Origin: Nitrospirota bacterium
GTDB lineage: Bacteria; Nitrospinota_A; UBA7883
Assembly: GCA_024275315.1 (NCBI GenBank)
Contig: JAJRZK010000049.1
Span: 74,577 to 138,576, forward strand
Direction of reading: 5' to 3'
DNA: 64,000 bases
Part shown: piece after piece, positions 1 to 64,000 of the stretch
How the letters are laid out: each line of letters begins with the position of its first letter
Numbering within the stretch: position 1 is the first letter of the stretch
Notes under the pieces: generated by a model
What the model was told of the DNA's origin: nothing
What the model saw: only the letters and a program-made list of their open reading frames with translations
The model's database searches: none
Made by a program: the position numbers and the translations under genes

Positions 1-392
1 TCGGGTTTTGGGTTCTTGTCCTCCGGTTGCAGGGCGAACCTGCCATGATGGGCGTTCTGATATCCGCCCACACACACCTGGTTTTGTTCGGATTCGTCAT
101 CATGCTGATAATGGGTGTGGCGTACTGGATGTTTCCCAGGCCCGCGAAAGATGACATTCGCTACAGCCCGAAGATGGCGGAGCTGAATTACTGGCTCATC
201 ACGATTGGCACGGTTGTGCGCACGTTCGGGGAACTCTATTATTATATGACCGCCTGGAAGGGCGCGTACGCTCTGATAACTATAGGGGCCATATCACAGC
301 TTCTGTCCGGTTTCGTCTTCTCCTGGAATATATGGACCAGGATACGGGCCATCGGCAGTCAGCACCGCGAAGCAAAAGGGGAAAAGTTCTAG
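1..392 (+). CDS. C-terminal fragment of a polytopic membrane protein, heme-copper oxidase subunit I-like (NorB/CcoN family?). The 5' end lies outside the window.
   Basis: Reading frame is open from nt 1 to the stop at 390-392. Hydrophobic helices are present. 'HTHLVLFGFV' resembles the helix-X HxH heme-ligand motif of heme-copper oxidases. Confidence 0.4.
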   Translation, partial: GFWVLVLRLQGEPAMMGVLISAHTHLVLFGFVIMLIMGVAYWMFPRPAKDDIRYSPKMAELNYWLITIGTVVRTFGELYYYMTAWKGAYALITIGAISQLLSGFVFSWNIWTRIRAIGSQHREAKGEKF

Positions 393-585
393 CGCAACGT
401 TCTCCTTTTCGCAGAATTTCCGCCCAGTCCCGGTGTGGAAGACGCCGCGAATGGCCGGGGTATGCGTTTTGACGCAGTTGGTCAATCCCGCAATGTACGC
501 AATTTAGCGATCATGTATAATGTCCCCTGGTATAAAATCAAGACTTTCTATCATCTCGTTTATAACGCGGGGAAAGGTCAGCCGG

Positions 586-1563
586 ATGCGCGCTCTGGAG
601 GATATGAAAATCCTGATAGTCGACGACTCCAGGATGTTCAGGAACCTGATCCAGACTCTGCTCAACGACTCCGGATATAAAAACGTGGAATGGGTGGATT
701 GCGCCGAAGGGGCCATGAAATACTTCGGCATGAACAGCGATGGTGAATCAGATCCAAAAGGAACCGACCTGGTGCTGATGGACGTGATAATGAAGGAGAT
801 GGATGGCATCGAGGCTTGCAGGCGGATAAAAAGCGACGAGCGGCTGAATGATATTCCCGTCGTCATGGTCACATCGATTTCAGAAAAGAAAAGCCTGCAA
901 AAAGCGTTTGAAGCCGGCGCGGTCGATTATATCACCAAGCCTTTCGACCAGGTCGAGGTCCGCGTCCGGGTCGGGTCTGTGTTGCGGTTAAAACGTGAAA
1001 TCGACGAGCGCAAAGACCGTGAACGAGAGCTTGCCATAGCAAACAAGGAGTTAAAAAGGCTGTCATCACTCGACGGATTGACCGGGATCGCCAACCGGCG
1101 GTATTTCGACGAGCACATCGAGGCGGAGTGGAGGCGGGCCATGCGCGATTCAAAACCTCTTTCCATTATGATAATCGACATCGATTTTTTTAAACCCTAC
1201 AACGACCATTACGGACACCAGGGGGGTGATAGCTGTTTGAAGCAGGTCGCCTGCGCAATTAATGATTACGCAAGGCGGGGCGGAGATTTCGCGGCCAGGT
1301 ATGGCGGCGAGGAGTTTGTGGTTACCCTGGCCGGCACAGACAGGGACAAAGCCGCTAGCATGGCGGAAAAATTGCGCGAAGCGGTGGAATCGCTGAGGAT
1401 ACCACACGAAAAATCGAAAGCGAGTAGCGTGGTCACAGTCAGCATAGGCGTGTCCACGGTGAATCCGAACACCGAAATGCTCCCCTCGACACTGATCGAG
1501 CTGGCCGACAAGGGCTTGTATCGCGCGAAGGAAAAAGGCCGTAACCAGGTCCAGGTTTTTTAA
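586..1563 (+). CDS. Response regulator receiver-GGDEF diguanylate cyclase (PleD-like)
   Basis: N-terminal 'KILIVDDS...LVLMDVIMKEMDG' receiver domain. C-terminal GGDEF domain with a 'GGEEF' active site and 'RYGGEEF'. ATG at 586 is preceded by GGAAAGG. Confidence 0.85.
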   Translation: MRALEDMKILIVDDSRMFRNLIQTLLNDSGYKNVEWVDCAEGAMKYFGMNSDGESDPKGTDLVLMDVIMKEMDGIEACRRIKSDERLNDIPVVMVTSISEKKSLQKAFEAGAVDYITKPFDQVEVRVRVGSVLRLKREIDERKDRERELAIANKELKRLSSLDGLTGIANRRYFDEHIEAEWRRAMRDSKPLSIMIIDIDFFKPYNDHYGHQGGDSCLKQVACAINDYARRGGDFAARYGGEEFVVTLAGTDRDKAASMAEKLREAVESLRIPHEKSKASSVVTVSIGVSTVNPNTEMLPSTLIELADKGLYRAKEKGRNQVQVF

Positions 1564-1620
1564 CGATCTCTAAAGGACGGAGAGGCTTGTTTGAGCCCGG
1601 ATAGGCTGACCCCGGAGGGC

Positions 1621-2019
1621 TTATTTGAGCCCTTTGGAGTTGAAAAACGGGCCGTATTTCTTGTCCGTTTTGGCTATATGCTCCTTGAGCCATTCCACCA
1701 CGAAATTCATTATATCGTCTTTCAGCACGATGTCGCCGGAGTAGTAGTTGGAATAAAACTCCTTCACCTGCAACTTGAGATCGTCATGCTCTTTTTTGTG
1801 CTCTTCATACTCGTCGTACCCGTAGGCGATCATGTCCATTTCCTCGGCAAGGAAATGTTTGCTGGTATACTCCAGCAACTTGTCGAGGATGGCGCCGATA
1901 TCGTATTTCCCCTTCTCTTCTCTTATCCCACGGTGCAGATCGTCAACCAGCTTTACAAGCTGTTTGTGCTGCGCGTCGAATTTAATCACGCCGACGCTCA
2001 AGCTGTCTTTCCATTCCAT
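1621..2019 (-). CDS. Bacteriohemerythrin (HHE cation-binding domain)
   Basis: 132 aa. 'WKDSLSVGV..FDAQHKQLV..H..EE..M..YGY..Y..HK.EH' and C-terminal 'MNFV.EWL.EHI..TDKKY' match bacterial hemerythrins. Confidence 0.85.
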   Translation of the reverse strand: MEWKDSLSVGVIKFDAQHKQLVKLVDDLHRGIREEKGKYDIGAILDKLLEYTSKHFLAEEMDMIAYGYDEYEEHKKEHDDLKLQVKEFYSNYYSGDIVLKDDIMNFVVEWLKEHIAKTDKKYGPFFNSKGLK

Positions 2020-2271
2020 TGTCGCAGACCCTTTATCTGAATATATCGTGTAAACAGTTCAACTCGACCAGTACAAAACCACCGTATTATAACATTTGGC
2101 AAGCGACAATCTATCATTTTGATTCATGGTTTTACGTTATATGCGAATTTTTATGGGATTTGTGAATAAAAGGTTGAAATTCAACAATTTCCCCGCAGGC
2201 GTATAGCCAGAAAGCCAATGCCGAAACACGTTGCGGCTTGTATTTTCTTTCCAGGTTAGGTACGGATAAAT

Positions 2272-3405
2272 CTATCGATCCCGCCCCGCGCCAGACCAGC
2301 TGGCCAGGCGTTCACATATCTCGTCAAGATCAAGCGATTCATTCACGACACCGGCTTTCAGGGCGGAAGCGGGCATTCCGCCCACCACGCACGTTTCCGG
2401 ATCCTGCGCCAGCACCGGAAAACCCTTTGTGGCGAAATCCTTCGCCCCTTTGGAGCCGTCATCCCCCATCCCGGTCATGATTATCGCCACGGGGCTCAAA
2501 GCGACCGATGCGGACGTGGTGAACAAGAGATCCACCGATGGTTTGTAGGGCGTTTTCTGTCCCTCGTGGACTTTCAGTACCAGCTCTTCATCCTTGTTGC
2601 GCACCACACCGCTGTTTTTTCCCCCCGGCGCGATGACCACCATGCCTGGCTTCAACACCATCCCATCGCTTCCCTCCAGCACGTTCAGCCCGGTTTTTCT
2701 GTTGAGATGGTAGGCCAGGCTCGCCGTGAATCTGGCTGGCATGTGCTGGGCTATCACCATGGGGCAGGGCAATTCCCCGGTCGACGTCAGAAAGTCGGAC
2801 ATCACCGACGGCCCCCCGGTCGAAACGCCTATCACCACCAGATCGACCGGCGTAACGGGGGTAACCTTTTCCATGGCCGGCCTGCCCGTGTCTGGCGCGG
2901 CGCCTTGCGTCGCGGCAATAAAACCCTCTGAACCGGCGCCGGACGGGATATCCGCGTGATCGCGCCTCTTTTTCTTTTCCAGCGAAAGCCGGTGCTGGAC
3001 AAATGGTAGCGAGTTTTTGCCCCAGAAATGTACTTTGGTCAATATCTCGTTGTTGACGCGGAGCAGTTCGAACTTCGCCATGGAATTTTTCTTGGAGATA
3101 AAATCAACCGCTCCGTGCTCCAGCGCCTGTATGGTGGAGGAGCTTTCCTCCTGGGTATAGTTGCTGACCATGATGATGGGAGTCGGAAACCGGGCCATGA
3201 TCTCGCGTGTGGCCTGTATGCCATCCATGTTCGGCATCTCCACGTCCATGGTTACCACGTCCGGCCTGTTTTTTTCCATGATTTTCAACGCCGCCTGGCC
3301 GTCCTCGGCTTCGCCGATCACTTCTATCTCCGGATCGGTCTCGACGATCGACCTGATGGTAAAACGGAAAAAGAGCGAATCATCTACTATGAGAAGCTTT
3401 ATCAT
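2272..3405 (-). CDS. cheB: Chemotaxis response regulator protein-glutamate methylesterase CheB
   Basis: N-terminal receiver ('LLIVDDS...VVTMDVEMPNMDG'). C-terminal methylesterase ('VVIGVSTGGP', 'HMPARFT', 'GGMPASA'). Confidence 0.9.
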   Translation of the reverse strand: MIKLLIVDDSLFFRFTIRSIVETDPEIEVIGEAEDGQAALKIMEKNRPDVVTMDVEMPNMDGIQATREIMARFPTPIIMVSNYTQEESSSTIQALEHGAVDFISKKNSMAKFELLRVNNEILTKVHFWGKNSLPFVQHRLSLEKKKRRDHADIPSGAGSEGFIAATQGAAPDTGRPAMEKVTPVTPVDLVVIGVSTGGPSVMSDFLTSTGELPCPMVIAQHMPARFTASLAYHLNRKTGLNVLEGSDGMVLKPGMVVIAPGGKNSGVVRNKDEELVLKVHEGQKTPYKPSVDLLFTTSASVALSPVAIIMTGMGDDGSKGAKDFATKGFPVLAQDPETCVVGGMPASALKAGVVNESLDLDEICERLASWSGAGRDR

Positions 3406-3484
3406 GAGTCTGCTGTGGCGCCGGGATCAACCGGTGGCGAAACCGGGGGCCTGGCTGATGGAGACTTGCGCTTCAGGCGTTTTT

Positions 3485-6400
3485 TCATATCCACGCCGAT
3501 TTTTTTATGGCCTCGAGCAGGTCCTCCGCGTCGAGCTTGAGCAGAAACTGGTCCACACCGGCTTCTAAGGCCTGGGACACATACTCCTCCTGGGCGTAAT
3601 TGGTCAGCATTATCACCGGTAGCGAAGGATGTATGCGCTTGACTATCCTGGTGAATTCGCATCCGTCTATACGCGGCATTTCCAGGTCGGTGACGACCAG
3701 GTCCACACCATTTACAAGCCCCAGCCCCTCTTCGCCATCCTCCGCCTGGGTCACGTTGTAGCCGGCTTCGGTCAGAATGCGGCATATCATGTCACGCTGA
3801 GTCTGGGAATCGTCTACCACCAGTATGTTGTTGATGGTCCTGGCGTTCGTCTGCAACCTTGTTTCGGGCTTGATGGAGTATGTTTTTGTTTTGTTTTTTT
3901 CCGCGGCGGACGCAAAAACCTGGTCTGTGGAAAACAACAGCGTCACACGATTGTTGATTATAAGAGCCTCGTCCAGCGCCAGCTTGCCGGTGGCCCGTTC
4001 CAGCGCGGATTTTTCCACCTTGACAAGGCCACTCAGCTCGTTAACGATCAGCCCCGCCTTCCGCCCATCCTTTGTCAGGACGATAACGTACACTTTCTCC
4101 AGGTACGGAGGGGACTCGAAACCGGTTATGTACGGAGCCTTGGTTACAGGCAGGATTTCGTCGCCGTACTTGATCACATCCTGGGCGCCCACGTTTTCGA
4201 TCTGGTTTATGTTGATGATGCTGAGCTTGTTGATCCCCTTGAGGGCCATTCCGTATTGCTCCACCTGTCCGTCGCTTAGCAACAGCACCAGTTCCTCGTT
4301 GAAAACGCTCGTATCGACCCTCATCCTATCGGCGGTTTCAGAGTCTATGAGTTTGGCGACATTTATAATTTCGGTCACGTCCAGGATCAGCGCGATGGAT
4401 CCGTCTCCGAGTATGGTGGCGCCAGATATGTATTTCGCGTTGTAAATTCCCTGGAGCGAATCCAGCGGCTTGATCAGCACTTCCTCCTGGCCGAGCGTCC
4501 TGTCCACCACCAGGCCCACCTGTTTTATCCCGATCTTCACCACCACGATATCGAGCTGGTTCGATTCGTCGATGATGATAACCTCGCTTTCCAGGTTAAG
4601 CAGCTTGTTCATGAAAATGACCGGGAGTATCTCGTCTCTCAAACGCACGACCGGAACACCGCTGACCCATTCGATGCCCGATAGTGGCAACCGGACGGTT
4701 TCCATAACCGAAAACAGGGGTATGGCCAGCCTTTCCTCCTCCACCTGGCACAAAAGCGTCTGCATGATGGCCAGGGTCAGCGGGATGCGTATCTTTATCC
4801 TGGTCCCCTTTCCCGGTTGCGATTCAATATCTATCTGGCCCTTGAGGTTTTCTATGTTGGTCTTGACCACATCCATCCCCACACCGCGTCCTGAAACGTC
4901 GGACACCTCCTCCGCGGTGGAAAACCCGGGCAGGAATATCAGGGAAAGTTTCTCGGCGGGGCTGAGGGCCTCCACGGCTTCCGCGGTCAACAGCTTTTTC
5001 TCGATCACTTTGGTTGCGATGACATACTGGTCTATCCCTTTGCCGTCGTCTATGATCTCTATGATGATCGAGTTGCCCTCCTGGAACGCGTTTAAGTGTA
5101 TGGAACCGCGCCGCGGTTTGCCCGCGGTGACCCGGTCGTCGGGGAACTCTATTCCATGATCCACGCAATTGCGGATGATATGCATCAGCGGATCGGAAAT
5201 GGATTCTATCAGGTTCTTGTCCAGCTCCGTCTCGGAACCGCTGATGATGAGGTCCGCCTCCTTGCCCAGCGCTCTGCAAAGGTCGCGGACCACACGGTTG
5301 AACTTGCTGAAAATGTTGCCCACAGGCAACATCCTGGTGCTCATCACGGCCCCCTGCAGGCTACCGGTCACCATGTCGAGCTGGCTGGCCAGGTTGTTGA
5401 AGTCCTCGATGAGCTGCTCTGTTTTCTCCTCGTTTACCAGTTGGTGATTAAGCTGGTTGTACCGGTTCCGGAGAAGGACAAGCTCTCCCACCGAGTTCAT
5501 CAGATCGTCCAGCCGGGAGACGTTCACCCGGATTGTGTTTATTTTCTCCTTTGCGTGCTGGATGGACGGAGGCGTGTTCCCGACACGTTTATCGCCCGGC
5601 TTGCTTCCCGGTTGCGGCTCTACGACTCCTCCGTGCCGGGCGGACTGGATAGCCTCCAGGGCCATCATCAGCGAGCTTGTGTCTATATCTCCCTCGTTAT
5701 ACGTGGTCTTGAGGTTCTTGTTAAAAGCTCTCAGGGTGTCGTTTACCTCAAGACACGTGTCCAGAAGCTCTCTTGGAACAGGGGTTTTCGTCTCACGGTA
5801 ATATGACAGGGCCGATTCGGTGGAGTGGCAAAGAGCGCCGAGCTTTTTGAAACCCAGCGCGTTGGACATCCCTTTCATATTATGGATCTGCCGGAAACAG
5901 TTGTTTATCTCGTCCATCAGCCCCGGGTCGGCTTCCAGCTTCAGCAACGACAGCTCTATAACGTCGATATGCTCTCCAAACTCCTGCAGGAAATCAGGCA
6001 TGTACATATCGAGCATATGTTTGCGTTCCTCGTCCATCTCCTCCGTGGCGGGCGAGGGGGCGCTCTCGGGTTTGAGCTGTTCCCGGGCGGCGGCGAGCCT
6101 CGACACCAGGTTTTTTATGTTGATATTTTCATCGCTGGATTTGTCGGTGAGGCTGGAGTTGAACTCCCGAAGAAGATCGTTGAACTCGAACAGCAGGTCC
6201 AGCGTCTCCACCGGAGCCGGGATGGCTTGTGATCTTATCTCCGACAAAACAGACTCAACCCCGTGGCACAGATCCTCCAGCTTGGCCAGGCCGAGCGAGT
6301 TGGATATCCCTTTCATGTTGTGCGTGAGACGAAAAATGGAGTTTATCTCATCCTGGTTCGACGGCTCCTTTTCCAGCGATAACAGAGCGGCGTCTATGGT

Positions 6401-7126
6401 GTCGATATTTTCGCCCAGCTCCTGGACGAAAACGGCGATATGACCTGCTATGTCTTTTGGTTTTTCCTTCGGCTCCGGCGGGGGGGGTGGTGTTTTCGAG
6501 TCCAGAAGGATCGCAAGTTTCGTGTCGAACGGGACGGTGTCTATGGTTTCGTCGCATGTCGGGTCCATGATCTGGTTGCGCACATAGTCCATGCAGTTGT
6601 CGAACCCTTGCAGTGTGTCGATCAGCTCGATGGACACGTCCCGGTCGCTAACCTCGTAGATGGCCGATTCCAGAGATTTGCAAAGAGCCGCAAGCCTGGG
6701 CATGCCGGTTTTTTCCGCCTGCTCGCCCACCGCCTGGCAATAGGCGAGGCACGCGCCAAGCTCTCCTTTGGCGCCGGGGTTGTCCTTGAGTTTCGCAAAA
6801 GATGCGCTGAACAACTCCGCCTTGGCCGTAATTTCGTCCGTGTATTTTTTTTGCGCTTCCGGTTCCAGGGCTGGTTTTTCCTCTACGGGTCCGGGGTTGC
6901 TCTTGGGGGTGTCTAAGTCGGCGGCGGTTTCCTGCGGTGAGGGCCCGCCCTGCGTGTCCGGCTCTGGCTGTTCCGGGGAAACGTCGTGTGACTTGGTGAA
7001 AAACTGCCCCAGGATCTGCTCGTCGGTGCTGAACGGATTTTCAAACAGGGGCTTTCTTGGCTTCTTCGCCGATTTGGCCCGTTTGCGTTTTTTGCCCGGG
7101 ACCGGCTTTTTTTCTTTATTCGCCAT
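3485..7126 (-). CDS. cheA: Hybrid CheA-type histidine kinase: Lys-rich N-terminus, 2 Hpt domains, dimerisation + HATPase_c, 2 CheW-like domains, C-terminal receiver (ChpA/FrzE-like)
   Basis: Two 'HNMKG' Hpt motifs. 'GRGVGMDVV' lies in an H-box-less CheA catalytic core. Tandem CheW-like regions follow. C-terminal 'ILVVDDS...LVVTDLEMPRIDG'. Its start overlaps the upstream parA-like stop by 11 nt. Confidence 0.9.
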   Translation of the reverse strand: MANKEKKPVPGKKRKRAKSAKKPRKPLFENPFSTDEQILGQFFTKSHDVSPEQPEPDTQGGPSPQETAADLDTPKSNPGPVEEKPALEPEAQKKYTDEITAKAELFSASFAKLKDNPGAKGELGACLAYCQAVGEQAEKTGMPRLAALCKSLESAIYEVSDRDVSIELIDTLQGFDNCMDYVRNQIMDPTCDETIDTVPFDTKLAILLDSKTPPPPPEPKEKPKDIAGHIAVFVQELGENIDTIDAALLSLEKEPSNQDEINSIFRLTHNMKGISNSLGLAKLEDLCHGVESVLSEIRSQAIPAPVETLDLLFEFNDLLREFNSSLTDKSSDENINIKNLVSRLAAAREQLKPESAPSPATEEMDEERKHMLDMYMPDFLQEFGEHIDVIELSLLKLEADPGLMDEINNCFRQIHNMKGMSNALGFKKLGALCHSTESALSYYRETKTPVPRELLDTCLEVNDTLRAFNKNLKTTYNEGDIDTSSLMMALEAIQSARHGGVVEPQPGSKPGDKRVGNTPPSIQHAKEKINTIRVNVSRLDDLMNSVGELVLLRNRYNQLNHQLVNEEKTEQLIEDFNNLASQLDMVTGSLQGAVMSTRMLPVGNIFSKFNRVVRDLCRALGKEADLIISGSETELDKNLIESISDPLMHIIRNCVDHGIEFPDDRVTAGKPRRGSIHLNAFQEGNSIIIEIIDDGKGIDQYVIATKVIEKKLLTAEAVEALSPAEKLSLIFLPGFSTAEEVSDVSGRGVGMDVVKTNIENLKGQIDIESQPGKGTRIKIRIPLTLAIMQTLLCQVEEERLAIPLFSVMETVRLPLSGIEWVSGVPVVRLRDEILPVIFMNKLLNLESEVIIIDESNQLDIVVVKIGIKQVGLVVDRTLGQEEVLIKPLDSLQGIYNAKYISGATILGDGSIALILDVTEIINVAKLIDSETADRMRVDTSVFNEELVLLLSDGQVEQYGMALKGINKLSIININQIENVGAQDVIKYGDEILPVTKAPYITGFESPPYLEKVYVIVLTKDGRKAGLIVNELSGLVKVEKSALERATGKLALDEALIINNRVTLLFSTDQVFASAAEKNKTKTYSIKPETRLQTNARTINNILVVDDSQTQRDMICRILTEAGYNVTQAEDGEEGLGLVNGVDLVVTDLEMPRIDGCEFTRIVKRIHPSLPVIMLTNYAQEEYVSQALEAGVDQFLLKLDAEDLLEAIKKSAWI

Positions 7127-7856
7127 TTAGCACTTTCCGCACTATCTTGTCATAATCCTCCGCGCCATACGATTTTGGCGCATATGTGAAAATATCCTGA
7201 TGAGCCCCGACCGCTTCGGACAGCTTTACATTTTTTCTTACCGGGTTGGATACGTTTTGACCGAAACGGCTGTTGAGACTTTCAAGCACTTCCTGGCTTT
7301 TTCTGTCCCGTTTATCGTAAAACGTGGGGATAATCATCCCGATTTTCAGTTTATGCCCCATCCTGGACTGAATCCATTCCAGGTTGTCGATCACTTCCCT
7401 GGCTCCGATCAACGAAAAATAATCCATCGCCACGGGAACAAAAGCCTCGTCGGCGTATAACATGGCGTTCAGGTTGAGCAGGTTCAGCGACGGAGCGCAA
7501 TCCAGGATCACGTAGTCCATGCCGTCGAGATTTTTCATGGCCCTGATCAGGATTTTCTCACGGTCGTTCCGGGTCGCCATGAAAATCTCCGCCTGGGCCA
7601 GTGTCTTGTTGCTGGGGATCAGCCAGAGATTGTCATCTATCGGATACAGACATCTATCGAGATCGATGTTTTCCACCAGAAGATGAAACAGATTATGGCT
7701 GAACCTCAGGTTGTACCAGATCCCCAGACCTCCCTGGGGGTCCATGTCGATAAGCAGTACTTTTTTGTTGTGGCGGCGCAGGCCAGACGCTATGGTCGCC
7801 GACGTGGTCGTCTTTCCCGTTCCGCCTTTCTGGTTGATCACGACTATTTTACGCAT
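7116..7856 (-). CDS. ParA/MinD-family ATPase embedded in the chemosensory operon (ParC/PpfA-like)
   Basis: Deviant Walker A 'NQKGGTGKTT'. 246 aa. Sits between cheW and cheA with overlapping stop/start. Confidence 0.85.
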   Translation of the reverse strand: MRKIVVINQKGGTGKTTTSATIASGLRRHNKKVLLIDMDPQGGLGIWYNLRFSHNLFHLLVENIDLDRCLYPIDDNLWLIPSNKTLAQAEIFMATRNDREKILIRAMKNLDGMDYVILDCAPSLNLLNLNAMLYADEAFVPVAMDYFSLIGAREVIDNLEWIQSRMGHKLKIGMIIPTFYDKRDRKSQEVLESLNSRFGQNVSNPVRKNVKLSEAVGAHQDIFTYAPKSYGAEDYDKIVRKVLNGE

Positions 7857-7869
7857 TCTGGCGCCATCT

Positions 7870-8337
7870 TCACGCAGGTTGCGCTTCCTGGCCCGGCTCG
7901 GCGGATTCCTGCGGATCCCGGATCAGGTTTTTTATGTCGATAAGAACCACGAGCGAATCCAGACCCTTGTAGACACCAAGTATATGTTTGGGGTCGATGA
8001 TGGTTGTTTCCGACCGCATGGGGTCGATGCTGTCGGCCGGAATTTCCATGACGGTCGATAACGAGTCCACCTGGACGCCGATTTTTTTTGTCTCGTCGAG
8101 TTTGCAGATTATTATCCTGGATTCGTCGCTGTCCTCGGACATGGACAGGTTCAGCTTCGCCCGCAAATCGATAAGGGGCACGATCAGGCCGCGCAAATTG
8201 ATGATGCCTTTCAGGAATTTCGGAGCGTTGGGGATTATGGTGATACGAAATTCCGACAGAAATATGATCTCCTGGACGACCAGGACATCTATGCCGAAAA
8301 GCTCGTTGCTTATATAAAAATTGATATATTTTGGCAT
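7870..8337 (-). CDS. cheW: Chemotaxis coupling protein CheW
   Basis: 155 aa. Typical CheW core 'LFGIDVLVVQEI..........IINLRG'. Confidence 0.9.
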   Translation of the reverse strand: MPKYINFYISNELFGIDVLVVQEIIFLSEFRITIIPNAPKFLKGIINLRGLIVPLIDLRAKLNLSMSEDSDESRIIICKLDETKKIGVQVDSLSTVMEIPADSIDPMRSETTIIDPKHILGVYKGLDSLVVLIDIKNLIRDPQESAEPGQEAQPA

Positions 8338-8768
8338 ACTGGTTCCTCAACGGCTTGGGCCGAGCACCGTTTCAGTTGACAGACTCGGATGACTTTTCCC
8401 CATCAAGAGCCCGCTACTACGCAACGTCACATTGCATACTACATTTTATGGCAAGATGGACGCAAGTTTTTCGATGTTTGCGCAAAGCGGCTTCGGGGAC
8501 GGGCGCCCGGTTCCGGTTTTTTCACGAGGTGCGAATCCCGAAAACAACTGGATATTCCGCGTAAAATCAAACATGGACGGGCAATCGCCAACTTTGCGGA
8601 AACATGCGTAATTTAATTTCTTTCAACAGATAAAATGTGTTAGTATTGCAATCTTTTAAAGCTCGCATTGTATATATTTGTAGCATCCGGAGAATGCCTT
8701 AAACAGCAGGTGTTTTTTTTGGACCGATTCTTTTAAAAGCAATTAAGGGTTTAAGAGGGTTTTCGTAG

Positions 8769-9910
8769 ATGCGATTCATGACCGGCAAAGCCGTCGCTTG
8801 TGCCATTGCCATAGCGCTGGTTATCATAACATCACCCGTTCCCGCCGCTTCCAGCATGACCAACGAGGAGATGGAGAAGAAAATCCAGGCGCTCGAGGAG
8901 AAAATAGAGGAACTCGAGGCGAATTCCGAAATAAACTCCGCCATCGGCGACGACCTGGAAACCCGGCTTGACAACCTGGTGAGAATTTCCGGCTACCTGG
9001 CCGTGGAATATATCGCCACCGACAAAAAGATGATGTCAGCAGGTTCCGGATTCATCATCTGTCGCTCTTTTTCGACCGGGACCTGACCGACAAGTGGAAA
9101 ATCTTTTCCGAAATCGAGTATGAAGACGCCCCGTACATAGAGTATTCCACCTCCAAAGAAACAATAAACGGCGAAGGCAAGATACTGGTGGAACAGGCGT
9201 ACACGGACTTTACCGCCGACCAGAAGCTTAACGTCCGCGCGGGCCGGTTTCTCACTCCCGCGGGGATATGGTTGATACACCACTATCCACCCTTTGTTCC
9301 GACCCAGGCGCGGCCACAACATATCAGGAAGATTTTTCCGCAATACACGGACGGCGTCTCCGTTTTCGGCGATTTTAACATGGACACCAACCTGCTGTAT
9401 TACAACCTGTATTACGGTAACGGGGAGGGTAACCAGGGGCATGGAGACGGGAACCAGGACAAGGCTGTTGGTGGTCGTCTTCAGTTCATTGCAAACGGCC
9501 CGTTTGAGCTTAAGGCAGGCGCGTCGGGCTATACAGACACGCTGAACAACGGCACGGGAAAAACATCGATCGGGGCCGACCTGGCTTTCAGGTACGCTGG
9601 GATGAAGTTTCAATCGGAATACGCCATCGGCGATTATGATCCCGCGGAGGGAAACACATACAGGTCCATCGGCTATTACGCCCAGGTGCAATACTCTATC
9701 GGCAGACACACCATATTTTACCGGTACGATTTCTACGAGCCAAGTGACCAGGCGGACCTCGACCAGGTCACCGTCAATACCGGCGGGATGAACTATCATT
9801 GGACTCCCACGGTTGTCTCCAAGATAGAGATCAACTCCTACGCCCACGAAAGCGGTTCTTCTGCAGAGGACTATGTCGAGTGGATATTGAGTTCCGCGAT
9901 TTTCTTCTGA
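8769..9910 (+). pseudogene. Outer-membrane porin-like gene (signal peptide, coiled coil, beta-barrel; OprO/P-like or DcaP-like). It is split by a +1/-2 frameshift near 9021-9050.
   Basis: ORFs 8769-9086 (frame 0) and 9188-9910 (frame 2) are contiguous when read across the A5 run 'gacaaaaag' (9021-9029): '...VEYIATDKK|DDVSRFRIHHLSLFFDRDLTDKWKIFSEIEYEDAPY...MEQAYTDF...'. The product is rich in aromatic and beta-strand residues and ends in F. Confidence 0.5.
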
Positions 9911-9922
9911 CCGGGATAACAA

Positions 9923-10396
9923 ATGTTTGATATGGGGAAATTTATGGTTTCATTCAGATCGTTGGCCCTCCTGGCGGTAGCGGTTAATGTTTCCATTGCG
10001 CTATCGGCGAACACCGCGTTTTCAGAAACGATAGCGATAATAGTCAACCGCGACAACCCTGTGGAAAGCGTCACCGAGCAGGACCTGAAGAAATTTTATT
10101 CCGATATTTCCGTAAAGTGGTCCACCGGTGAGCGGGTAAAAATATACGATCTTCCCATCAACAACGAGGCCAGGAAAATATTTTCGGCGAAAATTCTGCA
10201 AAGAAGCCCTGAGGATGTGACTATGGAATGGGCGAATAAAAGAATAACCAACACAGCCAAAAATCCTCCCAATACCCTCAAATCCCAGGTGCTGATGCAA
10301 TCGAAGGTGGCGTCGGAAAAGGGGGGGCTCGGATATATGTTCGCCGACAAGGTTAACCACAAGAAAGTAAAAGTCGTCCTTACTATCAAAGAGTAG
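9923..10396 (+). CDS. Small secreted PstS/PBP-like (phosphate/phosphonate-binding-like) domain protein
   Basis: Signal peptide. 'IAIIVNRDNPV...L...F' pattern of periplasmic binding-domain proteins that often sit next to MCP/GGDEF sensors. Confidence 0.5.
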   Translation: MFDMGKFMVSFRSLALLAVAVNVSIALSANTAFSETIAIIVNRDNPVESVTEQDLKKFYSDISVKWSTGERVKIYDLPINNEARKIFSAKILQRSPEDVTMEWANKRITNTAKNPPNTLKSQVLMQSKVASEKGGLGYMFADKVNHKKVKVVLTIKE

Positions 10397-10432
10397 GTGG
10401 GCCTTGTCCGGTTTTCATTCTCGTCAGGGGCT

Positions 10433-11986
10433 ATGAAATTTAATATTTTAGGCAGAATCAGGATCAGGGCAAGGCTGATTATCGGCCTTGGCATACTGGT
10501 TTTGATGCTTGTTTACACCGGTGTGATGTGGCGCATCGCCTCGAAAAATATCATCAAGGGGCTTTACGACATCAGCGAAGTCCACTATCCACTCGCCGAA
10601 GCCAGCATGGAAATGCAAATGGCCATAATCCAGGTCCAGCAGTATTTCACCGATTTGTCCCTGAGCGGCGCGAAAAAGGATGAAAAAGAGGCTAACCGGT
10701 GGAAAGATCATTTCACGAAATACGCCCTTAAGGCCAGTGAAATCGCCGTAAACGACAAGATGAAAAAACAGATAGCCGACATCATGAATGATTTTGACAA
10801 ATATTTCAAAATGGCTGATGTCATGTCCAAGATTTACGCCGCCGAAGAGGACGAGGCGGGGTCGAGCATCAAAGTGGACGTGGACGCGTTTGTCGAGATC
10901 CTTCGCGGCAAGATCAACAACATTGTCAACATGACCAAGGCGAACATGATTGTGACCCTCGGGGAGACAAAGCGCATCACCAACACCACCGCCACCAGCA
11001 ACAACCTGCTTACCCTGATGATGTCGGTTATATCGATCGTCCTGGCGCTGATGCTGGCCAACTCCATCACCAGCCCCATCAACGACATAATTGTCAGGCT
11101 CAGGGCCATTGCCGAAGAGAGCGTCGCGGACCTGTCCAAAAGCATCAACGTGGAATCCAACGACGAGATTTCCGAGGTGGGTCAACTGTTCAACCAGTTC
11201 GTGGGAAAGATAAGGGCGCTTATAATACGGCTTGCCGATATGGCCGAGCACCTGGCCTCCGCCACGACGGAGCTTTCCGCCACGACAGAGCAGTTTTCGG
11301 GTCAGGCCAGGAGCCAGGCGGACCAGGTAAACCACATCACCCGCGACATAGAAGAGGTGAACAAGGCCGTGGCCAACATAGCCAGCAGGGCTGTGGACGT
11401 GGCTCGCACCTCCACGGAAACCCACGAGCTGGCTCTTGACGGCGGCAAAGTCATAAACAACAGTTCCGACGCTATAAAAAAGCTTTCGGACTATTCTTCC
11501 AAGATAGGCAACATTCTCCTTGTGATAGAGGACATAGCGAAAAAGACCGACCTGCTGGCGATCAACGCGGCCATCGAAGCCGCCAACGCTGGTGACCAGG
11601 GCAAAGGGTTTGCCGTGGTGGCCGAAGAGGTGAGAAAGCTGGCGGAGCGCACGACGCGGTCCATCGGCGAAATCAGCCGCATGATACAGGACATCCAGAC
11701 GTTCACGTCGGAAGCCGTCGATTCCATGAAGCACTCCAGCCAGGTGATGAGCAAGATCATTATCGAAGCCACGCAGGTCAACCAGATGATAGACGAGATC
11801 GCCGCGTCCACCGAGAAACAATCGGGGATAACCAACGGCATGTTGAAAAACGTGAGGTCTGTCCACGAGCTGAGCCAGGGGTTCGCTGAGCAGGCGGAAC
11901 AGTCCGAACAGGTCGCCAACGAGATTAACAACCAGTCGCTGAAACTGCAAAATGTCGTGGATGAGTTCAACGTTAATTCCAGGTAG
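10433..11986 (+). CDS. Methyl-accepting chemotaxis protein (2 TM, periplasmic helical sensor, HAMP, MCP signalling domain)
   Basis: ATG at 10433 is preceded by AGGGGC (the track's GTG at 10397 is an alternative). Conserved 'LLAINAAIEAANAGDQGKGFAVVAEEVRKLAERT'. Confidence 0.85.
   Translation: MKFNILGRIRIRARLIIGLGILVLMLVYTGVMWRIASKNIIKGLYDISEVHYPLAEASMEMQMAIIQVQQYFTDLSLSGAKKDEKEANRWKDHFTKYALKASEIAVNDKMKKQIADIMNDFDKYFKMADVMSKIYAAEEDEAGSSIKVDVDAFVEILRGKINNIVNMTKANMIVTLGETKRITNTTATSNNLLTLMMSVISIVLALMLANSITSPINDIIVRLRAIAEESVADLSKSINVESNDEISEVGQLFNQFVGKIRALIIRLADMAEHLASATTELSATTEQFSGQARSQADQVNHITRDIEEVNKAVANIASRAVDVARTSTETHELALDGGKVINNSSDAIKKLSDYSSKIGNILLVIEDIAKKTDLLAINAAIEAANAGDQGKGFAVVAEEVRKLAERTTRSIGEISRMIQDIQTFTSEAVDSMKHSSQVMSKIIIEATQVNQMIDEIAASTEKQSGITNGMLKNVRSVHELSQGFAEQAEQSEQVANEINNQSLKLQNVVDEFNVNSR
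11240..11950 (+). repeat. Copy 1 of an about 0.7-kb near-identical duplicated segment (MCP signalling domain)
   Basis: Nucleotide-level near-identity with 12880-13585, e.g. 'gccgagcacctggcctccgccacgacggagctttccgccacgacagagcagttttc'. Confidence 0.8.
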
Positions 11987-12077
11987 CGTGGTCCTGGGCG
12001 CATCGTTGACACCGGCATGACGAAAACAATCCGGGGATATGCCGGTCGCGGAATTGACACCCGGTAAGATTTGACAT

Positions 12078-13793
12078 ATGGCCGGAAAACTGCACTTCTC
12101 AAAATCACTGAAATTCAGGCTCCTGGTCCTGATAGGCCTGCTTTTTACACTATTTTCCATCTTCAACATGTACATCGCCGTATCCGACCAGAGACAGCAG
12201 GCGCTGAAACAGGCCCGAACAATTTCCGAGAGCGCCGCCAACGCCATGCTTAACGCTTTGAACATTATGATGATCCAGGACACCATCGCCCAGCGGAAAC
12301 AGTTTTTGCGGATGATGAAAGACAACCTCGGTTTCGACGAGATCAGGGTTTTCAGGAGTGAATCGGTCACAAGGCAATATGGTCCCGGGCTTGAAGGTGA
12401 ACAACCGGTGAACAGCGCCGAAAAAGAAGTGCTTGAAAACGGGAAACCAAGGTTCGATGTCATCAAAACCCCGCAAGGCAGGAAATTCCGCGCGATGGTC
12501 CCTTTCCTGATGGTCAAGGACAGGTCCGGCGTCAACTGTCTGGATTGTCATGACGGAAAAGTCGGCACCGTAAACGGCGGTGTGAGCATCCTGATGGGCA
12601 TGAAAGAGATAGACGCCGCGCTTTTCACCAACCTCACCGAGCTTGTCATCATCAATCTGCTGGGGCTGGTGGCTCTTCTGGCGAGTATATTGTTCATCCA
12701 GCAAAAGCTGGTTCTCGGTCCCCTGTCCACCATGCGCGAAACCATGGAGTCCGTGGAGCGCGACTCCGACCTGCGCAGGAGTATCGAGATTAAGTCTGAT
12801 AACGAAGTGGGCATGATGTCGAGCGCGTTTAACAAGATGATGCAAAAATTCCAGGCCATCATCGGCCAGATGGCCAGAACAGCCGAGCACCTGGCCTCCG
12901 CCACGACGGAGCTTTCCGCCACGACAGAGCAGTTTTCAAGCCAGGCCAGGAGCCAGGCGGACCAGGTAAACCACATCACCCGCGATATAGAAGAGGTGAA
13001 CAAGGCCGTGGCCAACATAGCTCAAAGCACCGTGGATGTGGCTCGCACCTCCACGCAAACCCACGAGCTGGCCCTCGACGGCGGCAAAGTCATAAACAAC
13101 AGTTCCTACGCCATAAAAAAGCTTTCGGACTATTCCTCCAAGATAGGCAATATCCTTCTCGTGGTGGAGGACATAGCGAAAAAGACCGACCTGCTGGCGA
13201 TCAACGCGGCCATCGAAGCCGCCAACGCTGGTGAACAGGGCAAAGGTTTCGCCGTGGTGGCCGAGGAGGTGAGAAAGCTGGCGGAGCGCACGACGCGGTC
13301 CATCGGCGAAATCAGCCGCATGATACAGGACATCCGGTCGTTCACGTCGGAAGCTGTCGATTCCATGAAGCATTCCAGTGAAGTCATGAACAAGATCATT
13401 CTTGAAACGACCAGGGTCAACGAAATGGTGGACGGGATAGCGACCTCCACCGACAAGCAATCGGGAATAACCAGCGGCATGCTGGCGAAAGTAAGATCGG
13501 TCCACGAGCTGAGCCAGGGGTTCGCCGCGCAGGCGGAACAGTCCGAACAGGTCGCCAACGAGATTAACGACCAGTCGCTGAAACTTCAGGAATGGGTCGA
13601 CCAGTTCCACATAGACTACAAATCGTACGGCGACCCGTCCGACGGGGGCGGCCTGTCCGACGGGGGCGGCCCGTCCGACGGGGGCGGCCTGTCCGACGGG
13701 GGCGGCCTGTCCGACGGGGGCGGCCTGTCCGCTGGGGGCGGCCCGCCCGACGACAGGAAAATCGACGAGATGGACCAACCCTGGACGAGATGA
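12078..13793 (+). CDS. Methyl-accepting chemotaxis protein with periplasmic CXXCH (c-type heme) sensor domain and a C-terminal (SDGGGL)n repeat tail
   Basis: TM1 'FRLLVLIGLLFTLFSIF'. Periplasmic 'GVNCLDCHDG'. TM2, HAMP, and a signalling domain about 95% identical to the upstream MCP. C-terminus 'DGGGLSDGGGPSDGGGLSDGGGLSDGGGLSAGGGPPDD'. Confidence 0.85.
   Translation: MAGKLHFSKSLKFRLLVLIGLLFTLFSIFNMYIAVSDQRQQALKQARTISESAANAMLNALNIMMIQDTIAQRKQFLRMMKDNLGFDEIRVFRSESVTRQYGPGLEGEQPVNSAEKEVLENGKPRFDVIKTPQGRKFRAMVPFLMVKDRSGVNCLDCHDGKVGTVNGGVSILMGMKEIDAALFTNLTELVIINLLGLVALLASILFIQQKLVLGPLSTMRETMESVERDSDLRRSIEIKSDNEVGMMSSAFNKMMQKFQAIIGQMARTAEHLASATTELSATTEQFSSQARSQADQVNHITRDIEEVNKAVANIAQSTVDVARTSTQTHELALDGGKVINNSSYAIKKLSDYSSKIGNILLVVEDIAKKTDLLAINAAIEAANAGEQGKGFAVVAEEVRKLAERTTRSIGEISRMIQDIRSFTSEAVDSMKHSSEVMNKIILETTRVNEMVDGIATSTDKQSGITSGMLAKVRSVHELSQGFAAQAEQSEQVANEINDQSLKLQEWVDQFHIDYKSYGDPSDGGGLSDGGGPSDGGGLSDGGGLSDGGGLSAGGGPPDDRKIDEMDQPWTR
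12880..13585 (+). repeat. Copy 2 of the duplicated MCP signalling-domain segment
   Basis: See copy 1. Only scattered substitutions. Confidence 0.8.
13632..13752 (+). repeat. 18-bp tandem repeat (about 6.5 copies) encoding the (S/P)DGGGL tail of the MCP
   Basis: 'ccgtccgacgggggcggc' / 'ctgtccgacgggggcggc' units are visible directly in the sequence. Confidence 0.85.
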
Positions 13794-13844
13794 CAGATTC
13801 CCGAAACCGCATAGCCGGTTTTGCGCTGAAAAGGGAGCTTGGGT

Positions 13845-14150
13845 TTAATCCTTGAACATTTTCAGGAAACCGAGCAACCTTCCACCGTCATCGGACATGA
13901 TCTCCTCGAGCTCTCCGGCGTCGAGCCAAACACCGTCGCAACCGGAGCATTTGTCTATCTTTATATTCTTGTGGTCGATTTCTATCAGATGCATTCCACA
14001 TTTCGGACAACACATGTAATGCAGGTCACGAAGCCTGTTTTTCTCCGCTTCCGCCATTGCCCGCTGTTTTTCCTCGTCCAGTTTTTTATTGCGTTCAAAT
14101 TCTCTCTTGGCGAAATATTCGTCCTCTTTCGAGCTAGGCCTGTCTATCAC
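13845..14150 (-). CDS. Zinc-ribbon (zf-TFIIB-like) domain protein
   Basis: 'CPKCG...CSGCDGVWLDAGELE' is a four-Cys zinc-ribbon signature. 101 aa. Confidence 0.6.
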   Translation of the reverse strand: MIDRPSSKEDEYFAKREFERNKKLDEEKQRAMAEAEKNRLRDLHYMCCPKCGMHLIEIDHKNIKIDKCSGCDGVWLDAGELEEIMSDDGGRLLGFLKMFKD

Positions 14151-14336
14151 TTTATAAAACCCCCAAAGGAATAATTAACAAACAATCCACGGATTCTATC
14201 CGCCTTGCAACCCGTGGTCAACTCGATTAACCGGGCGGCCCCCTTTCGGGATTTTGTTCATGTGTCACGCTGACCCTGCGGCCGGTTGCAGGGGTATAAT
14301 AGAGATGATAGGCAAAACAGCGTGACAGGTTATATT

Positions 14337-15443
14337 ATGACTGGCAAAAAAGTGAGCGTTTTCGCCAAAGATCCGGAGCCCGGTGTGCTGGACCAGTTCT
14401 ATTCCGCGGTCAACCAGGGGTTCACCGTCCAGGCGGCGTTGATGCCGGACGCTCATTTCGGCTATACCCTTCCCATAGGCGCGGTGGTGGCCACCGACTC
14501 GGTTATATTGCCCTCCTGGGTGGGGTACGATATCGGGTGCGGCATGGTGGCCGCGCGGACGACGCTTGGCAGGAGCGAAATCGAGCCGTACCGTGAAAAA
14601 ATCTTCAACGGGATTTACCGCGCTGTTCCCACCGGGTACGCCCATAACAAACACGACAGCCAATGGGACCACGCGAAGATACCGATGACATCGGCGTTGA
14701 GAAAAATATTCGAGCGAAACGGACTCAGGCAGATTGGCACGCTCGGCGGCGGCAACCATTTCATAGAAATCAGCCACGACGAGTCTGGCGCCGTATGGGT
14801 GGTTATACATTCCGGTAGCCGCAACGTGGGGCATTCTGTCGCCACGCACTACATGAAGCTGGCCTCCGGCGGGAAGAAAGCGAGAGAGGGTCATTTTGGG
14901 TTCAACGTGAACTCGTCCGCCGGTAGGGACTATATCATGGATATGAAGTTTTGCGTCGAGTTCGCGCTGGAAAACAGGAAACGAATGATCAACCGCGTTG
15001 TGCGGGAGATATATCATCACCTCGGCAAAGACGAGGAGCCGGAGACCCTGGCGTTTATCAACCGCACCCATAACCATGCCGAGCTGAAGGACGGCGTGTG
15101 GATACATCGCAAAGGCGCCACACACGCTGAAAAGGGGATGGAAGGGGTGATCCCGGGCAACATGCGTGATGGCAGTTTTATCGTGGTAGGCAAGGGCGAC
15201 CCGGACAGCCTGTTCTCCAGCTCCCACGGAGCCGGCAGGGCGTTGAGCCGCAAAAAGGCGAAGGCTACGATTGACATGGCGAAATTCGCGCGACAGATGG
15301 AGGGGATCACCTCCAGGGTGAGACCCTCCACCATCGATGAAGCGCCGGAGGCTTACAAGGATATTTACGAAATAATGGAACAGCAGAAAAAATTGGTGAC
15401 AGTTACAAGCCATCTCAAACCGATCATCAACATCAAGGCGTGA
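14337..15443 (+). CDS. rtcB: RNA-splicing ligase RtcB
   Basis: 'MPDAHFGYTLPIGAV', 'GGGNHFIE', 'SSHGAGR' and 'HNHAE' match the RtcB metal-binding and active-site motifs. A TATAAT-like box lies at about 14296-14301. Confidence 0.85.
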   Translation: MTGKKVSVFAKDPEPGVLDQFYSAVNQGFTVQAALMPDAHFGYTLPIGAVVATDSVILPSWVGYDIGCGMVAARTTLGRSEIEPYREKIFNGIYRAVPTGYAHNKHDSQWDHAKIPMTSALRKIFERNGLRQIGTLGGGNHFIEISHDESGAVWVVIHSGSRNVGHSVATHYMKLASGGKKAREGHFGFNVNSSAGRDYIMDMKFCVEFALENRKRMINRVVREIYHHLGKDEEPETLAFINRTHNHAELKDGVWIHRKGATHAEKGMEGVIPGNMRDGSFIVVGKGDPDSLFSSSHGAGRALSRKKAKATIDMAKFARQMEGITSRVRPSTIDEAPEAYKDIYEIMEQQKKLVTVTSHLKPIINIKA

Positions 15444-15878
15444 CGCTGTTAACATGGCGCAAGGAGCAGAGGCGCCGTTATGGCGCGCGGTAATCGTGGA
15501 TTCGCAGATTTGTCTGGACAATGTTCTGGGGTTGCTGTAGTATCCAACGGACAGTGGGATTCAACTTCGGATGCACTGAATTTTAGTTTAGTTAGAACTT
15601 GCGGATACATCGCCTGCCTGCGTTTTCTCCTAAAATTAAAAAGTCTTTTCCCGACAAGGGCGATAAGGACAAACTGACCAGGGGTTGGTATGTCATTAAA
15701 GAAATGGAAAGGATAACAGGAACATTTATACAGAGAATCCGCCATTCCCGGCCCACGAGGAGACTGTGCAAAAGGTGTTCGGGTCTTTCGGTGAAATTAA
15801 ATCACGAAAGCCGGATACCGATCGGAAGACCGCGCGCTTGTAGCTCGCATTTGCTTTTACAATTTAAACAGAAAAAAT

Positions 15879-17183
15879 ATGGAAAACCAAACATTTGAAA
15901 ATCTTGAATTAATACCTCCCTTAAGGCGCGCCCTGCGCGGTGAGGGGTATAAGGAACCCACACCCATACAAATCTCCGCAATCCCGCACCTGATAGATGG
16001 TAGGGACCTGCTGGGATTGGCGCAGACCGGCACAGGCAAGACAGCCGCGTTCGCCTTGCCGACGTTGCAACGTCTGGCGGACGAGACCAGGCGTGTTCCA
16101 CGCGCTCCCAGGGCGTTGATACTTGCCCCCACACGAGAGTTGGCGGTGCAGGTCGGGCGCAGTTTCGACGTATACGGCAGATACGTAAAGCTGAAAAACA
16201 CCGTGATCTATGGCGGTGTCGGACAGACGCCGCAGGCTCGCGCGCTCGCACGCGGTGTGGATATTGTAATCGCCACGCCGGGCAGGTTGCTGGACTTGAT
16301 GGGGCAGGGGCTGCTTACGCTGGATCGGGTTGAAATATTCATACTCGACGAAGCGGACAGAATGCTCGACATGGGGTTCATCAACGACGTCAACAAAATA
16401 GCCGAGGCGGTTCCGTCACAACGGCAAACCATGCTCTTCTCGGCGACCATGATGCCGGCGGTGTCGAAGCTGGCCGACAACATGCTCAACGACCCGGTGA
16501 AAGTCTCCGTCGATCCCATTTCCTCCGCCGTGGAGCTTATAGAACAAAAAGTGATGTTCGTGGACCACTCCAACAAAGAAGCGCTTCTGCGAGAGTTGCT
16601 CAAGGACAAATCCGTTGTGCGTGCGCTGGTTTTTACACGCACCAAGCACAGGGCCAACCGCGTGGCCGACAAGCTCAACCGGTACAAGATTCACGCCGAG
16701 GCGATACACGGAAACAAGTCGCAGGGAGCGCGCCAGCAGGCGCTGGATAATTTCAGCTCCGGCAAGTCCCGTGTCCTGGTGGCCACCGATATCGCCGCTA
16801 GGGGTATCGACATCGACGGGATCAGTCACGTCATCAACTTCGAGTTGCCGGACGAGCCTGAAAGCTATGTGCACAGGATCGGCCGGACAGGCAGGGCCGG
16901 CGCGGCGGGTATGGCCATTACATTTTGCGACATAGGTGAGCGTTCTCATCTGAACACCATCCAGCGCGTGATAAAGTCAACCGTGCCGGTGGATGAAAAA
17001 CACCCTTTCCACTCTGTCGCGGCGGCGGCGGCTTCTTCTTTTCCCTCTTATATCCGAACCAGGCGCGGCAACGGCTATGGGGGCGGGGGCGGCCGGGGCT
17101 CGTATGGGGCCAAAAAACCGTCCGGACGTGGACGAAGAGATTCGAGGGTGGGGTCTTACGGCCGTAGCCAGCGGAGACCATAA
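15879..17183 (+). CDS. DEAD-box ATP-dependent RNA helicase (RhlE/DeaD-like) with RGG/Gly-Arg-rich C-terminal tail
   Basis: Q-motif, 'AQTGTGKT', 'DEAD', 'SAT', '[10 protein letters not shown]'. Tail '[16 protein letters not shown]...'. A 430-nt upstream untranslated region. Confidence 0.9.
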
Positions 17184-17187
17184 CGGC

Positions 17188-17452
17188 TGGTTTCGAACGG
17201 AACGGCCTGTCTTACCGGGCTGTCACTATCGATAAATTGATATCCGCATAAAAGAATAGCTGCTGGTTCCGGGCGAAACGGTCTGTCTTGCCGGGCTGTC
17301 ACTATCGATAAATTGATATCCGCATAAAAGAATAGCTGCTGGTTTCGAACAGAACGGCCTGTCTTACCGGGCTGTCACTATCGATAAATTGATATCCGCA
17401 CAAAGAATAGCGGCTGACCCCGGGCGGAACGGTCTGCTTTACCTGTGGGTGT
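17188..17452. repeat. Intergenic tandem repeat, 76-bp unit x about 3.5, between convergent helicase and yqgE-like genes
   Basis: Units at 17188-17263, 17264-17339 and 17340-17414, plus a partial fourth. Unit core 'gtcttaccgggctgtcactatcgataaattgatatccgcataaaagaatagc'. Confidence 0.8.
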
Positions 17453-18116
17453 ATTGCGGATTTTTTCCGGTTGGGGAGAATATCCATTGTTCGGGTTTCG
17501 GCTCAAACGACAGGTCCCGCCACAGGTGGGAAATATCTTTCCTGAAAATTTCATCAACCCTCGCCTTGAAGATTTTCCAGTCTCCCCGGGCGATCTCATA
17601 ATCGAGCTGGCCGGGAGCCCATCCGGAATACCCGGCGTATCCCCTGGCGTCGGTTCCCGGGGTTTTGAAAAGGTGGGCCAGCTTTTTTATGTTTACACTG
17701 ATAAACACGTCGCCAAACACTTTGTCGGTTTCGTCCGCGGCGGGCTTTTCCTTGCTTCGAAACAGCATGACGAACATGTTCGAAGAGACCGGCCCGCCGT
17801 AATAAAGCAACTCGTCCAGACTTTGTAGCTCGTCTATGTCGGGTAGGGCGCGCGCAAGGGAAACGTCGGTCGGGTGATTGATGATAATCCCCACGGAGCC
17901 GTCTGCGCCATAATGGGTGATGAGGATGACGGATTGGTAAAAACGTGGATCGGGCATCTCCTTGTTTGCCACCAGGAACACTCCCTGCGCCGGGTCTATC
18001 TTTAAACCGGAGCTTCTCCCGTGAGACAATCCCGTCGCGGCTGTCGGGGTTGGCGTGGAGAGGATCGCAAATATTGCAAAATGGGATGAAAACAGGAGCC
18101 CGGCTATTTGTTTCAT
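17439..18116 (-). CDS. YqgE/AlgH-family (UPF0301) protein with N-terminal signal/anchor
   Basis: 'FLVANKEMPDPRFYQSVILITHYGADGSVGIIINHP' is typical of AlgH/YqgE. The 3' end runs into the 76-bp repeat array. Confidence 0.65.
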   Translation of the reverse strand: MKQIAGLLFSSHFAIFAILSTPTPTAATGLSHGRSSGLKIDPAQGVFLVANKEMPDPRFYQSVILITHYGADGSVGIIINHPTDVSLARALPDIDELQSLDELLYYGGPVSSNMFVMLFRSKEKPAADETDKVFGDVFISVNIKKLAHLFKTPGTDARGYAGYSGWAPGQLDYEIARGDWKIFKARVDEIFRKDISHLWRDLSFEPKPEQWIFSPTGKNPQYTHR

Positions 18117-18311
18117 ACGCGACCACTCAGGATATATCTGTTAATCAGCCTCCTAGCCTAACGCAAAAAAAGGGCTATTAAAACGAAAAATTCTCTCTTT
18201 ATACGCACACCGGTCACGCCTGAAATGTGCATGCCGAAAAAATAAAAAAAACATCCATAAAGCCTCCGGCCGCGGCGGAATTGATGTAGAATTGAAAACG
18301 TCGGTTTTAAC

Positions 18312-18660
18312 TATCGCCCTCGCGACTCGGGTGTCGCCCTCGCGACTCGGGTGTCGCCCTCGCGACTCGGGTGTCGCCCTCGCGACTCGGGTGTCGCCCT
18401 CGCGACTTGGGTGCCACACTCGCGACTTGGGTGCCACACTCGCGACTTGGGTGCCACACTCGCGACTTGGGTGTCACACTCGCGACTTGGGTGTCACACT
18501 CGCGACTTGGGTGCCACACTCGCGACTTGGGTGCCACACTCGCGACTCGGGTGTCGCCCTCGCGACTCGGGTGTCGCCCTCGCGACTCGGGTGTCGCCCT
18601 CGCGACTTGGGTGTCGCCCTCGCGACTTGGGTGTCGCCCTCGCGACTTGGGTGTCGTCGG
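18312..18660. repeat. GC-rich 20-bp minisatellite, about 17 copies, with block-ordered unit variants, upstream of a diheme cytochrome c gene
   Basis: Perfect 20-nt register. Units A 'cgcgactcgggtgtcgccct' x4, B 'cgcgacttgggtgccacact' x3, C 'cgcgacttgggtgtcacact' x2, B x2, A x3, D 'cgcgacttgggtgtcgccct' x2, then a degenerate unit. Confidence 0.9.
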
Positions 18661-18720
18661 GTTTGCTTTATGGACGCGCCATCGAAATATCCGGCTGTAG
18701 CCCTGAATCATGGTCAGATA

Positions 18721-19638
18721 ATGGCAGTATATGTTTTGTCACGCGTAAAGGTGAGCGGTACGAACTCGCGCCGTTCCAACGCCGCTTCAAGACCGTTTTC
18801 GCCGGTCACGGTTGCGTGCCTTGTTTTGGTAATGGCGTTATTATCCATCCCCTGCGGATCGTTTGCCACGCCCGGTTCTGTGGAGAACGGCGCCGCGCTT
18901 TACATGGTGCATTGCGTCCAGTGTCACGGGCCCGGGGGCAAAGGCGATGGAACAGCGGCCCAATACCTGCCAAGGCGGCCAAGGGATTTTACCGAAGGGT
19001 TGTACAAGATAAAAACAAGCCCGCCGACAACCATGCTCTCCAGGGACGAGGATATTTATTATTCGATAACGAAAGGCATGTCAATAGCCGGAATGCCGCC
19101 GTGGGAAAAAGTTCTCACTGACAAACAAAGGTGGGACCTGGTGGCGTATTTAAAATCCCTTTCGGATTTGTACGACGATGAGCCCAACCCGGAGCCGCTC
19201 GATTTGGGCGGGCGGATTCCACCTTCACCGGACAGTGTAAAACGGGGCAACCGGGCCTATTTCAAGCTGCTTTGCCATGAATGCCATGGTGAGACGGGAC
19301 AGGGACCATCCATTAAAAAGCTCAGGGATGATTACGGCGACAGGATTTGGCCCCGGGACCTGACCAGGACCGACACCTTCATCGGTCCTGCTACACCCGA
19401 TGCGATTTACACCCGCATAACCAACGGCATCCCGCTGACGCCGATGCCTGCACATGTAAAAAACCCGAATAACGATCAGCTCGAGGATCTTAGGTGGGAT
19501 ATAGCCAACTATATAGTCTGGCGGGCCGCTGAAGCGCAGAAACTGAGGAGGGAGAGGATGTTGAAAATCGTGGGCGCGTCCTTGGTTATCCTGGGCGCCG
19601 GCATGATATTCTTTCGGCGCCGTAACGCCAGGGCATAA
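18721..19638 (+). CDS. Diheme c-type cytochrome (class I, c4/CcoP-like) with signal peptide and C-terminal TM anchor
   Basis: 'CVQCHG' and 'CHECHG' heme-binding sites. Hydrophobic 'VACLVLVMALLSIP' near the N-terminus. C-terminal 'LKIVGASLVILGAGMIFF'. The start is uncertain; the track ORF reads through the repeat from 18292. Confidence 0.6.
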   Translation: MAVYVLSRVKVSGTNSRRSNAASRPFSPVTVACLVLVMALLSIPCGSFATPGSVENGAALYMVHCVQCHGPGGKGDGTAAQYLPRRPRDFTEGLYKIKTSPPTTMLSRDEDIYYSITKGMSIAGMPPWEKVLTDKQRWDLVAYLKSLSDLYDDEPNPEPLDLGGRIPPSPDSVKRGNRAYFKLLCHECHGETGQGPSIKKLRDDYGDRIWPRDLTRTDTFIGPATPDAIYTRITNGIPLTPMPAHVKNPNNDQLEDLRWDIANYIVWRAAEAQKLRRERMLKIVGASLVILGAGMIFFRRRNARA

Positions 19639-19783
19639 CGATTATGCTGATAACCTGTTTATAAACAGTGGATTTTTGGTTGTTCGGAAAATTTCGCCAT
19701 AACTTTTGTTGTAAACTCGGTTTCGTGATTGTAGAATATCAACGTAGACCAAGAGAAGTATTTCTGGTCTGTATCTTAGGAGT

Positions 19784-20377
19784 GTGGACTTGAAAGCGAC
19801 GACAATATTCTCGATGGGCCTGGTTGCGTTGCTCATCATCGTAGTAGCCGGCGTCATCATCCCCAACCCCGTAAAAGGGCTTATCCTCAGCGAAGCCAAG
19901 GCCAGCGGCTATGTTGAATATACACCCATGGAAGCCTATGACCTGGCCAAAACGATATGCACCCAGTGTCACAGCGTTGAAAGAATAAAGCTGTACTGTC
20001 CACGGTGCGGACCTCCGTTCGTGGCCGTCGTTCCCCATATGCAGACGTTTATAGACAACTTCAGAAAATCCAAACCGGACATGGAGTTTACGAATATCAC
20101 CCAGCCCCAGGCCGTGGCCATCGTACAGGTATGGAACGCGCTGGTGGGCAATTGGGAGACCGACTTCCGGGAGCAGGACATTCTCAAGCTGATCGGCCAA
20201 TATGACCTGCTGGCCGAGCTGTACAAAACACCGGTGGAACAGCGGCCGATCGAATATGCGTTGAGCATGCGCGATGACCTCAAGATAGGGCACATGTCCG
20301 GACAGTTGGACGCTCAGAAAGACCTCGGCAAAAAACCCGGCGACAACACCAAATCCACAACAGGTCCAAACCAATGA
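19784..20377 (+). CDS. Membrane-anchored monoheme cytochrome c-like protein
   Basis: N-terminal TM 'IFSMGLVALLIIVVAGVII'. A single 'CTQCH', plus a second Cys pair 'CPRCG'. AGGAG upstream; a TTG at 19790 is an alternative start. Confidence 0.55.
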   Translation: MDLKATTIFSMGLVALLIIVVAGVIIPNPVKGLILSEAKASGYVEYTPMEAYDLAKTICTQCHSVERIKLYCPRCGPPFVAVVPHMQTFIDNFRKSKPDMEFTNITQPQAVAIVQVWNALVGNWETDFREQDILKLIGQYDLLAELYKTPVEQRPIEYALSMRDDLKIGHMSGQLDAQKDLGKKPGDNTKSTTGPNQ

Positions 20378-20402
20378 TAATGAAACGGGCTGTCCTTATG
20401 AC

Positions 20403-21023
20403 ATGGTGAGGGAAATGGATCAGGCAGTATCCGGCAAGGCCGGCCCGCAGGAAGTCGAGGGGGCCGACGTCTCACGGCCCGGACGGCTCAACCATCTTGT
20501 CTATCTCGCCGCCGCCGGTATATTGCTTACGGCGATATTCAATCATTCCGTGGAATCCAGGAACGTGAAAACTCTCAAGGCGGGAGATTCCATGCCTTCT
20601 TTCTCGCTTGCGCTGACTGACGGGCGAAAGGTTTCTCAAGCCGATTTTACGGGAAGCCCCACCATATATTTTTTCTATGCGAACTGGTGTCCATGCTCCC
20701 ACCTGTCGGTCGACTGGATAAAAAAAGCGTTCGAGGACCACAAGGCCGAAGGGCTCAAGGTGTTGAGCGTCGGTGTGCAGGATTCTTCCGATAAGCTGAA
20801 GGATTTTGCGATGAAACACGAGCTCCCCTTTCCGGCGTGCGCGGTCGGGGGGGACGATGTGGCCGCCAGTGTCGGGGTGTCTATTACGCCCACCACCGTT
20901 TTTGTGGACAGCGAGGGTGTTATAAAATCGGTTTACGTTGGCAAGATAGAAAAATATGAACAGATCAGCGGGGGGTTGACCAGCATTTTGTCCGACGGCG
21001 TCGGCGCCTCTGGCTCGGCGTAG
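20403..21023 (+). CDS. TlpA/ResA-like periplasmic thiol:disulfide oxidoreductase with atypical 'WCPCS' (CXC) active site
   Basis: Thioredoxin-fold pattern 'IYFFYANWCPCS...VLSVGV...PFPA...D...V...V..TPTTVFVDSEGVI'. N-terminal TM anchor. Confidence 0.65.
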   Translation: MVREMDQAVSGKAGPQEVEGADVSRPGRLNHLVYLAAAGILLTAIFNHSVESRNVKTLKAGDSMPSFSLALTDGRKVSQADFTGSPTIYFFYANWCPCSHLSVDWIKKAFEDHKAEGLKVLSVGVQDSSDKLKDFAMKHELPFPACAVGGDDVAASVGVSITPTTVFVDSEGVIKSVYVGKIEKYEQISGGLTSILSDGVGASGSA

Positions 21024-21042
21024 TGTTCACGCACATGTAGTT

Positions 21043-21816
21043 ATGTCGATAATCGAAGCTTATTTCGGGGGGTTGGCGGCCTTTTTCTCCATCTGGATAT
21101 TCTGCATGATGCAGGTTATCCCTTTTCTGCTGGCGTACATGGTCGGGGCCACCCTCATAGGTTCCGCCTCCGGCAAAGAGCGGATAACCCTGTTTCTCAC
21201 GTCTGGCGCGCTGGTTTTCGTCGGATTCGCCGTTGTGTTCGTGGCCCTCGGCACACCCACCACCAGCCTTAGCAAATTCCTGTTCAGACACCAGGGGTTG
21301 CTCAACCAGTTCGGTGGAGTGATCGGCGGGATGGCCGGACTTTACCTTGCCGGTATCCTGACAATCGACCGGACGGCCGGCTCTTTTAAAGTCATCAGGC
21401 CGCTGGCGGAACTCCTGGTTGGCGCTGCCGTCGCGCTGGCGTATAAGCCCTGTGTGACACCCATTCTAACGAAAATATATAACCTGTCAGGCGTGGCCGA
21501 GACCGCCGGTTTCGGCGGATTGCTGATCCTGTTTTACACAATGGGGATGTTTACCGCCATCTACGCTCTGGCCGCTGTCATACTTTGGGCTGTATCGGCC
21601 AAACCTTCGGCCATGATACAGACAGGGATGATAAAAATATGCGGAGCCGCGCTTCTGGCGTTCGCTTTCCTCGTTCTGAGCGGTAGCATGACAAGCTACA
21701 AGAGCTTTCTTGTGGGAAGGTTCGTGCCGCAACAGCCGGGCCATGTACACAGCGACGGCTCCATGGGGGGAGCCGCTATGGATCATTCCGGTCACATGGA
21801 TATGGATACAAAATGA
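21043..21816 (+). CDS. ccdA: CcdA/DsbD-family cytochrome c biogenesis thiol-disulfide transporter with His/Met-rich C-terminal tail
   Basis: Six TM helices. Conserved Cys in TM1 ('IWIFCMMQVIPF') and TM4 ('YKPCVTPIL'). Tail 'HVHSDGSMGGAAMDHSGHMDMD'. Confidence 0.7.
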   Translation: MSIIEAYFGGLAAFFSIWIFCMMQVIPFLLAYMVGATLIGSASGKERITLFLTSGALVFVGFAVVFVALGTPTTSLSKFLFRHQGLLNQFGGVIGGMAGLYLAGILTIDRTAGSFKVIRPLAELLVGAAVALAYKPCVTPILTKIYNLSGVAETAGFGGLLILFYTMGMFTAIYALAAVILWAVSAKPSAMIQTGMIKICGAALLAFAFLVLSGSMTSYKSFLVGRFVPQQPGHVHSDGSMGGAAMDHSGHMDMDTK

Positions 21817-22715
21817 AAACCCGCACAAAACACAAAATCAGTCCACACCCGATTCTGGCGATCGCAATAGTTTTATGTTTCGCCGATATGTCCTATGGCG
21901 AAATGGACCATTCCAAGATGGGTCATTCCAAAATGGATCACTCGAAGATGGAGCGACCGGCGGACCTTGGCGGGATGAAGGAGAATATGCCGATGACGGG
22001 GGGAATAAAACCCCCAACAGGGGGAGTGAAGTCTCCGTCCGACGATGGCGGAAAGCTGGTGATAGGCCGCATGAAAGTCACCCTGATGCCGGAGTATGAC
22101 GCCCCTGCCATAATCGTCATCAAGGAAGGGAAGTTCGCCGACAGGACCGCGTTCCCCACGGAGGTCAATTTTACACTCCCCAAGGGGGTGACAAAGCTTA
22201 CCGATGTGTGCAGTCTCTCCCCCGGCGGGCATCATTTCTGCCAGCTGTTCGACATCAAGCAGGGGGATGACCGGAATTATCTGGATGTGAAGCTTCCCTT
22301 CTCCGATTTTTTCATAGACTATCAATACACCCCGTTCCAGGTAAAAGAGAATTCCATGCGGGAGTTCTCGTTCGACGTGGACACCTCCTATGACATAAAC
22401 ACGCTGGAAATCCATGTGCAACGGCCATTAAGGGCGGACAAGTTCACTATCACCCCGGCGCCGATGGAGACATATGAAAAAGACGGATTCAAATACCTGA
22501 AATACACGTATAGAAAAGTGAAATCAGGTGATTTGAGACAGGTGACGGTTTCGTATTTCAAAAAAGGCGCGGCTCCGTCTGTGGAGAAAAAGTTCTCTGC
22601 GATGAAATCGCCGGGAATGTTCGAGGGAAGCACAGGAGAGATACTGCTTGTGGTGGGAATGGTGGCGCTGGGCCTGGCTTTCTATGCCCGTCGCCGAAAA
22701 CGGGCCGGAAGATGA
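21813..22715 (+). CDS. Secreted, C-terminally TM-anchored protein with N-terminal (M/G)DHSKM x3 His/Met repeat (putative metal-binding)
   Basis: Signal peptide. 12-bp DNA repeat encoding 'MDHSKMGHSKMDHSKM'. C-terminal 'ILLVVGMVALGLAFYARRRKR'. ATGA start/stop overlap with ccdA. Confidence 0.55.
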   Translation: MKTRTKHKISPHPILAIAIVLCFADMSYGEMDHSKMGHSKMDHSKMERPADLGGMKENMPMTGGIKPPTGGVKSPSDDGGKLVIGRMKVTLMPEYDAPAIIVIKEGKFADRTAFPTEVNFTLPKGVTKLTDVCSLSPGGHHFCQLFDIKQGDDRNYLDVKLPFSDFFIDYQYTPFQVKENSMREFSFDVDTSYDINTLEIHVQRPLRADKFTITPAPMETYEKDGFKYLKYTYRKVKSGDLRQVTVSYFKKGAAPSVEKKFSAMKSPGMFEGSTGEILLVVGMVALGLAFYARRRKRAGR

Positions 22716-22721
22716 TGGTAT

Positions 22722-23165
22722 GTGCGTAAAATGAAAACGCTGGTGTTGGCAGTTTCGTTTCTGGGCGTTCTTGCGTTTATGAGCGGAAAATATATATTCA
22801 TGGTTTCCGCTCCGGACAACTCGGTCATGGGCGTATCCCATTCGCTGGCGTGTCCTTGTGAATGTCCCATGGTGCTGGAGGACTGCCACATGAGCTGTGG
22901 TCTCGAGTGGAAAGACCTGATAGGCGATAAACTTAAAGCGTCACTTACTAAAACAGATATAACAGCCTATTTTTATAAGCGTTATGGCAAGGAGGCGCTA
23001 CTTACACCCGCCCAGAGAATTTCGGGCAAATGGTATGAGATAACCCGTGGGGGATATCCGGCCAAGGACATGGTATTATTCGGCCTGATTGTGATAGTCT
23101 GGACAGCGCTGGTATATACCGGTTTGATGATGATAGTGGAGAAGTTCAAATCGCAAAAAGTATAG
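22722..23165 (+). CDS. CcmH/NrfF-like protein with unusual Cys-rich motif 'CPCECP...DCHMSC'
   Basis: Signal peptide. A Cys cluster, then 'ITAYFYKRYGKEALLTP' plus a C-terminal TM, as in CcmH ('...RYGdfVly.P' + TM). Confidence 0.5.
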   Translation: MRKMKTLVLAVSFLGVLAFMSGKYIFMVSAPDNSVMGVSHSLACPCECPMVLEDCHMSCGLEWKDLIGDKLKASLTKTDITAYFYKRYGKEALLTPAQRISGKWYEITRGGYPAKDMVLFGLIVIVWTALVYTGLMMIVEKFKSQKV

Positions 23166-23176
23166 CACGTCCGCTT

Positions 23177-23938
23177 GTGACCCTGGCCATATCTGTCATG
23201 GTGGCGTACCCTGTCGTGTCAAACGCCGGTAAGGTGGGCGCAAGGTTGCCTGTTCCAGCCGGAATCGTCATCATGGGCGCCGACGCCAGCCAGCTGAAGG
23301 GGCAGATTTCCGAACCCAGGGCGAAAGTGGAATGGTACATGGACGAAACCCCGCGGAAAAAGGTGGAGTTGCCCCCCTTTTTTATTGACGCCACGGAAGT
23401 GACCAACGCCGAGTATCAGAAAATCATCCCTGACCACAGCTATCCCGCCAACCTGGCGGACCATCCCGTGGTGAACGTCACATGGGACATGGCGGACGAA
23501 TATTGCCGGAAAGTGGGGGGCGCTCTTCCTACGGAGGCCCAGTGGGAGCGGGCCGCCAGGGGTGATGACGGGCGTATATACCCCTGGGGAGACCAGTTCG
23601 ATCCGGCCAACGTTGTGTATATGGATAGCGTGAAAGGTGGTTCAAAACAAAAGGTGGGATCGTTCGATCGTGAGCAGAGCGGCTCTTCACTTCTGGGCGG
23701 CACGAGCCCCGTGGCGTCTCGTGAGAACGGCAAGAGCCCTTTTGGAACCTATGACATGGCGGGCAACGTGTGGGAGTGGGTTGACGGTTATTATGACGAA
23801 AGCAAGGGACTGCGACTGTTAAAGGGCGGGTCCTGGCTCTCTCCGCAATCTTCCGTCCGGTCGTCCACCCGTCTGGGTGACGAGGGCGGAGGCAGGTTCA
23901 ACGATTACGGATTCCGATGCGCGTACGATCATAAATGA
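23177..23938 (+). CDS. Periplasmic formylglycine-generating-enzyme (FGE-sulfatase/SUMF1) family protein
   Basis: 'PVVNVTWDMADEYCRKVGGALPTEAQWERAARG', 'YPWGD', 'YDMAGNVWEWV', 'LKGGSW', 'GFRCA' are FGE-domain hallmarks. N-terminal signal-like region. Confidence 0.8.
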   Translation: MTLAISVMVAYPVVSNAGKVGARLPVPAGIVIMGADASQLKGQISEPRAKVEWYMDETPRKKVELPPFFIDATEVTNAEYQKIIPDHSYPANLADHPVVNVTWDMADEYCRKVGGALPTEAQWERAARGDDGRIYPWGDQFDPANVVYMDSVKGGSKQKVGSFDREQSGSSLLGGTSPVASRENGKSPFGTYDMAGNVWEWVDGYYDESKGLRLLKGGSWLSPQSSVRSSTRLGDEGGGRFNDYGFRCAYDHK

Positions 23939-24147
23939 TGCGAGTGATAAAAAAGATCGTAGGCGCCGTGGCGATCACGGCCCTCCTCCTTGTATTCACC
24001 GGGGTAGGGGGGTATTTCGTCCTCTACGACAACTATAATGATTTCAAGTCGGATATCGACACCGTCACAAGGCGAGCAAAGCTGGAGCTTTTCAACAGGG
24101 GGTACAATGTGAAAATAACCGCCGACGACGTCCGGTATATCTACTAG
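23935..24147 (+). CDS. Small single-pass membrane protein (hypothetical)
   Basis: 70 aa. TM 'IVGAVAITALLLVFTGVGGYFVL'. ATGA overlap with the upstream gene. Confidence 0.4.
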   Translation: MMRVIKKIVGAVAITALLLVFTGVGGYFVLYDNYNDFKSDIDTVTRRAKLELFNRGYNVKITADDVRYIY

Positions 24148-24183
24148 AAACGGTGTTATCGGCAGTGCCACGGAGAATCGGCC

Positions 24184-24804
24184 ATGATAACCGCTGTCCT
24201 GTCCCCCGCCGGCTGGTTCCAGGTGGTTGAGAGGATGAGGGTGAAAGAAGGGGTGAACATCTCAGGCGGGGAGGCGGACATTATCATCAAGTACCTGGAG
24301 GAAACCTACCCCACCACAAAATCCACATATTCCTTTGATGTCCGCAAAAAGGTCCACGAGGCTGTGTGGAGAAACGACATGGGGCAGGGGGACATCTACC
24401 TGGACGTGATCTACGCCACCCCGGAATACCTGTCCTCGATCGGAGCTGAATATCTGATAGACGAATATGATCTGGAAAACTATCATGTTTATATAATCAG
24501 CTTTACCGTGCACGAGGGAGAGCTGGACCTGTTCGACCTGGACAAGATCGTTTATATGCGCTCCGACCTGGGTAAAATAGCGACGACGCCGCCGTGGCGC
24601 CTGCGATTTCAGACTGCGGATAAACATCATTTCGAGGCGCTGGTGAAGTTCAGAAAAAAAGGGGACGACGCTATCGTTAAAAGCGGCATAAAATGGTTCG
24701 AGCTGGTGATACAGGGCATAGGGGGGCCGGATGACAGAGTGTACCGGTGGAACCTGCCGATAGTCTATCCCCCGGAAATAGAAAAAGTCAGCATGGCGAA
24801 TTGA
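24184..24804 (+). CDS. Hypothetical protein (no recognised domain)
   Basis: 206-aa ORF in an operon-like arrangement with its neighbours. Codon usage is consistent with them. Confidence 0.4.
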   Translation: MITAVLSPAGWFQVVERMRVKEGVNISGGEADIIIKYLEETYPTTKSTYSFDVRKKVHEAVWRNDMGQGDIYLDVIYATPEYLSSIGAEYLIDEYDLENYHVYIISFTVHEGELDLFDLDKIVYMRSDLGKIATTPPWRLRFQTADKHHFEALVKFRKKGDDAIVKSGIKWFELVIQGIGGPDDRVYRWNLPIVYPPEIEKVSMAN

Positions 24805-24808
24805 ACCG

Positions 24809-25324
24809 ATGAAATCAGCGCAAAAAATTTTCGTAGCCCTCGTTTTTGTGGCGGTCGCCCTGGCGTCGTGCACGGAGGAGAAGATGGAGTCCCCTCCCAG
24901 GCCGGCCCCTCAGCCGGTTCCGGAGTTTAACCTTGAACAGTTGACCGGTGGCAAGCTCGGCTCCAGGCAGTTGATCGGCAAACCGGTGATAATCAATTTC
25001 TGGGCGACATGGTGCCTGTCATGCCTGGAGGAAATGCCGGAGCTCGACCGGTTTTACCGTGCGAAAAGGGATTCCGGCGTGGAAATGATCATGATCAATG
25101 TTAAAGAGCCGAAAAAAGTGGTGAAAGAATTCATCGACACCAACGGGTACGCCTTTAAAACGCTGCTGGACGAAACAGGGGACGTGACGGACAGTTTCCA
25201 GGTTTTCGGCCTGCCGTCGACCTATTTCGTGGATAAAGCCGGAGTGATTCAATACAGGCATATGGGCTCTTTGACCAGGCAGATCATCTATCGCGGATTC
25301 GACATCATCACCGGCAAGGAATAA
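24809..25324 (+). CDS. TlpA-like thioredoxin-fold lipoprotein (thiol:disulfide interchange), canonical WCxxC
   Basis: Lipobox 'LASC'. 'VIINFWATWCLSCLEEMPEL', 'FGLPSTYFVDKAGVI'. Confidence 0.8.
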   Translation: MKSAQKIFVALVFVAVALASCTEEKMESPPRPAPQPVPEFNLEQLTGGKLGSRQLIGKPVIINFWATWCLSCLEEMPELDRFYRAKRDSGVEMIMINVKEPKKVVKEFIDTNGYAFKTLLDETGDVTDSFQVFGLPSTYFVDKAGVIQYRHMGSLTRQIIYRGFDIITGKE

Positions 25325-25475
25325 GCGGCCGGCGAGTTGTGGATGTTTGCCCCGGAACCTTCCCCATGATGCGTGCGCTTTTCAAAAAGTGGCGCGGGAA
25401 TGGGAACTCTTCAGAATCTCCCCTGGTTTCCCCCGGCGATCCGGGGGCGTGGGAAATTTCAAGTCGCTGAAAAAA

Positions 25476-25552
25476 TGGCGGGGTCGACGAGATTCGAACT
25501 CGCGACCTCCGGCGTGACAGGCCGGCGTTCTAACCAGCTGAACTACGACCCC
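25476..25552 (-). tRNA. tRNA-Asp (anticodon GUC), CCA encoded
   Basis: Reverse complement reads GGGGTCG-TA-GTTC-AGCTGGTTA-GAAC-G-CCGGC-CTGTCAC-GCCGG-AGGTC-GCGAG-TTCGAAT-CTCGT-CGACCCC-G-CCA, a cloverleaf with a GUC anticodon loop. Confidence 0.85.
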
Positions 25553-25704
25553 GCTTTAGGGAAGCAGTGATTTTAAAGCTGACCGGCGCCCATGTCAAAT
25601 ATTAAATTTGAACCGATGACAGTCGAGCTTTTTGGCGTGGCGCGCGGCGCGCGGTTACGCTTGCCATGGTTGCCTGGGACGCGGGTTTGGGCTATACATA
25701 ACCC

Positions 25705-27642
25705 ATGAGCCTGATTCAATGCGTAATAGGAACGGCGGGGCACATCGACCATGGCAAGACGAGCCTCGTAAAAGCCCTGACCGGAATCGATTGCGATCGT
25801 TTCGAAGAGGAGAAACGGCGCGGTATAACGATCGATATCGGATTCGCCAGGATGACTTTTCCCGGTGGCGGGACCGCGGGGATCGTGGATGTCCCCGGTC
25901 ATCAGCGTTTCATACACAACATGCTGGCAGGTGTCGCCGGGATAGACCTGGCGATGCTGGTGGTCGCCGCGGATGACGCGGTTATGCCCCAGACTGTAGA
26001 GCATCTTGCCATACTTGAGATTCTCGGTGTGAATCGCGGTATTGTGGTGCTGACCAAGACTGACCTGGTGGATGAAGAGACGCTAGAGCTTGCGGAGATG
26101 GAAGTGGGTGATCTTGTCGCCAATTCCCACCTGGCAGGTTCTGAAATAATAAAGTGCTCGAGTGTGACGGGGGAGGGGATCGACCGGCTGCGGGACGAGC
26201 TGGAGCGGCTCTGCTCCACGGTGGTGAACCGCAGGTCGGACCGGTTTTTCCGTATGCCCGTTGATCGTGTGTTCACCATCAAGGGGCATGGCCTGGTGGT
26301 GACGGGAACGGTGTCGAGCGGTGGAGTAAAGCCGGAGGACCGGTTGACGCTGGTCCCCGGCGGCAAGGTGGTCCGGGCTCGTCGGGTTCAAAGTCACGGG
26401 GCCAGCGTGGACCACGCCGGACCGGGTACCAGGACCGCGATAAACATAACCGGGGCGAGCAAGGGGGATATCGAGCGGGGAACGGTCATCGTTCACCACG
26501 CTATCGCTAAAACGTGTAAACAGTTCACCGCGGAAGTGGTGTGTCATTCCACTTCACCGTTAAAGATCGTCCACGGCATGTCGTATCTTTTGCATGTCCA
26601 TACCGCCGAAACCTTGTGCAGGGTCTACCTGGCCAGCCGGAAAAGCCTGGAACCGGGGAGCCGGTCCATCGCCCAGGTGCGGTTCGAGGGTTACGCGCAC
26701 ATTATCCATGGCGACAAGTTCGTCCTGCGCTCTTCTTCGGCGCGGCACACCGTCGGCGTAGGTGTTGTCGCAGAGCCAGGTGGAAAGCCGCTGGGACGCA
26801 GGCGCTTGAACGCGCTTATGGAAAAATGGAGCGCGCTCGCCGGAACTGAACTGGCGGATGGGGTCAGAGCCGTCACAAAAGAACGTCCCCTTGGGTATCC
26901 GGTTTCTTCGTTGATGGCGATGTTCAACATCATAGAGAGCAGGGTGGGGCAAATCATGAACCAGCTTTCCGGCGAAGTTTCATCATTCGAATGGAAGGGC
27001 GAAAAATACGCTTATATCACCGCGGCGGCGGACGATGTTATGGACGCTATCACGGGCGCAGTGAGAAATTTTCACAAAAAACATCCGGCTTTGCAGGGAA
27101 TAGAGGAATCGTCCCTGGCAAGCTCCGCGGCGCCTTCGCTCACGGCGGAACTGGCCGGATACTGGATACGCCGGGCGATATCGTCCAGGAGGATAGAGTG
27201 CGTCGGTTCCGCTCTGCGACTGCCAGGCCGGCAGGTGGAGTTTTCGGGGGGAAACGAGAAATTGCGCAGATCAATACTGGAAGCCTACAGGGCCGGAGGG
27301 CTGAAGTCCCCCCCAAAAACCGACAAGGTGGGGGGCATGCTGGGGATAAAAAAAAGCGAGGCCCAAAAGATGATCAGAATCCTCAACCAGACCGGAGACT
27401 TGGTCACCCTGGCTCCGGATTACACGTTGCATCGTGACACTCTTGACAGCGCGCAAAAAACGCTGGTGGAAGAGATTGAAAAGGCCGGGTTCGTGGAGAC
27501 CGCCAGGTATCGGGATTTGCTCGGAGTAGGGAGAAAGGCGGCCATAGACATTCTCGAGCATTTCGACAGGGCCGGGTTTACCATGAGAAAAAACAACAAA
27601 AGAGTTTTGGCGTCGGGCCATGATGGAGGGAAAGAAGCATGA
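25705..27642 (+). CDS. selB: Selenocysteine-specific translation elongation factor SelB
   Basis: G domain '[13 protein letters not shown]...DVPGHQRF...TKTDL'. The 645-aa length, with winged-helix C-terminal extensions, is typical of SelB. Confidence 0.88.
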
Positions 27643-28088
27643 CAAAATTGTACAGGGCGTTTGTTGTCCGCGAAAACTACAGGAACCGCGACTCGGTGGT
27701 GATAGACTGGTTTTGTTCCACGCGGCACGAGCACGTGGGGCACGAGCCCGTGGGGCTTTATGAAACCGCGCTGGAGGGGTATGGCGACCTTGACACGAAA
27801 GAGCAGGCGCAGGCTCGAAATCTGATCGACCAATTCCTGTCAGAAAAAGAGGTGGACGAGCTCAAGCTCTATTTTCGAAAACATTACGGTTTTGAAATCA
27901 AGACCAGGGAAATGGAAATTCCGTTTTCCGGCGTCGACAAAATACCCAATTTCGCCGCCCCGGCAAAACCTTCGGACGACTGCGAGTATATTCATCTGGA
28001 CCAGAGCGCTGGATACGACCTGAGCGTACCCATCTGCGGATTCGCAGACCTGTCGGAGCCTCCGAACATCGTTTCATACCGCTCTTGA
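27639..28088 (+). CDS. Hypothetical protein, start overlaps the selB stop (ATGA)
   Basis: 149-aa ORF translationally coupled to selB. No recognised motif. Confidence 0.45.
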   Translation: MTKLYRAFVVRENYRNRDSVVIDWFCSTRHEHVGHEPVGLYETALEGYGDLDTKEQAQARNLIDQFLSEKEVDELKLYFRKHYGFEIKTREMEIPFSGVDKIPNFAAPAKPSDDCEYIHLDQSAGYDLSVPICGFADLSEPPNIVSYRS

Positions 28089-28263
28089 CCGGGGATGCTG
28101 GCTGTCTAAACCGGATTGCCATGGGTTTTCGCTGAACCAGCCGTTTCAACTCTTTCAGGAACAACAATATCCTCTTTTCGCTCAACCTGGAGTGACATCT
28201 TGGCGCCTGCGTGCGTATCATCGCAATCAAAAATATTTATACCGTATTCAGGTCGAGGTGGAA

Positions 28264-28564
28264 AATGGAAAACAGTCACAAGTCGATGTCGCAATATAAA
28301 AGAGTGGACGCGTGGTACAAGACGGAAATCGCCATCATGAACAACCTGTCCACACCTCCGAACGAGTTCGCAAGATACGTTCCTGTGGAAGTTCGTGACG
28401 AGTTCGCCAGGTCGCTCGCTAGGGGGACGGCGATGAAGGTGACCCGCAGGCATCTTCTGCTCTGGGCCGCCATGGCTGAAATTAACGGAGTGGAGGAGTT
28501 CGACGCTCCTTTCGGCTGGAGCGAGGAGGATGTGCGGACCCATATTCTGCTGGAGCCGAGCTAG
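28264..28564 (+). CDS. Hypothetical small protein
   Basis: ATG is preceded by GAGGTGG. 100 aa. Confidence 0.4.
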
Positions 28565-28600
28565 TCATACCCCGCGGGAGATGGGGCGATGATCGTGCGT

Positions 28601-29350
28601 TCACGCCGATCGGTCGCCGTTGTCGCTGATCCCGTTTTCGTCCATAGACGGCTCGGTCACCAATTGGTTGGCGTCCAGAACTTCGTTTTTAAAATCGTCC
28701 ATTCCCCGTTTGGCTATGATTTTACCCAGCCTGGAATGCCTTCTTCCATGTTTTTTGCAATATTCAAGAATGCGTCCTATGGTTTCAATCACCCCGTCCG
28801 CGTCATGGATAATGGCAAGCCTCCGCCCGATCTTCGGCTGGAGCCCTGCGGCGCCTCCGACCAGCATCTCGAATCCGGTTGGGTGGGCGATGACGCCGAT
28901 ATCCTTGGTGGATGGCTCGCTACATGATCTCTGGCACCCGGCCACTCCTATCACCAGCTTCATTTCGAGATGGGTGTCGTGATACAGCTTGTCGATCCTG
29001 TAGGCCAGGTCCAGGACAGGTTGCTGGTATCTTTCGCAAAAGGTCTCCGCCGAACACATCTTGACAGGCCGCACGCCGCCGAACCTGAACTGGTTCTGTT
29101 TGAATTCGACTTTTTCCTCAAGAGAGTCCGGAAAATCGGGCCGGTCCCAGACGAATATGATTTCGCCGCTGAGTTTCACGTTTTTCGCCCCATTGGCTTC
29201 CATGGTCTCGACCAGATTTTTGAGCCTTTCAACGGAGATCACGCCAGCGGAGATGAAGGGGGAGTAGATCGCCCGTTTTCGGGCGCGTCCATGTTTTTCC
29301 AATTTTTTACTGCTCTTGTAATATTTTGCTATAAAAGCTGATTTTACCAT
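28601..29350 (-). CDS. Small nitrite/sulfite-reductase-like protein (4Fe-4S/siroheme-binding half-domain)
   Basis: 'CSAETFC' (C-x5-C) and 'CQRSC' (C-x3-C), spaced as in the NirA/SiR ferredoxin-like cluster/siroheme site. 249 aa. Confidence 0.55.
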   Translation of the reverse strand: MVKSAFIAKYYKSSKKLEKHGRARKRAIYSPFISAGVISVERLKNLVETMEANGAKNVKLSGEIIFVWDRPDFPDSLEEKVEFKQNQFRFGGVRPVKMCSAETFCERYQQPVLDLAYRIDKLYHDTHLEMKLVIGVAGCQRSCSEPSTKDIGVIAHPTGFEMLVGGAAGLQPKIGRRLAIIHDADGVIETIGRILEYCKKHGRRHSRLGKIIAKRGMDDFKNEVLDANQLVTEPSMDENGISDNGDRSA

Positions 29351-29508
29351 GGTTGACGAGCTTATTCGCGCAAATGTTCATAATCCGCTCCATCGGAGAT
29401 TCGCGCTGGCTATGTGTGAAGAACACCGGCCCCGCGCCTGCCGCAAAAAGAGTTGACAAACAACCCGGTCGGATATACTTTAATATTAAATTATTTAAAC
29501 CTGAACAA

Positions 29509-29983
29509 TATGGGCTCCAGGCATAAAGGCTGTAAAAGCGAGAAAAGAGCGCTCGATACGCTCATCAAACTCTCCCGGGCGACAGAGTCGGTAATGGCTT
29601 GCGTAGCCCGTGTCATCTCCAGCTCGAACCTCACCCCCGGCCAATTCGGCGTGATGGAGGTGATACACCATCTTGGACCGCTTGACCAGGCGGCGCTTGG
29701 TAGAAAAATCCTGAAAAGCGGGGGCAACATCACGATGATAACCGACAACCTGGAGCGAAGAGGTCTTGTCGCTCGGGTTGAGGACCAGCGCGACCGGCGC
29801 CGCAACATCGTCCGTCTCACAAGAAAAGGCCGGAACATGATAAAAACGCTTTTCCCCAAGGTGGCCAGTGGCGTCGTGGGGGCGATGGGCTCGCTGTCCG
29901 CGCATGAACACGAAGAGTTGGGCGTGTTGCTTAAAAAGCTCGGCTCCGGCGCCAGGGAATTTGTGGAAAAAACACGTTTGTAA
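29509..29983 (+). CDS. MarR-family transcriptional regulator
   Basis: wHTH 'LTPGQFGVMEVIHHLGPLDQAALGRKI...GLVARVEDQRDRRRNIVRLT'. Confidence 0.8.
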
Positions 29984-30044
29984 TGTTTGTAACCCGCAAG
30001 GCGGGAGATGTTTGTATGATGAAACTTTAACAGGAGGTCATGAG

Positions 30045-30281
30045 ATGAGTGAACCTAAAATGGCGGGAAAAACGCCGGTTGTTACCGTTCTTAAGGAAGG
30101 AAGCTACTACTGGTGCGCATGCGGCCTGTCGGCCGGTCAACCCTTTTGCGACGGGTCCCACAAGGGGACGGACATTACACCTATGGAATTTTCGATCGAC
30201 GAAAGCAAACAGGTGGCGTTGTGCAACTGCAAGCGGACCACAAACGCGCCCTATTGTGACGGAACCCATAAGAACCTGTAA
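30045..30281 (+). CDS. CDGSH iron-sulfur domain protein (two CDGSH-type motifs, mitoNEET-like)
   Basis: 'CACGLSAGQPFCDGSH' and 'CNCKRTTNAPYCDGTH'. AGGAGG lies 6 nt upstream of the ATG. Confidence 0.8.
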   Translation: MSEPKMAGKTPVVTVLKEGSYYWCACGLSAGQPFCDGSHKGTDITPMEFSIDESKQVALCNCKRTTNAPYCDGTHKNL

Positions 30282-30341
30282 CCCCGTGGCCGCATGAAGC
30301 CGCAACGTTTTTTAACTCTTGCTACAAAGGAAATGTGAATC

Positions 30342-30935
30342 ATGAAACGTTTTATCCTCATGGTATATGTCGCGTTTATGTTAATGGCGCCATCCGCCGT
30401 CTACGCGGCGATTTATGACGTGGACAAGGATCATACGACAATAGGGTTTTCCGCCAAGCATATGGTGATAAGCAACGTGAAAGGCAAGTTCGACAGTTTC
30501 ACCGGAAACTTCGAACTTAACGAGCAGGGAAAGCTGATCGGAGCCGCCGCGACCGTGAAGACGGGAAGCATCAACACCGGCAACGCGAAGCGCGACACCC
30601 ATCTTAAATCACCGGATTTTTTCGACGCCGTAAAATTTCCTGTCATATCATTCAAGGCCACGAAGATCACCTACGATGGCGCAAAATGTAAAGTCGTGGG
30701 AGACATGACCATCAAAGGCGTGACAAAATCCATCACCCTGGACGGCGAGTTGCTTGGCCGCGTAAAGGACCCGTGGGGTTTCGAGCGCGCCGGATTTCAC
30801 GCTGAAGGCGTCATCAACAGGAAAGATTTCGGCGTAAGTTTTCATAAAGTTCTCGACAACGGGGGGCTTGTCGTCAGCGACATGATCAACATCTCGCTGG
30901 ATATAGAAGGGATCAAGAGAAAACCGGGCAAGTGA
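30342..30935 (+). CDS. YceI-family periplasmic protein
   Basis: Signal peptide. 'YDVDKDHTTIGFSAKHMVISNVKGKF', 'VKTGSINTGNAKRDTHLKSPDFFD'. Confidence 0.85.
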   Translation: MKRFILMVYVAFMLMAPSAVYAAIYDVDKDHTTIGFSAKHMVISNVKGKFDSFTGNFELNEQGKLIGAAATVKTGSINTGNAKRDTHLKSPDFFDAVKFPVISFKATKITYDGAKCKVVGDMTIKGVTKSITLDGELLGRVKDPWGFERAGFHAEGVINRKDFGVSFHKVLDNGGLVVSDMINISLDIEGIKRKPGK

Positions 30936-30959
30936 CAAGGCTTCCACGGATAGCCGTAA

Positions 30960-31011
30960 ATCATCCTGTTACGCCGGGGTGGCGCGCCATTTCTGCGTAA
31001 CAGGATGACCC
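30960..31011 (+). terminator. Perfect 15-bp inverted repeat downstream of yceI-like gene (candidate terminator/regulatory hairpin)
   Basis: 'atcatcctgttacgc'...'gcgtaacaggatgac' with a loop of about 20 nt. No U-tract, so Rho-independent function is uncertain. Confidence 0.35.
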
Positions 31012-31113
31012 CGCCTGTGCGAAAAACATACTCAGCTACCTATTTTTAGCGCCATTTGCCTGTTATTACTAATTATGATATAATTATCTAATAACTTATC
31101 GTGGTGCAGGAGT

Positions 31114-32217
31114 GTGGCAGATTTCGAAAAAATAAAAGAGTTATATAAGAAATACGCCAAGCGCAGAATAACTCTTATCAAACGGAACAAGATGGAGCGT
31201 AGCCGCATCAAGAAGGACCTGCGCAACGATGGTTTTACTGATATAGCGGACTATGACAATTTTGACGAAGCGTGGCAAAAGCTCCAGCTTTCCACCACTT
31301 CTATCATCATATTTTCCGTTGTCACGCAAGATGGGCTCGATTTTCTTCACGAGTTGATAGATTCGACCCGGTTCAAGCAGACCCCGATGCTGATATTCTC
31401 GAACAGGATCAAAGAGCACACGAAAATTTTTGCCAACTCCGAGATAGTTCCGATGTGGATCGAAGCTCCCATAAACACCCTCAAGATCGAAGAGGGGCTG
31501 GCGGTGATACTTGCCAAGGGAATAATAGAAAGAAGCCAGATAGCGGAGGAATCGACCGCCCTTGACCATTTCACAAAGGCGATGGACGCTATTGCCAGCG
31601 AAGATTATGAACAGGCGAAAGAACTGCTGAGATTGGCGCTTAAGGGCAATCCCGATTTTTTCGAGGCGTATATCAAGATGGGAGAGGTGCTGATCGCCCT
31701 GAGGCAGTTAGACGCGGCCGAGCGGGTGGCGCAACGGGCCATTGACATGCGACCGGACGATCCGAAATCGCTTTTGCTCAGGTCATTGGTGGCCTCGGAG
31801 ATCAAGAGCAAGGAGGACGCTGTACAGGTTTTCGACTATAGCGTATCCAAACGCCCCAGGGATTCGGTTTTCGTAATCGAAATAGGCAACCTGGCGTTGA
31901 AAAAGGGGTGGATCGACGACGCCATCAGATACTTCGAGATGGCAAGAGAGATCGACCCGGACCTGATCCACGTATACAACCGGCTCGGTATAGCCTATTC
32001 ACGGGCCGGCAACTTCGACAGCGCCATGAAAATGTATGAGCTGGCGCTCGGGATCGACGAGAACGACGCGGGAATCCACTTCAACGTCGCCATGACCTAT
32101 TACCGCATGGGGGACGAGGAAAAATCCCTGCAAAGCTTCAGAAAATCAAATCAGCTTGACCCGGAGCTCGAAGAGCCGCTTCAATGGATCAAAAAACTTG
32201 AAAGCCACGCCAAATGA
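31114..32217 (+). CDS. TPR-repeat protein with degenerate receiver-like N-terminal domain
   Basis: C-terminal TPRs ('AYIKMGEVLIALRQLDAAE', 'NRLGIAYSRAGNFDSAMKMYELAL'). The N-terminus resembles REC ('SIIIFSVVTQDGLDFL') but lacks the acidic pocket. Confidence 0.6.
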   Translation: MADFEKIKELYKKYAKRRITLIKRNKMERSRIKKDLRNDGFTDIADYDNFDEAWQKLQLSTTSIIIFSVVTQDGLDFLHELIDSTRFKQTPMLIFSNRIKEHTKIFANSEIVPMWIEAPINTLKIEEGLAVILAKGIIERSQIAEESTALDHFTKAMDAIASEDYEQAKELLRLALKGNPDFFEAYIKMGEVLIALRQLDAAERVAQRAIDMRPDDPKSLLLRSLVASEIKSKEDAVQVFDYSVSKRPRDSVFVIEIGNLALKKGWIDDAIRYFEMAREIDPDLIHVYNRLGIAYSRAGNFDSAMKMYELALGIDENDAGIHFNVAMTYYRMGDEEKSLQSFRKSNQLDPELEEPLQWIKKLESHAK

Positions 32218-32241
32218 GGGGGCTTCCCCTGCTTTTTGCTG

Positions 32242-32790
32242 TCAGCCACGCCTTGAAGATCCGTAGAACCTGCTCCATATAACAGCCGCGATGAACACTG
32301 ATCCATACACGATTATCTCCAAAGACATGGCCCAAAGACTCGACGGCGAGAATGGCTCTGCCCTGCTGACCCCCGGCATCAGCGGGATTATCAGGTAGAC
32401 ATCGGATATAGGCCACAAAGCCGGCGCTCCAATTCCGTTGGGATAATACGTGTCGATCATGAGTATGTCCATAAACACATGTGTGGCGTACAGCAGGCTG
32501 GTCAGCACGAACACCTTCATCGCCATGTTTCCTCCTCTGACCCGTATCCAGGCTCCCGCGATGGCTCCCAGCCAAAGAGCGAACCCGATCGAGTGGGTTG
32601 CGCCATGATGATAAAGCCCGGAGATAGTAAACCCGTGACCGTTCCAGAAGATAAAATCGGCGTCGGGAATATTCGACGCTATCACGCAAAACAGCATCCA
32701 GCGGGCGCAACGACCGCTGAACGCCTCCCTGACGCTAGATGGTTTTTCGATGAGGGACCAAATTGCAAGTCCCGCCAGTGTGTGGCCCAC
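32242..32790 (-). CDS. Membrane-bound metal-dependent hydrolase (YdjM/DUF457-like)
   Basis: 'GHTLAGLAIW', 'HHGATHS' and hydrophobic helices. The track ORF extends to 32844; the GTG at about 32790 fits family N-termini better. Confidence 0.5.
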   Translation of the reverse strand: MGHTLAGLAIWSLIEKPSSVREAFSGRCARWMLFCVIASNIPDADFIFWNGHGFTISGLYHHGATHSIGFALWLGAIAGAWIRVRGGNMAMKVFVLTSLLYATHVFMDILMIDTYYPNGIGAPALWPISDVYLIIPLMPGVSRAEPFSPSSLWAMSLEIIVYGSVFIAAVIWSRFYGSSRRG

Positions 32791-32821
32791 AGGTGTCGGC
32801 AAGGGATCAGGTCTCCACGAT

Positions 32822-33994
32822 TTATGTAACGCGACCTTGCACAAAGTCGTTCACAATCTGCTCATAGATATCGTCACTTAGCTTAAAGAAATCGAACACG
32901 GTAAATAACGGCGCCAATAACTCTTTCACAAGCTCTACTAAATCTGTTTCCAAACCGCTCAGAGATGAACGTATCACAGATTCAATTTCGTTTTCTGAGC
33001 TGATACGTTTTACCGACATGGTACGACCAGGATTTGATGCACTTAAAATTCTTCCATCAAGCCCACCATGGCGTACTGCAACGTTGACAATGGTTGTCGG
33101 GTCTACCTCCAAACGACTGTAAAGCCTGGCGCAGTAAAGAAGTGTTTCCGTTACACGTACAATTCTTGTATTAAAAAATATCTTATTTCCGTCTCTGGTA
33201 TCTTCAAAGATCGTCTTCAGTAGGTAGAAATCGCCATTTCGGCGAATAGTCCAATAATCATAAGAAGAACGGTCATCGATGGCAATTTGAGCAACGATTC
33301 CATCGGCCTCCGGCCTCGGACGATGCTCATCCCTGTTACCAAGATAAACACCGATTGGCCACCCAAACGTATCTAATGTTGATTCGCGAGCGGCTTCGTC
33401 AAGCTCCCTCTGCGTCTTCCACGGTTTGGGATGGTCTAAAACAAAACGAATCTCCATAAATCCTGTAAGCCCCGTGGCACTCATATCTGTCAAAGCAGTT
33501 TCACGGTGAGAACTAATCCATTCGTCATCCCAGGGGCTGGTGGGTGTTAGGACAGCAGGGACTAAAACCGCTTGACGGCGGCGGATGCGTTTTTCGAGTT
33601 CTTTTCGGAATTCATCTATCTTGTCGGGATGCCAATATAAGATGTCATAACCGCCCAGATCAAAGTGGACTTTGGGGCCTCCTTGCGTGTAATTTTCGCT
33701 CTCTGGAAAATGATCCTCTCGGGCTGTGAGTATCAGGTTACGAAACTTGTCAATTCCCATTGCATACCCGATTTCGAGGTAGCAATTTGGACGCTCGTTA
33801 GTCAGATCGGCAACAATAATTTCGGCTCTTTTAATGAATCCTATGATCTCGCTTTTTAGCAGACCACCTTGATTGTGCTTATCAACACGTTTCGCATCAA
33901 GTCCACAGGCTTTTAGTGCAGGAACTATCGCCACTTTGCATAAGTGATCCAGTTCCTCGTTCCCGATTTGCATAATTATGAAAGCTTCGGTCAT
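32822..33994 (-). CDS. NDT-like/TIR-like (nucleoside 2-deoxyribosyltransferase-fold) N-terminal domain protein with uncharacterised C-terminal domain; on a low-GC island
   Basis: 'AFIIMQIGNEELD...AEIIVADLTNERPNCYLEIGYAMGIDKFRNLILTA' fits the Rossmann-like NDT/TIR-like signature. GC is about 40-45% versus about 58% in the flanks. Confidence 0.55.
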   Translation of the reverse strand: MTEAFIIMQIGNEELDHLCKVAIVPALKACGLDAKRVDKHNQGGLLKSEIIGFIKRAEIIVADLTNERPNCYLEIGYAMGIDKFRNLILTAREDHFPESENYTQGGPKVHFDLGGYDILYWHPDKIDEFRKELEKRIRRRQAVLVPAVLTPTSPWDDEWISSHRETALTDMSATGLTGFMEIRFVLDHPKPWKTQRELDEAARESTLDTFGWPIGVYLGNRDEHRPRPEADGIVAQIAIDDRSSYDYWTIRRNGDFYLLKTIFEDTRDGNKIFFNTRIVRVTETLLYCARLYSRLEVDPTTIVNVAVRHGGLDGRILSASNPGRTMSVKRISSENEIESVIRSSLSGLETDLVELVKELLAPLFTVFDFFKLSDDIYEQIVNDFVQGRVT

Positions 33995-34311
33995 ATTGTC
34001 TTTCCTGTTGCTTAAGGCATTTTATCAAATGTTTTCAATCCAGGGCATATAGTCCACCAACGCCAGTCGGTCATGGCGCGGATCACATCGTCGAGGGTAA
34101 ACGGCAGTTTTTCCGGCTCCTCGTACTCGCTGTACCTGTGAATAATCATCTCTCTATTCTATCAGGTGTGAGGACGAACGGAAAAGATGGATTGAACCGG
34201 AGCGCCTGCGCGATACCGGCGCTATTTTCCCGGTTGCTTTATTTTAGACGGCGTCCGGACAGTATGGTATAAATAGTTCAGTTGATTGCTACCATAAACA
34301 GGGGCGGTATC

Positions 34312-34809
34312 ATGAAAAAATATTCTGGGATCTTTCTATTATCCATTATCTTTCTGGTGGCTTGCGGCGACAGCGGCGGGGGAGACAGCGGAGGATCATC
34401 AACAGCCAATGTTGCAGTAGGCTGGAGCGTGGGAGAGGTATACACAACTTTTACAAACGCCTCCACCCAGAATTTTAACGCCACATGGACAGTCGTTCAA
34501 AGTGGCGGAGTGCTCACCCTGACCGCCGTCAGAGCTTCTACAGGGTCGACAACCGCCGGCACGGGATCCGTATCGGGGTCGAACGTGACAGTCTCGCATC
34601 CATGTTATGGAAGCGGTTGCGGTTCGTGCACATACCTGTTTACCGGTACGGTCTGTCCCGATAACAACTGCATGAGCGGAAACGTCATCTATTGCAGTGA
34701 AGTGGCCAGTAGCAGGGTCGACGGAACATGGACGGCCACACGCACATCCAGCGCACGGGCAGGCGATTCCTCCAGTTCTGGCTCAAACCAACAAAACCCG
34801 TCGCCATGA
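34312..34809 (+). CDS. Lipoprotein, Gly/Ser/Thr-rich with Cys cluster (hypothetical)
   Basis: Signal + lipobox 'LVACG'. 'CYGSGCGSC', 'CPDNNC'. ATG at 34312 is preceded by GGGGCGG. Confidence 0.55.
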   Translation: MKKYSGIFLLSIIFLVACGDSGGGDSGGSSTANVAVGWSVGEVYTTFTNASTQNFNATWTVVQSGGVLTLTAVRASTGSTTAGTGSVSGSNVTVSHPCYGSGCGSCTYLFTGTVCPDNNCMSGNVIYCSEVASSRVDGTWTATRTSSARAGDSSSSGSNQQNPSP

Positions 34810-35004
34810 CAACAGCTAGGCTGTAGGCAGGAACCGCTCCCCGATGGAAAGAGGGTGGTTGCACGCCGTTTTTACAGCATATGATTAAGGTTATGTGGCG
34901 CTCATTCAATGTGTTGCGCAGTATAGTTGATGTTGCGCGTTAAGGTTGGTCGGGGCGGTGTATAGCGTGTGCGCTTATGTCAGGGGTTCCGGGCGCCTGG
35001 CCGG

Positions 35005-37125
35005 TTACGCCCTGTCATGCAGAAAAACGAACGACAAAGCGTAAAACCCCATGGCGATGAGTATCAGCGAGCTCAAGCCGGTGATATAGCTGACACTCTC
35101 CGACAACCCCCCCACCAGAGCCCCGAAAAGGTTATACGCCAGGGCGCGCCGGGCGACCTGGGCCTGTGCGAACGATCGGGCGAACAGGTATCCTATGATG
35201 GTGAAGGGGACAAGGTACAACAGCGCCACAAGGTTGGACTCCAGCGGTGTGAAATAGGCCACCGCCAGTGCAACGCCAAGTGCGGCGTAAATGGCTGTGT
35301 ACGGCGCGCGCCTGGTTCGCCACAGATACAGGATGTTGGCGATGAGTATGGCGATCAGTATCAGGGATATCACGATGGAGCTTACTATCCATGTCGAGCC
35401 CCAGAAAAGGGTGAACCTGCTGATGACGGAAACCTCCAGCAATAAAAACCCCGCCCCCAGGGATGCGAAATGAAAATCCTCTTTTCGTGGCGCTCCGAAA
35501 AAGTATATGTAAACGAACACGAATATCCCCACGAGCAGGACAGAGACTGTCAGGTGAAGCTCCGGTATCGAGCTGGTCTTGACGTATAGATATGGCCAGT
35601 CGTCGGTTTGGACCTTCGACGGAGTTTCCTTGAAGAGAGTTTTCATTTTCCGGCTGTGCTCCGCGAGACCCTTTATGATCTTGTCTCCGCTGATCCGCTC
35701 GTTGAGCAGGGCGGAATCCCTGCTGGCGATAAAATATGTCCCCCCGGTGCCACGGATAAAAAACCGGTCCGATGGAAAATAGAACACGAACGGATCCTCG
35801 CCGAACTGGCGCTCCACCATTTTATGGATTTTGGACCCGATCCACGGAAAAGTGACCTGGAACGACAGGGCCAGCACCCCGTCATCCTTCAAGTGGCGTT
35901 TCATATCCCCCACGCTTTGAAGCGTGTACATGTAGCTGTCCAGGTTCGTGTTGGAGAAGTTGGATGTCAACGTGTGGGAATCCAGGAGGCCGAGCACGAT
36001 CAGGTCGTATTTGTCATCGCTGTTTCGCAGGTAGTTCCGGGCGTCGTTGTTGATGATGGTCACCCTGTCGGACAGGTATGGTTTTTCCGGATGATAACGT
36101 TTTCCCAGGGATATGATCACCGGGTCTATCTCCAGCGCGGTGACATGCTTTACGCCCGCCCGCAGGGCCGCGGCCACATCGTTGCCTCCGCCCGCCCCCA
36201 AAACCAGCGCACCGTCCAGCCGTTTGGGGAAATTATATGGAAAATCATAATAGGAATATCTGTCGCGCCATTTCGGAAAGAGGCGGGGATGCTTTTGCCG
36301 GAGAGGATCGCTCAGGTCGAGCAGGTACATGTATATCGTGTGGTTGGTTTGCAGGGAATAGTAATCTACACGCTTTGCGCCGTCTATATCCGCATAGGAG
36401 AATATCTCCTTGCTGAAGTTTATTTTCTGGTAGGGGGACCATATTTCCATGCCCCTGGCCCGCGTCTCTGCGTGTGTGAAGGAAATGCCGACTATTGCGA
36501 TGAGCGTGGCGATCATGATGGTCTTGGCCCTGCTCCAGCTCCACACGGCAAGGATGATGGCCATGGCCGTCAGGTACCACGTGAAAGGTTTTAGAGTCGC
36601 AAAACTTATAATCGCGAAAAACCATACACCGAGGATCGACCCGATTATGTTTATTGAATAGTCGAGTATCCTGTTTTTCGACCTGTCGAATATTTGCGCC
36701 AGCGCCTGTCCCATCGGGACCATCGCCGCCATAATTACAAAAAACAGAGCCACGAGCATGACCAGGCCCGATATGAAGGGAAGCCATCCGGAGTAGCCTG
36801 TCTCCGACCATGTGTTAAATCCGCCCACGTTCAGCAATTCCGATATGGACGCGAAATTCGACGCGGGATTGGTAAGCAGAGCTATGACCGCGACGCAGAT
36901 CACGGTGACCGACAAGCAAATTTTCGGGCGGTACAAGTAGCCGAATCCGAGCCCAAGGAACGCCCCGATCAGGGCGAGATTCTTGAAATAAGCGAAAATC
37001 CTTATTTCGCTGGCGAGATGCCGGATGAGCATGATTTCGATATAGAGACTCAGGAAACTCAATATCAGCAACAACACCCTGTCGTCACTGAACGGTTTCC
37101 GGGGCGTGACGGTGTCTTGCATCAA
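35005..37125 (-). CDS. Polytopic membrane protein fused to spermidine-synthase-like (aminopropyltransferase/SAM-MTase fold) domain
   Basis: More than 10 predicted TM helices. 'LVLGAGGGNDVAAALRAGVKHVTALEIDPVII...DLIVLGLLDSHT'. Confidence 0.7.
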   Translation of the reverse strand: MMQDTVTPRKPFSDDRVLLLILSFLSLYIEIMLIRHLASEIRIFAYFKNLALIGAFLGLGFGYLYRPKICLSVTVICVAVIALLTNPASNFASISELLNVGGFNTWSETGYSGWLPFISGLVMLVALFFVIMAAMVPMGQALAQIFDRSKNRILDYSINIIGSILGVWFFAIISFATLKPFTWYLTAMAIILAVWSWSRAKTIMIATLIAIVGISFTHAETRARGMEIWSPYQKINFSKEIFSYADIDGAKRVDYYSLQTNHTIYMYLLDLSDPLRQKHPRLFPKWRDRYSYYDFPYNFPKRLDGALVLGAGGGNDVAAALRAGVKHVTALEIDPVIISLGKRYHPEKPYLSDRVTIINNDARNYLRNSDDKYDLIVLGLLDSHTLTSNFSNTNLDSYMYTLQSVGDMKRHLKDDGVLALSFQVTFPWIGSKIHKMVERQFGEDPFVFYFPSDRFFIRGTGGTYFIASRDSALLNERISGDKIIKGLAEHSRKMKTLFKETPSKVQTDDWPYLYVKTSSIPELHLTVSVLLVGIFVFVYIYFFGAPRKEDFHFASLGAGFLLLEVSVISRFTLFWGSTWIVSSIVISLILIAILIANILYLWRTRRAPYTAIYAALGVALAVAYFTPLESNLVALLYLVPFTIIGYLFARSFAQAQVARRALAYNLFGALVGGLSESVSYITGLSSLILIAMGFYALSFVFLHDRA

Positions 37126-37186
37126 CTGTTAAATCTGGTCAATGATATATCTGTTAAAAAATGAAAGACCGGCCCGGATGGCCTGG

Positions 37187-38044
37187 TCAGAAACGCAACA
37201 GCGTGTCGATCGCGAACTCGAAAAATCCGGCGCTCACGGCGCGCTGTCCGCTGGCCTGGGTTTTGGTGATTATCGATGAGGCTGGCGCCGCCGCTCCTGT
37301 CCATTCTCCCGTATACCAATGGCCGGACCCCCTGAAATCGGGAAAAGACGGCGCTTCGGGCGCCGGCCATACGTAAACATAAAAATATGGCTCCGCAAAA
37401 TTTTCGTCACCGCAGGAGAGTCCCGCCCCGATCATGCTGTCACCACCATGCCTGCCGGTAAAAGAGAACACCGTGGCCATGTCGAAATGATGAGGCCAAA
37501 CCCTCACCTCGGATGAGCCCTCGCGCGTATCGGCGACTTCATGAAGCGCCAGATCCGCGTTGGCCATGTACCTGTCGAACTCCTCGAGGCTTCGTTCAAC
37601 ACCATGGATGGAAAATGGATCCCCCGACCGGAGACCGTGATCCGGCAGACGTTCCGTGTTTATCGCAAGCTTTGACGGGTCCAGGCCGAAACCGGACACC
37701 GCGCCCTTCAGCCAATCGAACGCTTCGTCGACCGTTTTGCCATCCAGCGCAAGCGACGCCAGCGGGTTGGAATGGTCGCCCCCATCCTCGACAAGCGCAA
37801 GCTTCAGCGCGGATATATCGAGAACGCCGCGCAGTCGAACGCTTCCATCCGCCACGCCGGACATCAGGACACCGTCGGCCCATTTCATGCTCACGTGCCC
37901 GTAATCCTCCTGCGGCTCCATATAGCAGGCTCCTATCGCCGAAGACAGCTGTGACGCGTAATGAAGTCTCATCCTGGCTTCGACAAGGTCGGTGGGCGGG
38001 ACCGCGCCCAGCTTGCGCCACGTCCTGTTCGAATTTTTCATCAA
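37187..38044 (-). CDS. Hypothetical protein co-oriented directly downstream of egtD
   Basis: 285-aa ORF, 44 nt after the egtD stop. No recognised motif. Confidence 0.45.
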   Translation of the reverse strand: MMKNSNRTWRKLGAVPPTDLVEARMRLHYASQLSSAIGACYMEPQEDYGHVSMKWADGVLMSGVADGSVRLRGVLDISALKLALVEDGGDHSNPLASLALDGKTVDEAFDWLKGAVSGFGLDPSKLAINTERLPDHGLRSGDPFSIHGVERSLEEFDRYMANADLALHEVADTREGSSEVRVWPHHFDMATVFSFTGRHGGDSMIGAGLSCGDENFAEPYFYVYVWPAPEAPSFPDFRGSGHWYTGEWTGAAAPASSIITKTQASGQRAVSAGFFEFAIDTLLRF

Positions 38045-38087
38045 TATAATCTCCCCTTGCGGCGTCCCGGTTACAACAGCGGCGCCG

Positions 38088-39083
38088 TCATCGTTTAACC
38101 AGCTCTGTCAATGAGAACCAGCGATCATCGTTCGTATACCACCTGTCCACCCTCAGCCCGGCGGATCTCACCATCCGTTCGAGGCTTACGCGGCTGAACT
38201 TGCGGCATATCTCGGTTCGGATGGTTTCACCAGACATGATCGCAACTTCGATCCCCGCGCCTGCGATCTCCACCTCCATATCCTCACAGGCTTCAAGGTG
38301 CATCTCCACTCTCTCCAGTCGCGGGTCGTAAAACGCCCTGTGGACGAAAAGCGAATGGTCGAAATCCGCGTCGAGCTCCCGGTTGATCACCGTCAGTATG
38401 TTTTTGTTGAACAGCCCGGTCACCCCGGCGGAGTCGTTGTACGCGGCCTCGAGAATCTTTGCGGGTTTGATCATATCGGCGCCCAGCAAAAACCTGTCAT
38501 CGTCCCTCATCGACCCGGCTACACATTCCAAAAACTCCTGCGCCTCGTTTTCGTCCAGGTTGCCGATGGTGCCCCCAAGGAACAGGATCAGCTTCGGTCG
38601 TTCTCTCTCCAGCCGGTCGAGGTTCCGGGTGAAATCGGTCACTATACCCATGATATTCATGTCGGGATACATTTCCAGCATATCCGAAGACGCCTCGATA
38701 AGGGCGGAATGGCTGATGTCCACCGGCACATAACGCAAACCCGCCCTGCGACGATGGTCTATGGAGGTAACCAGCTTCCTGATTTTCCAGTTCGCCCCGG
38801 AGCCGAGCTCCACGATGTCGCCATGAGAAAAGCCGTCCATGATTTCCGGCCCGTGTTCGTTTAGCAGTTCCATCTCCATCCGCGTCTGGTAATATTCCGG
38901 AAGATTGCAGATTCTCTCGAAAAGCTTGGAGCCGGCGGCGTCGTAAAAATATTTGCATGGCACACGTTTTTGCTCTTCGCAAAGCCCCTGCCGTATCTCC
39001 TCGGCCACGCTTTCCACGGCGCCGTTCCCGGGGTTTTCATACACCGTCAGCCTGTTGCAGTCACTCTGATATATAACAGTCAC
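38088..39083 (-). CDS. egtD: L-histidine N-alpha-methyltransferase EgtD (ergothioneine biosynthesis)
   Basis: 'KYFYDAAGSKLFERICNLPEYYQTRMEMELL', 'ELGSGA', 'YVPVDIS' match EgtD/DUF2260 hallmarks. Confidence 0.8.
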   Translation of the reverse strand: MTVIYQSDCNRLTVYENPGNGAVESVAEEIRQGLCEEQKRVPCKYFYDAAGSKLFERICNLPEYYQTRMEMELLNEHGPEIMDGFSHGDIVELGSGANWKIRKLVTSIDHRRRAGLRYVPVDISHSALIEASSDMLEMYPDMNIMGIVTDFTRNLDRLERERPKLILFLGGTIGNLDENEAQEFLECVAGSMRDDDRFLLGADMIKPAKILEAAYNDSAGVTGLFNKNILTVINRELDADFDHSLFVHRAFYDPRLERVEMHLEACEDMEVEIAGAGIEVAIMSGETIRTEICRKFSRVSLERMVRSAGLRVDRWYTNDDRWFSLTELVKR

Positions 39084-39105
39084 GAACCATCTCCTCGCTT
39101 AAGGA

Positions 39106-42100
39106 TTATCTGCACGGCGCGAACCGCACGACGCTCGAAGACTCCTCCACGACCTCGCGGAGGGATCTGGCTGCATGGTCTATATCATCATCGACACAGT
39201 CATGCCCCAGCGAAAAACGAACGGAGCAATGGGCCTCCTCCTCCGACAACCCCATGGCGAGCAACGCGTGGGAAGGGTCGGGCGACCCGGACCGGCACGC
39301 GGACCCTGATGACAGGTAAACACCCTTCCTGTCCATCGCCAGCACCACCGATTCGCCTCGATACCCGGGCAGTGTCATGTTCAGCGTGTTTGGAAGCGAC
39401 GGCCCATGTTCAGGTCCGTTAACAAAGGCTTCCGGCGTTATTTTCATTATCTCGCCTCGCAACCGGTCACGCATGGCGGCGAGTTTTCCCATCATGGACA
39501 GGCGAGACGGGATCAGTTCGGCCGCCTTGCCAAGGCCCGCTATCGAGGCGACGTTCTCTGTCCCCGCTCTTAATCCCCCCTCCTGCGACCCTCCGTGCAC
39601 CAGTGGTTCGACCCGGACCCCCTGGCGTATGTAAAGCGCCCCCACACCCTTGGGGCCGTTGAACTTGTGGCCGGAGAGGCTCAGCATATCCACGCCCAGT
39701 TCCTTTACATCCACATGGATTTTCCCCAGGCCCTGCACCGCGTCGGTATGAAATATCATACCTCTGGTCTTGGCTATTTTCGCCATCTCGGCTATCGGCT
39801 GGATCGCGCCGGTCTCATTATTCGCCATCATCACGCTTACCAGGATGGTGTCGGGGCGTATGTAGTCTTCAAGATCGCCAGGGTCGAGCAGGCCGCGGGT
39901 ATCCGGGGCGAGGCGCGTTATCTCGAACCCGAATTTTTCCAGCCACCGGCATGTCGACCCGACGGCCGGGTGCTCTATGGCGGATGTTATTATATGCCGG
40001 CCTTTGTTCCGGTGGGCGAACGCGGCGCCTTTTATGGCCAGGTTGTTCGCCTCGGACCCGCCGCCGGTGAATACGATCCTTCTTGCGGCGCAGTTGAGCG
40101 CCACGGCAAGCTTGCGGCGGGCGGCTCCGACGGAGAAGCGGATTTGCGCTCCCTTGGTGTGGACGCTGGAGGGGTTTGCGTAGTGTTCGGTCAGAAAAGG
40201 CTCCATTGCGGAGGCCACCTCCGGATCCATTCGGGTGGTGGCGTTGTTGTCCATGTAGACCTGTCTTTCTGCAGTCACACCCTCCTGGAAGGATCCGGAA
40301 CTTTCACACACCTCCGCAATTTCGCCAGAGCCGATGACAACGCACGATGTTTCGGACTCCACCGCGCTCACCTGGCAAAGCAGGGTCTTGTATATGGGAA
40401 ACCCCGATATGGGATCGTAACGGCTGATGTCGGTCAGTTCGTTCACGTTGCATCTGCGCCAGGCTTCCGGCCCGACCGGCCCGCCGCCGCCCATGTTCGC
40501 GTCGACGGAACCTTTGACAATATCATCTGTCACCATCGCCCGGAATTTTACTTTTCCCCGCGCGGTTGTCACATGCACCATGTCGCCGTTTTTTATTCCC
40601 CGGCTTTCGGCGTCTTGTGTATTGATTGTCACAGTCGGCTCCGGCCGTTCCTTCACCAGCGAAGGTATGGAGTGGAACTGCGACCGGAAATCCGTGGTTA
40701 CCCGCGATCCGGAATTGAACACCAGCGGGAACCTGTCCGCCAGGTCCGGCCTGCTCAAAGGGCCCTCTACAGGTTCCGTGTACACCGGCAGGGGGTCGTA
40801 GCCATGCTCTTCTAGTATGGTGGAGTGTATCTCGAATTTGCCGCTGGGTGTGTCGAACCCCGGGGCGCCGTCCGGCCTCAGCGTCCCTTTCTCCCATTTC
40901 TTGTATTGGCTCATCGCGGTTGGTTTGCGGATGATCCCGCCCGCTTCTTTCGCGTCCTCCAGGCTGTAGCCGGACCCTTCCAGAGCATGGCGCAACATCG
41001 CACGCTCGTCTTTCGGGTAGGCGCCGGCGTATCCCAGACATTCGGCGAGACCGGTTAATATGGTGTAGTCGTTACGCGCTTCGCCTATCGGTTCGATCAC
41101 CTTTTCCCGCAGCCGGAATATCGGCCCATATGTCATATATGAATCTATTTCGTAATAGGTGGTCGCAGGCAGGACGATGTCGGCGTAGGCGCTGTCGGCC
41201 GTCAACTGCCGATCGACACACACGAGAAAATCAAGAGCGTTTAACGTCTCTTTCCAAACGCCGCTCTCCGGCCAGGCGGTGATGATCGATCCGCCCAGTG
41301 TTATCAGCGCGCTTATTTTGTACGGTTTGCCGCGCAGCACCGAGTCCGGCAGGGATATCGCGTGCGACTCGCCCCTGTATTGGCTGTAGACAGGGAACCG
41401 GTCCCTGCCGAGGGCCTTTTTCATGTCCGGGTTGGGGATGTGGCCGGACCTGTTTATGGGAAAGTGGTTGTCCCTCATGGAGAAACACCTGCCGCCGGGG
41501 GTATCGAGCTGGCCGGCCAGCGCCCATAGAACCTGGGTGGCGCGGATCGCCTGCACTCCGCTGTCGCTGTACTCCAGCCCGCTGTACATGACAGGAGACG
41601 CTCCCCTGGCTTCGGCTATGCGGCGCGCCAGCGACCTCACCGTCTCCGACGGGACACCGGTCACGCTCTCCACGGTCTCCGGCCGGAAATGCTGCACATA
41701 CCGTTTCAGGTCGTCAAAGCCCAGTGTCCAGTTGTCGACGAATTTTTCATCGTACAACTCCTCCTCGATCAGGACGTTGATCATGCCAAGCGCCAGCGAC
41801 CCGTCGGTGCCTGACCTTATGGGTATCCATTGCGCCCCTGTGGCCTTCGCCGTGGAGGTTCTTCGAGGGTCTATCACCACAACCTCCGCCCCGCGTTCCC
41901 TCGCCTTTATTATCCTGTTGAAATCAAGAGGCGGGCAGTCGGTCGCCGGGTTGGCGCCCCATACGACCACAAGCTCCGCGTTCTCTATGTCCGAATACAT
42001 GTTGATCAGCATTCCGCCGCAGGTGACATGGGGGGCGATCATGGCGAAGGAGACATAGCACAGCGCTCCAACTCCCAGGGTGTTGGGCGAACCGAAAGGG

Positions 42101-42516
42101 AACAACACGCTCGACGCTGATGACACCGCCACCCCCTCCGGCTGGAAAATGTCGCACAGGGAAAGCTCGAAACTGCCGCGCCCGGTGTAAATCGCCGTCG
42201 CCTCAGGCCCCTGGTCGGCTTTGATCCTGTTGAATTTTTCGGCGATGGATTCGTACGCCTGGTCCCATGTGATTCGCTCGAATTCGAACGTCCCCTTGGG
42301 ACCCACCCGTTTCATGGGATATCTGATCCGGTCTTTCGAATAAACAATTTCCCTCGAGTGTTCGCCGAGTTTGCAGATCATGCCAAGATCGGAAGATTCG
42401 TCGGCGCGGACTTTGTCTATCTTCCCGTCGGAGTCAAAAGTGACGACAACCCAGCATCCGGCCGGGCATATGCCGCAGATACATTTACGTTCGGCAGTGT
42501 TGCTTTTACCTGGCAT
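39106..42516 (-). CDS. Fusion of molybdopterin/tungstopterin oxidoreductase (MopB) domain with C-terminal cysteine desulfurase (NifS-like); metallopterin-dependent ergothioneine synthase (MES)-like
   Basis: N-terminal 'CICGICPAGC' Fe-S motif and MopB-like body. C-terminal 'YMDNNATT...SAIEHPAV...SLSGHKFNGPKGVGALY...SSGSAC' class-V aminotransferase domain. Adjacent to egtD. Confidence 0.75.
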   Translation of the reverse strand: MPGKSNTAERKCICGICPAGCWVVVTFDSDGKIDKVRADESSDLGMICKLGEHSREIVYSKDRIRYPMKRVGPKGTFEFERITWDQAYESIAEKFNRIKADQGPEATAIYTGRGSFELSLCDIFQPEGVAVSSASSVLFPFGSPNTLGVGALCYVSFAMIAPHVTCGGMLINMYSDIENAELVVVWGANPATDCPPLDFNRIIKARERGAEVVVIDPRRTSTAKATGAQWIPIRSGTDGSLALGMINVLIEEELYDEKFVDNWTLGFDDLKRYVQHFRPETVESVTGVPSETVRSLARRIAEARGASPVMYSGLEYSDSGVQAIRATQVLWALAGQLDTPGGRCFSMRDNHFPINRSGHIPNPDMKKALGRDRFPVYSQYRGESHAISLPDSVLRGKPYKISALITLGGSIITAWPESGVWKETLNALDFLVCVDRQLTADSAYADIVLPATTYYEIDSYMTYGPIFRLREKVIEPIGEARNDYTILTGLAECLGYAGAYPKDERAMLRHALEGSGYSLEDAKEAGGIIRKPTAMSQYKKWEKGTLRPDGAPGFDTPSGKFEIHSTILEEHGYDPLPVYTEPVEGPLSRPDLADRFPLVFNSGSRVTTDFRSQFHSIPSLVKERPEPTVTINTQDAESRGIKNGDMVHVTTARGKVKFRAMVTDDIVKGSVDANMGGGGPVGPEAWRRCNVNELTDISRYDPISGFPIYKTLLCQVSAVESETSCVVIGSGEIAEVCESSGSFQEGVTAERQVYMDNNATTRMDPEVASAMEPFLTEHYANPSSVHTKGAQIRFSVGAARRKLAVALNCAARRIVFTGGGSEANNLAIKGAAFAHRNKGRHIITSAIEHPAVGSTCRWLEKFGFEITRLAPDTRGLLDPGDLEDYIRPDTILVSVMMANNETGAIQPIAEMAKIAKTRGMIFHTDAVQGLGKIHVDVKELGVDMLSLSGHKFNGPKGVGALYIRQGVRVEPLVHGGSQEGGLRAGTENVASIAGLGKAAELIPSRLSMMGKLAAMRDRLRGEIMKITPEAFVNGPEHGPSLPNTLNMTLPGYRGESVVLAMDRKGVYLSSGSACRSGSPDPSHALLAMGLSEEEAHCSVRFSLGHDCVDDDIDHAARSLREVVEESSSVVRFAPCR

Positions 42517-42616
42517 GCGGAACAGGTAAATCGGGAGTACTCATCGATCCGACGCCCTCCATCATTGTCGCGGATTGAAACCTAGTTTACTACGATCTCA
42601 TATTTTAGACTCGATA

Positions 42617-44200
42617 TCAAACCGGCCGTGGTTTGCCCACATGCGGTATCGGGGTATATAGGGATATCTCGTCGCAGGTGGTGGCGATATCGTCCAACGA
42701 CAGGTCGTGAATGTTCCCATGCCCGCATATGCGTGCAAAATCAGCCAGTTGACGTTTTGTGGTTTCAAAAAACGACGCCAGCTTGGCCGCGGACGTGTCC
42801 ACATCCAGCCTTTTGCGCAGGGTTTCGTCCTGGGTGGCTATTCCAACGGGGCACCTGCCGGTATGGCACGCCCGGTATTGCTGGCATCCTATGGCCATCA
42901 GGCTCGACGTGGCGCACGCCACAGCAGTGGCGCCCATGGCTATGGCTTTCGCGAAATCCGACGGAACACGAAGACCGCCTGTGACCAGGATGTCGGTCTT
43001 GACCCCATGTTTGACCATAAAGTCGATGACGCGGCTTAATGCGTAGAAAGTGGGGACGCAGATGTTTTCCTTCACATGTTTCGGTGCGGCCCCGGTGGCC
43101 CCTCCGCGTCCGTCGATTGTTATAAAATCAGGTTCGCATTCCAGCGCGGCGGCAAGATCCTCCTCCACCCTGCTTGCGGCGAATTTTATCCCGACCGGTT
43201 TTCCCGATATGTTCCGCCTTATCTCCATCACCCTGGTTTTCAGGTCGGCCGCCGATCGGATGTCCCTGAAATGCGAAGGTGAAATAGCGTCCTGGCCCGG
43301 TTTCAATCCCCGGACTTTCGCGATTTCCGGTGTCACCTTTTTCCCTGGCAACATCCCGCCCATGCCGGCCTTGGCCGCCTGGCCGATCTTGATTTCCACA
43401 CCGTCCGCTTTTGCCATCGCCTCGTCTGTCCAGCCGAAATATCCGCTGGCCATTTCCAGGATGTAAACCCCGGCGCCATCTCTCTCATCGTCGAGCATTC
43501 CACCCTCGCCGGAGCATATCATCGTTCCAGCGCTCGCCGATCCTTTAGCCAATGCGATTTTCGCTTCTCGCGAGAGAGCGCCGAAGCTCATATGCGAAAC
43601 GTAGACCGGCAGGCTGATCGTGACGGGGTTGGCGGCGGATTTGCCGATTATGGTGGAAAGCTTTACCGGTTCGTCGTCGTGCAGGGGGAACGCGGCCAAT
43701 TGGCGTGGCAGAAACACGACCTTCGACCAGAGGTTGTCCTTGCGCTCGGGTCCCATCGGGTCTGTGTATCCATGCTCTCCCACGTAGCCGTCGGCCATGT
43801 GGTGGATCATTTCCATATCCCGCTCGATATCGTCCTGCCGCCTGCGCCAGGGGTCGAGGTAATCGCCCAACGGGGGCTGGGTCTGTTCATCCGGAACGTC
43901 GACGTACAATCCGTCGCTCCGGATCTCCACCCTGTATGTCCGTATCCTGTCCTGCGGGTTATAGGACGACACCCCGGTGGCGAGGTCGAAATTCCATTTG
44001 TGCAAACCGCATACGATCTCGCCGGTCGCGGTGTTCAACGACCCGTCGCAAAGCTGTCCTCCACGGTGGGGGCACCTGTCGTCCACGGCGTAATAGTCGT
44101 CCCCGATCCTGGCGAGAAGCATCCTCCGGCCGCCGCCTTTTACGCACATTTTGTCGCCAGGGGCCAGCTCGTCTGTTTGCGCAACCTTGAAAAACACCAC
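42617..44200 (-). CDS. Rieske [2Fe-2S] domain fused to glutamate-synthase-type FMN-binding (GltS_FMN) domain protein
   Basis: 'CPHRGGQLCDG...CGLHKWNF' Rieske motif. 'ASGYFGWTDEAMAKADGVEIKIGQAAKAGMGGMLPGKKV' and 'ITIDGRGGATGAAP' are GltS FMN-domain motifs. Confidence 0.7.
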   Translation of the reverse strand: MVFFKVAQTDELAPGDKMCVKGGGRRMLLARIGDDYYAVDDRCPHRGGQLCDGSLNTATGEIVCGLHKWNFDLATGVSSYNPQDRIRTYRVEIRSDGLYVDVPDEQTQPPLGDYLDPWRRRQDDIERDMEMIHHMADGYVGEHGYTDPMGPERKDNLWSKVVFLPRQLAAFPLHDDEPVKLSTIIGKSAANPVTISLPVYVSHMSFGALSREAKIALAKGSASAGTMICSGEGGMLDDERDGAGVYILEMASGYFGWTDEAMAKADGVEIKIGQAAKAGMGGMLPGKKVTPEIAKVRGLKPGQDAISPSHFRDIRSAADLKTRVMEIRRNISGKPVGIKFAASRVEEDLAAALECEPDFITIDGRGGATGAAPKHVKENICVPTFYALSRVIDFMVKHGVKTDILVTGGLRVPSDFAKAIAMGATAVACATSSLMAIGCQQYRACHTGRCPVGIATQDETLRKRLDVDTSAAKLASFFETTKRQLADFARICGHGNIHDLSLDDIATTCDEISLYTPIPHVGKPRPV

Positions 44201-44221
44201 TTTAACACCTCGATTTACGTG

Positions 44222-44503
44222 TCATGGTGTAATTTCCACACCTTTCCAGAAAGCCAAACGGTTTTTAATCATTTCCGCTTTTTCTTTTGGCTCCGGATAA
44301 TACCATGCCGCGTCTTCATTGGTTTTTCCGCCCACATGGATGTGATAATAGCTGGCCCTGCCTTTCCATGGACACACAGAGGTTGACGAGCTTGGTTTGA
44401 AATATTCGCTGTGAACGGAATCGGACGGGAAATAGTGGTTCCCCTCGACTACGATCGTGTCGTCGCTCTGCGCGAGAATGGCGCCATTCCAGATAGCTTT
44501 CAT
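44222..44503 (-). CDS. DUF427-family protein
   Basis: 'AIWNGAILAQSDDTIVVEGNHYFP...VCPWKGRASYY...WYYPEP' is characteristic of DUF427. The ATG for 'MKAIWNG' is preferred over the longer track ORF. Confidence 0.5.
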   Translation of the reverse strand: MKAIWNGAILAQSDDTIVVEGNHYFPSDSVHSEYFKPSSSTSVCPWKGRASYYHIHVGGKTNEDAAWYYPEPKEKAEMIKNRLAFWKGVEITP

Positions 44504-44613
44504 AATATCGATCCCGGGTGTACTATTGTTATAAAGATGTTCGATCATTATAATCACGATGATGAAGCTTTGCGAAGTCGATTCTGCCTTGTTAGGAGAA
44601 TTATTATAACCGT

Positions 44614-46380
44614 ATGGCATCTTCCAACCCGGCAAATCCCCTGAGCGACATCGGCTATTTTCGTCGTTGCGTTCTTGCAGAGCTGAAAGAACCTTCGGTT
44701 TATTTCTTATCCATCATCATAGGATGCGGTATAAACCTGCTGTCCGGATCCCTGCACCTCGCTCCGTTTTATGTGCCCCTGTTTGTCCAGGTGCTTTCAA
44801 AAGCGTCGGTGCATTTCAACAGCAGGTTCGACAACCAGCTTCTCGAGCTTCCCTTGCAAAGAAAGGACCCGGCGTTTGTCATGGACTCCGGCGGAGATAT
44901 CATAATTTTGCCTGAAAAATTCAGGGATATTTTTGACAGCTCGTCCATCACGAGCATAAAAGACCTGGTGGACCCGCGCACCGCCGGGTTGATACTGGGA
45001 AAATTTCCTGCCGGATCCGATGAGCCTGCCGATATATCCATGGAGGCCTACTCCGAAACGCTGGGGAAATGGTACCTTGTCCACGCCAGACGCTCGCCGG
45101 GGGAAAACTCGATCAGGTCGGGGGCCATACTGGTCTGGTTGCAGGATGTGACACCCCTGAAACATTTCGACCAGAGCATGGCCAGCTTGCTGAATTTTAC
45201 CGGCGGGATCGTATCGGAGCTGGAGAGCATCGTCAAACGAAACGATATCTACGACAGGCTGGCCGACTTTGTTATCCACAGCGGGTGGGGCGGGGCGATG
45301 ATTACAAGGAAAGAAAAAGAAGGCGGCTTGAGCGGGAGGGTTTTCAAATTAAACGAGGACAACAAGATCAGCTCGAAGCGAATAACCTTCGACAAGAATT
45401 CGTCCGCGCCGGTGTTTCTGTCCCGAAAGACAGACAAGGTGGTGTCGGATGATGTGAGTAATTACGATTCCAGGGACACGTTTGAAAGCCGGTATCCCTT
45501 CGACCCCCGGGTCAAGAGTTTCATAGGCGAGGATATCGACAATTTTATCAACTACCACCAGGACGATATTTCCATAATCGTTTTCAACAAGGAGGGCGGG
45601 TCTTCCTTTTACGAACGCAGGTTCATGGAAACCCTTGTGGACATGTCCAGGACAATCGTATACCTGGTTGACCTTGCCATAGAGAACGACGAGCAGTTTC
45701 TGCAAAAGGTCATGGGGCTTTGCGCGGCGGCGGAATACAGCGACGAGATCACGGGGAAGCACATCGTGCGGGTGAACGAGTATAGCCGGTTTGTCGCGGA
45801 ACAAATGGGGATGGATGACAAGTTCACCGATTCTATCGGCAAAGTGGCCGCCCTGCACGACATCGGGAAGGTGGCCATATCCGAGCTTATCAAGCTTGCG
45901 AGAAAATATACAGACGAGGAGAGGGCGCGAATGCAGATGCACACGGTGTATGGAGCCCATATCATCGGAGAGATGATCAAGTTCGCTTCCAAAGAGGATT
46001 ATCGCCTCACCATGGCCAGGAACATAGCTTTGCACCATCACCAGACATACAACGGGAAGGGGTATCCGGGATTGAAGAAAAACGGGAACCAGGTTTCGCC
46101 TACTAGTAAGAACATGGAATTTTACGTCGACCTGGAGCCTCTTAGCGGTGATGAGATTCCCGTTGAAGGGCTGATGGTTGGTTTGGCGGACAGGTATGAC
46201 GCGCTTCGAAGCGCCAGGCAGTACAAACCGGAGTTTTCCCACGAAAAAACGATGGATATAATGCTTAAAGACGACAGGACAAGCGTTACCGGCGAACAAT
46301 GGTACGGTCCCGCGCTGTGGAGAAATTTTATGGAGAACCACGAAACTTTCGACCGGATTTTCGAGAAACTGAAAGATTGA
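44614..46380 (+). CDS. HD-GYP domain protein (putative c-di-GMP phosphodiesterase) with N-terminal sensory region
   Basis: 'ALHDIGK', 'ALHHHQTYNGKGYPG' HD-GYP signatures in the C-terminal third. Confidence 0.8.
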   Translation: MASSNPANPLSDIGYFRRCVLAELKEPSVYFLSIIIGCGINLLSGSLHLAPFYVPLFVQVLSKASVHFNSRFDNQLLELPLQRKDPAFVMDSGGDIIILPEKFRDIFDSSSITSIKDLVDPRTAGLILGKFPAGSDEPADISMEAYSETLGKWYLVHARRSPGENSIRSGAILVWLQDVTPLKHFDQSMASLLNFTGGIVSELESIVKRNDIYDRLADFVIHSGWGGAMITRKEKEGGLSGRVFKLNEDNKISSKRITFDKNSSAPVFLSRKTDKVVSDDVSNYDSRDTFESRYPFDPRVKSFIGEDIDNFINYHQDDISIIVFNKEGGSSFYERRFMETLVDMSRTIVYLVDLAIENDEQFLQKVMGLCAAAEYSDEITGKHIVRVNEYSRFVAEQMGMDDKFTDSIGKVAALHDIGKVAISELIKLARKYTDEERARMQMHTVYGAHIIGEMIKFASKEDYRLTMARNIALHHHQTYNGKGYPGLKKNGNQVSPTSKNMEFYVDLEPLSGDEIPVEGLMVGLADRYDALRSARQYKPEFSHEKTMDIMLKDDRTSVTGEQWYGPALWRNFMENHETFDRIFEKLKD

Positions 46381-46393
46381 AGGTTATAGCCGG

Positions 46394-46654
46394 ATGAACA
46401 GCGGGAAAATTCGGGAAGCTCTCGCCAGGGCCGCTTTCAACAGGGGCAAGGCGCATATTTCGTCCGACATCGGCCGCGGCGGAAAACCTGATTTCTGGGG
46501 AGGTTGCTCCAATCCGGCCGATGGGGAATTTTTCGCCGTGGTAGACAAAATACTGGCGCAAGACAGCGACCCCCTGCAGGCCATCGGCGATATGAAGCTG
46601 AACCTGGAGGAGATAGAAAAACAACTGAAACGAACAGTGACCAGATCAGGATAA
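46394..46654 (+). CDS. Hypothetical small protein
   Basis: 86-aa ORF between the HD-GYP gene and pncA. Weak evidence. Confidence 0.3.
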   Translation: MNSGKIREALARAAFNRGKAHISSDIGRGGKPDFWGGCSNPADGEFFAVVDKILAQDSDPLQAIGDMKLNLEEIEKQLKRTVTRSG

Positions 46655-46658
46655 CGAC

Positions 46659-47300
46659 ATGTCCCGCACAACAGCTCTAACAAAAGACGACCTTCTGCTG
46701 GTGGTGGATGTTCAGAACGATTTTTGTCCCGGCGGGGCGCTGGCTGTTCCCGATGGCGATCAGGTTGTTCCGGTGATAAACCGGCTGATGGGCCGTTTTG
46801 AGCATGTCGTCATGACCCAGGACTGGCATCCGCCGGATCATCTTTCCTTCGCCTCGGCGCACCGGGGCAAAACCCCGTACGAGACTGTGGAGCTTTCCTA
46901 TGGCGCACAGATCCTATGGCCGGACCATTGCCGGCAGGGGACTGATGGCGCCCGGTTTCATCCTGGTCTGGACGATTCGCGCGCGGAATTGATCGTCCGC
47001 AAGGGGTTTTGCCGGGAGATAGATTCGTATTCCGCGTTCACCGAAAACGACAGGAGCACCCCCACAGGTCTTACCGGTTATCTGCGGGAACGCGGGTTGA
47101 CCCGTTTATTCATCGTCGGGCTTGCAACGGATTTTTGTGTGCTGTACACCGCTCTCGACGCTGTCGAGCTGGGGTTTAAAGCTGTCGTGATCATGGAAGG
47201 ATGCAGGGGAATGGATGTCGAGGGGTCGATGGAGAAGGCCTGGGAGCGGATGCTGGAAGCCGGCGTGGGAAAAATCGGCGAAGCGGACATCGCGCGATGA
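46659..47300 (+). CDS. pncA: Nicotinamidase/pyrazinamidase PncA
   Basis: 'LLLVVDVQNDFCPGG', a catalytic Cys in 'ATDFCV', isochorismatase fold. Confidence 0.85.
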   Translation: MSRTTALTKDDLLLVVDVQNDFCPGGALAVPDGDQVVPVINRLMGRFEHVVMTQDWHPPDHLSFASAHRGKTPYETVELSYGAQILWPDHCRQGTDGARFHPGLDDSRAELIVRKGFCREIDSYSAFTENDRSTPTGLTGYLRERGLTRLFIVGLATDFCVLYTALDAVELGFKAVVIMEGCRGMDVEGSMEKAWERMLEAGVGKIGEADIAR

Positions 47301-48730
47301 CGTTTCCACGTTCGGGGCTGGCCACGGATCATTACCAGCTTACGATGATGCAGGGATACTTCGCCACCGGGCTGAACGGACGTGACGCCTGTTTCGACCT
47401 GTTTTTCCGCAGCAACCCCTTTAATGGTGGCTACACGTTAACCGCGGGGCTCGATGACGCTCTGCGGTTTTTAGAAGAGCTTCGGTTCTATCCGGACGAC
47501 ATCGAATATCTGGAGGGGCTGGGCCTGTTCGGGCCGGAATTCCTCGAGTACCTGGAGAGTTTCAGATTCACCGGCGACGTGTTCGCCGCCCCTGAAGGGA
47601 CTGTCATGTTTCCCACGGAACCTGTCGCAAGGGTAATCGCGAAACTGGACCAATGCCAGCTTGTGGAGTCGGCTTTGCTGAACATCATCAATTTTCAGTC
47701 CCTGATAGCGACAAAGGCGGCGAGGGTATGCCATGAAGCCGGAGAGGACAACGTGCTGGAGTTCGGGTTGCGCCGCGCCCAGGGGCACGACGGCGCGCTG
47801 ACTGCCGCGAGAGCGGCCTATATCGGCGGATGCGCGGCCACGTCGAACGTGGAAGCGGGCAAGGTATACGGCATACCCGTGCGTGGCACCCACGCCCATT
47901 CATGGGTCACGGCTTTTCCGGACGAGATAACCGCCTTCAGGAAGTTTGTTGAATTGTATCCGGACAACTCCATTTTGCTGGTGGACACCTATGACACGTT
48001 GAACAGCGGCGTTCCCGCGGCCATACAGGTCGGCCTGGAGATGAAACGAAACGGCCGCAAGCTTGCCGGTATCAGGCTGGACAGCGGCGATCTCGCTTTT
48101 TTATCCATCCGGGCGCGCAAAATGCTCGACGAAGCCGGGCTTGCCGATACGGCGATCGTCTGCTCCTCGGAGCTTGACGAGTTCATAATCCACGACCTTA
48201 ACGCGCAGGGCGCCAGGATAGATATTTTTGGAGTCGGCACGAAGCTGATAAGCGCCAATGGCGACCCTTCCCTGTCCGGTGTGTATAAAATGGCCGCCAT
48301 ACGGGAGCGGGGCGGACAATGGCGAGACACCATAAAAAAAACCGAGGGTTTGAAGAAAGCCACGTTGCCGGGTGTAAAACAGGTGTGGCGCCTGTTCGAT
48401 CACGATAACGAGATGATGGGGGACATCATAGAACTGGAGGACGAAAAACCAGATTTTTCCGGCGGTATACAGGGCGTACATCCCTTTCTCAAGGATGTCG
48501 GCAAAACTTATGATGGTATAAAATCCGCCGACAAGCTGCTGGCGCCTTCGATGGTTAATGGCCGCCGCCTGGCCGAATCACCGTCGCTCCTGCAAATACG
48601 CGCCCGGGCGAAAGAGGAGTTGGATCGACTGCATCCCACGACACGCAGGTTGCTTAACCCCCATGAATACAAAGTCAGCGTAGGCCCGCGATTGAACGAG
48701 CTCACGCAGAAGCTTCGATCCGCGCCGTGA
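47297..48730 (+). CDS. pncB: Nicotinate phosphoribosyltransferase PncB
   Basis: 'ATDHYQLTMMQGYF', 'DTYDT', 'GIRLDSGDL'. ATGA overlap with pncA. Confidence 0.85.
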   Translation: MTFPRSGLATDHYQLTMMQGYFATGLNGRDACFDLFFRSNPFNGGYTLTAGLDDALRFLEELRFYPDDIEYLEGLGLFGPEFLEYLESFRFTGDVFAAPEGTVMFPTEPVARVIAKLDQCQLVESALLNIINFQSLIATKAARVCHEAGEDNVLEFGLRRAQGHDGALTAARAAYIGGCAATSNVEAGKVYGIPVRGTHAHSWVTAFPDEITAFRKFVELYPDNSILLVDTYDTLNSGVPAAIQVGLEMKRNGRKLAGIRLDSGDLAFLSIRARKMLDEAGLADTAIVCSSELDEFIIHDLNAQGARIDIFGVGTKLISANGDPSLSGVYKMAAIRERGGQWRDTIKKTEGLKKATLPGVKQVWRLFDHDNEMMGDIIELEDEKPDFSGGIQGVHPFLKDVGKTYDGIKSADKLLAPSMVNGRRLAESPSLLQIRARAKEELDRLHPTTRRLLNPHEYKVSVGPRLNELTQKLRSAP

Positions 48731-48901
48731 CTTTATGAACACGAAAATTGGAGCTTTCCACATATGATCAGATGTTGTACAGTCGATAGATCTGGAACGA
48801 GTCTTGGAGGTGTACAAAGTTAAATGAGTTCCATCGTCCGCCATGGGCGGCGCATCGTTTCGTTGCGCCGGCTTTATTAATTTTCAGCAATAGGAGTAGA
48901 T

Positions 48902-49444
48902 ATGAGAAAGGGAATTTTTTTAACTGTGATGTTCGCCTGTTTTTTCCTGGTGATGTCTGTAGGCCTGTCCGAAGCGTCGAACCCGTGCAACCCGTGCAAT
49001 CCCTGCTCTAAAAAGACGGGCTCCAAGGGAGACGCCAAGAAGCAGATTCGAGCCAAGCATATCACTGATTACAAAAAGCTTGTCGCCATGGGCAAAAAAA
49101 TGTGGAACGACGAGAGCCTGAACGATTCAGGAATGTCGTGCATGACCTGCCATGCGGACCACGAGAACCTGAATCTCGACAAATACCACGGCTTGTGGCC
49201 CCACAACGTAAAAGGTATGACCGACGACATTGTCACTTTGTCCCAGATGATAAACTACTGCCTGATAAACCCGATGGAATCGAAACCGCTGGACTATAAC
49301 AGCATCCATATGACCGCCATGACGGCCTATTACAGGGAATACATAAAAACCTATAAAGGGGCAAATCCCTGTTCGATGAAAAACAACCCCTGCAACCCGT
49401 GCTCGATGAAGAAGAAAAATCCCTGCAACCCATGCGGTCGGTAG
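48902..49444 (+). CDS. Secreted monoheme cytochrome c flanked by N- and C-terminal (N)PC repeat motifs
   Basis: Signal peptide. 'SNPCNPCNPCS' at the N-terminus, 'CMTCH' heme site, C-terminal 'NPCSMKNNPCNPCSMKKKNPCNPCG'. Confidence 0.65.
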   Translation: MRKGIFLTVMFACFFLVMSVGLSEASNPCNPCNPCSKKTGSKGDAKKQIRAKHITDYKKLVAMGKKMWNDESLNDSGMSCMTCHADHENLNLDKYHGLWPHNVKGMTDDIVTLSQMINYCLINPMESKPLDYNSIHMTAMTAYYREYIKTYKGANPCSMKNNPCNPCSMKKKNPCNPCGR

Positions 49445-50613
49445 ATGTCGCACTACTAGCGCTATTGGTGTCGGCCACGGCTTTTTCGGGCCGGGCCGGC
49501 GCTTTTGAATTTACAGAGCACTGGCGCCAGCCCATACCGCTCCAGGGGCCGGTTCCACCCGGATTCGACGAGACCGAAAGCTCTCTCGATCCCGAAGACT
49601 GCGGGCAATGCCACGAGTCGCAATATAATGACTGGATCAAAAGCAGGCACGCTTTAGCCGCCGGTCCCGGCCTGATGGGGCAGCTACATCCGCCGTTTCT
49701 GGGAAGTGAGACGGTCGAGATGTGCCTGGATTGCCATGCGCCGTTGGGTGAGCAGAGGATATACGTCCGGGGGGAAAGAGGGAAGTATACAAAAAATCCC
49801 GATCTGGACGCCAAACTTCTGTCTAAAGGATTGACCTGCGCCGGATGTCATGTCCGCAAGCACAAACGGTATGGACCCGTTCCGAAAAAAACAGTGGATC
49901 CGCCACTGCCTCATGAAGGTTTTGTGGCGGTGGAAAACTTTGGATCGTCACGGTTTTGCCGCCCTTGCCACCAGTTCGAAAAGCATCACAGGAGGATAAA
50001 CGGCAAGCTTGTGGAAGATACGTACGAACAGTGGAAAAACAGCGAATACTCAAAAAAGGGCGTGTCCTGCGCCGGATGCCATATGCCCGGCAGGAGACAC
50101 CTGTGGAAAGGGATCCACGACCCCGCCATGGTGAAAAAGGGTATTCATATCGAAGCTGTCAAACAGGGTCGAGTCGTAAAGGTGACTGTGACAAACAGCG
50201 GAGCGGGGCACTATTTTCCCACTTACGTAACACCGATGGTCTTTGTGCGGTCGGCGGTTACGCTCCATGGCAAAACCGAGCTTGTGGACGAAAAATATAT
50301 CGGCTGGAACGTGGAACTGGACCTTTCAAAAGAGAATTTCGACACCAGGATACCACCGGGACAAAGCGTCTCTTTCAATTTCAATATGCCTGACAAGGCG
50401 GTGAAAGGAAAATTCACGGTGGCGGTCATCGTGTACCCGGACCGGTTCTACAATCGGTTTTTCCGATGGATACTCGACGCAAAACCCGAAGGGGCGGACC
50501 TTGCCATGATCGGGCGAGCGTTCAGGGATACGCAAAGCTCCCGCTACGTGTTATTCAGCAAAAGCTGGAAAGCGCTGGGGTTGATCAACCGGTCCGCCCC
50601 CTCGCCAAATTAA
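49432..50613 (+). CDS. Pentaheme c-type cytochrome
   Basis: Signal peptide. 'CGQCH', 'CLDCH', 'CAGCH', 'CRPCH', 'CAGCH'. Confidence 0.7.
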   Translation: MRSVDVALLALLVSATAFSGRAGAFEFTEHWRQPIPLQGPVPPGFDETESSLDPEDCGQCHESQYNDWIKSRHALAAGPGLMGQLHPPFLGSETVEMCLDCHAPLGEQRIYVRGERGKYTKNPDLDAKLLSKGLTCAGCHVRKHKRYGPVPKKTVDPPLPHEGFVAVENFGSSRFCRPCHQFEKHHRRINGKLVEDTYEQWKNSEYSKKGVSCAGCHMPGRRHLWKGIHDPAMVKKGIHIEAVKQGRVVKVTVTNSGAGHYFPTYVTPMVFVRSAVTLHGKTELVDEKYIGWNVELDLSKENFDTRIPPGQSVSFNFNMPDKAVKGKFTVAVIVYPDRFYNRFFRWILDAKPEGADLAMIGRAFRDTQSSRYVLFSKSWKALGLINRSAPSPN

Positions 50614-51656
50614 TCCCACAACAGGTCAACCGTCGATTTTTCCTCTTCCAGCGGCAGTTCCGATTGCGCTGGTTGCGTCATGCGAATTTCAAACCCCATC
50701 TGCTCGTGCATGTCTATAAACGTATTAAGGGCCTTTGAGGCCCGGTCTATTATCGTGGGGTAACCGACCTCGGAAATGTCCTTGTCAAGGGTGGATATGA
50801 CGGCGTTTAATATGGAATCCTTCAGGTTTATCGATTCTATCGGCACAAGTTGCTGTGTCATGTACAGCTCCTCGGTAAGAGCCTTGAACGTTTCGAACAA
50901 TATATGGTCCTTGTCAATATTGAAAGTTTTAAAATCCACGGCGACGGCGTTGATCGCCGGCAGATGGGCGTAGGTGTAGAGATTTTCCAGCGAGTTGTTC
51001 AGCTCTCTTATAAACATAAGTATTTCCCGGACAAGATCGCGCATCTGCTGTATGTCTATATCTTTTTTGCGAAGGGCCTCTCTGAACTCGTTCAGGGTTT
51101 CGGTGTTGCTGTAATGGCTGATGCTGGCCTGGTTGAGCACAAGCTGGAGCGTGTTAAGGTAAAGCACGGCTGTCCGTTCGGCCCTGTGCAGGTTTTCGGT
51201 GGCGATATTGCGCAGGAAGTTCATGGTGGAAAGTTTGTCGAGGCTGATGAGGCGCATGAAGTCGTCCTTCCCAAGGATGATGCCTGGTATTCGATCCTTG
51301 GCCAGCACACCGGCCGAGCGTTCCAGTCCGGTGAAAAAGGAGTTTTCCCCCACTATTGTAGGGCCGGGTATCTCCGCCATCTGCTCAGATCCGCCCTGGC
51401 CGCCTCTGTCCACTGTTTTCCTGATAAACACTTTGCCGGCCAGTATGATGACCATCTGGTCAAGGTTTTCGGTTCCTTCGCTGATAACGAACTCGTTCGG
51501 ACCCCAGAACCTGACCTCGGATCTGGATATCCGCGCCAACTGTGGTTGGGACAATCCCTTGAGCTCGTTGATACGGTTAAGAACGTTCTGGATGATCCTG
51601 GGGCTGTATTGCCGCCCGGGTTTGATTACAATAGTGTTGTCAGCTTTACCGGCCAT
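50610..51656 (-). CDS. Cyclic-nucleotide-binding (cNMP/CAP-like) domain protein with uncharacterised C-terminal domain
   Basis: The N-terminal region has the cNMP-binding beta-roll pattern ('FVISEGTENLDQMVIILAGKV...IVGENSFF'). Confidence 0.55.
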   Translation of the reverse strand: MAGKADNTIVIKPGRQYSPRIIQNVLNRINELKGLSQPQLARISRSEVRFWGPNEFVISEGTENLDQMVIILAGKVFIRKTVDRGGQGGSEQMAEIPGPTIVGENSFFTGLERSAGVLAKDRIPGIILGKDDFMRLISLDKLSTMNFLRNIATENLHRAERTAVLYLNTLQLVLNQASISHYSNTETLNEFREALRKKDIDIQQMRDLVREILMFIRELNNSLENLYTYAHLPAINAVAVDFKTFNIDKDHILFETFKALTEELYMTQQLVPIESINLKDSILNAVISTLDKDISEVGYPTIIDRASKALNTFIDMHEQMGFEIRMTQPAQSELPLEEEKSTVDLLWD

Positions 51657-51805
51657 ATGTGTCTCCCCCTGGGTTTACGCGGCTCTTCATGGCGCCGTCC
51701 CCCGAATAGCGCCATTGCAGCATAGCGATTATTGTAATCCTCATAACCCGGCGTGTAAAGCATGGTTAATACCGTCCTGGAGCAATGACGAAATCACCGG
51801 TACGG

Positions 51806-52849
51806 CTAAGCGCGTCCCCATAACCGTTTCACCGCGTCCTTTACCTCTTTTATGTCGATACGTGTCATGCAGTGATCCCCCTTGTGGGGACACCCTTTCT
51901 GGTCGCAGGGCATGCACTCCATCGGGTCGGGAGTGATAATGATCTTGTCGGCGCCCACCGGAGCCCAGATTGATGGATCCGAGGGACCGAACAGGGCCAC
52001 CAGCGGAACACCAAGCGCGCCTGCCATATGCATCGGTCCGGAATCGTTGCATACCAGGAGGCTCGACCTCACCAGCAGGGCGCCAAGCTCCCCGAGCGAC
52101 AGGTCGGTAAAATATGGCAAGGCGTAACCGGAAGCTTTTCGTATGGAATGAATCTCCTGCACGTCCGCTTCAGAACCCGCCAGTATCACCGCGGCTCCCA
52201 TTTCATCGACCAGCCACCGGGCCAGGATCCCCATCCTGGCCGATGGCCATCTTTTTGTATCAACCCTGGCGCCCGGATGGAGGGTTACCGTTGGCCTGTC
52301 AAACATCAGGCCGGCGTCCTCGAGCCTGCGCTTCATCGATTCTGATTTGTCCTCCGGGATATCCAGAAAAAATTCGGGTGTTTCCGGCCATTCGATACCC
52401 AGGGGCCTTATGGTGAGGAACTGGACGCGCCAGCTATGATCCAGCGGGTCGGGGGACTCAGCGTGGAGATTGTAGCACAACCGGTTCCTGAGCCTGAACG
52501 GGTGCCCCGCCCGGATGGGGGCGCCGGTGAGGGCTGTGGTAAAAGCCCCGCGGGGACCAGTCTGCAGGTCCACCACAATGTCATATTTCCCCTTACGCAA
52601 CTCCCTGATTCGCGTGATTTCGTGTTTTAGCCCCATTCCTTTGGAACGCCGCGGGTTGATGACAATCTTGTCCATGTTAGGATTGTTGGCCAGTATCTCA
52701 ACAAAAATGTCATCAACGAGAAAATGTATCGACGCACCGGGGAACCTGTGGCGCAACGCCGCAAGGGTGGGGTTTGATAGGAGTATGTCGCCTATGGAGC
52801 GGTATCTGATTACGAGTATTTTTTTTATCGAGTCGAGATCGAATTTCAT
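51806..52849 (-). CDS. ADP-heptose:LPS heptosyltransferase (GT9 family)
   Basis: 'ILVIRYRSIGDILLSNPTLAALR', 'VCNDSGPMHMAGALGVPLVALFGPS'. Confidence 0.8.
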   Translation of the reverse strand: MKFDLDSIKKILVIRYRSIGDILLSNPTLAALRHRFPGASIHFLVDDIFVEILANNPNMDKIVINPRRSKGMGLKHEITRIRELRKGKYDIVVDLQTGPRGAFTTALTGAPIRAGHPFRLRNRLCYNLHAESPDPLDHSWRVQFLTIRPLGIEWPETPEFFLDIPEDKSESMKRRLEDAGLMFDRPTVTLHPGARVDTKRWPSARMGILARWLVDEMGAAVILAGSEADVQEIHSIRKASGYALPYFTDLSLGELGALLVRSSLLVCNDSGPMHMAGALGVPLVALFGPSDPSIWAPVGADKIIITPDPMECMPCDQKGCPHKGDHCMTRIDIKEVKDAVKRLWGRA

Positions 52850-52925
52850 TATGACAACACACTGTTACCGGAGTTGACGCACAACACAGCGACCGGGGAT
52901 ATGGACCGCCTGGTCTCATTACCTG

Positions 52926-54086
52926 TCAAACCGGAGCCTTGCCCATCGACCAGACGAGTTTCTCCAGCTTTTCAAAGACCCTGTATCCGGCGTATTTTAC
53001 AAGGTACAGCGCCGTACCGAAAAATGATCGGCCAAACGCCCGCCTGAAATTTTCCGCCGCCCGCCTGCGCCACTTAAAACCGGGATGCTGGCATGTCAAC
53101 CCTTCAGCCACAGGTATCAGAAAACCCGATCGCAACCTCATTCTCTCTTCGGTGACACCTCCAGATACTATATCAAGCGCTTTTTTCATCCTGTGCCTGT
53201 ACGTGTGGCCCGACATGACCAGCCTTTCCGCGCTGGCTCCCATGCGGATCCGTTTTTCATCGTCGTCCAGCAGTGCTTTTGCGACATTCGGCGCGTCGTC
53301 AAAATCGTGAAACACCATGTTCTCACCTTCCGTGAAGATTGTTTCGCACCCCTCGTCGATCCAGCCCTGGTTAATCACCACCGCCCCCGCGCAAGAAGCC
53401 TCGAAACTGCGCACGTTCAGGTCGCGTCGGGCGAGCACGTTATAAACCAGCTTGCACCGGCTGTAGAATAGCCCTATCTCTTCATAGCTCAGGTATCGGT
53501 CGTTAGTGGTGATTTTCATTCCACTCTTTTCGAACGCTTTGAAATAACGTTGTTTCTGCCCCGTTACGCTTCCAACATAACCTATTTCAATATCCCGTTC
53601 CACACCGAAATTGCGATGGAACACCTCATCCGCGGCGAAGGGTAGCCAATGGATGTTCTTTCTGCCGTACCGCCTCGCCAGCTTCATGCGGTTTACCTGG
53701 GCGAAAAAACAGTAGTCAAACAACGCCGCTGCTTCCTTGTTCCAACGGAAATTGAGGTAATTGTCATACATCCAGTACGCGGTGGGTATCTCGATATCCG
53801 CCAACCGTTTGGGCAGAAACGGCGTACCGGTGGAGCTTTCGACCATAAGGAAAATATCCGGTGTGGCGCCACAGCTTTTGAGAAGCTCCGGCGCGTCTAC
53901 GTCCGGGGCCACTTTCAGCCAATCGTCCGGGGCGTTCTTGGTGGGGGTGAAAGGTATGACGTTGTGCCCCATCCTTTCAAGGGCTGTACAGGCGAAATGC
54001 CCTGTCTGGCCTACCTTGTAGTTTGTTCCGAAAAGAATGGTGAGAGGTTTGCCGTTGGATGAGGATATTGCGTCGATACCAGACAT
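52926..54086 (-). CDS. Glycosyltransferase, CgeB-like/GT1-related (hypothetical)
   Basis: 386 aa. Rossmann-like C-terminal region similar to spore-maturation CgeB-type transferases. Weak motif support. Confidence 0.45.
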   Translation of the reverse strand: MSGIDAISSSNGKPLTILFGTNYKVGQTGHFACTALERMGHNVIPFTPTKNAPDDWLKVAPDVDAPELLKSCGATPDIFLMVESSTGTPFLPKRLADIEIPTAYWMYDNYLNFRWNKEAAALFDYCFFAQVNRMKLARRYGRKNIHWLPFAADEVFHRNFGVERDIEIGYVGSVTGQKQRYFKAFEKSGMKITTNDRYLSYEEIGLFYSRCKLVYNVLARRDLNVRSFEASCAGAVVINQGWIDEGCETIFTEGENMVFHDFDDAPNVAKALLDDDEKRIRMGASAERLVMSGHTYRHRMKKALDIVSGGVTEERMRLRSGFLIPVAEGLTCQHPGFKWRRRAAENFRRAFGRSFFGTALYLVKYAGYRVFEKLEKLVWSMGKAPV

Positions 54087-54267
54087 GTTTAATTAAATAT
54101 TGTTATTTTCGTCACACTGTTGACGTTTATAGTGAATTAGTGTACATTAAGCGCGTAAAGGTCAACGGATCGATTCAGCGATTTAACCTTCCAAGTTCGT
54201 CGATACCCATTATAGCGGTTTTTGTGTTTTAGGTTTGTACCACAAAAATCTTTGGGGAGGACGATCA

Positions 54268-54720
54268 ATGATAAGACCCGGAAAACAGCAAAGTAACAAT
54301 CGTAAAGGTTTCACCCTGATTGAGCTTCTGATGGTAGTCTCGATTATCGGGGCGCTGGCGGCCATAGCGCTACCTGAGTTTCAGAGTTATCGCAAACGGG
54401 CGTATAACGCCACCGCGATGAGCGACATCGCCCAGTTTCGTGGCGCGGTTGTAAACGAAGAAAACCCCACCACATTTATGAGCGTCGATACCGCAGGGGC
54501 CCACAGCAAGTTTTCGGATGTCAAGATCAGCCCGAACGTCCGTGTGCTTTCTGTTTCCTCGATGGCCGCGGGGGTTAACGTGTTCTACGCCTACGCCTGC
54601 AACACCATCGGGGACACCGGATATTTCATACTGGTGCCATACGGCGAATCCAACCCGTTCGCTATCACGCCCAACCAGATCCTGGAAAGCCCCGTTTACG
54701 CCACGGCGGCGGGTTGTTGA
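54268..54720 (+). CDS. Type IV pilin/pseudopilin (prepilin N-methylation site)
   Basis: 'RKGFTLIELLMVVSIIGALAAIALP' class III signal. GGGGAGG RBS. Confidence 0.8.
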   Translation: MIRPGKQQSNNRKGFTLIELLMVVSIIGALAAIALPEFQSYRKRAYNATAMSDIAQFRGAVVNEENPTTFMSVDTAGAHSKFSDVKISPNVRVLSVSSMAAGVNVFYAYACNTIGDTGYFILVPYGESNPFAITPNQILESPVYATAAGC

Positions 54721-54868
54721 CAATCAGGCAAGACGTGCAATCTGGCGTGGATGGCGCCTGGAGCCATCATCCCAGGTTTGTTATATATTGCGGCTTGCGA
54801 TGGATGTGACGTGCGGCGCCATGCCTTCAAGGTGGTCTTCTTGGCCCGGTCACGCGGTTTAGCGGGAG

Positions 54869-56971
54869 ATGAAGAGACGTTATTATCCGATCGTGTTCGC
54901 GGCTGGCCTAGCGGTTGTCCTTTTAACCATGCACTGGACAAATATCATGCCCGACAGGGATACCAGCGACAAGCAGGGTCGACCATCCGGCTCACACAAA
55001 AAAAACAGGCTGGCCGATTCCGACAGCCCTTACCTTCTGAAACACGCCGATAATCCGGTCGACTGGTATGAGTGGGGACCCGAGGCCCTGAAAAAAGCCA
55101 AAAAAGAAAACAAGCTCATCTTTCTGTCCATCGGGTACGCGGCTTGCCACTGGTGTAACGAGCTGGAAAAGGAATGCTTCGATCATCAGGACTTCGCGGA
55201 CGTGATAAACAAACGATATGTCAGTGTAAAAGTTGACAGGGAGCAACGGCCCGATCTCGACCAGATATACATGCAGGCCGCCGTGGCCATCACAGGCAGG
55301 GGAGGGTGGCCCAACAACGTGTTTCTGACGCCGGACCTCCACCCCGTCTACGCATCCGGTTTCCAGAAGCGTGAAGTTTTCAAACAACTGCTGGTTCGTG
55401 TGGATGACTACTGGAAGCAAAACAGCGAGGAGCTGACCAAGACAGGAGAAAAACTGAGCGCCTCTCTCAAATCTTTCATGGAGCGGGGAGGATCGTTTGA
55501 GCGGATAGACAACCTGGATATGGACCCGATTCGCTCGCAGATGGACTTGAAATATGGAGGGTTCGGCGAGGCCAGCAAGTTCCCGGTCACATCGATTCTC
55601 GAATTTCTGCTCACCGAGGGGGCTGACGATGATTTTCTCAAAACAACTCTCGACAACATGGCCAAAGGCGGGATGTTCGACCATGTGGGTGGAGGGTTTC
55701 ATCGTTATTCCGTCGACCGCCAATGGCAGACGCCCCATTTCGAGAAAATGCTCTACGACAACGCCCTTTTGGCCTCACTCTACGCGAGAGCTTCACTGCT
55801 GATCAAAGAACCCGAATATGGATATGTGGCCCGGCGAACTCTCGAGTTCATCGACAGGGAGCTGTCGAACCCGGACGGGGGTTTTTTGTCGTCCCTCGAC
55901 GCGGACAGCGACGGCAAAGAGGGTAAATTCTACACATGGACACTCGAACAGATAAACACCATCACCGGCGACGCCGGTTTCGCCGGGGACTACGGGATCA
56001 CCGACACGGGAAACATCGTGGAAACCGTAGTGACAAACCAGGGGACGGAGCAGGTAATGACGGGACAGAATGTTTTGAGGCTGACAGGCTATGACCGTCA
56101 CAGGGAATCGCTTTGGAAACTTTTCGAGCGCCGGTCGAAAAGAACCCGTCCGCCCCTGGATGACAAGGTCGTGTCGGCGTGGCACGCCCTGGCGGTGTCG
56201 GCCTTTGCCAGGGCGGGTGTGTGGCTCAACGAGCCGGAGATGATTAAAAGGGCGGAAAAAGGAGCGAGGTTCACACTGGAAAAGCTGGGATACTCTCGCA
56301 CATGGCGCTCCGGAAAATCCTCCGGAGAGGCGACCCTTAACGACCTGGCGTTTAGCGCGATGGCGTTTTGGGATCTGTTCGAGACCACCGGGAAAAATGA
56401 ATATCTCGAAAGCGCGTTGCGGTACGTGGACCACGCCAGGAAACACTACGGCGCAGGGGACGGAGGATATTACCTTGTGCGGCGAAAACCGTACCTCATA
56501 GCCCGGCCCCGGGTTGCCAGCGACAATCCCGTGCCAAACGCCGCCGCGGTTCTTGCGCGGGTGGACCTGCGCCTTTCGACAGCTATGGGCGAGCCTGGCC
56601 GGACGGCCGACGCGGCGAAAACGGCGGCGCACCTGATCGGAATATCGGGAGGCGCCAGTCTTTTTTCCGGCGAGTCGATGATCCTGCACAGGGAAACCTC
56701 CGCAGGCCCGGTGGAGGTTGTATACGCGTTCGCCGTGAACGAAACGGATAAAAACCGCTGGCTCGCAAGCGGGGTTACGCGCCAATGGGGTGTCGTCAGG
56801 ATACCACTGGGGGCCGATATGCTCGATCGGGCTCTGGCGCGGGGGCGTTACCCGGCCGAAAAGACGACGGCGTATGTCTGCCTGGACAACAGATGCCTTT
56901 CTCCCTCGGCCACCCCGGAAGACATATCTGTAAAACTAAAAAACCTGGAGACGGAAAAAAAACAATTATAA
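54869..56971 (+). CDS. Thioredoxin-domain protein YyaL (DUF255 + six-hairpin glycosidase-like domain)
   Basis: 'DWYEWGPEALKKAKKENKLIFLSIGYAACHWC', a (alpha/alpha)6-like C-terminal region. Confidence 0.8.
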   Translation: MKRRYYPIVFAAGLAVVLLTMHWTNIMPDRDTSDKQGRPSGSHKKNRLADSDSPYLLKHADNPVDWYEWGPEALKKAKKENKLIFLSIGYAACHWCNELEKECFDHQDFADVINKRYVSVKVDREQRPDLDQIYMQAAVAITGRGGWPNNVFLTPDLHPVYASGFQKREVFKQLLVRVDDYWKQNSEELTKTGEKLSASLKSFMERGGSFERIDNLDMDPIRSQMDLKYGGFGEASKFPVTSILEFLLTEGADDDFLKTTLDNMAKGGMFDHVGGGFHRYSVDRQWQTPHFEKMLYDNALLASLYARASLLIKEPEYGYVARRTLEFIDRELSNPDGGFLSSLDADSDGKEGKFYTWTLEQINTITGDAGFAGDYGITDTGNIVETVVTNQGTEQVMTGQNVLRLTGYDRHRESLWKLFERRSKRTRPPLDDKVVSAWHALAVSAFARAGVWLNEPEMIKRAEKGARFTLEKLGYSRTWRSGKSSGEATLNDLAFSAMAFWDLFETTGKNEYLESALRYVDHARKHYGAGDGGYYLVRRKPYLIARPRVASDNPVPNAAAVLARVDLRLSTAMGEPGRTADAAKTAAHLIGISGGASLFSGESMILHRETSAGPVEVVYAFAVNETDKNRWLASGVTRQWGVVRIPLGADMLDRALARGRYPAEKTTAYVCLDNRCLSPSATPEDISVKLKNLETEKKQL

Positions 56972-57132
56972 ACAAGGCCCGGGAGCAGGATAATATTCCT
57001 CCCGCCGGCCGGTCCGGCCAGCCGGTTTATGGTCCGGCCAGCCGGTTCGCTTGAAAACCTGCTTTTTCATATTATACTTGTCCCTTGACAACCGGCGTAT
57101 AAAACAGTTTCGGCGGAATCGGGGAGAACCAG

Positions 57133-58281
57133 GTGAAGAACAGACAAGAAGCGGAGCGGCTGGAAGAACGTGAGCTTTCATCTGTCGCGTCGATAAGTAG
57201 CAAGACACGCGGCCGCGTCCACCGCGAGGATGAACATCCGTATCGCACCGTATATACACGCGACCGGGACAGGATCATACACTGTTCCGCGTTCCGCAGG
57301 CTCGAATACAAAACTCAGGTTTTCCTCTACAACGAGGGAGACTACTACCGGACCAGGCTGACCCACACCCTGGAAGTGGCCCAGATCGCCCGGTCTATCG
57401 CAAGAGCGTTGTGGCTCAACGAAGACCTGACCGAAGCCATAGCGTTGAGCCACGACATGGGGCATCCCCCCTTCGGCCATTCCGGCGAACAGGCGCTCGA
57501 CGAGTTGATGAGCGGTTCGGGCGGGTTTGAACACAATCACCACACGTTGCGAATCGTGGACCATATAGAGCGCCGCTATCCCGATTTCCGGGGGCTTAAC
57601 CTTTCCTGGGAAACCAGGGAAGCCATCGCAAAGCACTCCGGCAAGCAGGACGACCCGCTATTAGAAGAGTTCGCAGCGTTTTCCCACCCTTCGCTGGAAG
57701 CCCAGATCGTCGACATGGCCGATTCCATAGCCTACAGCAGTCACGACCTGGACGACGGGTTGACTTCGGGCGTCATAAAAGAAGAAGACCTGGAAAATAT
57801 CGCGTTGTGGCGCAAAGCTACATACCTGATCAAAAAGAAAGTCTCCATAACCCGCAACGTCGCCATATACCAGGTGATACGCAGGATCATAGACTCCCAG
57901 GTGGGGGACATGATACGGCAGACGGAGAACAACCTGAAAAGATTCTCGGTGGACTCCGCAGACCAGGTGCGCGCGGCTCCACAAAGGTTGGCCGATTTTT
58001 CCGTCGATTTGCGCCGCGAACAAAAGGAGCTGAAGGATTTTCTGAGGGAAAAAATGTACCGGCACCACAGAGTGATCCGGATGGAGGAAAAAGCGGGCGG
58101 GGTGATAAGGGACCTTTTCAAAGCGTACAAGCGGAGGCCGGGGATGATGCCGGCGAATGTTTACAGCCAGATCGATAACGTGGAGAAGGACAGGCTCATT
58201 TGCGATTATATAGCCGGAATGACGGACCGGTTCGCCTTAGAGGAGCATAACAAGCTTTTCGACTCCCTGTCGCGGGTGTGA
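57133..58281 (+). CDS. dgt: dGTP triphosphohydrolase-like HD-domain protein
   Basis: 'RTRLTHTLEVAQIARSIA', 'HDMGHPPFGH'. Confidence 0.85.
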   Translation: MKNRQEAERLEERELSSVASISSKTRGRVHREDEHPYRTVYTRDRDRIIHCSAFRRLEYKTQVFLYNEGDYYRTRLTHTLEVAQIARSIARALWLNEDLTEAIALSHDMGHPPFGHSGEQALDELMSGSGGFEHNHHTLRIVDHIERRYPDFRGLNLSWETREAIAKHSGKQDDPLLEEFAAFSHPSLEAQIVDMADSIAYSSHDLDDGLTSGVIKEEDLENIALWRKATYLIKKKVSITRNVAIYQVIRRIIDSQVGDMIRQTENNLKRFSVDSADQVRAAPQRLADFSVDLRREQKELKDFLREKMYRHHRVIRMEEKAGGVIRDLFKAYKRRPGMMPANVYSQIDNVEKDRLICDYIAGMTDRFALEEHNKLFDSLSRV

Positions 58282-58379
58282 ACCTGTCGCGGGTGTGAAC
58301 CTGTCGCGGGTGTGAACCTGTCGCAGGTGTGAACCTGTCGCGGGTGTGAACCTGTCGCAGGTGTGAACCTGTCGCGTCG
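58267..58379. repeat. 17-bp tandem repeat (about 6.6 copies) beginning inside the last codons/stop of dgt
   Basis: 'cctgtcgcgggtgtgaa' x6 (two copies carry a g>a change), then a partial unit. The first unit contains the dgt stop codon TGA. Confidence 0.85.
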
Positions 58380-58597
58380 GCTGTTTTGACATGGATGGAA
58401 TTTCATACGACAATATAACAGACGACAACGCGTAAAGAAGTTAAACAAGATACGGCGGGGTTGCAGTGTAGAATATGCGGATATGTCCAAAACGCGGGGC
58501 GTTACCAACGCGGGGCGTTACCCGAGCTTGTCCCCGGGCGGCGTAGACGTTTAAGAGTTCATGGTGACATGCAGGACCAATCGATCGTGACAGACTG

Positions 58598-58834
58598 ATG
58601 CCGAATGATAAAATGGTGGAGCAGGAACTGCTTTTAATACTCGAAGAGGCCATAAAAGAGGAAATAGCCTCTGCGGCCAGGTATCGCCGGGGGGAGAAGC
58701 TGGCCACCCATCCGGAAATGAAGTCCATGTTCAAAAAGCTGACCGAAGAAGAGGTGATGCACGAACAGGCGCTCAAGGAGCGCTATTACGCCATCAAGAA
58801 AAAGCTCGGTCTCAAACTTATGCACGATCAATAA
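58598..58834 (+). CDS. Small helical protein, possibly ferritin-like/rubrerythrin-like (hypothetical)
   Basis: 78 aa with paired 'E..A' / 'EE..H' spacing reminiscent of diiron ferritin-like helices. Weak evidence. Confidence 0.3.
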   Translation: MPNDKMVEQELLLILEEAIKEEIASAARYRRGEKLATHPEMKSMFKKLTEEEVMHEQALKERYYAIKKKLGLKLMHDQ

Positions 58835-58890
58835 CGTCCCCTGCTGATTCGCCCAATGACCTGGCAAGCCCTGTTGCAACATTCCGGGAG

Positions 58891-59358
58891 ATGACGACCA
58901 TGGCCACGCAACTGACGATGATCGGTGTGGTCGGTTCCGGCTCCTGTGGGCGGGAAACATGGGACATGGCTTTTGAAGTTGGCGAACTGATAGCGCAAAG
59001 AGGGGCCGCGCTGGTATGCGGCGGGTTGGGCGGTGTCATGGAGGCCGCATCCGCCGGGGCGGCGGGCAAAGGCGGCCTTACCATCGGGATACTTCCAGGG
59101 CCCGCTCTTGCCGACTGCAACCCCTACATCCAGGCGCCCATCCCGACGGACCTTGGTCACGCCAGGAACATTGTGCTGGTCAACGCCGCCCGCGCCATTG
59201 TCGCGCTGTCCGGGGAGTATGGCACATTGTCGGAAATATCCATCGCCCTGAAGCTGAAAAAACCGGTGGTCGCACTGGATAGCTGGGAGGAGATAAAAGG
59301 TGTTGTCAGGGCCACCACGCCAAAACGAGCAGTTGAGAAAGTTTTTGAACTTATTTAG
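58891..59358 (+). CDS. TIGR00725/LOG-family Rossmann-fold protein
   Basis: 'IGVVGSGSCG...ALVCGGLGGVMEAASAGA...IGILP' pattern of LOG/DprA-like lysine-decarboxylase-like proteins. Confidence 0.6.
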   Translation: MTTMATQLTMIGVVGSGSCGRETWDMAFEVGELIAQRGAALVCGGLGGVMEAASAGAAGKGGLTIGILPGPALADCNPYIQAPIPTDLGHARNIVLVNAARAIVALSGEYGTLSEISIALKLKKPVVALDSWEEIKGVVRATTPKRAVEKVFELI

Positions 59359-60082
59359 AAAAAACCGGCTCGTATTCATCGTCGCCATATCGACATGCCT
59401 GCTCTATGGATCGTGCGCGTCAAAAGATTCGATCCGCAAGCGAAGGTATGAGCGTCCCTCGGCTTCATCGTCCCAGCAATCTGCGGTTCGGCACAAGTAT
59501 CACGTAATCAAAAAAGGCGAGACACTCTACGGAATCGCGAAAAAATACGGTGTTTCCGTCAAGGAGATACAGCGGATCAACCGTATCAAAGACGCGCGTG
59601 ACATAGATGTCGGGAGAAAAATATACATACCCCGGCGCTCGAAAAGCGTATCCTCCAGGCCAAAACGCGTCGTTAAACCAAAATATACCTCCCCGAAAGC
59701 GTCTGTTCGATTTGTCTGGCCGGTAAAAAGGGTGGATATCTCCTCCCGGTACGGAGCCAGGACCAACGGAAGACATGATGGAATAGATTTAAGAGCGAGA
59801 AAAGGGACCCCCATATACGCGGCCGCCAGGGGCAAGGTGATTTTTTCCGGAACCGGGCCGACCGGCTACGGCAAGATGATCATCATCAAGCATGACAAAC
59901 GGACGATCACCATTTACGCCCACAACCAGAGGAACCTGGTGAAAAAAAACCGGTTCGTCAAAAGGGGGCAAAAAATCGGCGAGGTGGGCCGTTCCGGCAG
60001 GGCCACGGGGTACCACGTTCACTTTGAGATAAGGATAAACCGAAAACCGGTCAACCCGGAAAAATACCTCCCCCGCCGCTGA
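59333..60082 (+). CDS. LysM + M23 peptidase lipoprotein (NlpD-like)
   Basis: LysM 'YHVIKKGETLYGIAKKYGVSVKEIQRIN'. M23 'HDGIDL...GYG..I.I.H....TIYAH...GQ.IG.VG.SG.ATG.HVHFE'. Start is ambiguous; the TTG at 59333 gives a lipoprotein-like signal. Confidence 0.75.
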   Translation: MRKFLNLFRKNRLVFIVAISTCLLYGSCASKDSIRKRRYERPSASSSQQSAVRHKYHVIKKGETLYGIAKKYGVSVKEIQRINRIKDARDIDVGRKIYIPRRSKSVSSRPKRVVKPKYTSPKASVRFVWPVKRVDISSRYGARTNGRHDGIDLRARKGTPIYAAARGKVIFSGTGPTGYGKMIIIKHDKRTITIYAHNQRNLVKKNRFVKRGQKIGEVGRSGRATGYHVHFEIRINRKPVNPEKYLPRR

Positions 60083-60335
60083 AGCGTATATGTAAAATAT
60101 TACCTTTCTTATGCTGATTAATACCTTTGTTCCGGCCCGTAAAACCGCCGTTTCCGGCGTTGTTTTCCTCTTGACATTTAACCTGAAAAATAACAGAATT
60201 TGCTTTCCTCTGCGCAATCTGAATCGGGGCGAGGTTTCGCCGGCCGCAGGGGCGAAGGCGGCGCCTGGACGTCATCGAGGATTGCGCCGGATGGAATATT
60301 ATTACCCTGTTTGCGGCGTGGTGGTGAGGCTTATC

Positions 60336-62279
60336 ATGGGACTTAACGTTACTCAAAAAATACTGAAAGACCATCTTGTAGAAGGCGAGTTGAAAGCTGG
60401 CGAAAAAATCGCCATACGTATTGACCAGACTCTCACACAGGACGCCACGGGTACCATGGCTTACCTGGAGTTTGAGACGCTGGGGGTTGCCAGGGTGAAG
60501 ACCAAGCTCTCGGTTTCCTATGTCGATCACAACACGTTGCAGACCGATTTTAAAAACGCGGACGATCATCTGTACCTGCAATCCATCGCGGCGAAATACG
60601 GTATACATTTCTCCCGTCCCGGCAACGGCATCTGCCACCAGGTCCATCTGGAACGGTTCGGTGTCCCCGGGCAGACTCTTCTGGGGTCCGACAGCCACAC
60701 ACCCACCCAGGGCGGTATCGGCATGCTATCCATAGGCGCCGGAGGGCTGGACGTGGCCCTTGCCATGGCGGGCCAGCCATTTCACATGACCTGCCCGAAG
60801 GTTCTCAACGTTCGGCTTGAGGGCAAGCTCAGGCCCTGGGTGTCCGCCAAGGACATCATACTGGAGGTTCTCAGGCGGCTGTCCGTGAAGGGTGGTGTCG
60901 GCAAGGTAATAGAATATTCCGGACCGGCTGTGAAATCGCTGAGTGTGGCGGACCGGGCGACCATCACCAACATGGGAGCGGAGCTTGGCGCCACCACCTC
61001 TGTTTTCCCGAGCGACTCGAAAACCAGGGACTTTCTCAAGGCGCAGGGACGTGGAGAGAACTGGGTCGAGATCAAGGCGGATAAAAACTGTGAATATGAT
61101 GAGGGGATCGTCATCAGCCTCGACAAGCTCGATCCGATGGTGGCGCAACCGCACATGCCCGATAACGTTGTCGCAGTCAAGAAACTGAAGGGAAAGAAAG
61201 TTACGCAGGTGGCCATAGGGTCGTGCACCAACTCGTCGTATCGTGACCTGATGGTGGTGGCGAAAATGCTGAAAGGCAGGACCGTCCATCCCGGTCTGTC
61301 CCTGCTGGTGTCTCCCGGTAGCAAGCAGGTCTACAAGATGATATCCGACAATGGCGCGCTGGCGACCATGATAGAGGCTGGCGCCCGTATACTCGAGTCC
61401 GCCTGCGGCCCATGCATCGGGATGGGAGCGGCTCCCAACAGCGAAGGTGTGTCTGTAAGGACTTTCAACCGGAACTTCAAGGGAAGGTCCGGCACCGCCG
61501 ATGCGGGCATATACCTTGTCAGCCCGGAAACGGCGGCGGCCTGCGCCCTGACCGGGGCATTGTCGGACCCTCGCCATGTCGCCAAAAAGCTGGGGATAAA
61601 ACCGAAATCGATATCACTGCCGAAAAAATTCGATATCAATGACAACATGGTAATTTTTCCGATGAGTCCGGCCAAGTCGAAGAAAATAGAAATTGTCAGA
61701 GGCCCGAACATCGCCCCGTTGCCCAATTTCGATCCGTTGCCCGGCTCCCTGTCCGGCGTGGTTCTTCTCAAGACCGGCGACAACATCACAACGGACGACA
61801 TCATGCCCGCCGGAGCGAGAATTCTCCCGTTGCGGTCGAACATACCCGCCATTTCCGAGTTTGTTTTTGAACGGGTGGACAAGGAGTTTCCATCCCGGGC
61901 GAAAAACGTGTCGGGAGGATTCGTGATCGGCGGCGCCAACTATGGCCAGGGTTCCTCCAGGGAGCACGCGGCTATCGCGCCCAAATATCTGGGCGTCAAG
62001 GCGGTGATAGTAAAATCGTTCGCCAGGATTCACATGGCAAACCTGATCAACTTCGGTATATTGCCGCTTGTATTCAAGAACATATCCGACTACAACAAGA
62101 TAGACCAGGGCGACGAGCTCGAGGTGGACACATCGGAGTTGCATGGCGATATCATCGTTGTCAACAAAACCAAGGGAACGAGGATAGTGGTGACCCATTC
62201 GATGGGCCCCCGGGATATCGAGATGATGGCGGCCGGCGGCACGCTGGGATACGCCGCCTCCATGGCGGCTTCCTCGTGA
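60336..62279 (+). CDS. Aconitase-family hydratase (mitochondrial-type/putative aconitase)
   Basis: 'GICHQVHLE', 'GSDSHT', 'GSCTNSS', 'CGPCIGM', 'SREHAA' match aconitase Fe-S ligands and active-site motifs. GGTGAGG RBS. Confidence 0.85.
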   Translation: MGLNVTQKILKDHLVEGELKAGEKIAIRIDQTLTQDATGTMAYLEFETLGVARVKTKLSVSYVDHNTLQTDFKNADDHLYLQSIAAKYGIHFSRPGNGICHQVHLERFGVPGQTLLGSDSHTPTQGGIGMLSIGAGGLDVALAMAGQPFHMTCPKVLNVRLEGKLRPWVSAKDIILEVLRRLSVKGGVGKVIEYSGPAVKSLSVADRATITNMGAELGATTSVFPSDSKTRDFLKAQGRGENWVEIKADKNCEYDEGIVISLDKLDPMVAQPHMPDNVVAVKKLKGKKVTQVAIGSCTNSSYRDLMVVAKMLKGRTVHPGLSLLVSPGSKQVYKMISDNGALATMIEAGARILESACGPCIGMGAAPNSEGVSVRTFNRNFKGRSGTADAGIYLVSPETAAACALTGALSDPRHVAKKLGIKPKSISLPKKFDINDNMVIFPMSPAKSKKIEIVRGPNIAPLPNFDPLPGSLSGVVLLKTGDNITTDDIMPAGARILPLRSNIPAISEFVFERVDKEFPSRAKNVSGGFVIGGANYGQGSSREHAAIAPKYLGVKAVIVKSFARIHMANLINFGILPLVFKNISDYNKIDQGDELEVDTSELHGDIIVVNKTKGTRIVVTHSMGPRDIEMMAAGGTLGYAASMAASS

Positions 62280-62414
62280 TGGCGTGACCGGTGATGGCTC
62301 CCTGACGGGAGGCTGTTTTATCGGTAAAGCGTTGTCTGGCCCGGGTGATTGTTTTTTGCGGCGGGATATGATTTTCACGACGTTACTTCAACAAATATAA
62401 ACGGGGATGAAAAT

Positions 62415-63344
62415 ATGGCTAAAAAGAAAATAACCGTAATCGGCGCAGGACACGTGGGCGCCACCACCGCCCAACTGATCGCATACAAGAAACTGGGACA
62501 CGTGTATATAGTCGATGTGCTCGAAGGCCTCCCGCAGGGCAAGGCGCTGGACCTTATGGAATCGGCCCCGCTTGAAGATTTCGATTCCAGGGTTGTCGGC
62601 CTGAACTCCTACGAGGAAACCGCAAACTCGGACGTGGTGGTCATGACCGCAGGCCTGGCCAGAAAGCCAGGCATGACCCGTGAAGACCTGCGGGATAAAA
62701 ATGCGGTGATCGTAAAATCCTGTTGCGAGCAGATCATTAAATATTCTCCCAACTGTTTCATGATAGTCGTGACCAACCCTCTGGACACCATGACATGGGT
62801 CGCAAAAAAGTACACGGGGTTGGACAAACATCGCATTCTCGGCATGGCCGGGGTGCTCGACTCCACCCGGTTCCGGTCCTTCATCTCCATGGAGCTTGGC
62901 GTGTCCAACGAAGATGTCCACGCCACGGTGCTGGGTCTGCACGGCGAGGACATGGTGCCGATGCCGCGTTTTTCATCTGTGGCGGATATCCCGATCACCG
63001 AGCTGTTGTCCAAAGAAAAGATCGACGAGCTGGTCGAAAGGACCAAGCATGGCGGCGCGGAGGTAGTGAAGCTGTTAAAGACCGGATCGGCCTATTACGC
63101 GCCCGCTTCATCGGTGGTCAACATGGTCGAATCCATAATCCTGGAGAAAAACCGGATTATTCCAGCAGCCGCCTATCTCGAAGGGGAATATGGTATTCAC
63201 GGCATGTTCATGGGGGTGCCGGTGAGGCTGAACTGGTCTGGTATCGCCGATATTATCGAGCTTCCGTTGACAGACGAGGAAAACGCCGCTCTCCAGAAAT
63301 CCGCAAATGCGGTCAGGGAATCGATGGCCAACCTCAGCGTCTGA
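62415..63344 (+). CDS. mdh: Malate dehydrogenase (LDH-like family)
   Basis: 'KITVIGAGHVGAT', 'MTAGLARKPGMTRED', 'VTNPLD'. Confidence 0.9.
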   Translation: MAKKKITVIGAGHVGATTAQLIAYKKLGHVYIVDVLEGLPQGKALDLMESAPLEDFDSRVVGLNSYEETANSDVVVMTAGLARKPGMTREDLRDKNAVIVKSCCEQIIKYSPNCFMIVVTNPLDTMTWVAKKYTGLDKHRILGMAGVLDSTRFRSFISMELGVSNEDVHATVLGLHGEDMVPMPRFSSVADIPITELLSKEKIDELVERTKHGGAEVVKLLKTGSAYYAPASSVVNMVESIILEKNRIIPAAAYLEGEYGIHGMFMGVPVRLNWSGIADIIELPLTDEENAALQKSANAVRESMANLSV

Positions 63345-63377
63345 CCCCATGGCGAATAACGGCTGTCGGTTTTGTTT

Positions 63378-64000
63378 ATGACCGAGGCGGAAAAGGGCGA
63401 CACGAAAGAACTGGCGGAACGGATCCGGCTTCTCGAGGAGCAGTTTGAACTGCGCGATCTGGTGTTGTCGATCATATCCCACGACCTCAAATCCCCGGTG
63501 TCATCCATAGTCGGTTTGCTAAGGTTGCTGTTAAAATCCAAATCGGATAACCTGACCGCCCGGCAGGTGGAAATTATTGAAACGCTGGAGCGCTCCGCCA
63601 CAGCTCATATGGAACTGGTGGAGAATATCATTGAGTTATCCCGTTTATTGCGTGGTAAAATCCACCTGTCTCCATCATTGGTGGATCCGGCCGGGTTGAT
63701 TGCGGAAATCACCCGGAGGTATGAACCGCTGGCCAGGGACAAAAATATCGATCTTGTCTGCGAGCGATCGGATACGGTCAAGGTCCATGTCGATATAAAG
63801 ATGATCACCAGGGCCCTTGGAAGGATAGTTACAAACTCAATCTGGTTTACAAAACCGGGAGGCAGTGTGAAAATGACGGCCGAAAGCGTTGGCTCTGGCC
63901 ATGTGGCTTTCGTTGTGGTCGATACCGGCGTCGGTATAGAGCAAAACCGGCTTAAGGATATTTTCGACCTCAATCACAGATACTTTACGCTCGGTACAGC
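63378..64000 (+). CDS. Sensor histidine kinase, 5' portion (continues beyond the window)
   Basis: Not in the ORF track because there is no stop before the window end. Translation gives coiled coil + 'ISHDLKSP' HisKA H-box + the start of HATPase_c ('VVDTGVGI'). Confidence 0.75.
   Translation, partial: MTEAEKGDTKELAERIRLLEEQFELRDLVLSIISHDLKSPVSSIVGLLRLLLKSKSDNLTARQVEIIETLERSATAHMELVENIIELSRLLRGKIHLSPSLVDPAGLIAEITRRYEPLARDKNIDLVCERSDTVKVHVDIKMITRALGRIVTNSIWFTKPGGSVKMTAESVGSGHVAFVVVDTGVGIEQNRLKDIFDLNHRYFTLGT

Follow-up and report, generated by a model that had tools for sequence, protein, structure and literature searches.

A chemosensory module with an embedded ParA-like ATPase

We analysed a 64-kb stretch of DNA, hereafter the window, from an uncultured Nitrospinota bacterium. 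It contains a chemosensory module, probably of the non-flagellar type. The six genes of the original prediction are the following:

7870–8337, minus strand: cheW (Pfam CheW 1e-29, residues 4–141 of 155), a single domain without N-terminal extension
7116–7856, minus strand: ParA-like ATPase of 246 residues (Pfam AAA_31 1.4e-43, CbiA 1e-19)
3485–7126, minus strand: hybrid cheA, 1213 residues (Pfam and orthologue alignment)
2272–3405, minus strand: cheB (Pfam N-terminal REC 1e-25, CheB_methylest 2e-50)
1621–2019, minus strand: bacteriohemerythrin (Pfam Hemerythrin 3e-16; NCBIfam bact_hemeryth 4.7e-40)
586–1563, plus strand: REC-GGDEF gene (Pfam GGDEF 2e-51, REC 4e-27), convergent on the hemerythrin gene

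With strong Pfam support, these assignments bear out the coordinates and strands of the original prediction as well as its gene order cheW, parA-like, cheA, cheB. The cheW/parA/cheA junctions had also been described as overlapping. Read on the sequence, this is true of the parA stop and the cheA start, which share 11 nt (ATGGCGAATAA), but not of cheW, which lies upstream of parA across a gap of 13 nt. The spacer between cheB and the hemerythrin gene, expected at about 250 bp, is 252 nt long, and the convergent hemerythrin and GGDEF stops, expected about 58 bp apart, are separated by 57 nt. CheB scored 351 bits against NCBIfam PRK00742 (cut-off 293) and retains the catalytic segments GVSTGGP, AQHMP and GMGDDG. 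As had been claimed, neither cheR, sought among open reading frames of at least 200 residues, nor cheY was found in the window, where REC domains occur in CheA, CheB and the REC-GGDEF protein and in no other product.

The cheW-parA-cheA-cheB genes are transcribed divergently from a second unit that encodes a porin, a binding protein and two methyl-accepting chemotaxis proteins (MCPs):

8769–9910, plus strand: Porin_4-type gene, divergent, interrupted by a frameshift near 9025; the 410-residue orthologue of the relative L003 is intact
9923–10396, plus strand: small gene resembling those of periplasmic binding proteins (weak PBP_like_2 and PstS-family matches), immediately preceding MCP1
10397–11986, plus strand: MCP1, with two hydrophobic segments, HAMP and MCP signalling domain (Pfam, hydropathy)
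12078–13793, plus strand: MCP2, an MCP1 paralogue with a near-identical signalling domain and a different sensor (Pfam, translation, hydropathy)

The L003 porin matched frame 1 and then frame 3 in a tblastn comparison, and L003 carries an orthologue of the binding-protein-like gene at the same place. MCP1 is collinear with a Tsr/Tar-type NCBIfam profile, while the sensor of MCP2 contains CLDCH, a CxxCH motif, and its C-terminus is a GGLSDG repeat (tandem repeat at 13629–13752). Hydropathy analysis revealed two strongly hydrophobic, transmembrane segments in each receptor, placed around a domain of ~150 residues. Neither MCP carries an N-terminal tag of the type that we describe below for CheA.

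The hybrid CheA carries a third, His-less Hpt domain

The CheA protein is arranged in the order tag, Hpt0, Hpt1, Hpt2, dimerisation domain, kinase domain, P5 CheW-like domain, second CheW-like domain and REC. Pfam detected two Hpt domains (6e-30), H-kinase_dim, HATPase_c, two CheW domains (2e-36) and REC (8e-26), all above the cut-offs, and the N, G1 and G2 boxes of the kinase were found as HIIRNCVDHG, DDGKGID and GRGVGMD. The regions considered here are the following:

6989–7126, minus strand: proposed ParA-partner tag (CheA residues 1–46), a basic stretch followed by NPFSTDEQILGQFF
6500–6862, minus strand: Hpt0 (residues 89–209), a degenerate P1/Hpt-like helical bundle without a phospho-accepting His
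5687–6445, minus strand: Hpt1 and Hpt2, two stretches matching Pfam Hpt (6e-30)
3506–3826, minus strand: C-terminal REC (Pfam REC 8e-26) that retains its DD, D (VVTDLEMP), T and K

The phospho-accepting histidines of Hpt1 and Hpt2 lie within FRLTHNMKG (6308–6334) and FRQIHNMKG (5870–5896), respectively. The earlier description of CheA as two Hpt domains, two CheW-like domains and a REC thus named domains that are all there and missed Hpt0, in which a Gln replaces the phospho-His of the orthologues (LAYCQAVGE vs FRQIHNxKG). Hpt0 remained below threshold in Pfam (Hpt, E = 0.036) and matched the first Hpt of protein P0122 in BLASTP (4e-10). AlphaFold2 modelled residues 91–210 with a pLDDT of ~85–97 (10-residue block means), and the best-matching folds were the CheA P1 domains 3KYJ, 1I5N and 1TQG, with target-normalised TM scores of 0.72–0.77.

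With its several Hpt domains and C-terminal REC, the protein resembles ChpA of the Pil-Chp system, which runs an intramolecular phosphorelay, and it shares dual CheW-like domains plus REC with CheA.V of A. caulinodans, A. brasilense and R. centenum (10.1101/2022.05.07.491035). However, its kinase core has more in common with ordinary CheAs (43–46% identity) than with ChpA-type proteins (29–35%), and the window contains no pilus genes. Among the experimentally studied forms (ChpA, CheA.V and CheA.VII–X were compared), none joins multiple Hpt domains to dual CheW-like domains in this way. Overall, the architecture (a CheA-REC fusion, no CheY, and c-di-GMP or pilus-ATPase neighbours) points to the ACF or Tfp-like class, with the reservation that the kinase core is nearer to ordinary CheAs. 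Signalling would probably follow a phosphorelay of the ChpA kind, running from the kinase to the proximal Hpt, the REC of CheA and the distal Hpt, and from there to CheB and a response regulator, for which the neighbouring REC-GGDEF protein would be one candidate.

The ATPase is predicted to be of the ParA/Soj type

The ParA-like protein contains the motifs KGGTGKT (residues 10–16), DMDPQG (37–42) and VILDCAPS (116–123), and K10, G11, G12, K15, D37, D39 and D119 are invariant among 40 relatives. Its nearest solved structure is Soj from Thermus thermophilus (1WCV, 8e-37), and the C-terminus ends about where that of Soj does, having no MinD-like membrane-targeting helix. We classify the protein as a predicted deviant Walker A ATPase of the ParA/Soj type with intact Walker motifs. 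Moreover, two basic residues, the invariant R183 and in addition K211, align with what we take to be the DNA-binding arginines R189 and R218 of B. subtilis Soj, and the ATPase probably binds the nucleoid. In a simple neighbour-joining tree, all CheA-partnered ParAs formed one clade, recovered in 83 of 100 bootstraps.

An N-terminal tag marks the gene downstream of ParA

The first 26 residues of CheA contain 13 K/R, and residues 1–88 are disordered according to AlphaFold2. Positively charged, disordered tails have been described for ParA partners (PMC10241942). When related loci were compared, a consensus emerged at the start of the gene immediately downstream of ParA, consisting of a basic stretch followed by [DN]P[LF]..E.I[LM]..F[FY]. 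All eight CheA genes located after a ParA of the clade carry this tag; they come from eight Nitrospinota loci, a small sample of about seven independent lineages that are all Nitrospinota where named. Wherever the ParA was at least 50% identical, the downstream gene was tagged (12/12 loci, plus L173, L174 and L175); the frequency was 40/74 at 38–50% identity and 1/69 below 38%. The tag is specific for this position: counting all mechanically called open reading frames of at least 80 residues across all loci (n = 6125), 44 had it within the first 60 residues, and 43 of these 44 sit directly after a ParA.

Three unrelated protein types are headed by the tag, namely CheA, small proteins of 85–113 residues and FtsZ, and the three versions align column by column. 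The tagged FtsZ, present in two MAGs, is a true FtsZ (Tubulin and FtsZ_C domains). The small proteins follow sister ParAs of 45–56% identity and occur in Bipolaricaulota, in Myxococcota and in mobile-element-like contexts; at L175, for example, ParA and the small partner are surrounded by PIN and HTH_17 genes of the sort usual in mobile elements. The C-terminal segment of the small partners is weakly ribbon-helix-helix-like (Pfam RHH_1, E = 0.12 only), and the pairs in this respect resemble ParF/ParG-kind (type Ib-like) pairs, with the difference that in the window CheA takes the place of the small partner.

A natural control is provided by P0123–P0125, CheA orthologues of 50% identity with the same architecture and the same MCP/cheW synteny. 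In these, cheW is directly followed by cheA, and both parA and the tag are missing. Among CheA orthologues, the tag thus co-varies with the presence of parA. The CheAs of these loci evidently work without a ParA, and what the tag binds could be a common third factor instead of ParA, two points that speak against CheA being the cargo of the ATPase.

The coupling of parA and cheA is conserved, whereas the neighbourhood varies

In the window and in L003, L001, L173, L174, L164, L005 and L167, parA and cheA overlap by 8–14 nt, such that translational coupling of the two genes holds in all relatives examined, even though the ParAs have diverged to 53–65% identity. This conservation supports the general idea of the original prediction that a ParA/MinD-type ATPase encoded within a che operon works for the chemosensory apparatus. 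By comparison, the surroundings of cheW vary: in L164 an MCP gene separates it from parA, and in L167 a cNMP-binding gene is located upstream. Only L003, which is 94% identical, again had the hemerythrin and REC-GGDEF genes as neighbours; they were absent from the 65% relative L001 and from more distant relatives. Genes related to c-di-GMP flank the module in three of the four lineages with enough flanking sequence. L001 has a GAF-MshEN-T2SSE (PilB/MshE-type) ATPase right after cheB, together with REC proteins and CheX, and L164 is flanked by GAF-GGDEF and ComFB, the latter being a c-di-NMP receptor (PMC12448109). L005 has no c-di-GMP-related neighbour.

Hemerythrin and a WspR-like cyclase as possible input and output

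The product of 1621–2019 is a predicted single-domain bacteriohemerythrin, in which all metal ligands are present (H18, H55xxxE59, H74xxxH78, H114xxxxD119). It scored 136.7 bits against NCBIfam bact_hemeryth (cut-off 84), and its matches of solved structure are the Methylococcus capsulatus bacteriohemerythrin 4XPX and DcrH-Hr. One further element was read by eye in the spacer between cheB and the hemerythrin gene:

2086–2094, minus strand: extended −10-like element TGTTATAAT

Although a consensus promoter scan did not flag TGTTATAAT, it is possibly a separate promoter of the hemerythrin gene.

The convergent gene encodes a single REC, a coiled-coil linker and a GGDEF domain, with GGEEF at residue 240 (1303–1317), an RxxD I-site (RGGD) at residue 231 (1276–1287) and the phospho-accepting Asp within LMDVIM. 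It had been described as PleD-like, but it has only one REC, and among solved structures WspR (3BRE, 4.9e-64; 3I5A, residues 8–322) ranks before PleD (1.7e-57). We consider the protein a WspR-like response regulator and predicted diguanylate cyclase.

These findings raise the question of whether, as regards its output, the module is a Wsp-like surface or redox sensor in which CheA phosphorylates the WspR-like cyclase and hemerythrin is an O2-sensing accessory. Several features recall the Pseudomonas Wsp system (WspA–F, WspR): MCP, CheW, CheA-REC, CheB and REC-GGDEF account for five of the seven Wsp protein types, WspR is the nearest match of the cyclase along its entire length, the GGEEF and RxxD sites of the cyclase are intact, and its REC is the sole one in 64 kb besides those of CheA and CheB. 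However, the window has no CheR (WspC), one CheW instead of two (WspB, WspD), an inserted ParA, and a CheA with multiple Hpt and two CheW-like domains. The cyclase gene is convergent and not co-transcribed with the operon, the hemerythrin gene has a promoter-like element of its own, and both stay alongside the operon only in the 94% relative, L001 having the PilB/MshE-type ATPase, REC proteins and CheX instead, and L005 no such neighbour. Without CheR, with one CheW and with a convergent REC-GGDEF gene, the module is not of the Wsp type proper. Because a c-di-GMP theme recurs around orthologous modules, as in L001 and L164, a Wsp-like output remains plausible. As a statement on the output only, we consider this reading possible but less likely than not. 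That hemerythrin supplies an O2 input and the cyclase the output is a conjecture, and the link of the two to the pathway is weak because they recur as neighbours only in the 94% relative.

Discussion

The data lead us to favour, with modest confidence, a model in which CheA itself is the direct partner and cargo of ParA, such that no adaptor resembling ParP or TlpT would be needed to position the receptor arrays. The disordered K/R-rich tail that makes up the first ~46 residues of CheA and ends in NPFSTDEQILGQFF would represent the cognate docking tag of the ATPase. On the model of ParB, McdB, TlpT and ParP, this tag may dock on the ParA dimer in its ATP-bound form and enhance ATP hydrolysis, and CheA-containing arrays would then be tethered to, spread along or segregated by the ParA gradient, with no separate adaptor involved. 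In a related system, a tag on CheA is mechanistically sufficient. We found no description in the literature of a variant of ParC/ParP or PpfA/TlpT that has CheA as the ParA cargo.

The same tag evidence would equally suit a ParA that binds CheA as a regulator, for instance by an ATP- or nucleoid-dependent sequestration of its N-terminus that gates kinase output or links signalling to the cell cycle. The tag adjoins the Hpt domains, so that binding could affect phosphotransfer, and sister ParAs pair with FtsZ, a protein inhibited by the ParA-family members MinD, MipZ and PomZ (10.1101/766287). On the other hand, the known che-linked ParAs act by positioning (PMC11407121), and we regard a regulatory role as unlikely.

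Less likely still is the ParC/PpfA-type arrangement that was originally proposed, in which ParA would position the arrays through an adaptor, either CheW-like or the N-terminus of a chemoreceptor, and CheA would be a mere passenger. A ParA-like gene inside a che operon beside cheW is indeed known from Vibrio and Rhodobacter sphaeroides (PMC11407121, PMC5706961). In the ParC/ParP system, ParP is encoded immediately downstream of ParC, binds it N-terminally and is a component of the array core unit (PMC5706961). The system, found in V. cholerae, V. parahaemolyticus and also Pseudomonas, likewise places the ATPase inside the che operon. However, ParP is a dedicated adaptor in which a Pro-rich linker joins an N-terminal ParC-interaction domain to a CheW-like AIF domain, whereas here the gene downstream of the ATPase is cheA, a ParP-like gene is missing and the tag is on the kinase. 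The host system of ParC/ParP is flagellar and of the F6 type; the Nitrospinota system differs from it in having a hybrid multi-Hpt CheA-REC and no CheY. ParC furthermore needs HubP as its polar landmark, and the Nitrospinota system has no known polar anchor of this sort, which for its part weighs against CheA as cargo.

PpfA of R. sphaeroides, also encoded in a che operon, is thought to bind the nucleoid non-specifically, and an array component activates it through its own N-terminus (PMC11407121, PMC5706961, 10.1101/766287). Its partner TlpT is a cytoplasmic chemoreceptor and its cargo a cytoplasmic array, whereas here the receptors are transmembrane and CheA is tagged; a purely nucleoid-based mechanism like that of PpfA would need to operate on arrays in the membrane, a further observation against CheA as cargo. 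With regard to an adaptor, the 155-residue CheW is bare and offers no N-terminal interaction region, both MCPs are untagged and membrane-spanning rather than cytoplasmic and TlpT-like, and the constant neighbour of parA in relatives is cheA and not cheW. Among the best 120 ParA matches, reaching down to ~40% identity, there was no protein from Vibrio, Rhodobacter or Pseudomonas. The partner signature being on CheA, we consider an adaptor-based arrangement improbable.

Finally, a ParA that partitions a chromosome or mobile element and merely resides inside the che cluster, the CheA motif binding DNA or membrane, say, would fit the Soj proteins as closest solved relatives and the small, possibly ribbon-helix-helix partners and PIN/HTH_17 surroundings of sister ParAs, but is very unlikely: in the CheA-partnered loci no ParB or small-partner gene lies beside parA, the parA/cheA overlap outlasts the divergence of the ParAs, and it is precisely the orthologues without parA that have lost the tag.

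Returning to the model of CheA as direct ParA cargo, the occurrence of one tag on CheA, on small DNA-binding-like proteins and on FtsZ suggests a broader view, to which we assign even odds: one ParA clade may use a portable N-terminal 'luggage tag' that evolution has moved between unrelated cargoes. If so, chemosensory arrays would be positioned by direct contact between ParA and CheA, without an adaptor, and on FtsZ the same tag would point to a ParA with direct action on that protein. Such a family would offer a natural demonstration of how ParA/MinD positioning systems can be retargeted in a modular manner.

The ParA gene lies within a chemosensory gene row

Strong Pfam or NCBIfam matches identify each of the following genes:

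7870-8337, minus strand, cheW
7116-7856, minus strand, ParA-like ATPase with intact Walker motifs
3485-7126, minus strand, hybrid cheA encoding 1213 aa
2272-3405, minus strand, cheB with intact catalytic segments
1621-2019, minus strand, bacteriohemerythrin with intact di-iron ligands
586-1563, plus strand, convergent on the hemerythrin gene, REC-GGDEF gene with intact GGEEF and RxxD

The gene order of the original prediction, from cheW to the convergent REC-GGDEF gene, was thereby confirmed. Its overlapping junctions were borne out in part: the end of parA overlaps the beginning of cheA by 11 nt, whereas cheW and parA are separated by 13 nt. The predicted absence of cheR and cheY from the window holds, because a profile built from receiver domains recovered three REC domains in the 64 kb, located in CheA, CheB and the cyclase, and the larger ORFs of the 64-kb window included no CheR, flagellar or pilus genes. 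A usual flagellar chemotaxis operon was rejected, since neither CheY nor CheR nor any flagellar gene was recovered from the 64 kb. Also rejected was an RNA element such as a riboswitch between the genes, as Rfam gives one tRNA alone in the window.

Divergent from cheW, a Porin_4-type gene (8769-9910, plus strand) is split into two frames by a break near 9025 that follows the A-run GACAAAAAG. Its orthologue at locus L003, a close relative of the window, is intact (410 aa), so the split reflects either decay into a pseudogene or a sequencing error in the homopolymer. Two tandem chemoreceptor (MCP) genes (10397-11986 and 12078-13793, plus strand) encode near-identical signalling domains and different periplasmic sensors; L003 carries one MCP only at this position. 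The second receptor, MCP2, contains CLDCH, a CxxCH haem-c motif, and ends in an 18-nt x 6.9 repeat (13629-13752) with GGLSDG units, followed by a short tail terminating in DQPWTR.

CheA is a hybrid kinase with three Hpt-like domains

The two His-bearing Hpt domains ascribed to CheA are present, together with intact N, G1 and G2 boxes, but a third Hpt-like domain (aa 89-209) had been overlooked. This domain has Gln in place of the phospho-His and scores under the Pfam threshold; it can be aligned to the intact first Hpt domain of orthologues, and AlphaFold2 models it with high confidence as a helical bundle that, among solved structures, is best matched by CheA P1 domains. Several Hpt domains and a REC domain likewise occur in ChpA, which performs an intramolecular phosphorelay, although the kinase core of the window CheA is nearer to ordinary CheAs than to ChpA. 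The combination of two CheW-like domains with a REC domain is shared with CheA.V (10.1101/2022.05.07.491035).

parA followed by cheA is the invariant unit among relatives

Nitrospinota MAGs encode proteins 80-84% identical to the aconitase found at the far end of the window, and the closest ParA relatives are located in the same sort of cluster. L003 (JGI metagenome contig, 94% ParA identity) has the same layout, down to the hemerythrin and the convergent REC-GGDEF gene. Locus L001 (65%) comprises MCP, cheW, parA, cheA and cheB, after which come genes for a GAF-MshEN-T2SSE ATPase, a pair of REC proteins, one protein of unknown function and CheX, and its cluster contains neither hemerythrin nor GGDEF. 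Loci L173 and L174 (63%) retain cheW, parA and cheA; L164 (54%) has a GAF-GGDEF gene, cheW, MCP, parA, cheA and ComFB; and L005 (56%) and L167 (53%), named Nitrospinia/Nitrospinae, have parA then cheA. The invariant pair is therefore parA then cheA, the two genes overlapping by 8-14 nt across loci; cheW, cheB, hemerythrin and cyclase vary. The window ParA had no exact match in the contig collection, and a metagenome scan with the ParA alignment, which used over-general patterns, returned distant relatives only (44% identity or less), none of them che-linked.

A short N-terminal tag marks the product of the gene after ParA

Comparing the product of the gene directly downstream of ParA in about 170 loci revealed a shared start: a few basic residues, then [DN]P[LF], a short run of acidic residues, I[LM], a spacer of two or three residues and finally F[FY]. 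In the window CheA this tag reads MANKEKKPVPGKKRKRAKSAKKPRKPLFENPFSTDEQILGQFF, and in the L001 CheA MAKKKKPGFSDPFSTHEEILDRFF. Its occurrence follows ParA identity: the tag is found after every ParA at least 50% identical to that of the window (12 of 12, plus three more loci), after 40 of the 74 ParAs of 38-50% identity, and after a single one of the 69 below 38%. When mechanical ORFs from all loci were considered, 44 out of 6125 had the tag near the N-terminus, 43 of these lying directly after ParA. When 1.84 billion representative proteins were searched by phmmer with the 34-residue tag peptide, no match was returned, as expected for a query so short.

The tag occurs on three unrelated kinds of protein: the hybrid CheA at eight Nitrospinota loci, genuine FtsZ at L009 and L073, and, in Bipolaricaulota, Myxococcota and other MAGs as well as at locus L175, small proteins (85-113 aa) that weakly resemble ribbon-helix-helix proteins. 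Behind more distant ParAs come classical ParB proteins, which have their own LGKGL-type N-terminus. The FtsZ genes (Tubulin and FtsZ_C domains) come directly after, and overlap, a sister-clade ParA, in an uncultured 'Thermotogae' MAG (L009:10734-11936) and in a Bipolaricaulota genome (L073, ParA at 7714-8451); this FtsZ bears the same partner tag at its N-terminus (MAKNKSIGNDPLDGIMANFY...), suggesting a ParA with direct action on FtsZ. At L175 (316-2474), a ParA of the sister clade and its 113-aa tagged partner adjoin HTH_17 and PIN-domain genes, which suggests that such ParA/small-partner pairs serve mobile elements as partition modules.

Natural controls were provided by three CheA orthologues (P0123-P0125, at L170, L171 and L172) that are 50% identical and have the three-Hpt, dual-CheW, REC architecture seen in the window. 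Their loci also share the divergent MCP and the upstream cheW, which is directly followed by cheA with no parA, and their N-termini lack the tag, having a Lys/Ala-rich tail instead. The tag and parA therefore co-vary. The tails of these orthologues are long and histone-H1-like (e.g. MAKRKKAKKAEAKTPAGAKEKRPVKSTRKK...), and L170 has Tad-pilus genes 5-10 kb downstream.

The CheA-partnered ParAs group as a single clade in simple neighbour-joining trees, apart from the small-partner and FtsZ-partner ParAs (83 of 100 bootstraps), a topology that suggests a single recruitment event. Two Bacteroidota loci (L077 and L083, 35% identity) also have ParA beside che genes and fall outside this clade; ParA thus seems to have become associated with che genes on more than one occasion, and the association at L077 and L083 looks independent. 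In this Ekhidna/Vicingaceae MAG pair (L077:9162-14130 and L083:10001-20711), the distant ParA lies inside che clusters and precedes a protein of 143-227 aa whose N-terminus, MALGKN..., is ParB-like.

CheA as proposed partner and cargo of ParA

Partners of ParA/MinD ATPases bind and activate the ATPase via a positively charged, disordered N-terminus, the remainder of the partner binding the cargo or being a cargo component itself (PMC10241942; PMC11407121). The CheA tail fits these published N-termini, as it contains 13 K/R among residues 1-26, and AlphaFold2 predicts disorder through residue 88. The window ParA is Soj-like (1WCV match, 8e-37) and lacks the MinD-type C-terminal helix. Basic residues are retained at the two positions where the alignment places the arginines with which B. 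subtilis Soj binds DNA, a mapping that is a lead rather than a test. The role of these arginines in DNA binding is described elsewhere (10.1101/766287). We therefore propose that CheA is the direct partner and cargo of ParA. We infer that ParA would bind DNA, that the CheA tag would dock on ATP-bound ParA dimers at the nucleoid and stimulate ATP hydrolysis, and that CheA-containing arrays would be distributed or segregated in consequence. A difficulty for this proposal is that both MCP receptors are transmembrane, so the geometry is unlike the cytoplasmic PpfA case. Alternatively, the role of ParA on CheA may be regulatory and not positional.

To our knowledge, only two chemosensory ParA cases have been dissected, ParC/ParP and PpfA/TlpT. 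The gene row had been filed under this ParC/PpfA type, an assignment we do not retain: it would work like these two systems, but the ParP-like adaptor of the former and the cytoplasmic tagged receptor of the latter are absent from the window, and other members of its ParA clade pair with small proteins or FtsZ. In an engineered construct, Alvarado et al. fused the ParP N-terminus to CheA P5, and the window looks like a natural counterpart of this fusion.

Hemerythrin and cyclase are tentative input and output

The convergent regulator, previously described as PleD-like, carries one REC domain only, and its nearest matches are to WspR (3BRE, 3I5A) rather than PleD. As the sole candidate regulator nearby, it completes a list of MCP, CheW, CheA-REC, CheB and WspR-like cyclase that resembles the Wsp system, although the CheR and second CheW of Wsp are both missing from the window. 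A role of the cyclase as output would agree with the recurrence of c-di-GMP-related neighbours in three of the four lineages having enough flanking sequence: REC-GGDEF in the window, MshEN in L001, and GAF-GGDEF with ComFB, a c-di-NMP receptor (PMC12448109), in L164, with none in L005. However, the cyclase gene is convergent, and cyclase and hemerythrin are conserved in the 94% relative only. Hemerythrin as input is further weakened by the 252-nt gap after cheB, where its gene lies behind an extended -10-like element, TGTTATAAT; a strong intrinsic terminator in this gap was rejected, as none was seen. We thus consider both the input and the output assignment rather doubtful.

Other features of the window

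Three tandem arrays were observed elsewhere. A 20-nt unit repeated 17 times with 96% matches (18314-18656) occupies the 5' end of an ORF for a dihaem cytochrome c (18292-19638); since 20 is not divisible by three, the repeats probably do not code for protein, and translation is likely to begin further downstream. The others follow a DEAD-box helicase gene (17186-17416, 76 nt x 3.1) and an HD/HD_assoc (dGTPase-like) gene (58266-58376, 17 nt x 6.5). An EgtD-like histidine-specific methyltransferase gene (38088-39083, minus strand; Methyltransf_33, 9e-102) adjoins a gene for a 1136-aa fusion of molybdopterin oxidoreductase and class-V aminotransferase (cysteine desulfurase-like; 39106-42516, minus strand), an unusual pairing, and an FGE-sulfatase/EgtB-like gene is located at 23177-23938.

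Implications

ParA/MinD ATPases position many bacterial cargos, and for many 'orphan' ParAs the cargo-specifying partner has not been identified. A partner tag readable from sequence would, if confirmed, directly name the CheA kinase as cargo. A ParA tag borne by CheA did not come up in the searchable literature, the coverage of which is incomplete, and specialists should be moderately surprised by it. If confirmed, array positioning would be achievable without an adaptor, as in the engineered fusion of Alvarado et al., and the tag with its ATPase would constitute a compact natural pair for specificity encoding and synthetic positioning systems. The way in which ParA partners encode cargo specificity would become directly testable with a short peptide, and the same tag brings to notice the unstudied ParA-FtsZ pairing. 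The result also provides a first handle on chemosensory organisation in the Nitrospinota, a marine nitrite-oxidising phylum of which few members are in culture.

Follow-up and report, generated by a model that had tools for sequence, protein, structure and literature searches.

The gene at 12078..13793 of the window (the whole stretch of DNA analyzed, 64 kb of the genome of a Nitrospinota bacterium) encodes a methyl-accepting chemotaxis protein (MCP) with two transmembrane (TM) helices and HAMP and MCP signaling domains. With a probability of roughly 0.8, we regard it as a transmembrane chemoreceptor whose periplasmic single-Cache domain holds one covalent c-type heme and is a homolog of the Geobacter sensors GSU0582 and GSU0935. 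We place it in a known sensor family as a new and divergent member, not as a new kind of sensor: the family has been described from Geobacter (2008) and, as sCache_heme, in a 2026 preprint, and Pfam models miss this protein.

Architecture of the receptor and conservation of its sensor domain

The receptor gene contains the following features, all on the plus strand:
12078..13793, plus strand, MCP gene with predicted heme c sensor (ORF with ATG start, 571 aa; Pfam HAMP and MCPsignal)
12117..12179, plus strand, TM1, an uncleaved signal anchor, aa 14-34 (hydropathy)
12180..12632, plus strand, predicted periplasmic single-Cache sensor domain of the heme c type, aa 35-185 (family profile, AF2, Foldseek)
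12270..12272, plus strand, Met65 codon, predicted labile distal heme ligand (homolog alignment with Met60 of GSU0935)
12537..12551, plus strand, CLDCH, aa 154-158, predicted heme c attachment cysteines and proximal His158 (translation)
12633..12698, plus strand, TM2, aa 186-207 (hydropathy)
12708..12851, plus strand, HAMP domain, aa 211-258 (Pfam PF00672, E 1.8e-8)
12852..13622, plus strand, cytoplasmic signaling four-helix bundle, aa 259-515, 36-heptad-like (Pfam MCPsignal and alignment to an MCP model)
13629..13752, plus strand, 18-nt tandem repeat, 6.9 copies, encoding a C-terminal (L/P)SDGGG tail (Tandem Repeats Finder, translation)

By hydropathy the protein has exactly two TM segments, at approximately aa 14-34 and 186-207, close to the aa 12-35 and 190-215 of the original prediction, and the N terminus is positively charged. 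The loop at aa 35-185 is assigned to the periplasm because the HAMP and signaling domains are necessarily cytoplasmic. A CXXCH in the periplasmic loop had been set as the topology check, and this location is borne out, with CLDCH lying between the TM segments and HAMP following TM2. MCPsignal (PF00015) is matched at aa 324-468 with an E value of 2.1e-33, the MCP hairpin sequence LLAINAAIEAANAGEQGKGFAVVAEEVR is present, and aa 189-514 align almost without gaps to positions 196-519 of the E. coli MCP model. A regular expression search found one consensus methylation site in the signaling bundle, ATTEQFSS at aa 281-288. The canonical C-terminal xWxxF tether for CheR/CheB was ruled out, the tail of the receptor ending in QPWTR.

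Relatives of the sensor domain were sought by exhaustive HMMER search, which was needed because word-indexed searches were nearly empty: the single sensor sequence found no match, and the alignment found only 19 fragments. The HMMER search gave 687 clusters at E ≤ 1e-3, 357 of them at E ≤ 1e-10, and 147 of the 150 best homologs from the 687 clusters have exactly one CXXCH within their first 260 aa. In the receptor the motif is part of GVNCLDCHDGKVG (aa 151-163), and C154 and C157 are the sole cysteines of the whole protein. Invariant positions of the family alignment are R93, P142, C154, C157, H158, and G167, and M65, R73, G102, G104, G151, and G163 are conserved in at least 90% of the sequences. 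Position 65 is methionine in 142 of 148 homologs (96%), and four of the six sequences lacking it have FMK, in which the methionine is displaced by one position. The histidine following the second cysteine, His158, is kept in 148/148 sequences, as is the whole heme c signature. As judged from these relatives, the CXXCH of the receptor is not a chance occurrence. Heme is very probably attached covalently to the sensor domain, like that of the Geobacter receptors, which respond to redox state and nitric oxide. The domain is also modular: the outputs fused to it among 98 relatives are MCP (59), GGDEF (12), and in a few cases EAL, PilZ, HisKA, or Pkinase, and in two of the 98 the sensor is fused to a hemerythrin domain.

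Relationship to solved heme c sensor domains

When the family profile was compared with the PDB, it matched 3B47 (GSU0582) with an E value of 4.6e-6 and 3B42 (GSU0935) with an E value of 4.7e-5, in both cases over approximately 125 residues and near full length, with the CXXCH and the methionine in register. Single-sequence phmmer of the query against the PDB returned only noise. That the profile match is driven by the CXXCH alone was considered and rejected, since other parts of the domain contribute approximately 17 of its 29 bits and the CXXCH segment by itself yields just 5-10 bits; with this segment deleted on both sides, 17.7-18.4 bits are retained, an E value of 0.013-0.021 at PDB size, marginal when taken alone. 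In the alignment with 3B42, M65 of the query falls on chain residue 26, corresponding to Met60 of GSU0935 (offset 34, set from His144 being chain residue 110; residue numbers from PMC8396549). In the Geobacter domains, a heme c ligated by His and Met60 goes from high spin to low spin when reduced and can bind NO and CO; Met60 of GSU0935 is the labile distal ligand, and the heme fills the pocket formed by helices and sheet (PMC8396549).

Tll0287 (5B82) was not found in the PDB by the family profile, even at E ≤ 10, which places the query in the Geobacter-like branch. Tll0287-like Cys/His ligation is impossible for the query, which has no third cysteine. PF11845 gave the query 10.5-13 bits (cut-off 24.1; E 0.15-0.86), covering only aa 108-159. 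The curated model for the Geobacter family, PF21563 (Mcp40H-20_sensor, threshold 27 bits), gave no match to the query at E ≤ 1 and scored the query's ortholog P0001 at 20.2 bits, and it matched 19 of 53 family members at E ≤ 1, the best at 1.2e-7. By these scores, the branch of the query lies just outside the curated model.

A single-sequence AF2 prediction of the sensor reached a pLDDT of only 52 and was unusable; with 53 sequences, AF2 gave a monomer model without heme with a pLDDT of 94.6 and a pTM of 0.85. The order of elements in this model is helix, helix, β-strands, CXXCH loop with a short helix, last strand, and TM2 helix. TM1 is continuous with the periplasmic helix α1 (helix 11-66), strands occupy 86-93, 125-131, and 134-144, the loop 145-164 contains a helical turn at 154-156, and the last β-strand (165-174) leads directly into the TM2 helix (176-212). 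The model thus describes a single-Cache fold in which the CXXCH is predicted to sit on an insertion, formed by the short helix and loops, before the last strand. In Foldseek it matched 3B42_B best (E 1.5e-6), with the WalK, CitA, and DcuS Cache domains ranking next. The structural alignment with 3B42 has approximately 17% identity and an rmsd of 14 Å, and the latter fits a comparison of a monomer model with the swapped helices of the crystal; in the domain-swapped dimer of the Geobacter sensors, heme is enclosed by helices from one chain and the sheet from its partner. The original prediction had likened the domain to the heme c PAS-type sensors of Geobacter, and the profile and Foldseek matches to 3B47 and 3B42 support the likeness to Geobacter but not the PAS assignment, the fold now being classed as single-Cache.

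The che gene cluster and the output of the receptor

The immediate context of the receptor is a che gene cluster:
10397..11986, plus strand, MCP1, a paralog in tandem with the heme MCP, with an unrelated sensor lacking CXXCH
7870..8337, minus strand, CheW, first gene of the divergent che operon (Pfam; same arrangement in L081)
7116..7856, minus strand, ParA/MinD-like ATPase within the che operon (Pfam; syntenic in L081)
3485..7126, minus strand, hybrid CheA of 1213 aa with Hpt, dimerization, HATPase, CheW, and C-terminal receiver domains (Pfam; syntenic in L081)
2272..3405, minus strand, CheB methylesterase (Pfam; syntenic in L081)
1621..2019, minus strand, single-domain hemerythrin downstream of CheB (Pfam PF01814, E 3.4e-16)
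520-1563, REC-GGDEF gene adjoining the che cluster

MCP1 and the heme MCP are 72% identical from TM2 onward. The position of the receptor in the cluster is conserved in a Nitrospinaceae relative: P0001, which is 54% identical and colinear, has the equivalent position next to CheW-ParA-CheA-CheB in a MAG of the Nitrospinaceae, and in the orthologous locus L081 the operon runs on into a GAF-MshEN-T2SSE pilus-type ATPase. Locus searches of GTDB genomes and JGI metagenomes found no close relatives, and the exact protein is absent from the contig index.

Sensing as proposed here could be coupled to an alternative chemosensory pathway of the Wsp/Tfp-like kind, with c-di-GMP, type IV pili, or surface behavior as the output in place of flagellar chemotaxis, a reading that we consider possible, at well below even odds. 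It draws on the hybrid nature of the 1213-aa CheA, with its Hpt domains and C-terminal receiver, on the lack of a separate CheY or CheR in the cluster, on the adjoining REC-GGDEF gene, on the extension of the L081 operon to the pilus-type ATPase, and on a prepilin-type gene at 54235-54720. Against it, the window covers only 64 kb, and the rest of the genome may contain CheY, CheR, and flagellar genes; flagellar che clusters also include ParA-like genes; the genome of N. gracilis has 97 "cell motility" coding sequences; and the MCP is of the ordinary 36-heptad-like type.

Genes for c-type cytochromes and their maturation lie farther downstream:
18292-19638, di-heme cytochrome c
20403..23165, plus strand, thiol-reduction branch of cytochrome c maturation, consisting of TlpA/ResA-like, CcdA, a His/Met-rich ORF, and CcmH-like genes
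20403-21023, plus strand, TlpA/ResA-like thioredoxin
21043-21816, plus strand, CcdA (phmmer against PDB 5vkv CcdA, E 4.6e-13; no Pfam or NCBIfam match)
22722-23165, plus strand, CcmH-like gene (27 bits, cut-off 25)
48902-50613, further cytochromes

The co-location with cytochrome c and ccdA/ccmH-like genes that had been noted from the sequence is real within the window but is not operonic. These genes begin at least 4.5 kb downstream of the receptor, and an operon joining the receptor to the cytochrome and CcdA genes was rejected because the intervening stretch holds unrelated genes of both orientations, encoding a zinc-ribbon protein, RtcB, a DEAD-box helicase, and AlgH. The nearby genes show that the organism produces c-type cytochromes and not that they are functionally linked to the receptor.

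Signal, mechanism, and comparison with known systems

The receptor most likely works by His/Met ligand switching at heme c in response to redox state or NO, and the physiological signal is most likely the periplasmic redox state and/or nitric oxide. After Sec export, the cytochrome c maturation system of the host would attach heme to Cys154 and Cys157, with His158 as the proximal ligand. Met65, at the end of the helix continuous with TM1, is predicted to bind ferrous iron and would be released on oxidation or displaced by NO or CO. Such ligand switching would shift the TM helices, because the helix bearing Met65 is an extension of TM1 and the last strand joins the CXXCH loop to TM2; HAMP would be reset by this shift, and the neighboring hybrid CheA would change in activity. 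In an oxic periplasm, a heme of low potential would remain oxidized, which would favor NO sensing over redox sensing.

Stable binding of O2 by the receptor heme is less likely, and we consider it improbable that the protein is a dedicated oxygen sensor, that is, an aerotaxis receptor with O2 bound at the heme. The hemerythrin at the end of the che operon (hemerythrin being a typical O2-binding protein), the hemerythrin fusions among the relatives, and the oxyclines that Nitrospinota inhabit would suit such a role, but His/Met c-hemes generally autoxidize rather than hold O2. The domains from Geobacter take up NO and CO and switch through redox-linked binding and release of methionine (PMC8396549), and the signaling-type sCache_heme that has been studied has the properties of an NO sensor and not of an O2 sensor (PMC12889525).

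It is very improbable that the heme is structural or serves electron transfer while the signal is an ordinary small organic ligand, as in CitA, DcuS, and other single-Cache proteins. The fold does resemble these carboxylate sensors, and the conserved R73 and R93 could in principle bind a carboxylate; binding of the heme propionates would explain the arginines equally well, the heme takes up the helix-sheet pocket in the solved Geobacter domains (PMC8396549), and redox roles have been proposed for stand-alone sCache_heme members and not for signaling-fused ones (PMC12889525). Least probable of all is a heme-free CXXCH in which the cysteine pair acts in the periplasm as a thiol/disulfide switch or as a metal-binding one (Zn/Cu/Fe): the heme is predicted rather than observed and the family profile has weak matches to the CXXC metal-binding domains of copper ATPases, but these matches (E ~0.2, ~36 residues) are not significant, and the invariant histidine with the full heme c signature, the homology and structural similarity to domains solved with covalent heme, and the conserved methionine aligned with a known axial ligand all oppose it.

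The receptor is a concrete candidate for NO- or redox-guided behavior in Nitrospinota, organisms of oxygen gradients in which nirK, a nitrite reductase that forms NO, is often present. Periplasmic heme c sensors are among the few known bacterial ways to read redox state or NO outside the cytoplasm, and with a clear Nitrospinota member the family now reaches the main marine nitrite oxidizers. No new principle is revealed; curated domain models under-annotate this sensor branch. A broader proposal, which we regard as doubtful, is that across the Nitrospinaceae the heme c receptor is the dedicated, conserved input of the CheW/ParA-like/CheA-REC/CheB (plus hemerythrin) operon, giving marine nitrite oxidizers a periplasmic sense of NO or redox state. 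If true, this input could serve position holding at oxyclines or a surface/pilus switch, possibly through a non-flagellar output; the proposal would also delimit a large branch of sensors, made up of several hundred clusters at 50% identity, which go unrecognized by current Pfam models.

The closest known systems are GSU0582 and GSU0935, which share with the query the layout TM1-periplasmic domain-TM2-HAMP-MCP, a single CXXCH before the last β-strand, and a methionine aligned with Met60. They differ in signaling class, the Pfam name of the Geobacter family giving class 40H whereas the query module is 36-heptad-like, in their hosts, metal-reducing Geobacter as opposed to a Nitrospinota bacterium, and in lacking the additional (L/P)SDGGG repeat tail. 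Both Geobacter proteins have been placed in sCache_heme, a family of extracytoplasmic single-Cache domains (preprint PMC12889525). With sCache_heme (DUF3365, Tll0287-like, PF11845) the query's family has in common the single-Cache fold, the CXXCH insertion with a short helix, and fusion to signaling outputs (MCP, GGDEF, and kinases). The Pseudomonas azotoformans Cache_heme-HAMP protein is an NO receptor (preprints PMC12889525 and 10.64898/2026.05.25.727664), a bare HAMP protein paired with a Ser/Thr kinase, whereas the output of the query is an MCP. Tll0287 from Thermosynechococcus and stand-alone sCache_heme proteins likewise have covalent heme c on a Cache-type fold, as predicted here, but use cysteine as the second axial ligand, and the query is membrane anchored and fused to signaling domains. 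DcrA of Desulfovibrio vulgaris, by its description, is similar in being an MCP with a periplasmic c-type heme and has an extra cytoplasmic PAS domain. DcrH is an MCP with a hemerythrin domain, and the two proteins monitor redox state or O2 through heme c or hemerythrin; at the present locus, the hemerythrin is a separate, unfused protein in the same che locus as the heme c MCP. CitA, DcuS, and WalK have the core fold in common with the query but are without the CXXCH insertion, and what they bind is not heme but small ligands or partners. A single-Cache domain between two TM helices, as in these three proteins, implies piston-type coupling to TM2.

A chemoreceptor with a conserved periplasmic CXXCH motif

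The receptor gene and its motif were located as follows.
12078-13793, + strand: MCP with a predicted heme-c sensor (heme MCP), 571 aa, starting at the first possible ATG
12537-12551, + strand: CLDCH (aa 154-158), from translation

The original prediction of a chemoreceptor with a periplasmic CXXCH was confirmed: this is a real ORF encoding HAMP (aa 211-258, E 1.8e-8) and MCP signalling (E 2.1e-33) domains detected by Pfam, and CLDCH lies within periplasmic aa 35-185. Hydropathy analysis gave exactly two membrane segments (approximately aa 14-34 and 186-207), the first preceded by a positively charged N-terminus, and the cytoplasmic location required of HAMP and the signalling domain puts aa 35-185 in the periplasm. 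The NCBIfam alignment of residues 189-514 with E. coli-type MCP models (positions 196-519) is nearly gapless, and this spacing fits a 36-heptad-like receptor. The CLDCH pair are the only cysteines in the entire protein. An 18-nt tandem repeat in the gene (13629-13752, + strand; 6.9 copies, 90% matches) encodes a flexible C-terminal tail of six (L/P)SDGGG units, which is missing from the orthologue P0001; the protein ends in QPWTR, in which the Trp of the usual xWxxF CheR/CheB tether is present and the final Phe absent.

A word-indexed search found no relatives. Exhaustive HMMER searching with aa 1-221 across 1.84 billion cluster representatives detected 687 relatives at E ≤ 1e-3, 357 of them at E ≤ 1e-10. 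Exactly one CXXCH was present within the first 260 residues of 147 of the 150 best relatives, the exceptions being one protein truncated ahead of the motif, one with CXXXCH, and one with CMKCY. In a 53-sequence alignment of the sensor family, R93, P142, C154, C157, H158, and G167 are invariant, and M65, R73, G102, G104, G151, and G163 are at least 90% conserved. At the M65 position, 142 of 148 sequences have Met, and four of the six others have FMK, with the Met displaced by one position. CXXCH is thus a conserved functional motif of a large family. Among 98 relatives scanned, 59 were HAMP-MCP proteins and 12 contained GGDEF; several contained PAS, two each EAL, PilZ, HisKA, or hemerythrin, and one a Ser/Thr kinase. 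The sensor thus serves as an extracytoplasmic input module for varied outputs, in keeping with the published description of sCache_heme (PMC12889525).

Genomic context of the receptor

Malate dehydrogenase (62415-63344) is 89% identical to the enzyme of a Nitrospinota MAG, and the ten matches ranked next all carry Nitrospinota, Nitrospinaceae, or Nitrospirae labels, which assigns the window to a Nitrospinota bacterium. A che operon lies on the minus strand, divergent from the receptor region.
7870-8337, - strand: CheW
7116-7856, - strand: ParA-like ATPase
3485-7126, - strand: hybrid CheA, 1213 aa, with Hpt, CheW, and C-terminal receiver domains
2272-3405, - strand: CheB
1621-2019, - strand: single-domain hemerythrin (PF01814, E 3.4e-16), directly downstream of CheB
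520-1563, convergent with the che operon: REC-GGDEF gene

P0001, encoded in the Nitrospinaceae MAG OFTM379 (GCA_029261405.1), is the closest relative of the heme MCP (54% identical, colinear over 503 residues) and occupies the same position, divergent from CheW-ParA-CheA-CheB. This shared position indicates that the heme-c MCP is the conserved receptor of this che pathway; its gene context is conserved and informative. In the MAG locus (L081) the che operon runs on into a GAF-MshEN-T2SSE ATPase (1-1612, - strand), a c-di-GMP-binding, pilus-type motor ATPase, whose place is taken in the window by the hemerythrin and the convergent REC-GGDEF gene. The pathway may pair periplasmic heme-c input with the cytoplasmic O2/NO-binding hemerythrin. 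In the 64 kb of genome seen, the che cluster has a hybrid CheA, lacks CheY and CheR, and has c-di-GMP and pilus-type neighbours; these features leave room for a non-flagellar output, which we regard as rather unlikely.

A tandem paralogue, MCP1 (10397-11986, + strand), has an unrelated sensor that lacks CXXCH and shows weak TarH similarity. From TM2 onward the two receptors share 72% protein identity, and their DNA is 85% identical over 300 nt (11188-11487 versus 12827-13126). Because this 72% exceeds the 54% identity of the orthologue, and L081 encodes only the heme MCP with no MCP1 counterpart, lineage-specific duplication with a sensor swap, or gene conversion, is suggested. Immediately upstream, with its stop adjoining the start of MCP1, lies a 157-aa secreted PstS/PBP-like fragment (9923-10396, + strand; E 1.6e-5), a possible binding-protein partner of that receptor. 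Further upstream are two + strand ORFs in different frames, one encoding a signal peptide and coiled coil (8769-9086) and the other terminating in AIFF like outer-membrane barrels (9188-9910), which together may represent one split porin-like gene.

Co-location with cytochrome and maturation genes had also been proposed. The cytochrome and CcdA/CcmH genes are real; they start at least 4.5 kb downstream, past unrelated genes that lie on both strands. The membrane protein encoded at 21043-21816 (+ strand) had no Pfam or NCBIfam match even at E ≤ 1 and matched solved CcdA (PDB 5vkv) over aa 3-229 (E 4.6e-13); its gene neighbours are TlpA/ResA-like thioredoxins, a His/Met-rich ORF, a CcmH-like gene, and a member of the FGE-sulfatase family. 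A five-CXXCH multiheme cytochrome (49399-50613, + strand) weakly matched the "(seleno)protein ExtKL" model (E 3.3e-10, below cut-off); ahead of it lies a SoxA/TsdA-like monoheme cytochrome (48902-49444). Elsewhere are a SelB-like elongation factor gene (25705-27642, + strand), judged by N-terminal sequence only, and a 1136-aa ORF (39106-42516, - strand) of unusual architecture, fusing a molybdopterin oxidoreductase (Molybdopterin and Molydop_binding) to a class-V aminotransferase/cysteine-desulfurase-like domain.

Similarity to heme-c sensor domains

The query alone fell short of every Pfam sensor model, scoring 10.5-13 bits against PF11845 (Tll0287-like; cut-off 24.1) and nothing at E ≤ 1 against PF21563, and had no match in the PDB. 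The family profile matched both solved Geobacter sulfurreducens heme-c chemoreceptor sensor domains, 3B47 (GSU0582; E 4.6e-6) and 3B42 (GSU0935; E 4.7e-5), with profile positions 44-179 aligned to chain residues 6-130 and CXXCH in register. When the CXXCH loop and everything C-terminal of it were deleted from profile and targets alike, the match persisted at 17.7-18.4 bits (E 0.013-0.021, PDB-sized search), so the similarity is not produced by CXXCH alone and a motif artefact is ruled out; the CXXCH-containing part by itself gave only 5-10 bits. PF21563 (Mcp40H-20_sensor) was matched by 19 of the 53 family members (best E 1.2e-7) and PF11845 weakly by 10, indicating that the query's branch grades into the curated families yet lies outside their thresholds.

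An AlphaFold2 model built with the 53-sequence alignment (pLDDT 94.6, pTM 0.85) predicts a continuous helix 11-66 comprising TM1 and periplasmic helix alpha1. Helix 70-84 and strand 86-93 come next, and two short helices separate these from strands 125-131 and 134-144. The following loop (145-164), which makes a helical turn at CXXCH, leads to a last strand (165-174) that continues directly into helix 176-212 (TM2). The top Foldseek match in the PDB was 3B42_B (E 1.5e-6), followed by the single-Cache domains of WalK, CitA, and DcuS; a large rmsd to 3B42 is expected, since that crystal is a helix-swapped dimer. Together, the profile and Foldseek matches support the predicted Geobacter-like heme-c sensor.

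Proposed heme ligation and signal, and known systems

In GSU0935, Cys140 and Cys143 hold the heme and His144 is its proximal ligand; the distal ligand, Met60, is bound in the reduced low-spin form and comes off when the heme is oxidised or when NO or CO displaces it (PMC8396549). His144 is 3B42 chain residue 110 in the profile alignment; with this offset of 34, Met60 becomes chain residue 26, opposite the Met that the family conserves (M65 in the query). Met65 is therefore a candidate iron ligand whose geometry we infer from the alignment. Tll0287-type Cys/His ligation is excluded because the heme MCP has no third cysteine.

Topology, domain order, conservation, and homology and fold similarity to heme-c sensors are established, and from these we infer the mechanism. 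Heme would be attached in the periplasm by the host's cytochrome c maturation system; the host is clearly a producer of c-type cytochromes, and CcdA, TlpA-like, and CcmH-like genes lie close by. His158 and Met65 would coordinate the heme, with Met binding and leaving according to redox state or being displaced by NO or CO. As Met65 lies on the helix continuous with TM1 and the CXXCH loop feeds the strand leading into TM2, a change of ligand would shift the TM helices, resetting HAMP and control of CheA.

We favour redox and/or NO as the probable natural signal over direct O2 binding, because a signalling-fused sCache_heme of P. azotoformans behaves as a sensor of NO, with a slow NO off-rate, rather than of O2 (PMC12889525), and the Geobacter domains, with midpoint potentials of -156 and -251 mV, bind NO whether oxidised or reduced (PMC8396549). 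The receptor would gain interest if it proved to guide how marine nitrite oxidisers respond to NO or redox state.

The sCache_heme domain described in 2026, a Cache fold with an insertion (short helix plus loops) bearing CXXCH ahead of the last strand, includes GSU0582 and GSU0935 together with DUF3365/Tll0287 (PMC12889525), and the query's sensor domain shares this anatomy. This kind of sensor has been known from Geobacter since 2006-2008 and was generalised in 2026; the heme MCP is a new, divergent member from a new host lineage, missed by the curated models.

Follow-up and report, generated by a model that had tools for sequence, protein, structure and literature searches.

A 20-bp minisatellite with block-ordered unit variants upstream of a diheme cytochrome c gene, and its single-copy counterpart in a related lineage

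When a non-coding region upstream of a gene is filled by a short sequence repeated many times over, it has to be asked where the repeat came from and whether the number of copies matters to the gene. Both questions are raised by a run of 20-mers in the window (the whole 64,000-nucleotide stretch of DNA that was analysed), which lies in a 604-bp divergent non-coding region between an AlgH/YqgE-like gene and a gene for a membrane-anchored diheme cytochrome c. The answer that we consider reasonably probable is that the array is a young, lineage-specific VNTR that arose by slippage of a piece of a conserved leader, that it is probably transcribed, and that its copy number would act through the mRNA leader.

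The array and its neighbouring genes

Tandem Repeats Finder (TRF) reports the array at 18314-18656 with a period of 20, 17.1 copies, 96% matches, 0% indels and a score of 504, and a scan of the window with the degenerate 20-mer TCGCGACTYGGGTGYCRCMC returns 17 matches between 18320 and 18659, spaced exactly 20 bp apart and all of them on the + strand, where 0.08 would be expected by chance. With the unit typing and a runs test added, the minisatellite occupies 18314-18659 on the + strand, so that the coordinates of the initial annotation (18312-18660) are correct to within a few bases. It is made up of a 6-bp left remnant (TCGCCC), then 16 full 20-bp units, then a terminal variant unit. The period equals the unit length and adjacent units abut directly; with no spacers, this is not a CRISPR array, as had been stated from the outset.

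The initial annotation described 17 in-register head-to-tail 20-mers falling into the blocks A4 B3 C2 B2 A3 D2, and retyping of the units gave the same blocks plus one terminal unit, the complete succession being AAAABBBCCBBAAADDE (A4 B3 C2 B2 A3 D2 E1). Unit A reads TCGCGACTCGGGTGTCGCCC, unit B TCGCGACTTGGGTGCCACAC, unit C TCGCGACTTGGGTGTCACAC, unit D TCGCGACTTGGGTGTCGCCC and the terminal unit E, which blends into the right flank, TCGCGACTTGGGTGTCGTCG. The variants are joined in the network A-1-D-2-C-1-B, where the numbers are Hamming distances, and unit E is two changes away from D. Their clustering into blocks is not random, as the units form 7 runs, whereas 100,000 permutations of their order gave 12.9 on average (P=0.0006). 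The array is a real and statistically unambiguous minisatellite, with in-register, head-to-tail units in the range of ~10-100 bp that is usual for minisatellites and VNTRs, and no spacers. It is not of the form of a phase-variable contingency locus, in which perfect copies of a unit of 1-9 bp are repeated, as the unit here is 20 bp and comes in five sequence variants; its position, flanked by two conserved non-coding blocks, is one in which the repeats of contingency loci are found, namely a promoter, 5' UTR or 5' coding region.

To the left of the array lies the AlgH/YqgE-like gene (17439-18116, - strand; Pfam PF02622, NCBIfam YqgE/AlgH), which is divergently transcribed and starts 198 bp away from the array's left edge. 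To the right, on the + strand, lies the gene for the diheme c-type cytochrome (18721 or 18751 to 19638), which was delimited from its translation, its homologues, an alignment to the contig L001 described below, and matches to Pfam PF13442 (twice) and PF00034. The protein has two Cytochrome_CBB3 stretches, the motifs CVQCH and CHECH (two CxxCH) and a C-terminal hydrophobic membrane anchor, and the Pfam domains together with the two motifs bear out its first identification as a diheme cytochrome c. For the cytochrome, and for a dGTPase encoded elsewhere in the window, the named homologues come mostly from Nitrospinota/Nitrospinae MAGs, so that the bacterium probably belongs to this group. On the 3' side of the cytochrome gene are an unknown 197-aa ORF and a gene for a ResA-like thiol-disulfide oxidoreductase, a gene order that is shared with L001.

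The end of the array is 62-92 bp from the candidate start codons of the cytochrome, which are the ATG at 18721 and the GTG at 18751; the distance to the former, given earlier as about 60 bp, measures 62 bp. The codon that aligns with the ATG of the L001 cytochrome is an ACG at 18760. In L001 (2300-2347) a good Shine-Dalgarno sequence, AAAGGTGAG, is followed by the ATG; the window keeps the Shine-Dalgarno-like AAAGGTGAG (18747-18755), yet the ACG replaces the ATG of L001, and the in-frame ATG at 18721 is new, being found where L001 reads ATA.

As there is no stop triplet in the unit, all three forward frames stay open over the whole array, and ORFs are called over it on the + strand at 18292-19638, 18351-19121 and 18371-18700. 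The first of these, which runs from a TTG at 18292 across the array and into the cytochrome, could be taken to mean that the array is translated as an N-terminal repeat of a longer cytochrome. An open frame carries little weight where every forward frame is open merely as a result of a stop-free unit, and furthermore a period of 20 is not divisible by three, the repeat peptide would stand ahead of the signal peptide, and the orthologue lacks the array altogether, with its gene starting far downstream after the good Shine-Dalgarno sequence. The coding reading is effectively refuted already, and the ORFs are artefacts, as had been suspected at first sight. Since the array makes false ORFs in all forward frames it should be masked by annotation pipelines, and it probably also breaks short-read assemblies.

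Origin of the array from a single copy

The closest homologue of the cytochrome, P0001, is 89% identical in amino acid sequence and is encoded on a 5.1-kb JGI metagenome contig, L001, whose upstream region aligns with that of the window on both sides of the array. Where the window has 17 units L001 has exactly one, which reads ...TTTTAACTGTCACACTCGCGGCCCGGGCGTCGTCGGGTTTGC... (in a longer extract ...GGAATTGATGTAGAATTGGAAAAACCGGTTTTAACTGTCACACTCGCGGCCCGGGCGTCGTCGGGTTTGCTTTATGGACGCGG...), and TRF finds no tandem repeats anywhere in L001. The left conserved block (18277-18319, + strand) has 93% nucleotide identity to L001, the right conserved leader (18656-18750, + strand) 88% and the cytochrome coding sequence (+ strand, from 18751) 85%. 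As L001 has a single copy, and as both flanks are no less conserved than the coding sequence, the tandem expansion is specific to the lineage of the window and took place within a conserved promoter/leader, and the same conservation indicates that the non-coding region that received the array is itself under constraint. As is usual for VNTRs, related genomes have different numbers of copies at one and the same locus, here 1 and 17, although the lineages compared are ~85-89% identical and are not strains. The comparison is made with one close relative, so that the change in copy number is one seen between two lineages and not within a population. It nonetheless provides a clean before-and-after pair, in which otherwise conserved flanks enclose 1 or 17 copies.

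Similarity to L001 sets in sharply at 18277, and the DNA to the left of this position does not align. Synteny with L001 (1957-2112 and upstream) stops right at the left edge of the promoter-like block, and at this point L001 carries a 51-aa ORF and a PgaD-domain gene in place of the AlgH-like gene; the different left neighbours therefore point to a rearrangement in one of the two lineages.

How one copy may have become 17 is suggested by the anatomy of the L001 copy, in which the trinucleotide GTC recurs exactly 20 nt on (GTCACACTCGCGGCCCGGGC followed by GTCG). Of the L001-like junctions, the left one, GTCACAC, is retained in unit C and the right one, GTCGTCGGG, in the terminal unit, and from these junctions the first slippage was probably by way of the GTC microhomology. 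On this view, 20 bp of the conserved promoter/leader that serves the diheme cytochrome c operon would first have been duplicated, probably by slipped-strand mispairing between GTCs 20 nt apart, and then amplified to 17 copies through further slippage or unequal recombination. Point variants born in single units would have spread locally, leaving homogeneous nested blocks, whilst single-strand hairpins of the quasi-palindromic unit may have favoured more slippage. The expansion by slipped-strand events or unequal crossover that was proposed from the block pattern thus gains support, as regards local tandem expansion, from the single-copy orthologous locus between conserved flanks; the origin of the array is thus well supported, with slippage remaining the presumed mechanism. 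If this is correct, the window and L001 would together show the birth of a minisatellite from a 3-nt microhomology inside a functional leader.

The single copy in L001 also bears on the idea that the units are there to be bound by a protein, be it as origin iterons, as an operator or decoy for a TCGCGA-binding factor, or as tandem sigma-54 promoters directed toward the AlgH-like gene. A TCGCGA palindrome does occur every 20 bp, there is an AT-rich stretch just left of the array, and the five B units (18402-18536, - strand) read TGGCAC-N5-TCGC, the only such matches in 64 kb, where 0.38 would be expected. The one copy of the relative, however, has the non-palindromic TCGCGG and lacks TGGCAC, so any such site would be new; in addition, no replication initiator gene lies nearby, the cumulative GC skew has no turning point near 18 kb, and the sigma-54-like match is confined to one unit variant and lacks the consensus TTGC. 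It would seem very unlikely, on this evidence, that the array is a set of binding sites.

The B-unit motif does have sigma-54-like -24/-12 spacing and points toward the AlgH-like gene, and sigma-54 promoters were considered for this reason. They were set aside, since neither the ancestral-type copy nor the other unit types have the motif, which is treated as a by-product. Iterons were likewise rejected, given neighbours that are AlgH-like, DEAD-box helicase, cytochrome c and ResA-like genes, a GC skew with no turning point here, and one copy in the relative.

A second array and the question of a dispersed family

The window holds four arrays with a TRF score of at least 199, and one of them had been noted at first inspection to resemble the 20-mer. 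This array (58266-58376, + strand, TRF) has 6.5 copies of the 17-bp unit CCTGTCGCGGGTGTGAA, and its first unit holds the last codons and the TGA stop of the dGTPase gene (57133-58281). The core said to be common to both arrays is real: in reverse complement the 17-mer reads TTCACACCCGCGACAGG and agrees with unit C at 13/17 positions, ungapped, through the 13-nt core TCACACYCGCGAC, which the 17-bp array therefore carries in reverse orientation relative to the 20-mer. In shuffles the similarity of the 17-mer to unit C has a P of 0.003, and its similarity to the remaining variants one of 0.02-0.08; after correction for four unit variants and six array pairs the similarity is not significant. Within the 64 kb the core is found in these two arrays only, apart from one chance site with two mismatches in a tRNA gene.

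Dispersed families of short repeats are well known in bacteria and include the heptamer STRR repeats of cyanobacteria, the REP/BIME elements and the mycobacterial MIRU loci, which are MLVA-type VNTRs with units of 40-100 bp forming a dispersed family at many loci. The present array is like STRR, REP and BIME in its short, GC-rich, partly palindromic intergenic units, and in that a 13-nt core is shared between two arrays of the window. Like the MLVA VNTRs it is an intergenic tandem array with units of tens of bp, a copy number that differs between related genomes and an origin attributed to slippage or recombination. Should it belong to such a dispersed or mobile family (REP/BIME- or STRR-like), a related element would have been inserted at both sites of the window, and the shared core, its restriction to these two arrays and the 13/17 match to unit C could all be read in this way.

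A dispersed family should be present in many copies at unrelated loci, as REP/BIME, STRR and MIRU are, and within the 64-kb window and a scan of GTDB this was not what was found. Outside the array there is no copy of the 20-mer unit in the 64 kb even at 3 mismatches, and thus no solitary copy in the window. A scan of GTDB with one genome per species (185,579 genomes) gave 20 isolated single hits, about the estimated chance number, and no arrays; the hits fall in unrelated high-GC taxa, among them Actinomycetota, Chloroflexota and Myxococcota. Viral contigs scanned for the unit gave no match, nor did metagenome contigs scanned for the unit junction, which is a weak negative as the same collection also missed a 19-mer flank that is present in the L001 contig. 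The flanks of the 20-bp and 17-bp arrays are unrelated to each other (P=0.54 and 0.97), and a larger element shared around both arrays is ruled out on these grounds.

Against insertion stands the relative, which has locus-native sequence at both places. On a second contig from the same sample as L001, L026, whose dGTPase is 91% identical in amino acid sequence, there are 2.3 diverged copies of the 17-mer in the same place (11134-11172), again beginning in the dGTPase stop codon, where the window has 6.5 near-identical ones, and at the cytochrome locus there is the one leader copy. As the relative has native copies at each locus, both arrays have grown from the sequence of their own locus in the lineage of the window, and unlike STRR, REP/BIME and MIRU, the unit here is locus-specific and no dispersion was detected. 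With no extra copies in the window, chance-level hits in GTDB, no viral match, unrelated flanks, locus-native origins and a similarity that is not significant once corrected, the proposal of a dispersed repeat family is not supported, and we regard an origin from such a family as highly improbable.

The simplest reading is that the genome is prone to tandem expansion, rather than host to a mobile repeat family; in the relative, by comparison, tandem repeats are almost lacking from the 21-kb and 5-kb loci. A more elaborate proposal, which is speculative and in our view improbable, would make the amplification directed by the motif: an ancestral copy of TCACACYCGCGAC at each locus would be bound by a protein, or form a hairpin, that stalls replication and seeds slippage, and the array in the 5' UTR would be a tunable control sensitive to a double-strand RNase. 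Were this true, a contingency-type mechanism would be at work in an environmental bacterium, beyond the host-associated pathogens that are known for such loci.

The two remaining arrays of the window show no similarity to the core (P=0.87 for the 18-bp and 0.77 for the 76-bp array). The former has 6.9 copies of the 18-bp unit GGCGGCCTGTCCGACGGG at 13629-13752, in frame within the C-terminal part of a gene for a methyl-accepting chemotaxis protein (MCP; 12078-13793), and encodes a six-residue GGLSDG repeat, the frame being read by eye. The latter has 3.1 copies of a 76-bp unit (89% matches) at 17186-17416 and fills the convergent gap between the stop of a DEAD-box helicase gene (17183) and the stop of the AlgH-like gene (17439); each unit contains the palindromes TATCGATA and GATATC, with no similarity to the 20-mer. 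Next to the 17-bp array, on its 3' side, ~150 bp of the window (~58415-58560) is missing from L026 (~11215-11235), and inside this stretch is a perfect 16-bp repeat in two copies, AACGCGGGGCGTTACC (58491-58522).

Transcription, folding and possible effects of copy number

Whether copy number could matter to the cytochrome gene depends on where the promoter lies. The conserved left block (18277-18313, + strand, 93% identical to L001; motifs read by eye) looks promoter-like, a description that is based on its conservation and on a hexamer seen by eye, the -10-like TAGAAT at 18287-18292. It also has a direct repeat GAATTG-N5-GAATTG (18278-18294) with an 11-bp period, and a conserved TTTTAACT at 18305-18312, just ahead of the array. 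A consensus scan for sigma-70 promoters and terminators gave nothing useful in the intergenic region and called no promoter on the + strand from 18117 to 18720. With the promoter-like block on its 5' side, the array probably forms part of the 5' UTR, and if the block is indeed the promoter then transcription probably starts at or just before the first unit.

It was suggested at the outset that copy number might modulate promoter spacing. In such an arrangement the left block would be an activator site and the core promoter would be 3' of the array, so that copy number would set the distance or helical phase between them and hence transcription, with a possible influence on the divergent promoter of the AlgH-like gene. 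Direct repeats with an 11-bp period are typical of response-regulator sites and the block is 93% conserved, the conserved right leader could hold a promoter, and 20 bp is close to two helical turns, which would roughly keep the phase as copies are added. An activator site that is shifted by ~320 bp from its ancestral place would, however, normally abolish class I/II activation; no sigma-70-like promoter was called 3' of the array, where the best candidates found by eye match at no more than 6/12 positions, and the conserved TAGAAT and TTTTAACT on the 5' side fit an upstream promoter. A role in promoter spacing is possible and is not the reading we favour, being in our estimate distinctly unlikely, and the promoter-like block upstream places the array more probably in the transcribed leader.

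The promoter-like block and the array are bracketed by a perfect 10-nt inverted repeat, TCCATAAAGC and GCTTTATGGA (18254-18263 and 18665-18674). It was not taken to be meaningful, as it is about as likely as not to arise by chance (~0.2 pairs estimated in 681 nt) and its left arm is absent from L001.

If the array is transcribed, its structure becomes relevant. The unit is quasi-palindromic, with the TCGCGA palindrome, the arms GCGAC/GTCGC in units A and D, and GGGTG opposite CGCCC. For the sense RNA of array and leader a free energy of -221 kcal/mol is predicted (z=-5.1; 0/100 shuffles as stable), in the form of one long imperfect fold-back with the C block at its centre and arms of ~150 nt, whereas the predicted fold of the antisense RNA is weaker (-155 kcal/mol, z=-1.9); for the single-stranded DNA the prediction is -94 kcal/mol (z=-3.6). 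A transcribed array would, on these predictions, be a long double-stranded RNA, and the self-complementarity plausibly explains why the array is prone to slippage.

The predictions give no evidence that this structure was selected for. The array alone is predicted at -188 kcal/mol, compared with -183±2 for permuted unit orders, of which 6/200 are as stable, so that the actual order, with its symmetric A-B-C-B-A, is predicted to add just ~5 kcal/mol, and much of the fold-back energy follows from the composition of the units. Homogeneous arrays of B or C come to -161 and -148 kcal/mol, compared with -221 for A. Since the GCGAC/GTCGC hairpin is lost in units B and C, whose folds are weaker than those of A and D, there is no clear sign of selection for RNA structure. 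Rfam covariance models gave no hit at the gathering threshold in the region, and with E-values up to 10 only noise, none of it in the array. Two other structured or regulatory forms were considered and rejected, a G-quadruplex, as there is one GGG per 20 nt and the loops would be 17 nt, and a CsrA-type sponge RNA, as the unit has no GGA on either strand.

Two known systems offer a comparison. In the colibactin island of E. coli, clbR has in its 5' UTR an 8-bp VNTR (ACAGATAC, 2-20 copies), placed between the divergent genes clbR and clbB and 3' of the mapped transcription start, and expression is ~2-fold higher at 20 copies than at 5 (PMC7364221). In Haemophilus influenzae, the 7-bp (ATCTTTC)n repeat of hmw1A/hmw2A forms a transcribed 5'-UTR hairpin that is cut by RNase III, and the hairpin is needed for the effect of copy number (PMC12721329). 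The array described here resembles that of clbR in being a head-to-tail repeat in a divergent intergenic region, with a copy number of 17 where clbR reaches ~20, and differs in having a unit of 20 bp rather than 8 bp that is GC-rich, quasi-palindromic and present as block-ordered variants. As with hmw1A/hmw2A, the repeat is upstream of the gene, and its sense strand is predicted to form an even longer fold-back; the hmw repeats, however, pair with a separate G-rich arm, whereas this array pairs with itself. Furthermore hmw is a proven phase-variable contingency locus of a host-adapted pathogen, whereas the array is in an environmental, probably Nitrospinota-related genome and, in contrast to both systems, is known from sequence alone.

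These likenesses place the array with the known bacterial VNTRs in 5' leaders, and nothing in it contradicts existing knowledge of tandem repeats. By analogy it may have a regulatory role, and the sequence of events that we favour continues with transcription of the array, which would add ~340 nt to the cytochrome mRNA at the 5' end of its leader. This insert would fold back on itself as a long imperfect hairpin, each arm measuring ~150 nt, and copy number may then alter the stability, processing or translation of the mRNA, for example by making it a substrate for a double-strand RNase, rather than the geometry of the promoter. Expression-tuning repeats in promoters or leaders have been studied extensively in pathogens and, to our knowledge, very little in free-living uncultured lineages, and the locus is a test case for whether a self-pairing insert of ~340 nt shifts the expression of a respiratory cytochrome operon.

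The array could also be selectively neutral, in the sense of a minisatellite made by slippage and tolerated in a non-critical leader, affecting neither the cytochrome gene nor the gene next to it, in a genome that accumulates tandem repeats. The four sizeable arrays in 64 kb, in contexts as different as an MCP gene, a convergent intergenic region, the 3' end of a gene and the cytochrome leader, are what such a genome would have, the relative has no array or few copies, and the unit variants do not preserve the per-unit hairpin. It would seem unlikely, on the other hand, that a GC-rich and strongly self-complementary insert of 340 nt between conserved blocks is wholly without effect on the transcript, and smaller known 5'-UTR repeats do change expression. 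We therefore give neutrality appreciable weight as the less probable outcome; if it holds, the finding is an ordinary one.

More distant orthologues of the cytochrome, which are also in keeping with neutrality in that they are without any long leader, come from four further contigs (L002 and L023-L025; 53-64% amino acid identity). They have no arrays, and their upstream regions are unrelated or very short and so are uninformative on the leader itself; judging from these sequences the array is not a feature of the cytochrome gene family. In three of them (L023, L024 and L025) the diheme cytochrome gene follows 12-37 bp after a gene for haem A synthase (COX15/CtaA) or porphobilinogen deaminase (HemC), neighbours which suggest that the cytochrome is linked to haem or terminal-oxidase biogenesis.

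Follow-up and report, generated by a model that had tools for sequence, protein, structure and literature searches.

What does a tight run of genes do that joins a thioredoxin-type reduction pathway to Cys-rich and His/Met-rich proteins, and which periplasmic protein might it serve? In the 64 kb stretch of DNA analysed here (the window), such a run lies at 19784-25324 on the + strand. The original prediction described it as nine tightly packed, co-oriented genes. The cluster is real, its genes are co-oriented and the intergenic gaps range from -4 to +25 bp, but the gene total is eight, one of them interrupted. These genes, together with a cytochrome gene (g0) located 146 bp upstream of g1, are as follows:

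18721..19638, + strand: g0, dihaem cytochrome of the c type (CVQCH, CHECH) whose C-terminus holds a TM helix (Pfam Cytochrome_CBB3, E = 8.7e-22)
19784..20377, + strand: g1, monohaem cytochrome c (ICTQCH) with an N-terminal TM anchor, described from its alignment and without a Pfam or NCBIfam family
20403..21023, + strand: g2, membrane-anchored thioredoxin-fold protein of ResA/TlpA/CcmG type, with WCPCS(H/N) replacing WCXXC (Pfam AhpC-TSA/Redoxin)
21043..21816, + strand: g3, divergent 6-TM protein of the CcdA/DsbD family (Pfam match of an orthologue) with a His/Met tail (HVHSDGSMGGAAMDHSGHMDMD)
21813..22715, + strand: g4, secreted protein with a signal peptide, a two-beta-sandwich domain and a C-terminal TM anchor (homologue alignment, AlphaFold)
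22722..23165, + strand: g5, CcmH-fold protein with a signal anchor and a C-terminal TM helix (Pfam CcmH, 27.0 bits, cut-off 25)
23177..23938, + strand: g6, secreted FGE/SUMF-fold protein (Pfam FGE-sulfatase, E = 7e-47)
23935..24804, + strand: g7/8, monohaem cytochrome c (CYRQCH) with an N-terminal anchor, one gene interrupted by TAG at 24145-24147
24809..25324, + strand: g9, TlpA/ResA-family lipoprotein with a canonical WCXXC motif, WCLSC (Pfam AhpC-TSA, E = 3.8e-25)

The difference in gene count comes from two ORFs previously set down as unknowns. They occupy 23935-24147 and 24184-24804 in the same frame, parted by the single TAG, and the CXXCH motif is encoded between this codon and the ATG at 24184; therefore, they form one interrupted cytochrome c gene. 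In the alignment, each of the 21 full-length homologues is one unbroken protein of ~285-300 aa, with Gln at the TAG position in 17. The C-terminal part of g7/8 is an Ig-like beta-sandwich with an H...HH motif invariant across cluster types, for which a fold search with the structure model gave no informative match and no copper-chaperone match. The g0 cytochrome may belong to the same system, and similar dihaem cytochromes are found near the module in loci L004, L029-31, L040, L059, L062-64, L081 and L086. Its listed ORF starts at 18292 and from there crosses a 20-bp tandem repeat; the true start is probably the ATG at 18670 or at 18721. At the other end of the cluster, selB lies 380 bp downstream, a neighbourhood kept in no other locus.

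We find that the operon is a conserved, unnamed unit which, judged by its sequences, combines membrane-tethered periplasmic thiol-redox proteins, Cys/His-rich putative copper carriers and c-type cytochromes. Of 22 Nitrospinota genome loci, 17 keep the eight-gene order, as do ~25 metagenome loci (~40 loci of the Nitrospinota type, or type A, in all), with protein identities down to ~40-50% and flanking genes that are not the same, a conservation far beyond chance. Residues of Cys, His and Met in g2, g4, g5 and g7/8 are invariant in all cluster types, and Rosetta-stone fusions join g4 to g5 (P0199, P0200 and P0253) and g5 to an FGE-like protein of the g6 type (P0194). Outside this type, a core of g4, g5, g7/8, g9, g2 and g3 recurs in MAGs labelled 'Gamma-' and 'Deltaproteobacteria', at 39-50% identity for g5. 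The g1 cytochrome is restricted to type A; its monohaem, membrane-bound nature had been recognised correctly, and it carries a second conserved motif, YC(P/E)RCGPPF(V/I)AVVPHM, read as YCPRCGPP in the window copy.

The short active site of g2, predicted from the window sequence, is genuine. The nearest solved structure is ResA, to which g2 aligns without gaps with Ser at the canonical second Cys, and the cis-Pro motif TPTT is still present. WCPCSH occurs in 24/24 database homologues and in orthologues from 15 genome loci, and WCPCS is invariant across cluster types with the following His replaced by Asn in distant types. The sequence SLACPCECPMVLEDCHMSCGL is invariant but for residue 1 in 18 loci. 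Sequencing errors are ruled out as the origin of the CXC motifs, since WCPCS is invariant and the corresponding g5 pattern, ACPCECP..LEDC.M.CGL, is near-invariant across phyla. The assignments of g3 and g9 also stood. A Pfam search with the window copy of g3 gave no match, and its orthologue in L001 reaches 26.9 bits against the DsbD_TM cut-off of 27.1 over profile positions 8-216 of 219; one Cys in each of FC(L/M)MQ(V/I)xPF and YKPC(V/I)TP is invariant across types. The g9 protein scores 113 bits with NCBIfam ResA, under the 170-bit cut-off, and its orthologues have WC(V/A/I)PC and a conserved lipobox Cys.

The CcmH-like protein g5, whose CPCECP...DCHMSC motif had likewise been noticed, is the best-conserved member of the module. 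Its five Cys are invariant within ACPCECP(M/L)(V/I)LEDC(H/N)M(S/N)CGL(E/D)WK, in which the His becomes Asn in distant types, and a search among 1.84 billion representatives gave 50 matches. In g4, signal peptide and repeat are as predicted (MDHSKM/GHSKM near the N-terminus of the window copy, 15 bp x 3.3 at 21903-21952 by TRF), and the invariant motif is D(A/V)CSLSxxGxHFCQL. None of its 99 homologues has a Pfam family. The AlphaFold model has a pLDDT of at least 90 across the domain, and in fold it resembles only ribophorin-I/OST1 and the N-domains of M1 peptidases (TM ~0.4), with no copper chaperone found by this search; weak NCBIfam matches to CopI and CopA arise through the MDHSKM-type His/Met segments. 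Most type A clusters encode one or more proteins with such segments. The His/Met tails sit in g1, g3 or g4 depending on the orthologue and are absent outside the Nitrospinota type (types B and C). A His-rich tail is found in 15 of 31 g3 orthologues and, at the C-terminus, in 15 of 22 g1 orthologues, and is missing from the window copy of g1. The Met/His-rich tails, being unconserved, are thus a weak argument for copper.

The FGE fold had been taken as a second pointer to Cu(I) handling. The family assignment of g6 is sound, and the domain is complete and secreted, as in pFGE/SUMF2, but the two Cu(I)-binding catalytic Cys of true FGE are missing: these positions hold Cys in 0/19 orthologues, and among PDB entries SUMF2 (1y4j), an inactive paralogue, matches best. 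Therefore, g6 is not a formylglycine-generating copper oxidase, and the argument from its fold fails. Secreted NirV-type proteins of this fold are encoded beside copper nitrite reductase genes. Given the g5 fusion, g6 more probably binds g5 or serves it as a scaffold; in locus L023 its orientation is inverted and the gene is kept.

The general idea that copper is handled on a CcdA/TlpA/CcmH thiol pathway for a cupro-enzyme gains support from the neighbours of the module in other lineages, although the specific arguments first given for it are weaker. Two CuA chaperones follow the core module, SCO1/SenC in 10 loci and PCuAC in 8, together with a third TlpA. L-NosZ, the clade III lactonase-type N2O reductase, directly adjoins the module in three lineages only (L029-31; L075/L077; L086); these neighbours score 793 and 674 with NCBIfam NF052460 (cut-off 700) and carry all five published L-NosZ motifs. 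In L086 the module and L-nosZ share an orientation, the module standing immediately 5', and genes for a cytochrome b and for a fusion of NosD-like protein and cytochrome c lie 3'. Some copies of the module have genes for NosF/NosY-like ABC-2 transporters and a NosD-like beta-helix close by. No copper gene lies near the 'Deltaproteobacteria' loci L027/L028, and L081 is instead flanked by a large multi-TM membrane protein without a family match and by cytochromes c. Neither the 64 kb window nor the ±10 kb around any Nitrospinota-type cluster contains L-NosZ, Sco, PCuAC or another cupro-enzyme gene; therefore, it is the homologous modules of the other lineages that connect type A with a copper enzyme. 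Nitrospinota are among the hosts of L-NosZ, whose nosZ is reported to lack the canonical nosRDFYL genes alongside (PMC13477213); accessory proteins of another kind are thus to be expected.

Since the module stands beside copper chaperones and L-NosZ in related bacteria, it may be L-NosZ assembly machinery. We give an even chance to the operon encoding a membrane-tethered relay of thiol reductant and Cu(I) that would mature or maintain the copper centre(s) of a periplasmic, respiratory cupro-enzyme. Its most plausible client would be the product of a gene at another place in the genome, either L-NosZ or a different enzyme of the CuA type. The analysis establishes which genes and motifs are present, how far they are conserved or fused and what lies around them; from this we infer each binding and electron-transfer step of the following route, as well as the client. 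Reducing equivalents from the cytoplasm would cross the membrane via g3 and be accepted by g9, as by TlpA for ScoI and CoxB, and g9 would hold the Cys of its partners and of the client copper site in the reduced state. Next, g2 (CPCS), g5 (CPCEC...C..C) and g4 (C...HFC) would act as carriers of Cu(I), possibly Cu-S, or as specialised thiol exchangers, with the variable His/Met-rich tails as antennae capturing copper. Finally, the anchored cytochromes g1, g7/8 and perhaps g0 could give or take electrons, either to switch copper between Cu(II) and Cu(I) or to serve the client enzyme.

A close parallel to such a relay is the TlpA-ScoI-PcuC system of Bradyrhizobium and Paracoccus (PMC6669012, PMC7558416), where a tethered periplasmic thioredoxin-like reductase and copper carriers of thioredoxin and beta-sandwich fold, kinds also predicted for the operon, act on a Cys-containing copper site. 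TlpA reduces the Cu-binding Cys, after which Sco1 and PCuAC metallate CuA; PcuC and SenC2 also serve NosZ and are required for N2O reduction at low copper (PMC7558416). The relatives of the operon, with Sco1/SenC, PCuAC and a further TlpA after the module, resemble this arrangement. By contrast, the window cluster lacks Sco (CXXXC...H) and PCuAC (H(M)X10MX21HXM), its putative carriers are an unrelated family (g4) or CXC-bearing ResA-like and CcmH-like proteins, and it brings its own CcdA-like membrane protein and cytochromes.

The same folds, topology and periplasmic location recall the CcdA/DsbD -> CcmG/ResA -> CcmH pathway of Systems I/II (g3 is homologous to DsbD_TM, g2 and g9 to ResA/DsbE, g5 to CcmH), and the cluster could accordingly reduce the CXXCH motifs of g1 and g7/8 for a general haem lyase to attach haem. 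The g7/8-g9 pair always stays together, and in the Nitrospinota loci furthest removed (L018, L020, L025) it stands without the rest of the cluster, which fits a ResA-like reductase dedicated to the g7/8 cytochrome. However, maturation of a specific cytochrome, the alternative originally offered, is unlikely because both cluster cytochromes have an ordinary CXXCH, which makes a special system unnecessary, and no haem chaperone or CcmF/CcsBA haem lyase occurs in the cluster or the adjoining genes. Moreover, the reductase-defining CXXC is lost in both g2 (CPCS) and g5 (CPCEC), the extra g4, FGE-like protein and His/Met tails would have no role in haem attachment, and the module's neighbours are Sco1, PCuAC and L-NosZ genes, which this reading leaves unexplained, rather than ccm/ccs. 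Scs systems, which are linked to copper, consist of a DsbD-like protein and thioredoxin-fold proteins. A periplasmic defence of Scs/Cop type against copper or soft-metal stress, through thiol repair, His/Met sequestration and Cu(I)-oxidising cytochromes, would accommodate the MDHSKM-type repeats, the His-rich tails, the CopI/CopA matches of g4, and the Metal_resist protein and MacAB-like efflux system downstream of one type A cluster (L059). The resistance protein CopG (DUF411) is periplasmic, thioredoxin-like and holds a Cu4 cluster via closely spaced Cys (CXC/CxCC) and Met, and in Cox11, an anchored beta-sandwich, two conserved Cys bind copper (PMC7558416). Nevertheless, the motifs here are CPCS and CPCEC, and no cluster protein matches the Pfam DUF411, CtaG/Cox11 or Scs families. 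A P-type ATPase, Cus, a multicopper oxidase and a copper-responsive regulator are found neither in the window nor conserved beside the cluster, many orthologues do without the tails, and the conserved surroundings of the module, with biogenesis chaperones and a respiratory enzyme but no efflux genes, are those of respiration rather than of resistance. We judge this defence to be just as doubtful.

Two further readings keep the respiratory context or the CXC chemistry. An electron-delivery or reductive-activation module, analogous to NosR/NosX or NosB/NosGH/NosC, would have the anchored cytochromes donate electrons to a periplasmic enzyme and the thiol relay keep its catalytic Cu-S site active rather than assemble it, in line with the L086 arrangement, the two or three membrane-anchored cytochromes c in each cluster and the absence of nosR from L-NosZ clusters (PMC13477213). 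As with nosDFYL/nosR/nosX of clade I and II N2O reductases, the module in some lineages has a gene of the nosZ family next to it and would be expected to provide a CuA/CuZ enzyme with Cu (and S) or with electrons; yet none of g1-g9 is related in sequence to NosD, NosF, NosY, NosL, NosR or NosX, and the module is thiol-based rather than built on an ABC transporter or a flavoprotein. We regard electron delivery as rather improbable: of the eight proteins, five are not electron carriers but belong to the thiol or Cys-rich kind, the module itself has no quinol-oxidising subunit, and the assembly factors Sco1 and PCuAC are co-located in the largest locus group. CXC motifs bind soft metals and metalloids of several kinds, and the CXC Cys might instead traffic sulfide or persulfide (Cu-S, Fe-S), selenium or arsenic, or the His-rich tails zinc or nickel. 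In many orthologues the tails hold more His than Met, CuZ requires inorganic sulfide, for which no periplasmic source is known, and selB lies close to the cluster in the window. This is very unlikely, as the selB linkage is not conserved, no arsenic, selenium or nickel genes lie nearby, and the recurring partners are copper chaperones.

If the relay of thiol reductant and Cu(I) is the correct reading, the operon might supply the missing assembly machinery of the newly found clade III N2O reductase.

We show that a tightly packed series of genes occupies positions 19784-25324 (+), neighbours lying -4 to +25 bp apart. The original prediction counted nine genes here, and seven of its nine descriptions hold; the remaining two, both called unknowns, are ORFs of 70 and 206 aa that share one reading frame and have a TAG at 24145-24147 as their sole separator. 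They are one gene, here g7/8, and the cluster therefore consists of eight genes. The haem-c motif CYRQCH sits between this TAG and an ATG at 24184. A database search with the joined g7/8 sequence returned 69 relatives, all from Nitrospinota-type metagenomes; the full-length homologues that we aligned are all single uninterrupted proteins of about 285-300 aa (21 of 21), and 17 of them have Gln at the position of the window TAG. Since TAG terminates 3 of 25 ordinary genes of the window, and is thus a normal stop codon in this genome, and since the short database entries (P0063 and P0069) result from wrongly called starts, their frames being open upstream, rather than from extra stops, we rejected pyrrolysine insertion or programmed read-through; the homologues have Gln, one CAG-to-TAG transition away, and not Lys or Pyl. 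Rather than recoding, the TAG represents either an assembly error or a recent, lineage-specific nonsense mutation; in the latter case the organism's module may be in decay.

Judged by its sequence, g7/8 is a membrane-anchored monohaem cytochrome c, with haem attachment predicted at CYRQCH, which lies downstream of a transmembrane helix and which we counted as a CXXCH-type motif. Haem attachment is likewise predicted for the cytochrome c encoded by g1 (CTQCH downstream of a transmembrane helix) and for g0, a dihaem cytochrome gene 146 bp upstream of g1 (CVQCH and CHECH); g0-like dihaem cytochromes recur close to the module in other loci. The C-terminal domain of g7/8 matched no Pfam or NCBIfam family; a confident AlphaFold model predicts a beta-sandwich, with generic structural neighbours only, and a conserved H...HH pattern provides candidate ligands.

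The intergenic region upstream of g0 contains two tandem arrays, one at 17186-17416 (76-bp unit, 3.1 copies) and one at 18314-18656 (20-bp unit TCGCCCTCGCGACTTGGGTG, 17 copies, 96% match), the latter producing spurious ORFs in several frames. Other features of the window are the following.

25476-25552, minus strand: tRNA-Asp, between the cluster and selB
25705-27642, plus strand: SelB, selenocysteine-specific elongation factor, just downstream of the cluster (TIGR00475, 368 bits)
39106-42516, minus strand: molybdopterin oxidoreductase (formate dehydrogenase/PhsA-like) fused to a NifS/IscS-type cysteine desulfurase, 1136 aa in all
42617-44200, minus strand: fusion of a Rieske domain and a glutamate-synthase-like domain, adjoining the 1136-aa fusion
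54869-56971, plus strand: protein of 700 aa whose N-terminus holds a DUF255/thioredoxin-like domain (PF03190, E = 3e-60), unrelated to the cluster

ARAGORN detected no tRNA-Sec across the window. We rejected a functional link of the cluster to selB and the tRNA downstream, as other loci do not share this neighbourhood.

The lipoprotein g9 has the thioredoxin fold, active-site WCXXC and cis-Pro loop of the TlpA/ResA/CcmG family (WCLSC in the window, WC(V/A/I)PC in orthologues), a conserved lipobox Cys, and matches to Pfam AhpC-TSA (88.7 bits) and Redoxin (72.3 bits); its NCBIfam ResA score of 113 lies under the equivalog-level cut-off of 170, which supports membership at family level only. The TlpA-like g2 has kept the thioredoxin fold together with the cis-Pro motif (TPTT), and its active site, WCPCS, departs from the CXXC of this family. 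Its alignment to ResA structures (4nmu, 3c71) is ungapped, with an extra Cys at X2, so that the canonical second Cys is replaced by Ser. WCPCSH occurs in 24 of 24 database homologues of g2 and in orthologues from 15 genome loci, and WCPCS is invariant across cluster types. The match of g2 to SCO1-SenC (PF02630) falls short of membership (E = 0.003, 17.9 bits against a cut-off of 22.8); no window protein belongs to that family, and the Pfam scan of the window gave zero PCuAC (PF04314) matches.

The CcmH-like g5 passes the gathering score of CcmH/NrfF (PF03918; 27.0 bits against 25, residues 13-99); the window protein had no match in an NCBIfam search, and a type B orthologue, from a second cluster architecture described below, matches NrfF only at E = 2e-4. 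In place of the LRCXXC redox motif of CcmH/NrfF, g5 has LACPCEC. In a hand alignment to the LRCPQCQ of E. coli CcmH, the second Cys position is Glu with Cys on both sides; two more invariant Cys follow downstream in DC(H/N)MSC, and the motif LACPCECPMVLEDCHMSCGL is invariant in 18 orthologues. Compared with E. coli CcmH, g5 shares the CXXC-to-CXC shift of g2 (CPCEC against CPQC). Sequencing error, which the original prediction had allowed for as the source of the CXC motif, is rejected by this conservation in the 24 g2 homologues and 18 g5 orthologues. Eight CcmH-like representative proteins from other phyla, one of them annotated Acidobacteriota, have C-x-C-x-C followed by further Cys (P0204, P0208, P0211, P0213, P0214, P0216, P0218 and P0219; for example LMCQCGCSMVLASCNCG), so CXC-type CcmH relatives are not confined to this module.

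Among the remaining proteins, the CcdA-like g3 has both transmembrane Cys invariant, in FC..Q..PF and Y(K/S)PC..P. The CcdA/DsbD family (PF02683) is recognised by six transmembrane helices, conserved Cys in TM1 and TM4, and the Pfam gathering score; the window copy gave zero Pfam matches even at E = 10, and the orthologue of locus L001 covered the full DsbD_TM profile at 26.9 bits, against a cut-off of 27.1. Its sequence would fit either a divergent CcdA/DsbD-type member or a sister family. The secreted Cys protein g4 matched no Pfam or NCBIfam family; a confident AlphaFold model predicts beta-sandwich domains with generic structural neighbours only, and D(A/V)CSLSxxGxHFCQL holds conserved candidate ligands. 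In g6, the FGE-sulfatase domain is complete (PF03781, 160.6 bits), a fold that the original prediction took for a copper oxidase. This part of the prediction fails: when the g6 fragment KGGSWLSPQSSV is aligned to the human FGE fragment KGGSYMCHRSYC, Ser and Val occupy the two catalytic positions, those of the Cu(I)-binding cysteines C336 and C341 of the human enzyme, and 19 g6 orthologues have no Cys at these positions. The best PDB match of g6 is SUMF2, an inactive paralogue. We therefore rejected g6 as a copper-dependent FGE, given that the catalytic Cys pair is absent.

The Met/His-rich tails from which Cu(I) handling had been predicted do resemble classical periplasmic copper-binding repeats, with weak NCBIfam matches to CopI and CopA, but they are mobile, shifting among g1, g3 and g4 and missing from many orthologues. 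We treat them as probable accessory antennae rather than as core evidence. In the NCBIfam release of June 2026, L-NosZ, the clade III lactonase-type N2O reductase, is modelled, and g1, g3, g4, g5 and g7/8 are without a model.

The expectation that the cluster is conserved as a unit was borne out. Scanning a single genome from each species, we found 22 loci, all in Nitrospinota MAGs; 17 of them have the order g1-g2-g3-g4-g5-g6-g7/8-g9, with identities of 36-82% to the window proteins and unrelated or rearranged flanks, and the two most distant retain g7/8-g9 only. The g5 family is highly restricted: a search of 1.84 billion representative proteins gave 50 matches at E < 1e-3, and these include fusions of g5 to an FGE-like protein (P0194) and of g4 to g5 (P0199, P0200, P0253). 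A divergent locus, L023, keeps the FGE-like gene in inverted orientation. Because of the conserved order, the restriction of g5, the fusions and this retention, it is very likely that the cluster proteins act together.

Scanning metagenomes with the g5 alignment yielded 80 further loci, which synteny mapping resolved into three architectures sharing a core module of g4, g5, an anchored cytochrome, two TlpA-like proteins and a CcdA-like protein. Type A, the eight-gene order of the window, accounts for about 25 metagenome loci. Type B reads g4-g5-(AhpD/CMD-like)-g7/8-g9-g2-g3-small membrane protein-Sco1/SenC-PCuAC-TlpA, ending in some loci with an FGE-like protein and cytochrome b; true Sco (10 loci) and PCuAC (8 loci) genes follow the module only here. 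Type C reads g4/g5-g7/8-g9-g2-g3, followed at once by a beta-propeller and cupredoxin protein of ~590-615 aa; in a 'Gammaproteobacteria' MAG the module instead precedes such a gene divergently.

Several further features were seen around these modules. The AhpD/carboxymuconolactone-decarboxylase (CMD) gene separates g5 from the cytochrome gene in L085 (10424-11005) and 15 other type B loci, and the membrane protein downstream of g3 in type B has 60 aa. An ABC-2 type transporter (ATPase, ABC2_membrane_2 permease, ABC_transp_aux) lies upstream of type B and some type A modules (L085, 4196-8479 (-); L059, 328-3732 (-); L063/L064), with DUF4340 assessed in L085 only; NosY is a member of this permease family. 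Downstream of g9, a conserved set of convergently oriented genes occurs in most Nitrospinota loci among L001-L024 (for example L024, 4283-9716) but not in the window: a PAS histidine kinase, a B12-binding protein, a sigma-54 response regulator and a fusion of about 920-960 aa combining URO-D, 2Fe-2S ferredoxin and RACo corrinoid activator. N2O inactivates cob(I)alamin, and any link of this set to the module would be hypothetical. In L081 the module is followed (5139-10293 region) not by L-NosZ but by a 644-aa multi-TM membrane protein, which had no match in an NCBIfam search, and by several cytochromes c, including a 554-aa dihaem protein with an N-terminus like that of g0.

The type C beta-propeller proteins carry the CuA signature and all five L-NosZ-defining motifs (CX2FCX3HXEM, [DG]xHH, PHG, GPLH and EPH; bioRxiv 10.64898/2026.07.10.737647), and they scored 793 and 674 against the NCBIfam L-NosZ model NF052460 (cut-off 700). 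Homologous modules are physically linked to an L-NosZ-type gene in three lineages (L029-31, L075/L077 and L086), and in L086 the genes downstream of L-nosZ encode cytochrome b and a fusion of a NosD-like beta-helix with a cytochrome c. Neither the 64 kb of the window nor the 10 kb on either side of any type A locus contains a gene for L-NosZ, Sco, PCuAC or any other cupro-enzyme, and a further related locus has zero copper genes close by. L-NosZ was first described in 2025, and the remaining N2O reductases need nosRDFYL for copper/sulfur insertion and activation; clade III nosZ occurs in Nitrospinota, Nitrospirota, Desulfobacterota, Myxococcota and Pseudomonadota, with nosR, D, F, Y and L not identifiable adjoining it (PMC13477213). 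Our literature search, whose reach did not extend to the founding L-NosZ paper, found no account of these accessory genes.

The operon is real, is conserved across several phyla with largely unnamed protein families, and varies the known theme of a periplasmic thiol reductant combined with copper chaperones. In Bradyrhizobium, the periplasmic thioredoxin TlpA reduces copper-binding cysteines, after which Sco1 and PCuAC metallate CuA, and PcuC and SenC2 serve NosZ too; the thioredoxin-like CopG, which binds a Cu4 cluster via CxCC and Met, offers an analogue for the proposed CXC carriers (PMC7558416, PMC6669012). By analogy, g3 would bring in reducing power from the cytoplasm, g9 would distribute it, g2, g5 and g4 might serve Cu(I) carriage or specialised exchange via their CXC and C...H..C sites, and the cytochromes would handle electrons. 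A thiol pathway dedicated to cytochrome c, a defence system against copper stress, a module for electron delivery or activation, and trafficking of something other than copper would each explain part of this gene set, but none of the four accounts jointly for the loss of CXXC, the fusions and the neighbouring Sco, PCuAC and L-NosZ genes. We propose, as a tentative and still rather doubtful reading, that the operon and core module are an unrecognised maturation or activation machinery of L-NosZ, in which a thiol relay fed from the cytoplasm replaces NosDFYL and NosR and CcmG/CcmH-derived CXC proteins carry Cu(I), possibly also sulfide, for the CuA and CuZ-type centres. That the operon supplies the missing accessory system for these clade III enzymes is plausible but unproven.

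Since L-NosZ occurs without nosRDFYL, its maturation route is the question to answer, one that affects both the prediction of real N2O sinks and heterologous expression of the enzyme. As a concrete, testable candidate, the operon offers a set of periplasmic proteins, six to eight in number, that are inherited together; three come from families without a Pfam or NCBIfam model, and two, the CcmG- and CcmH-type proteins, underwent parallel changes from CXXC to CXC. Apart from N2O, thioredoxin-fold and CcmH-fold proteins with an invariant CPC would be new redox scaffolds converted to metal handling or, alternatively, to unusually oxidising dithiol chemistry.
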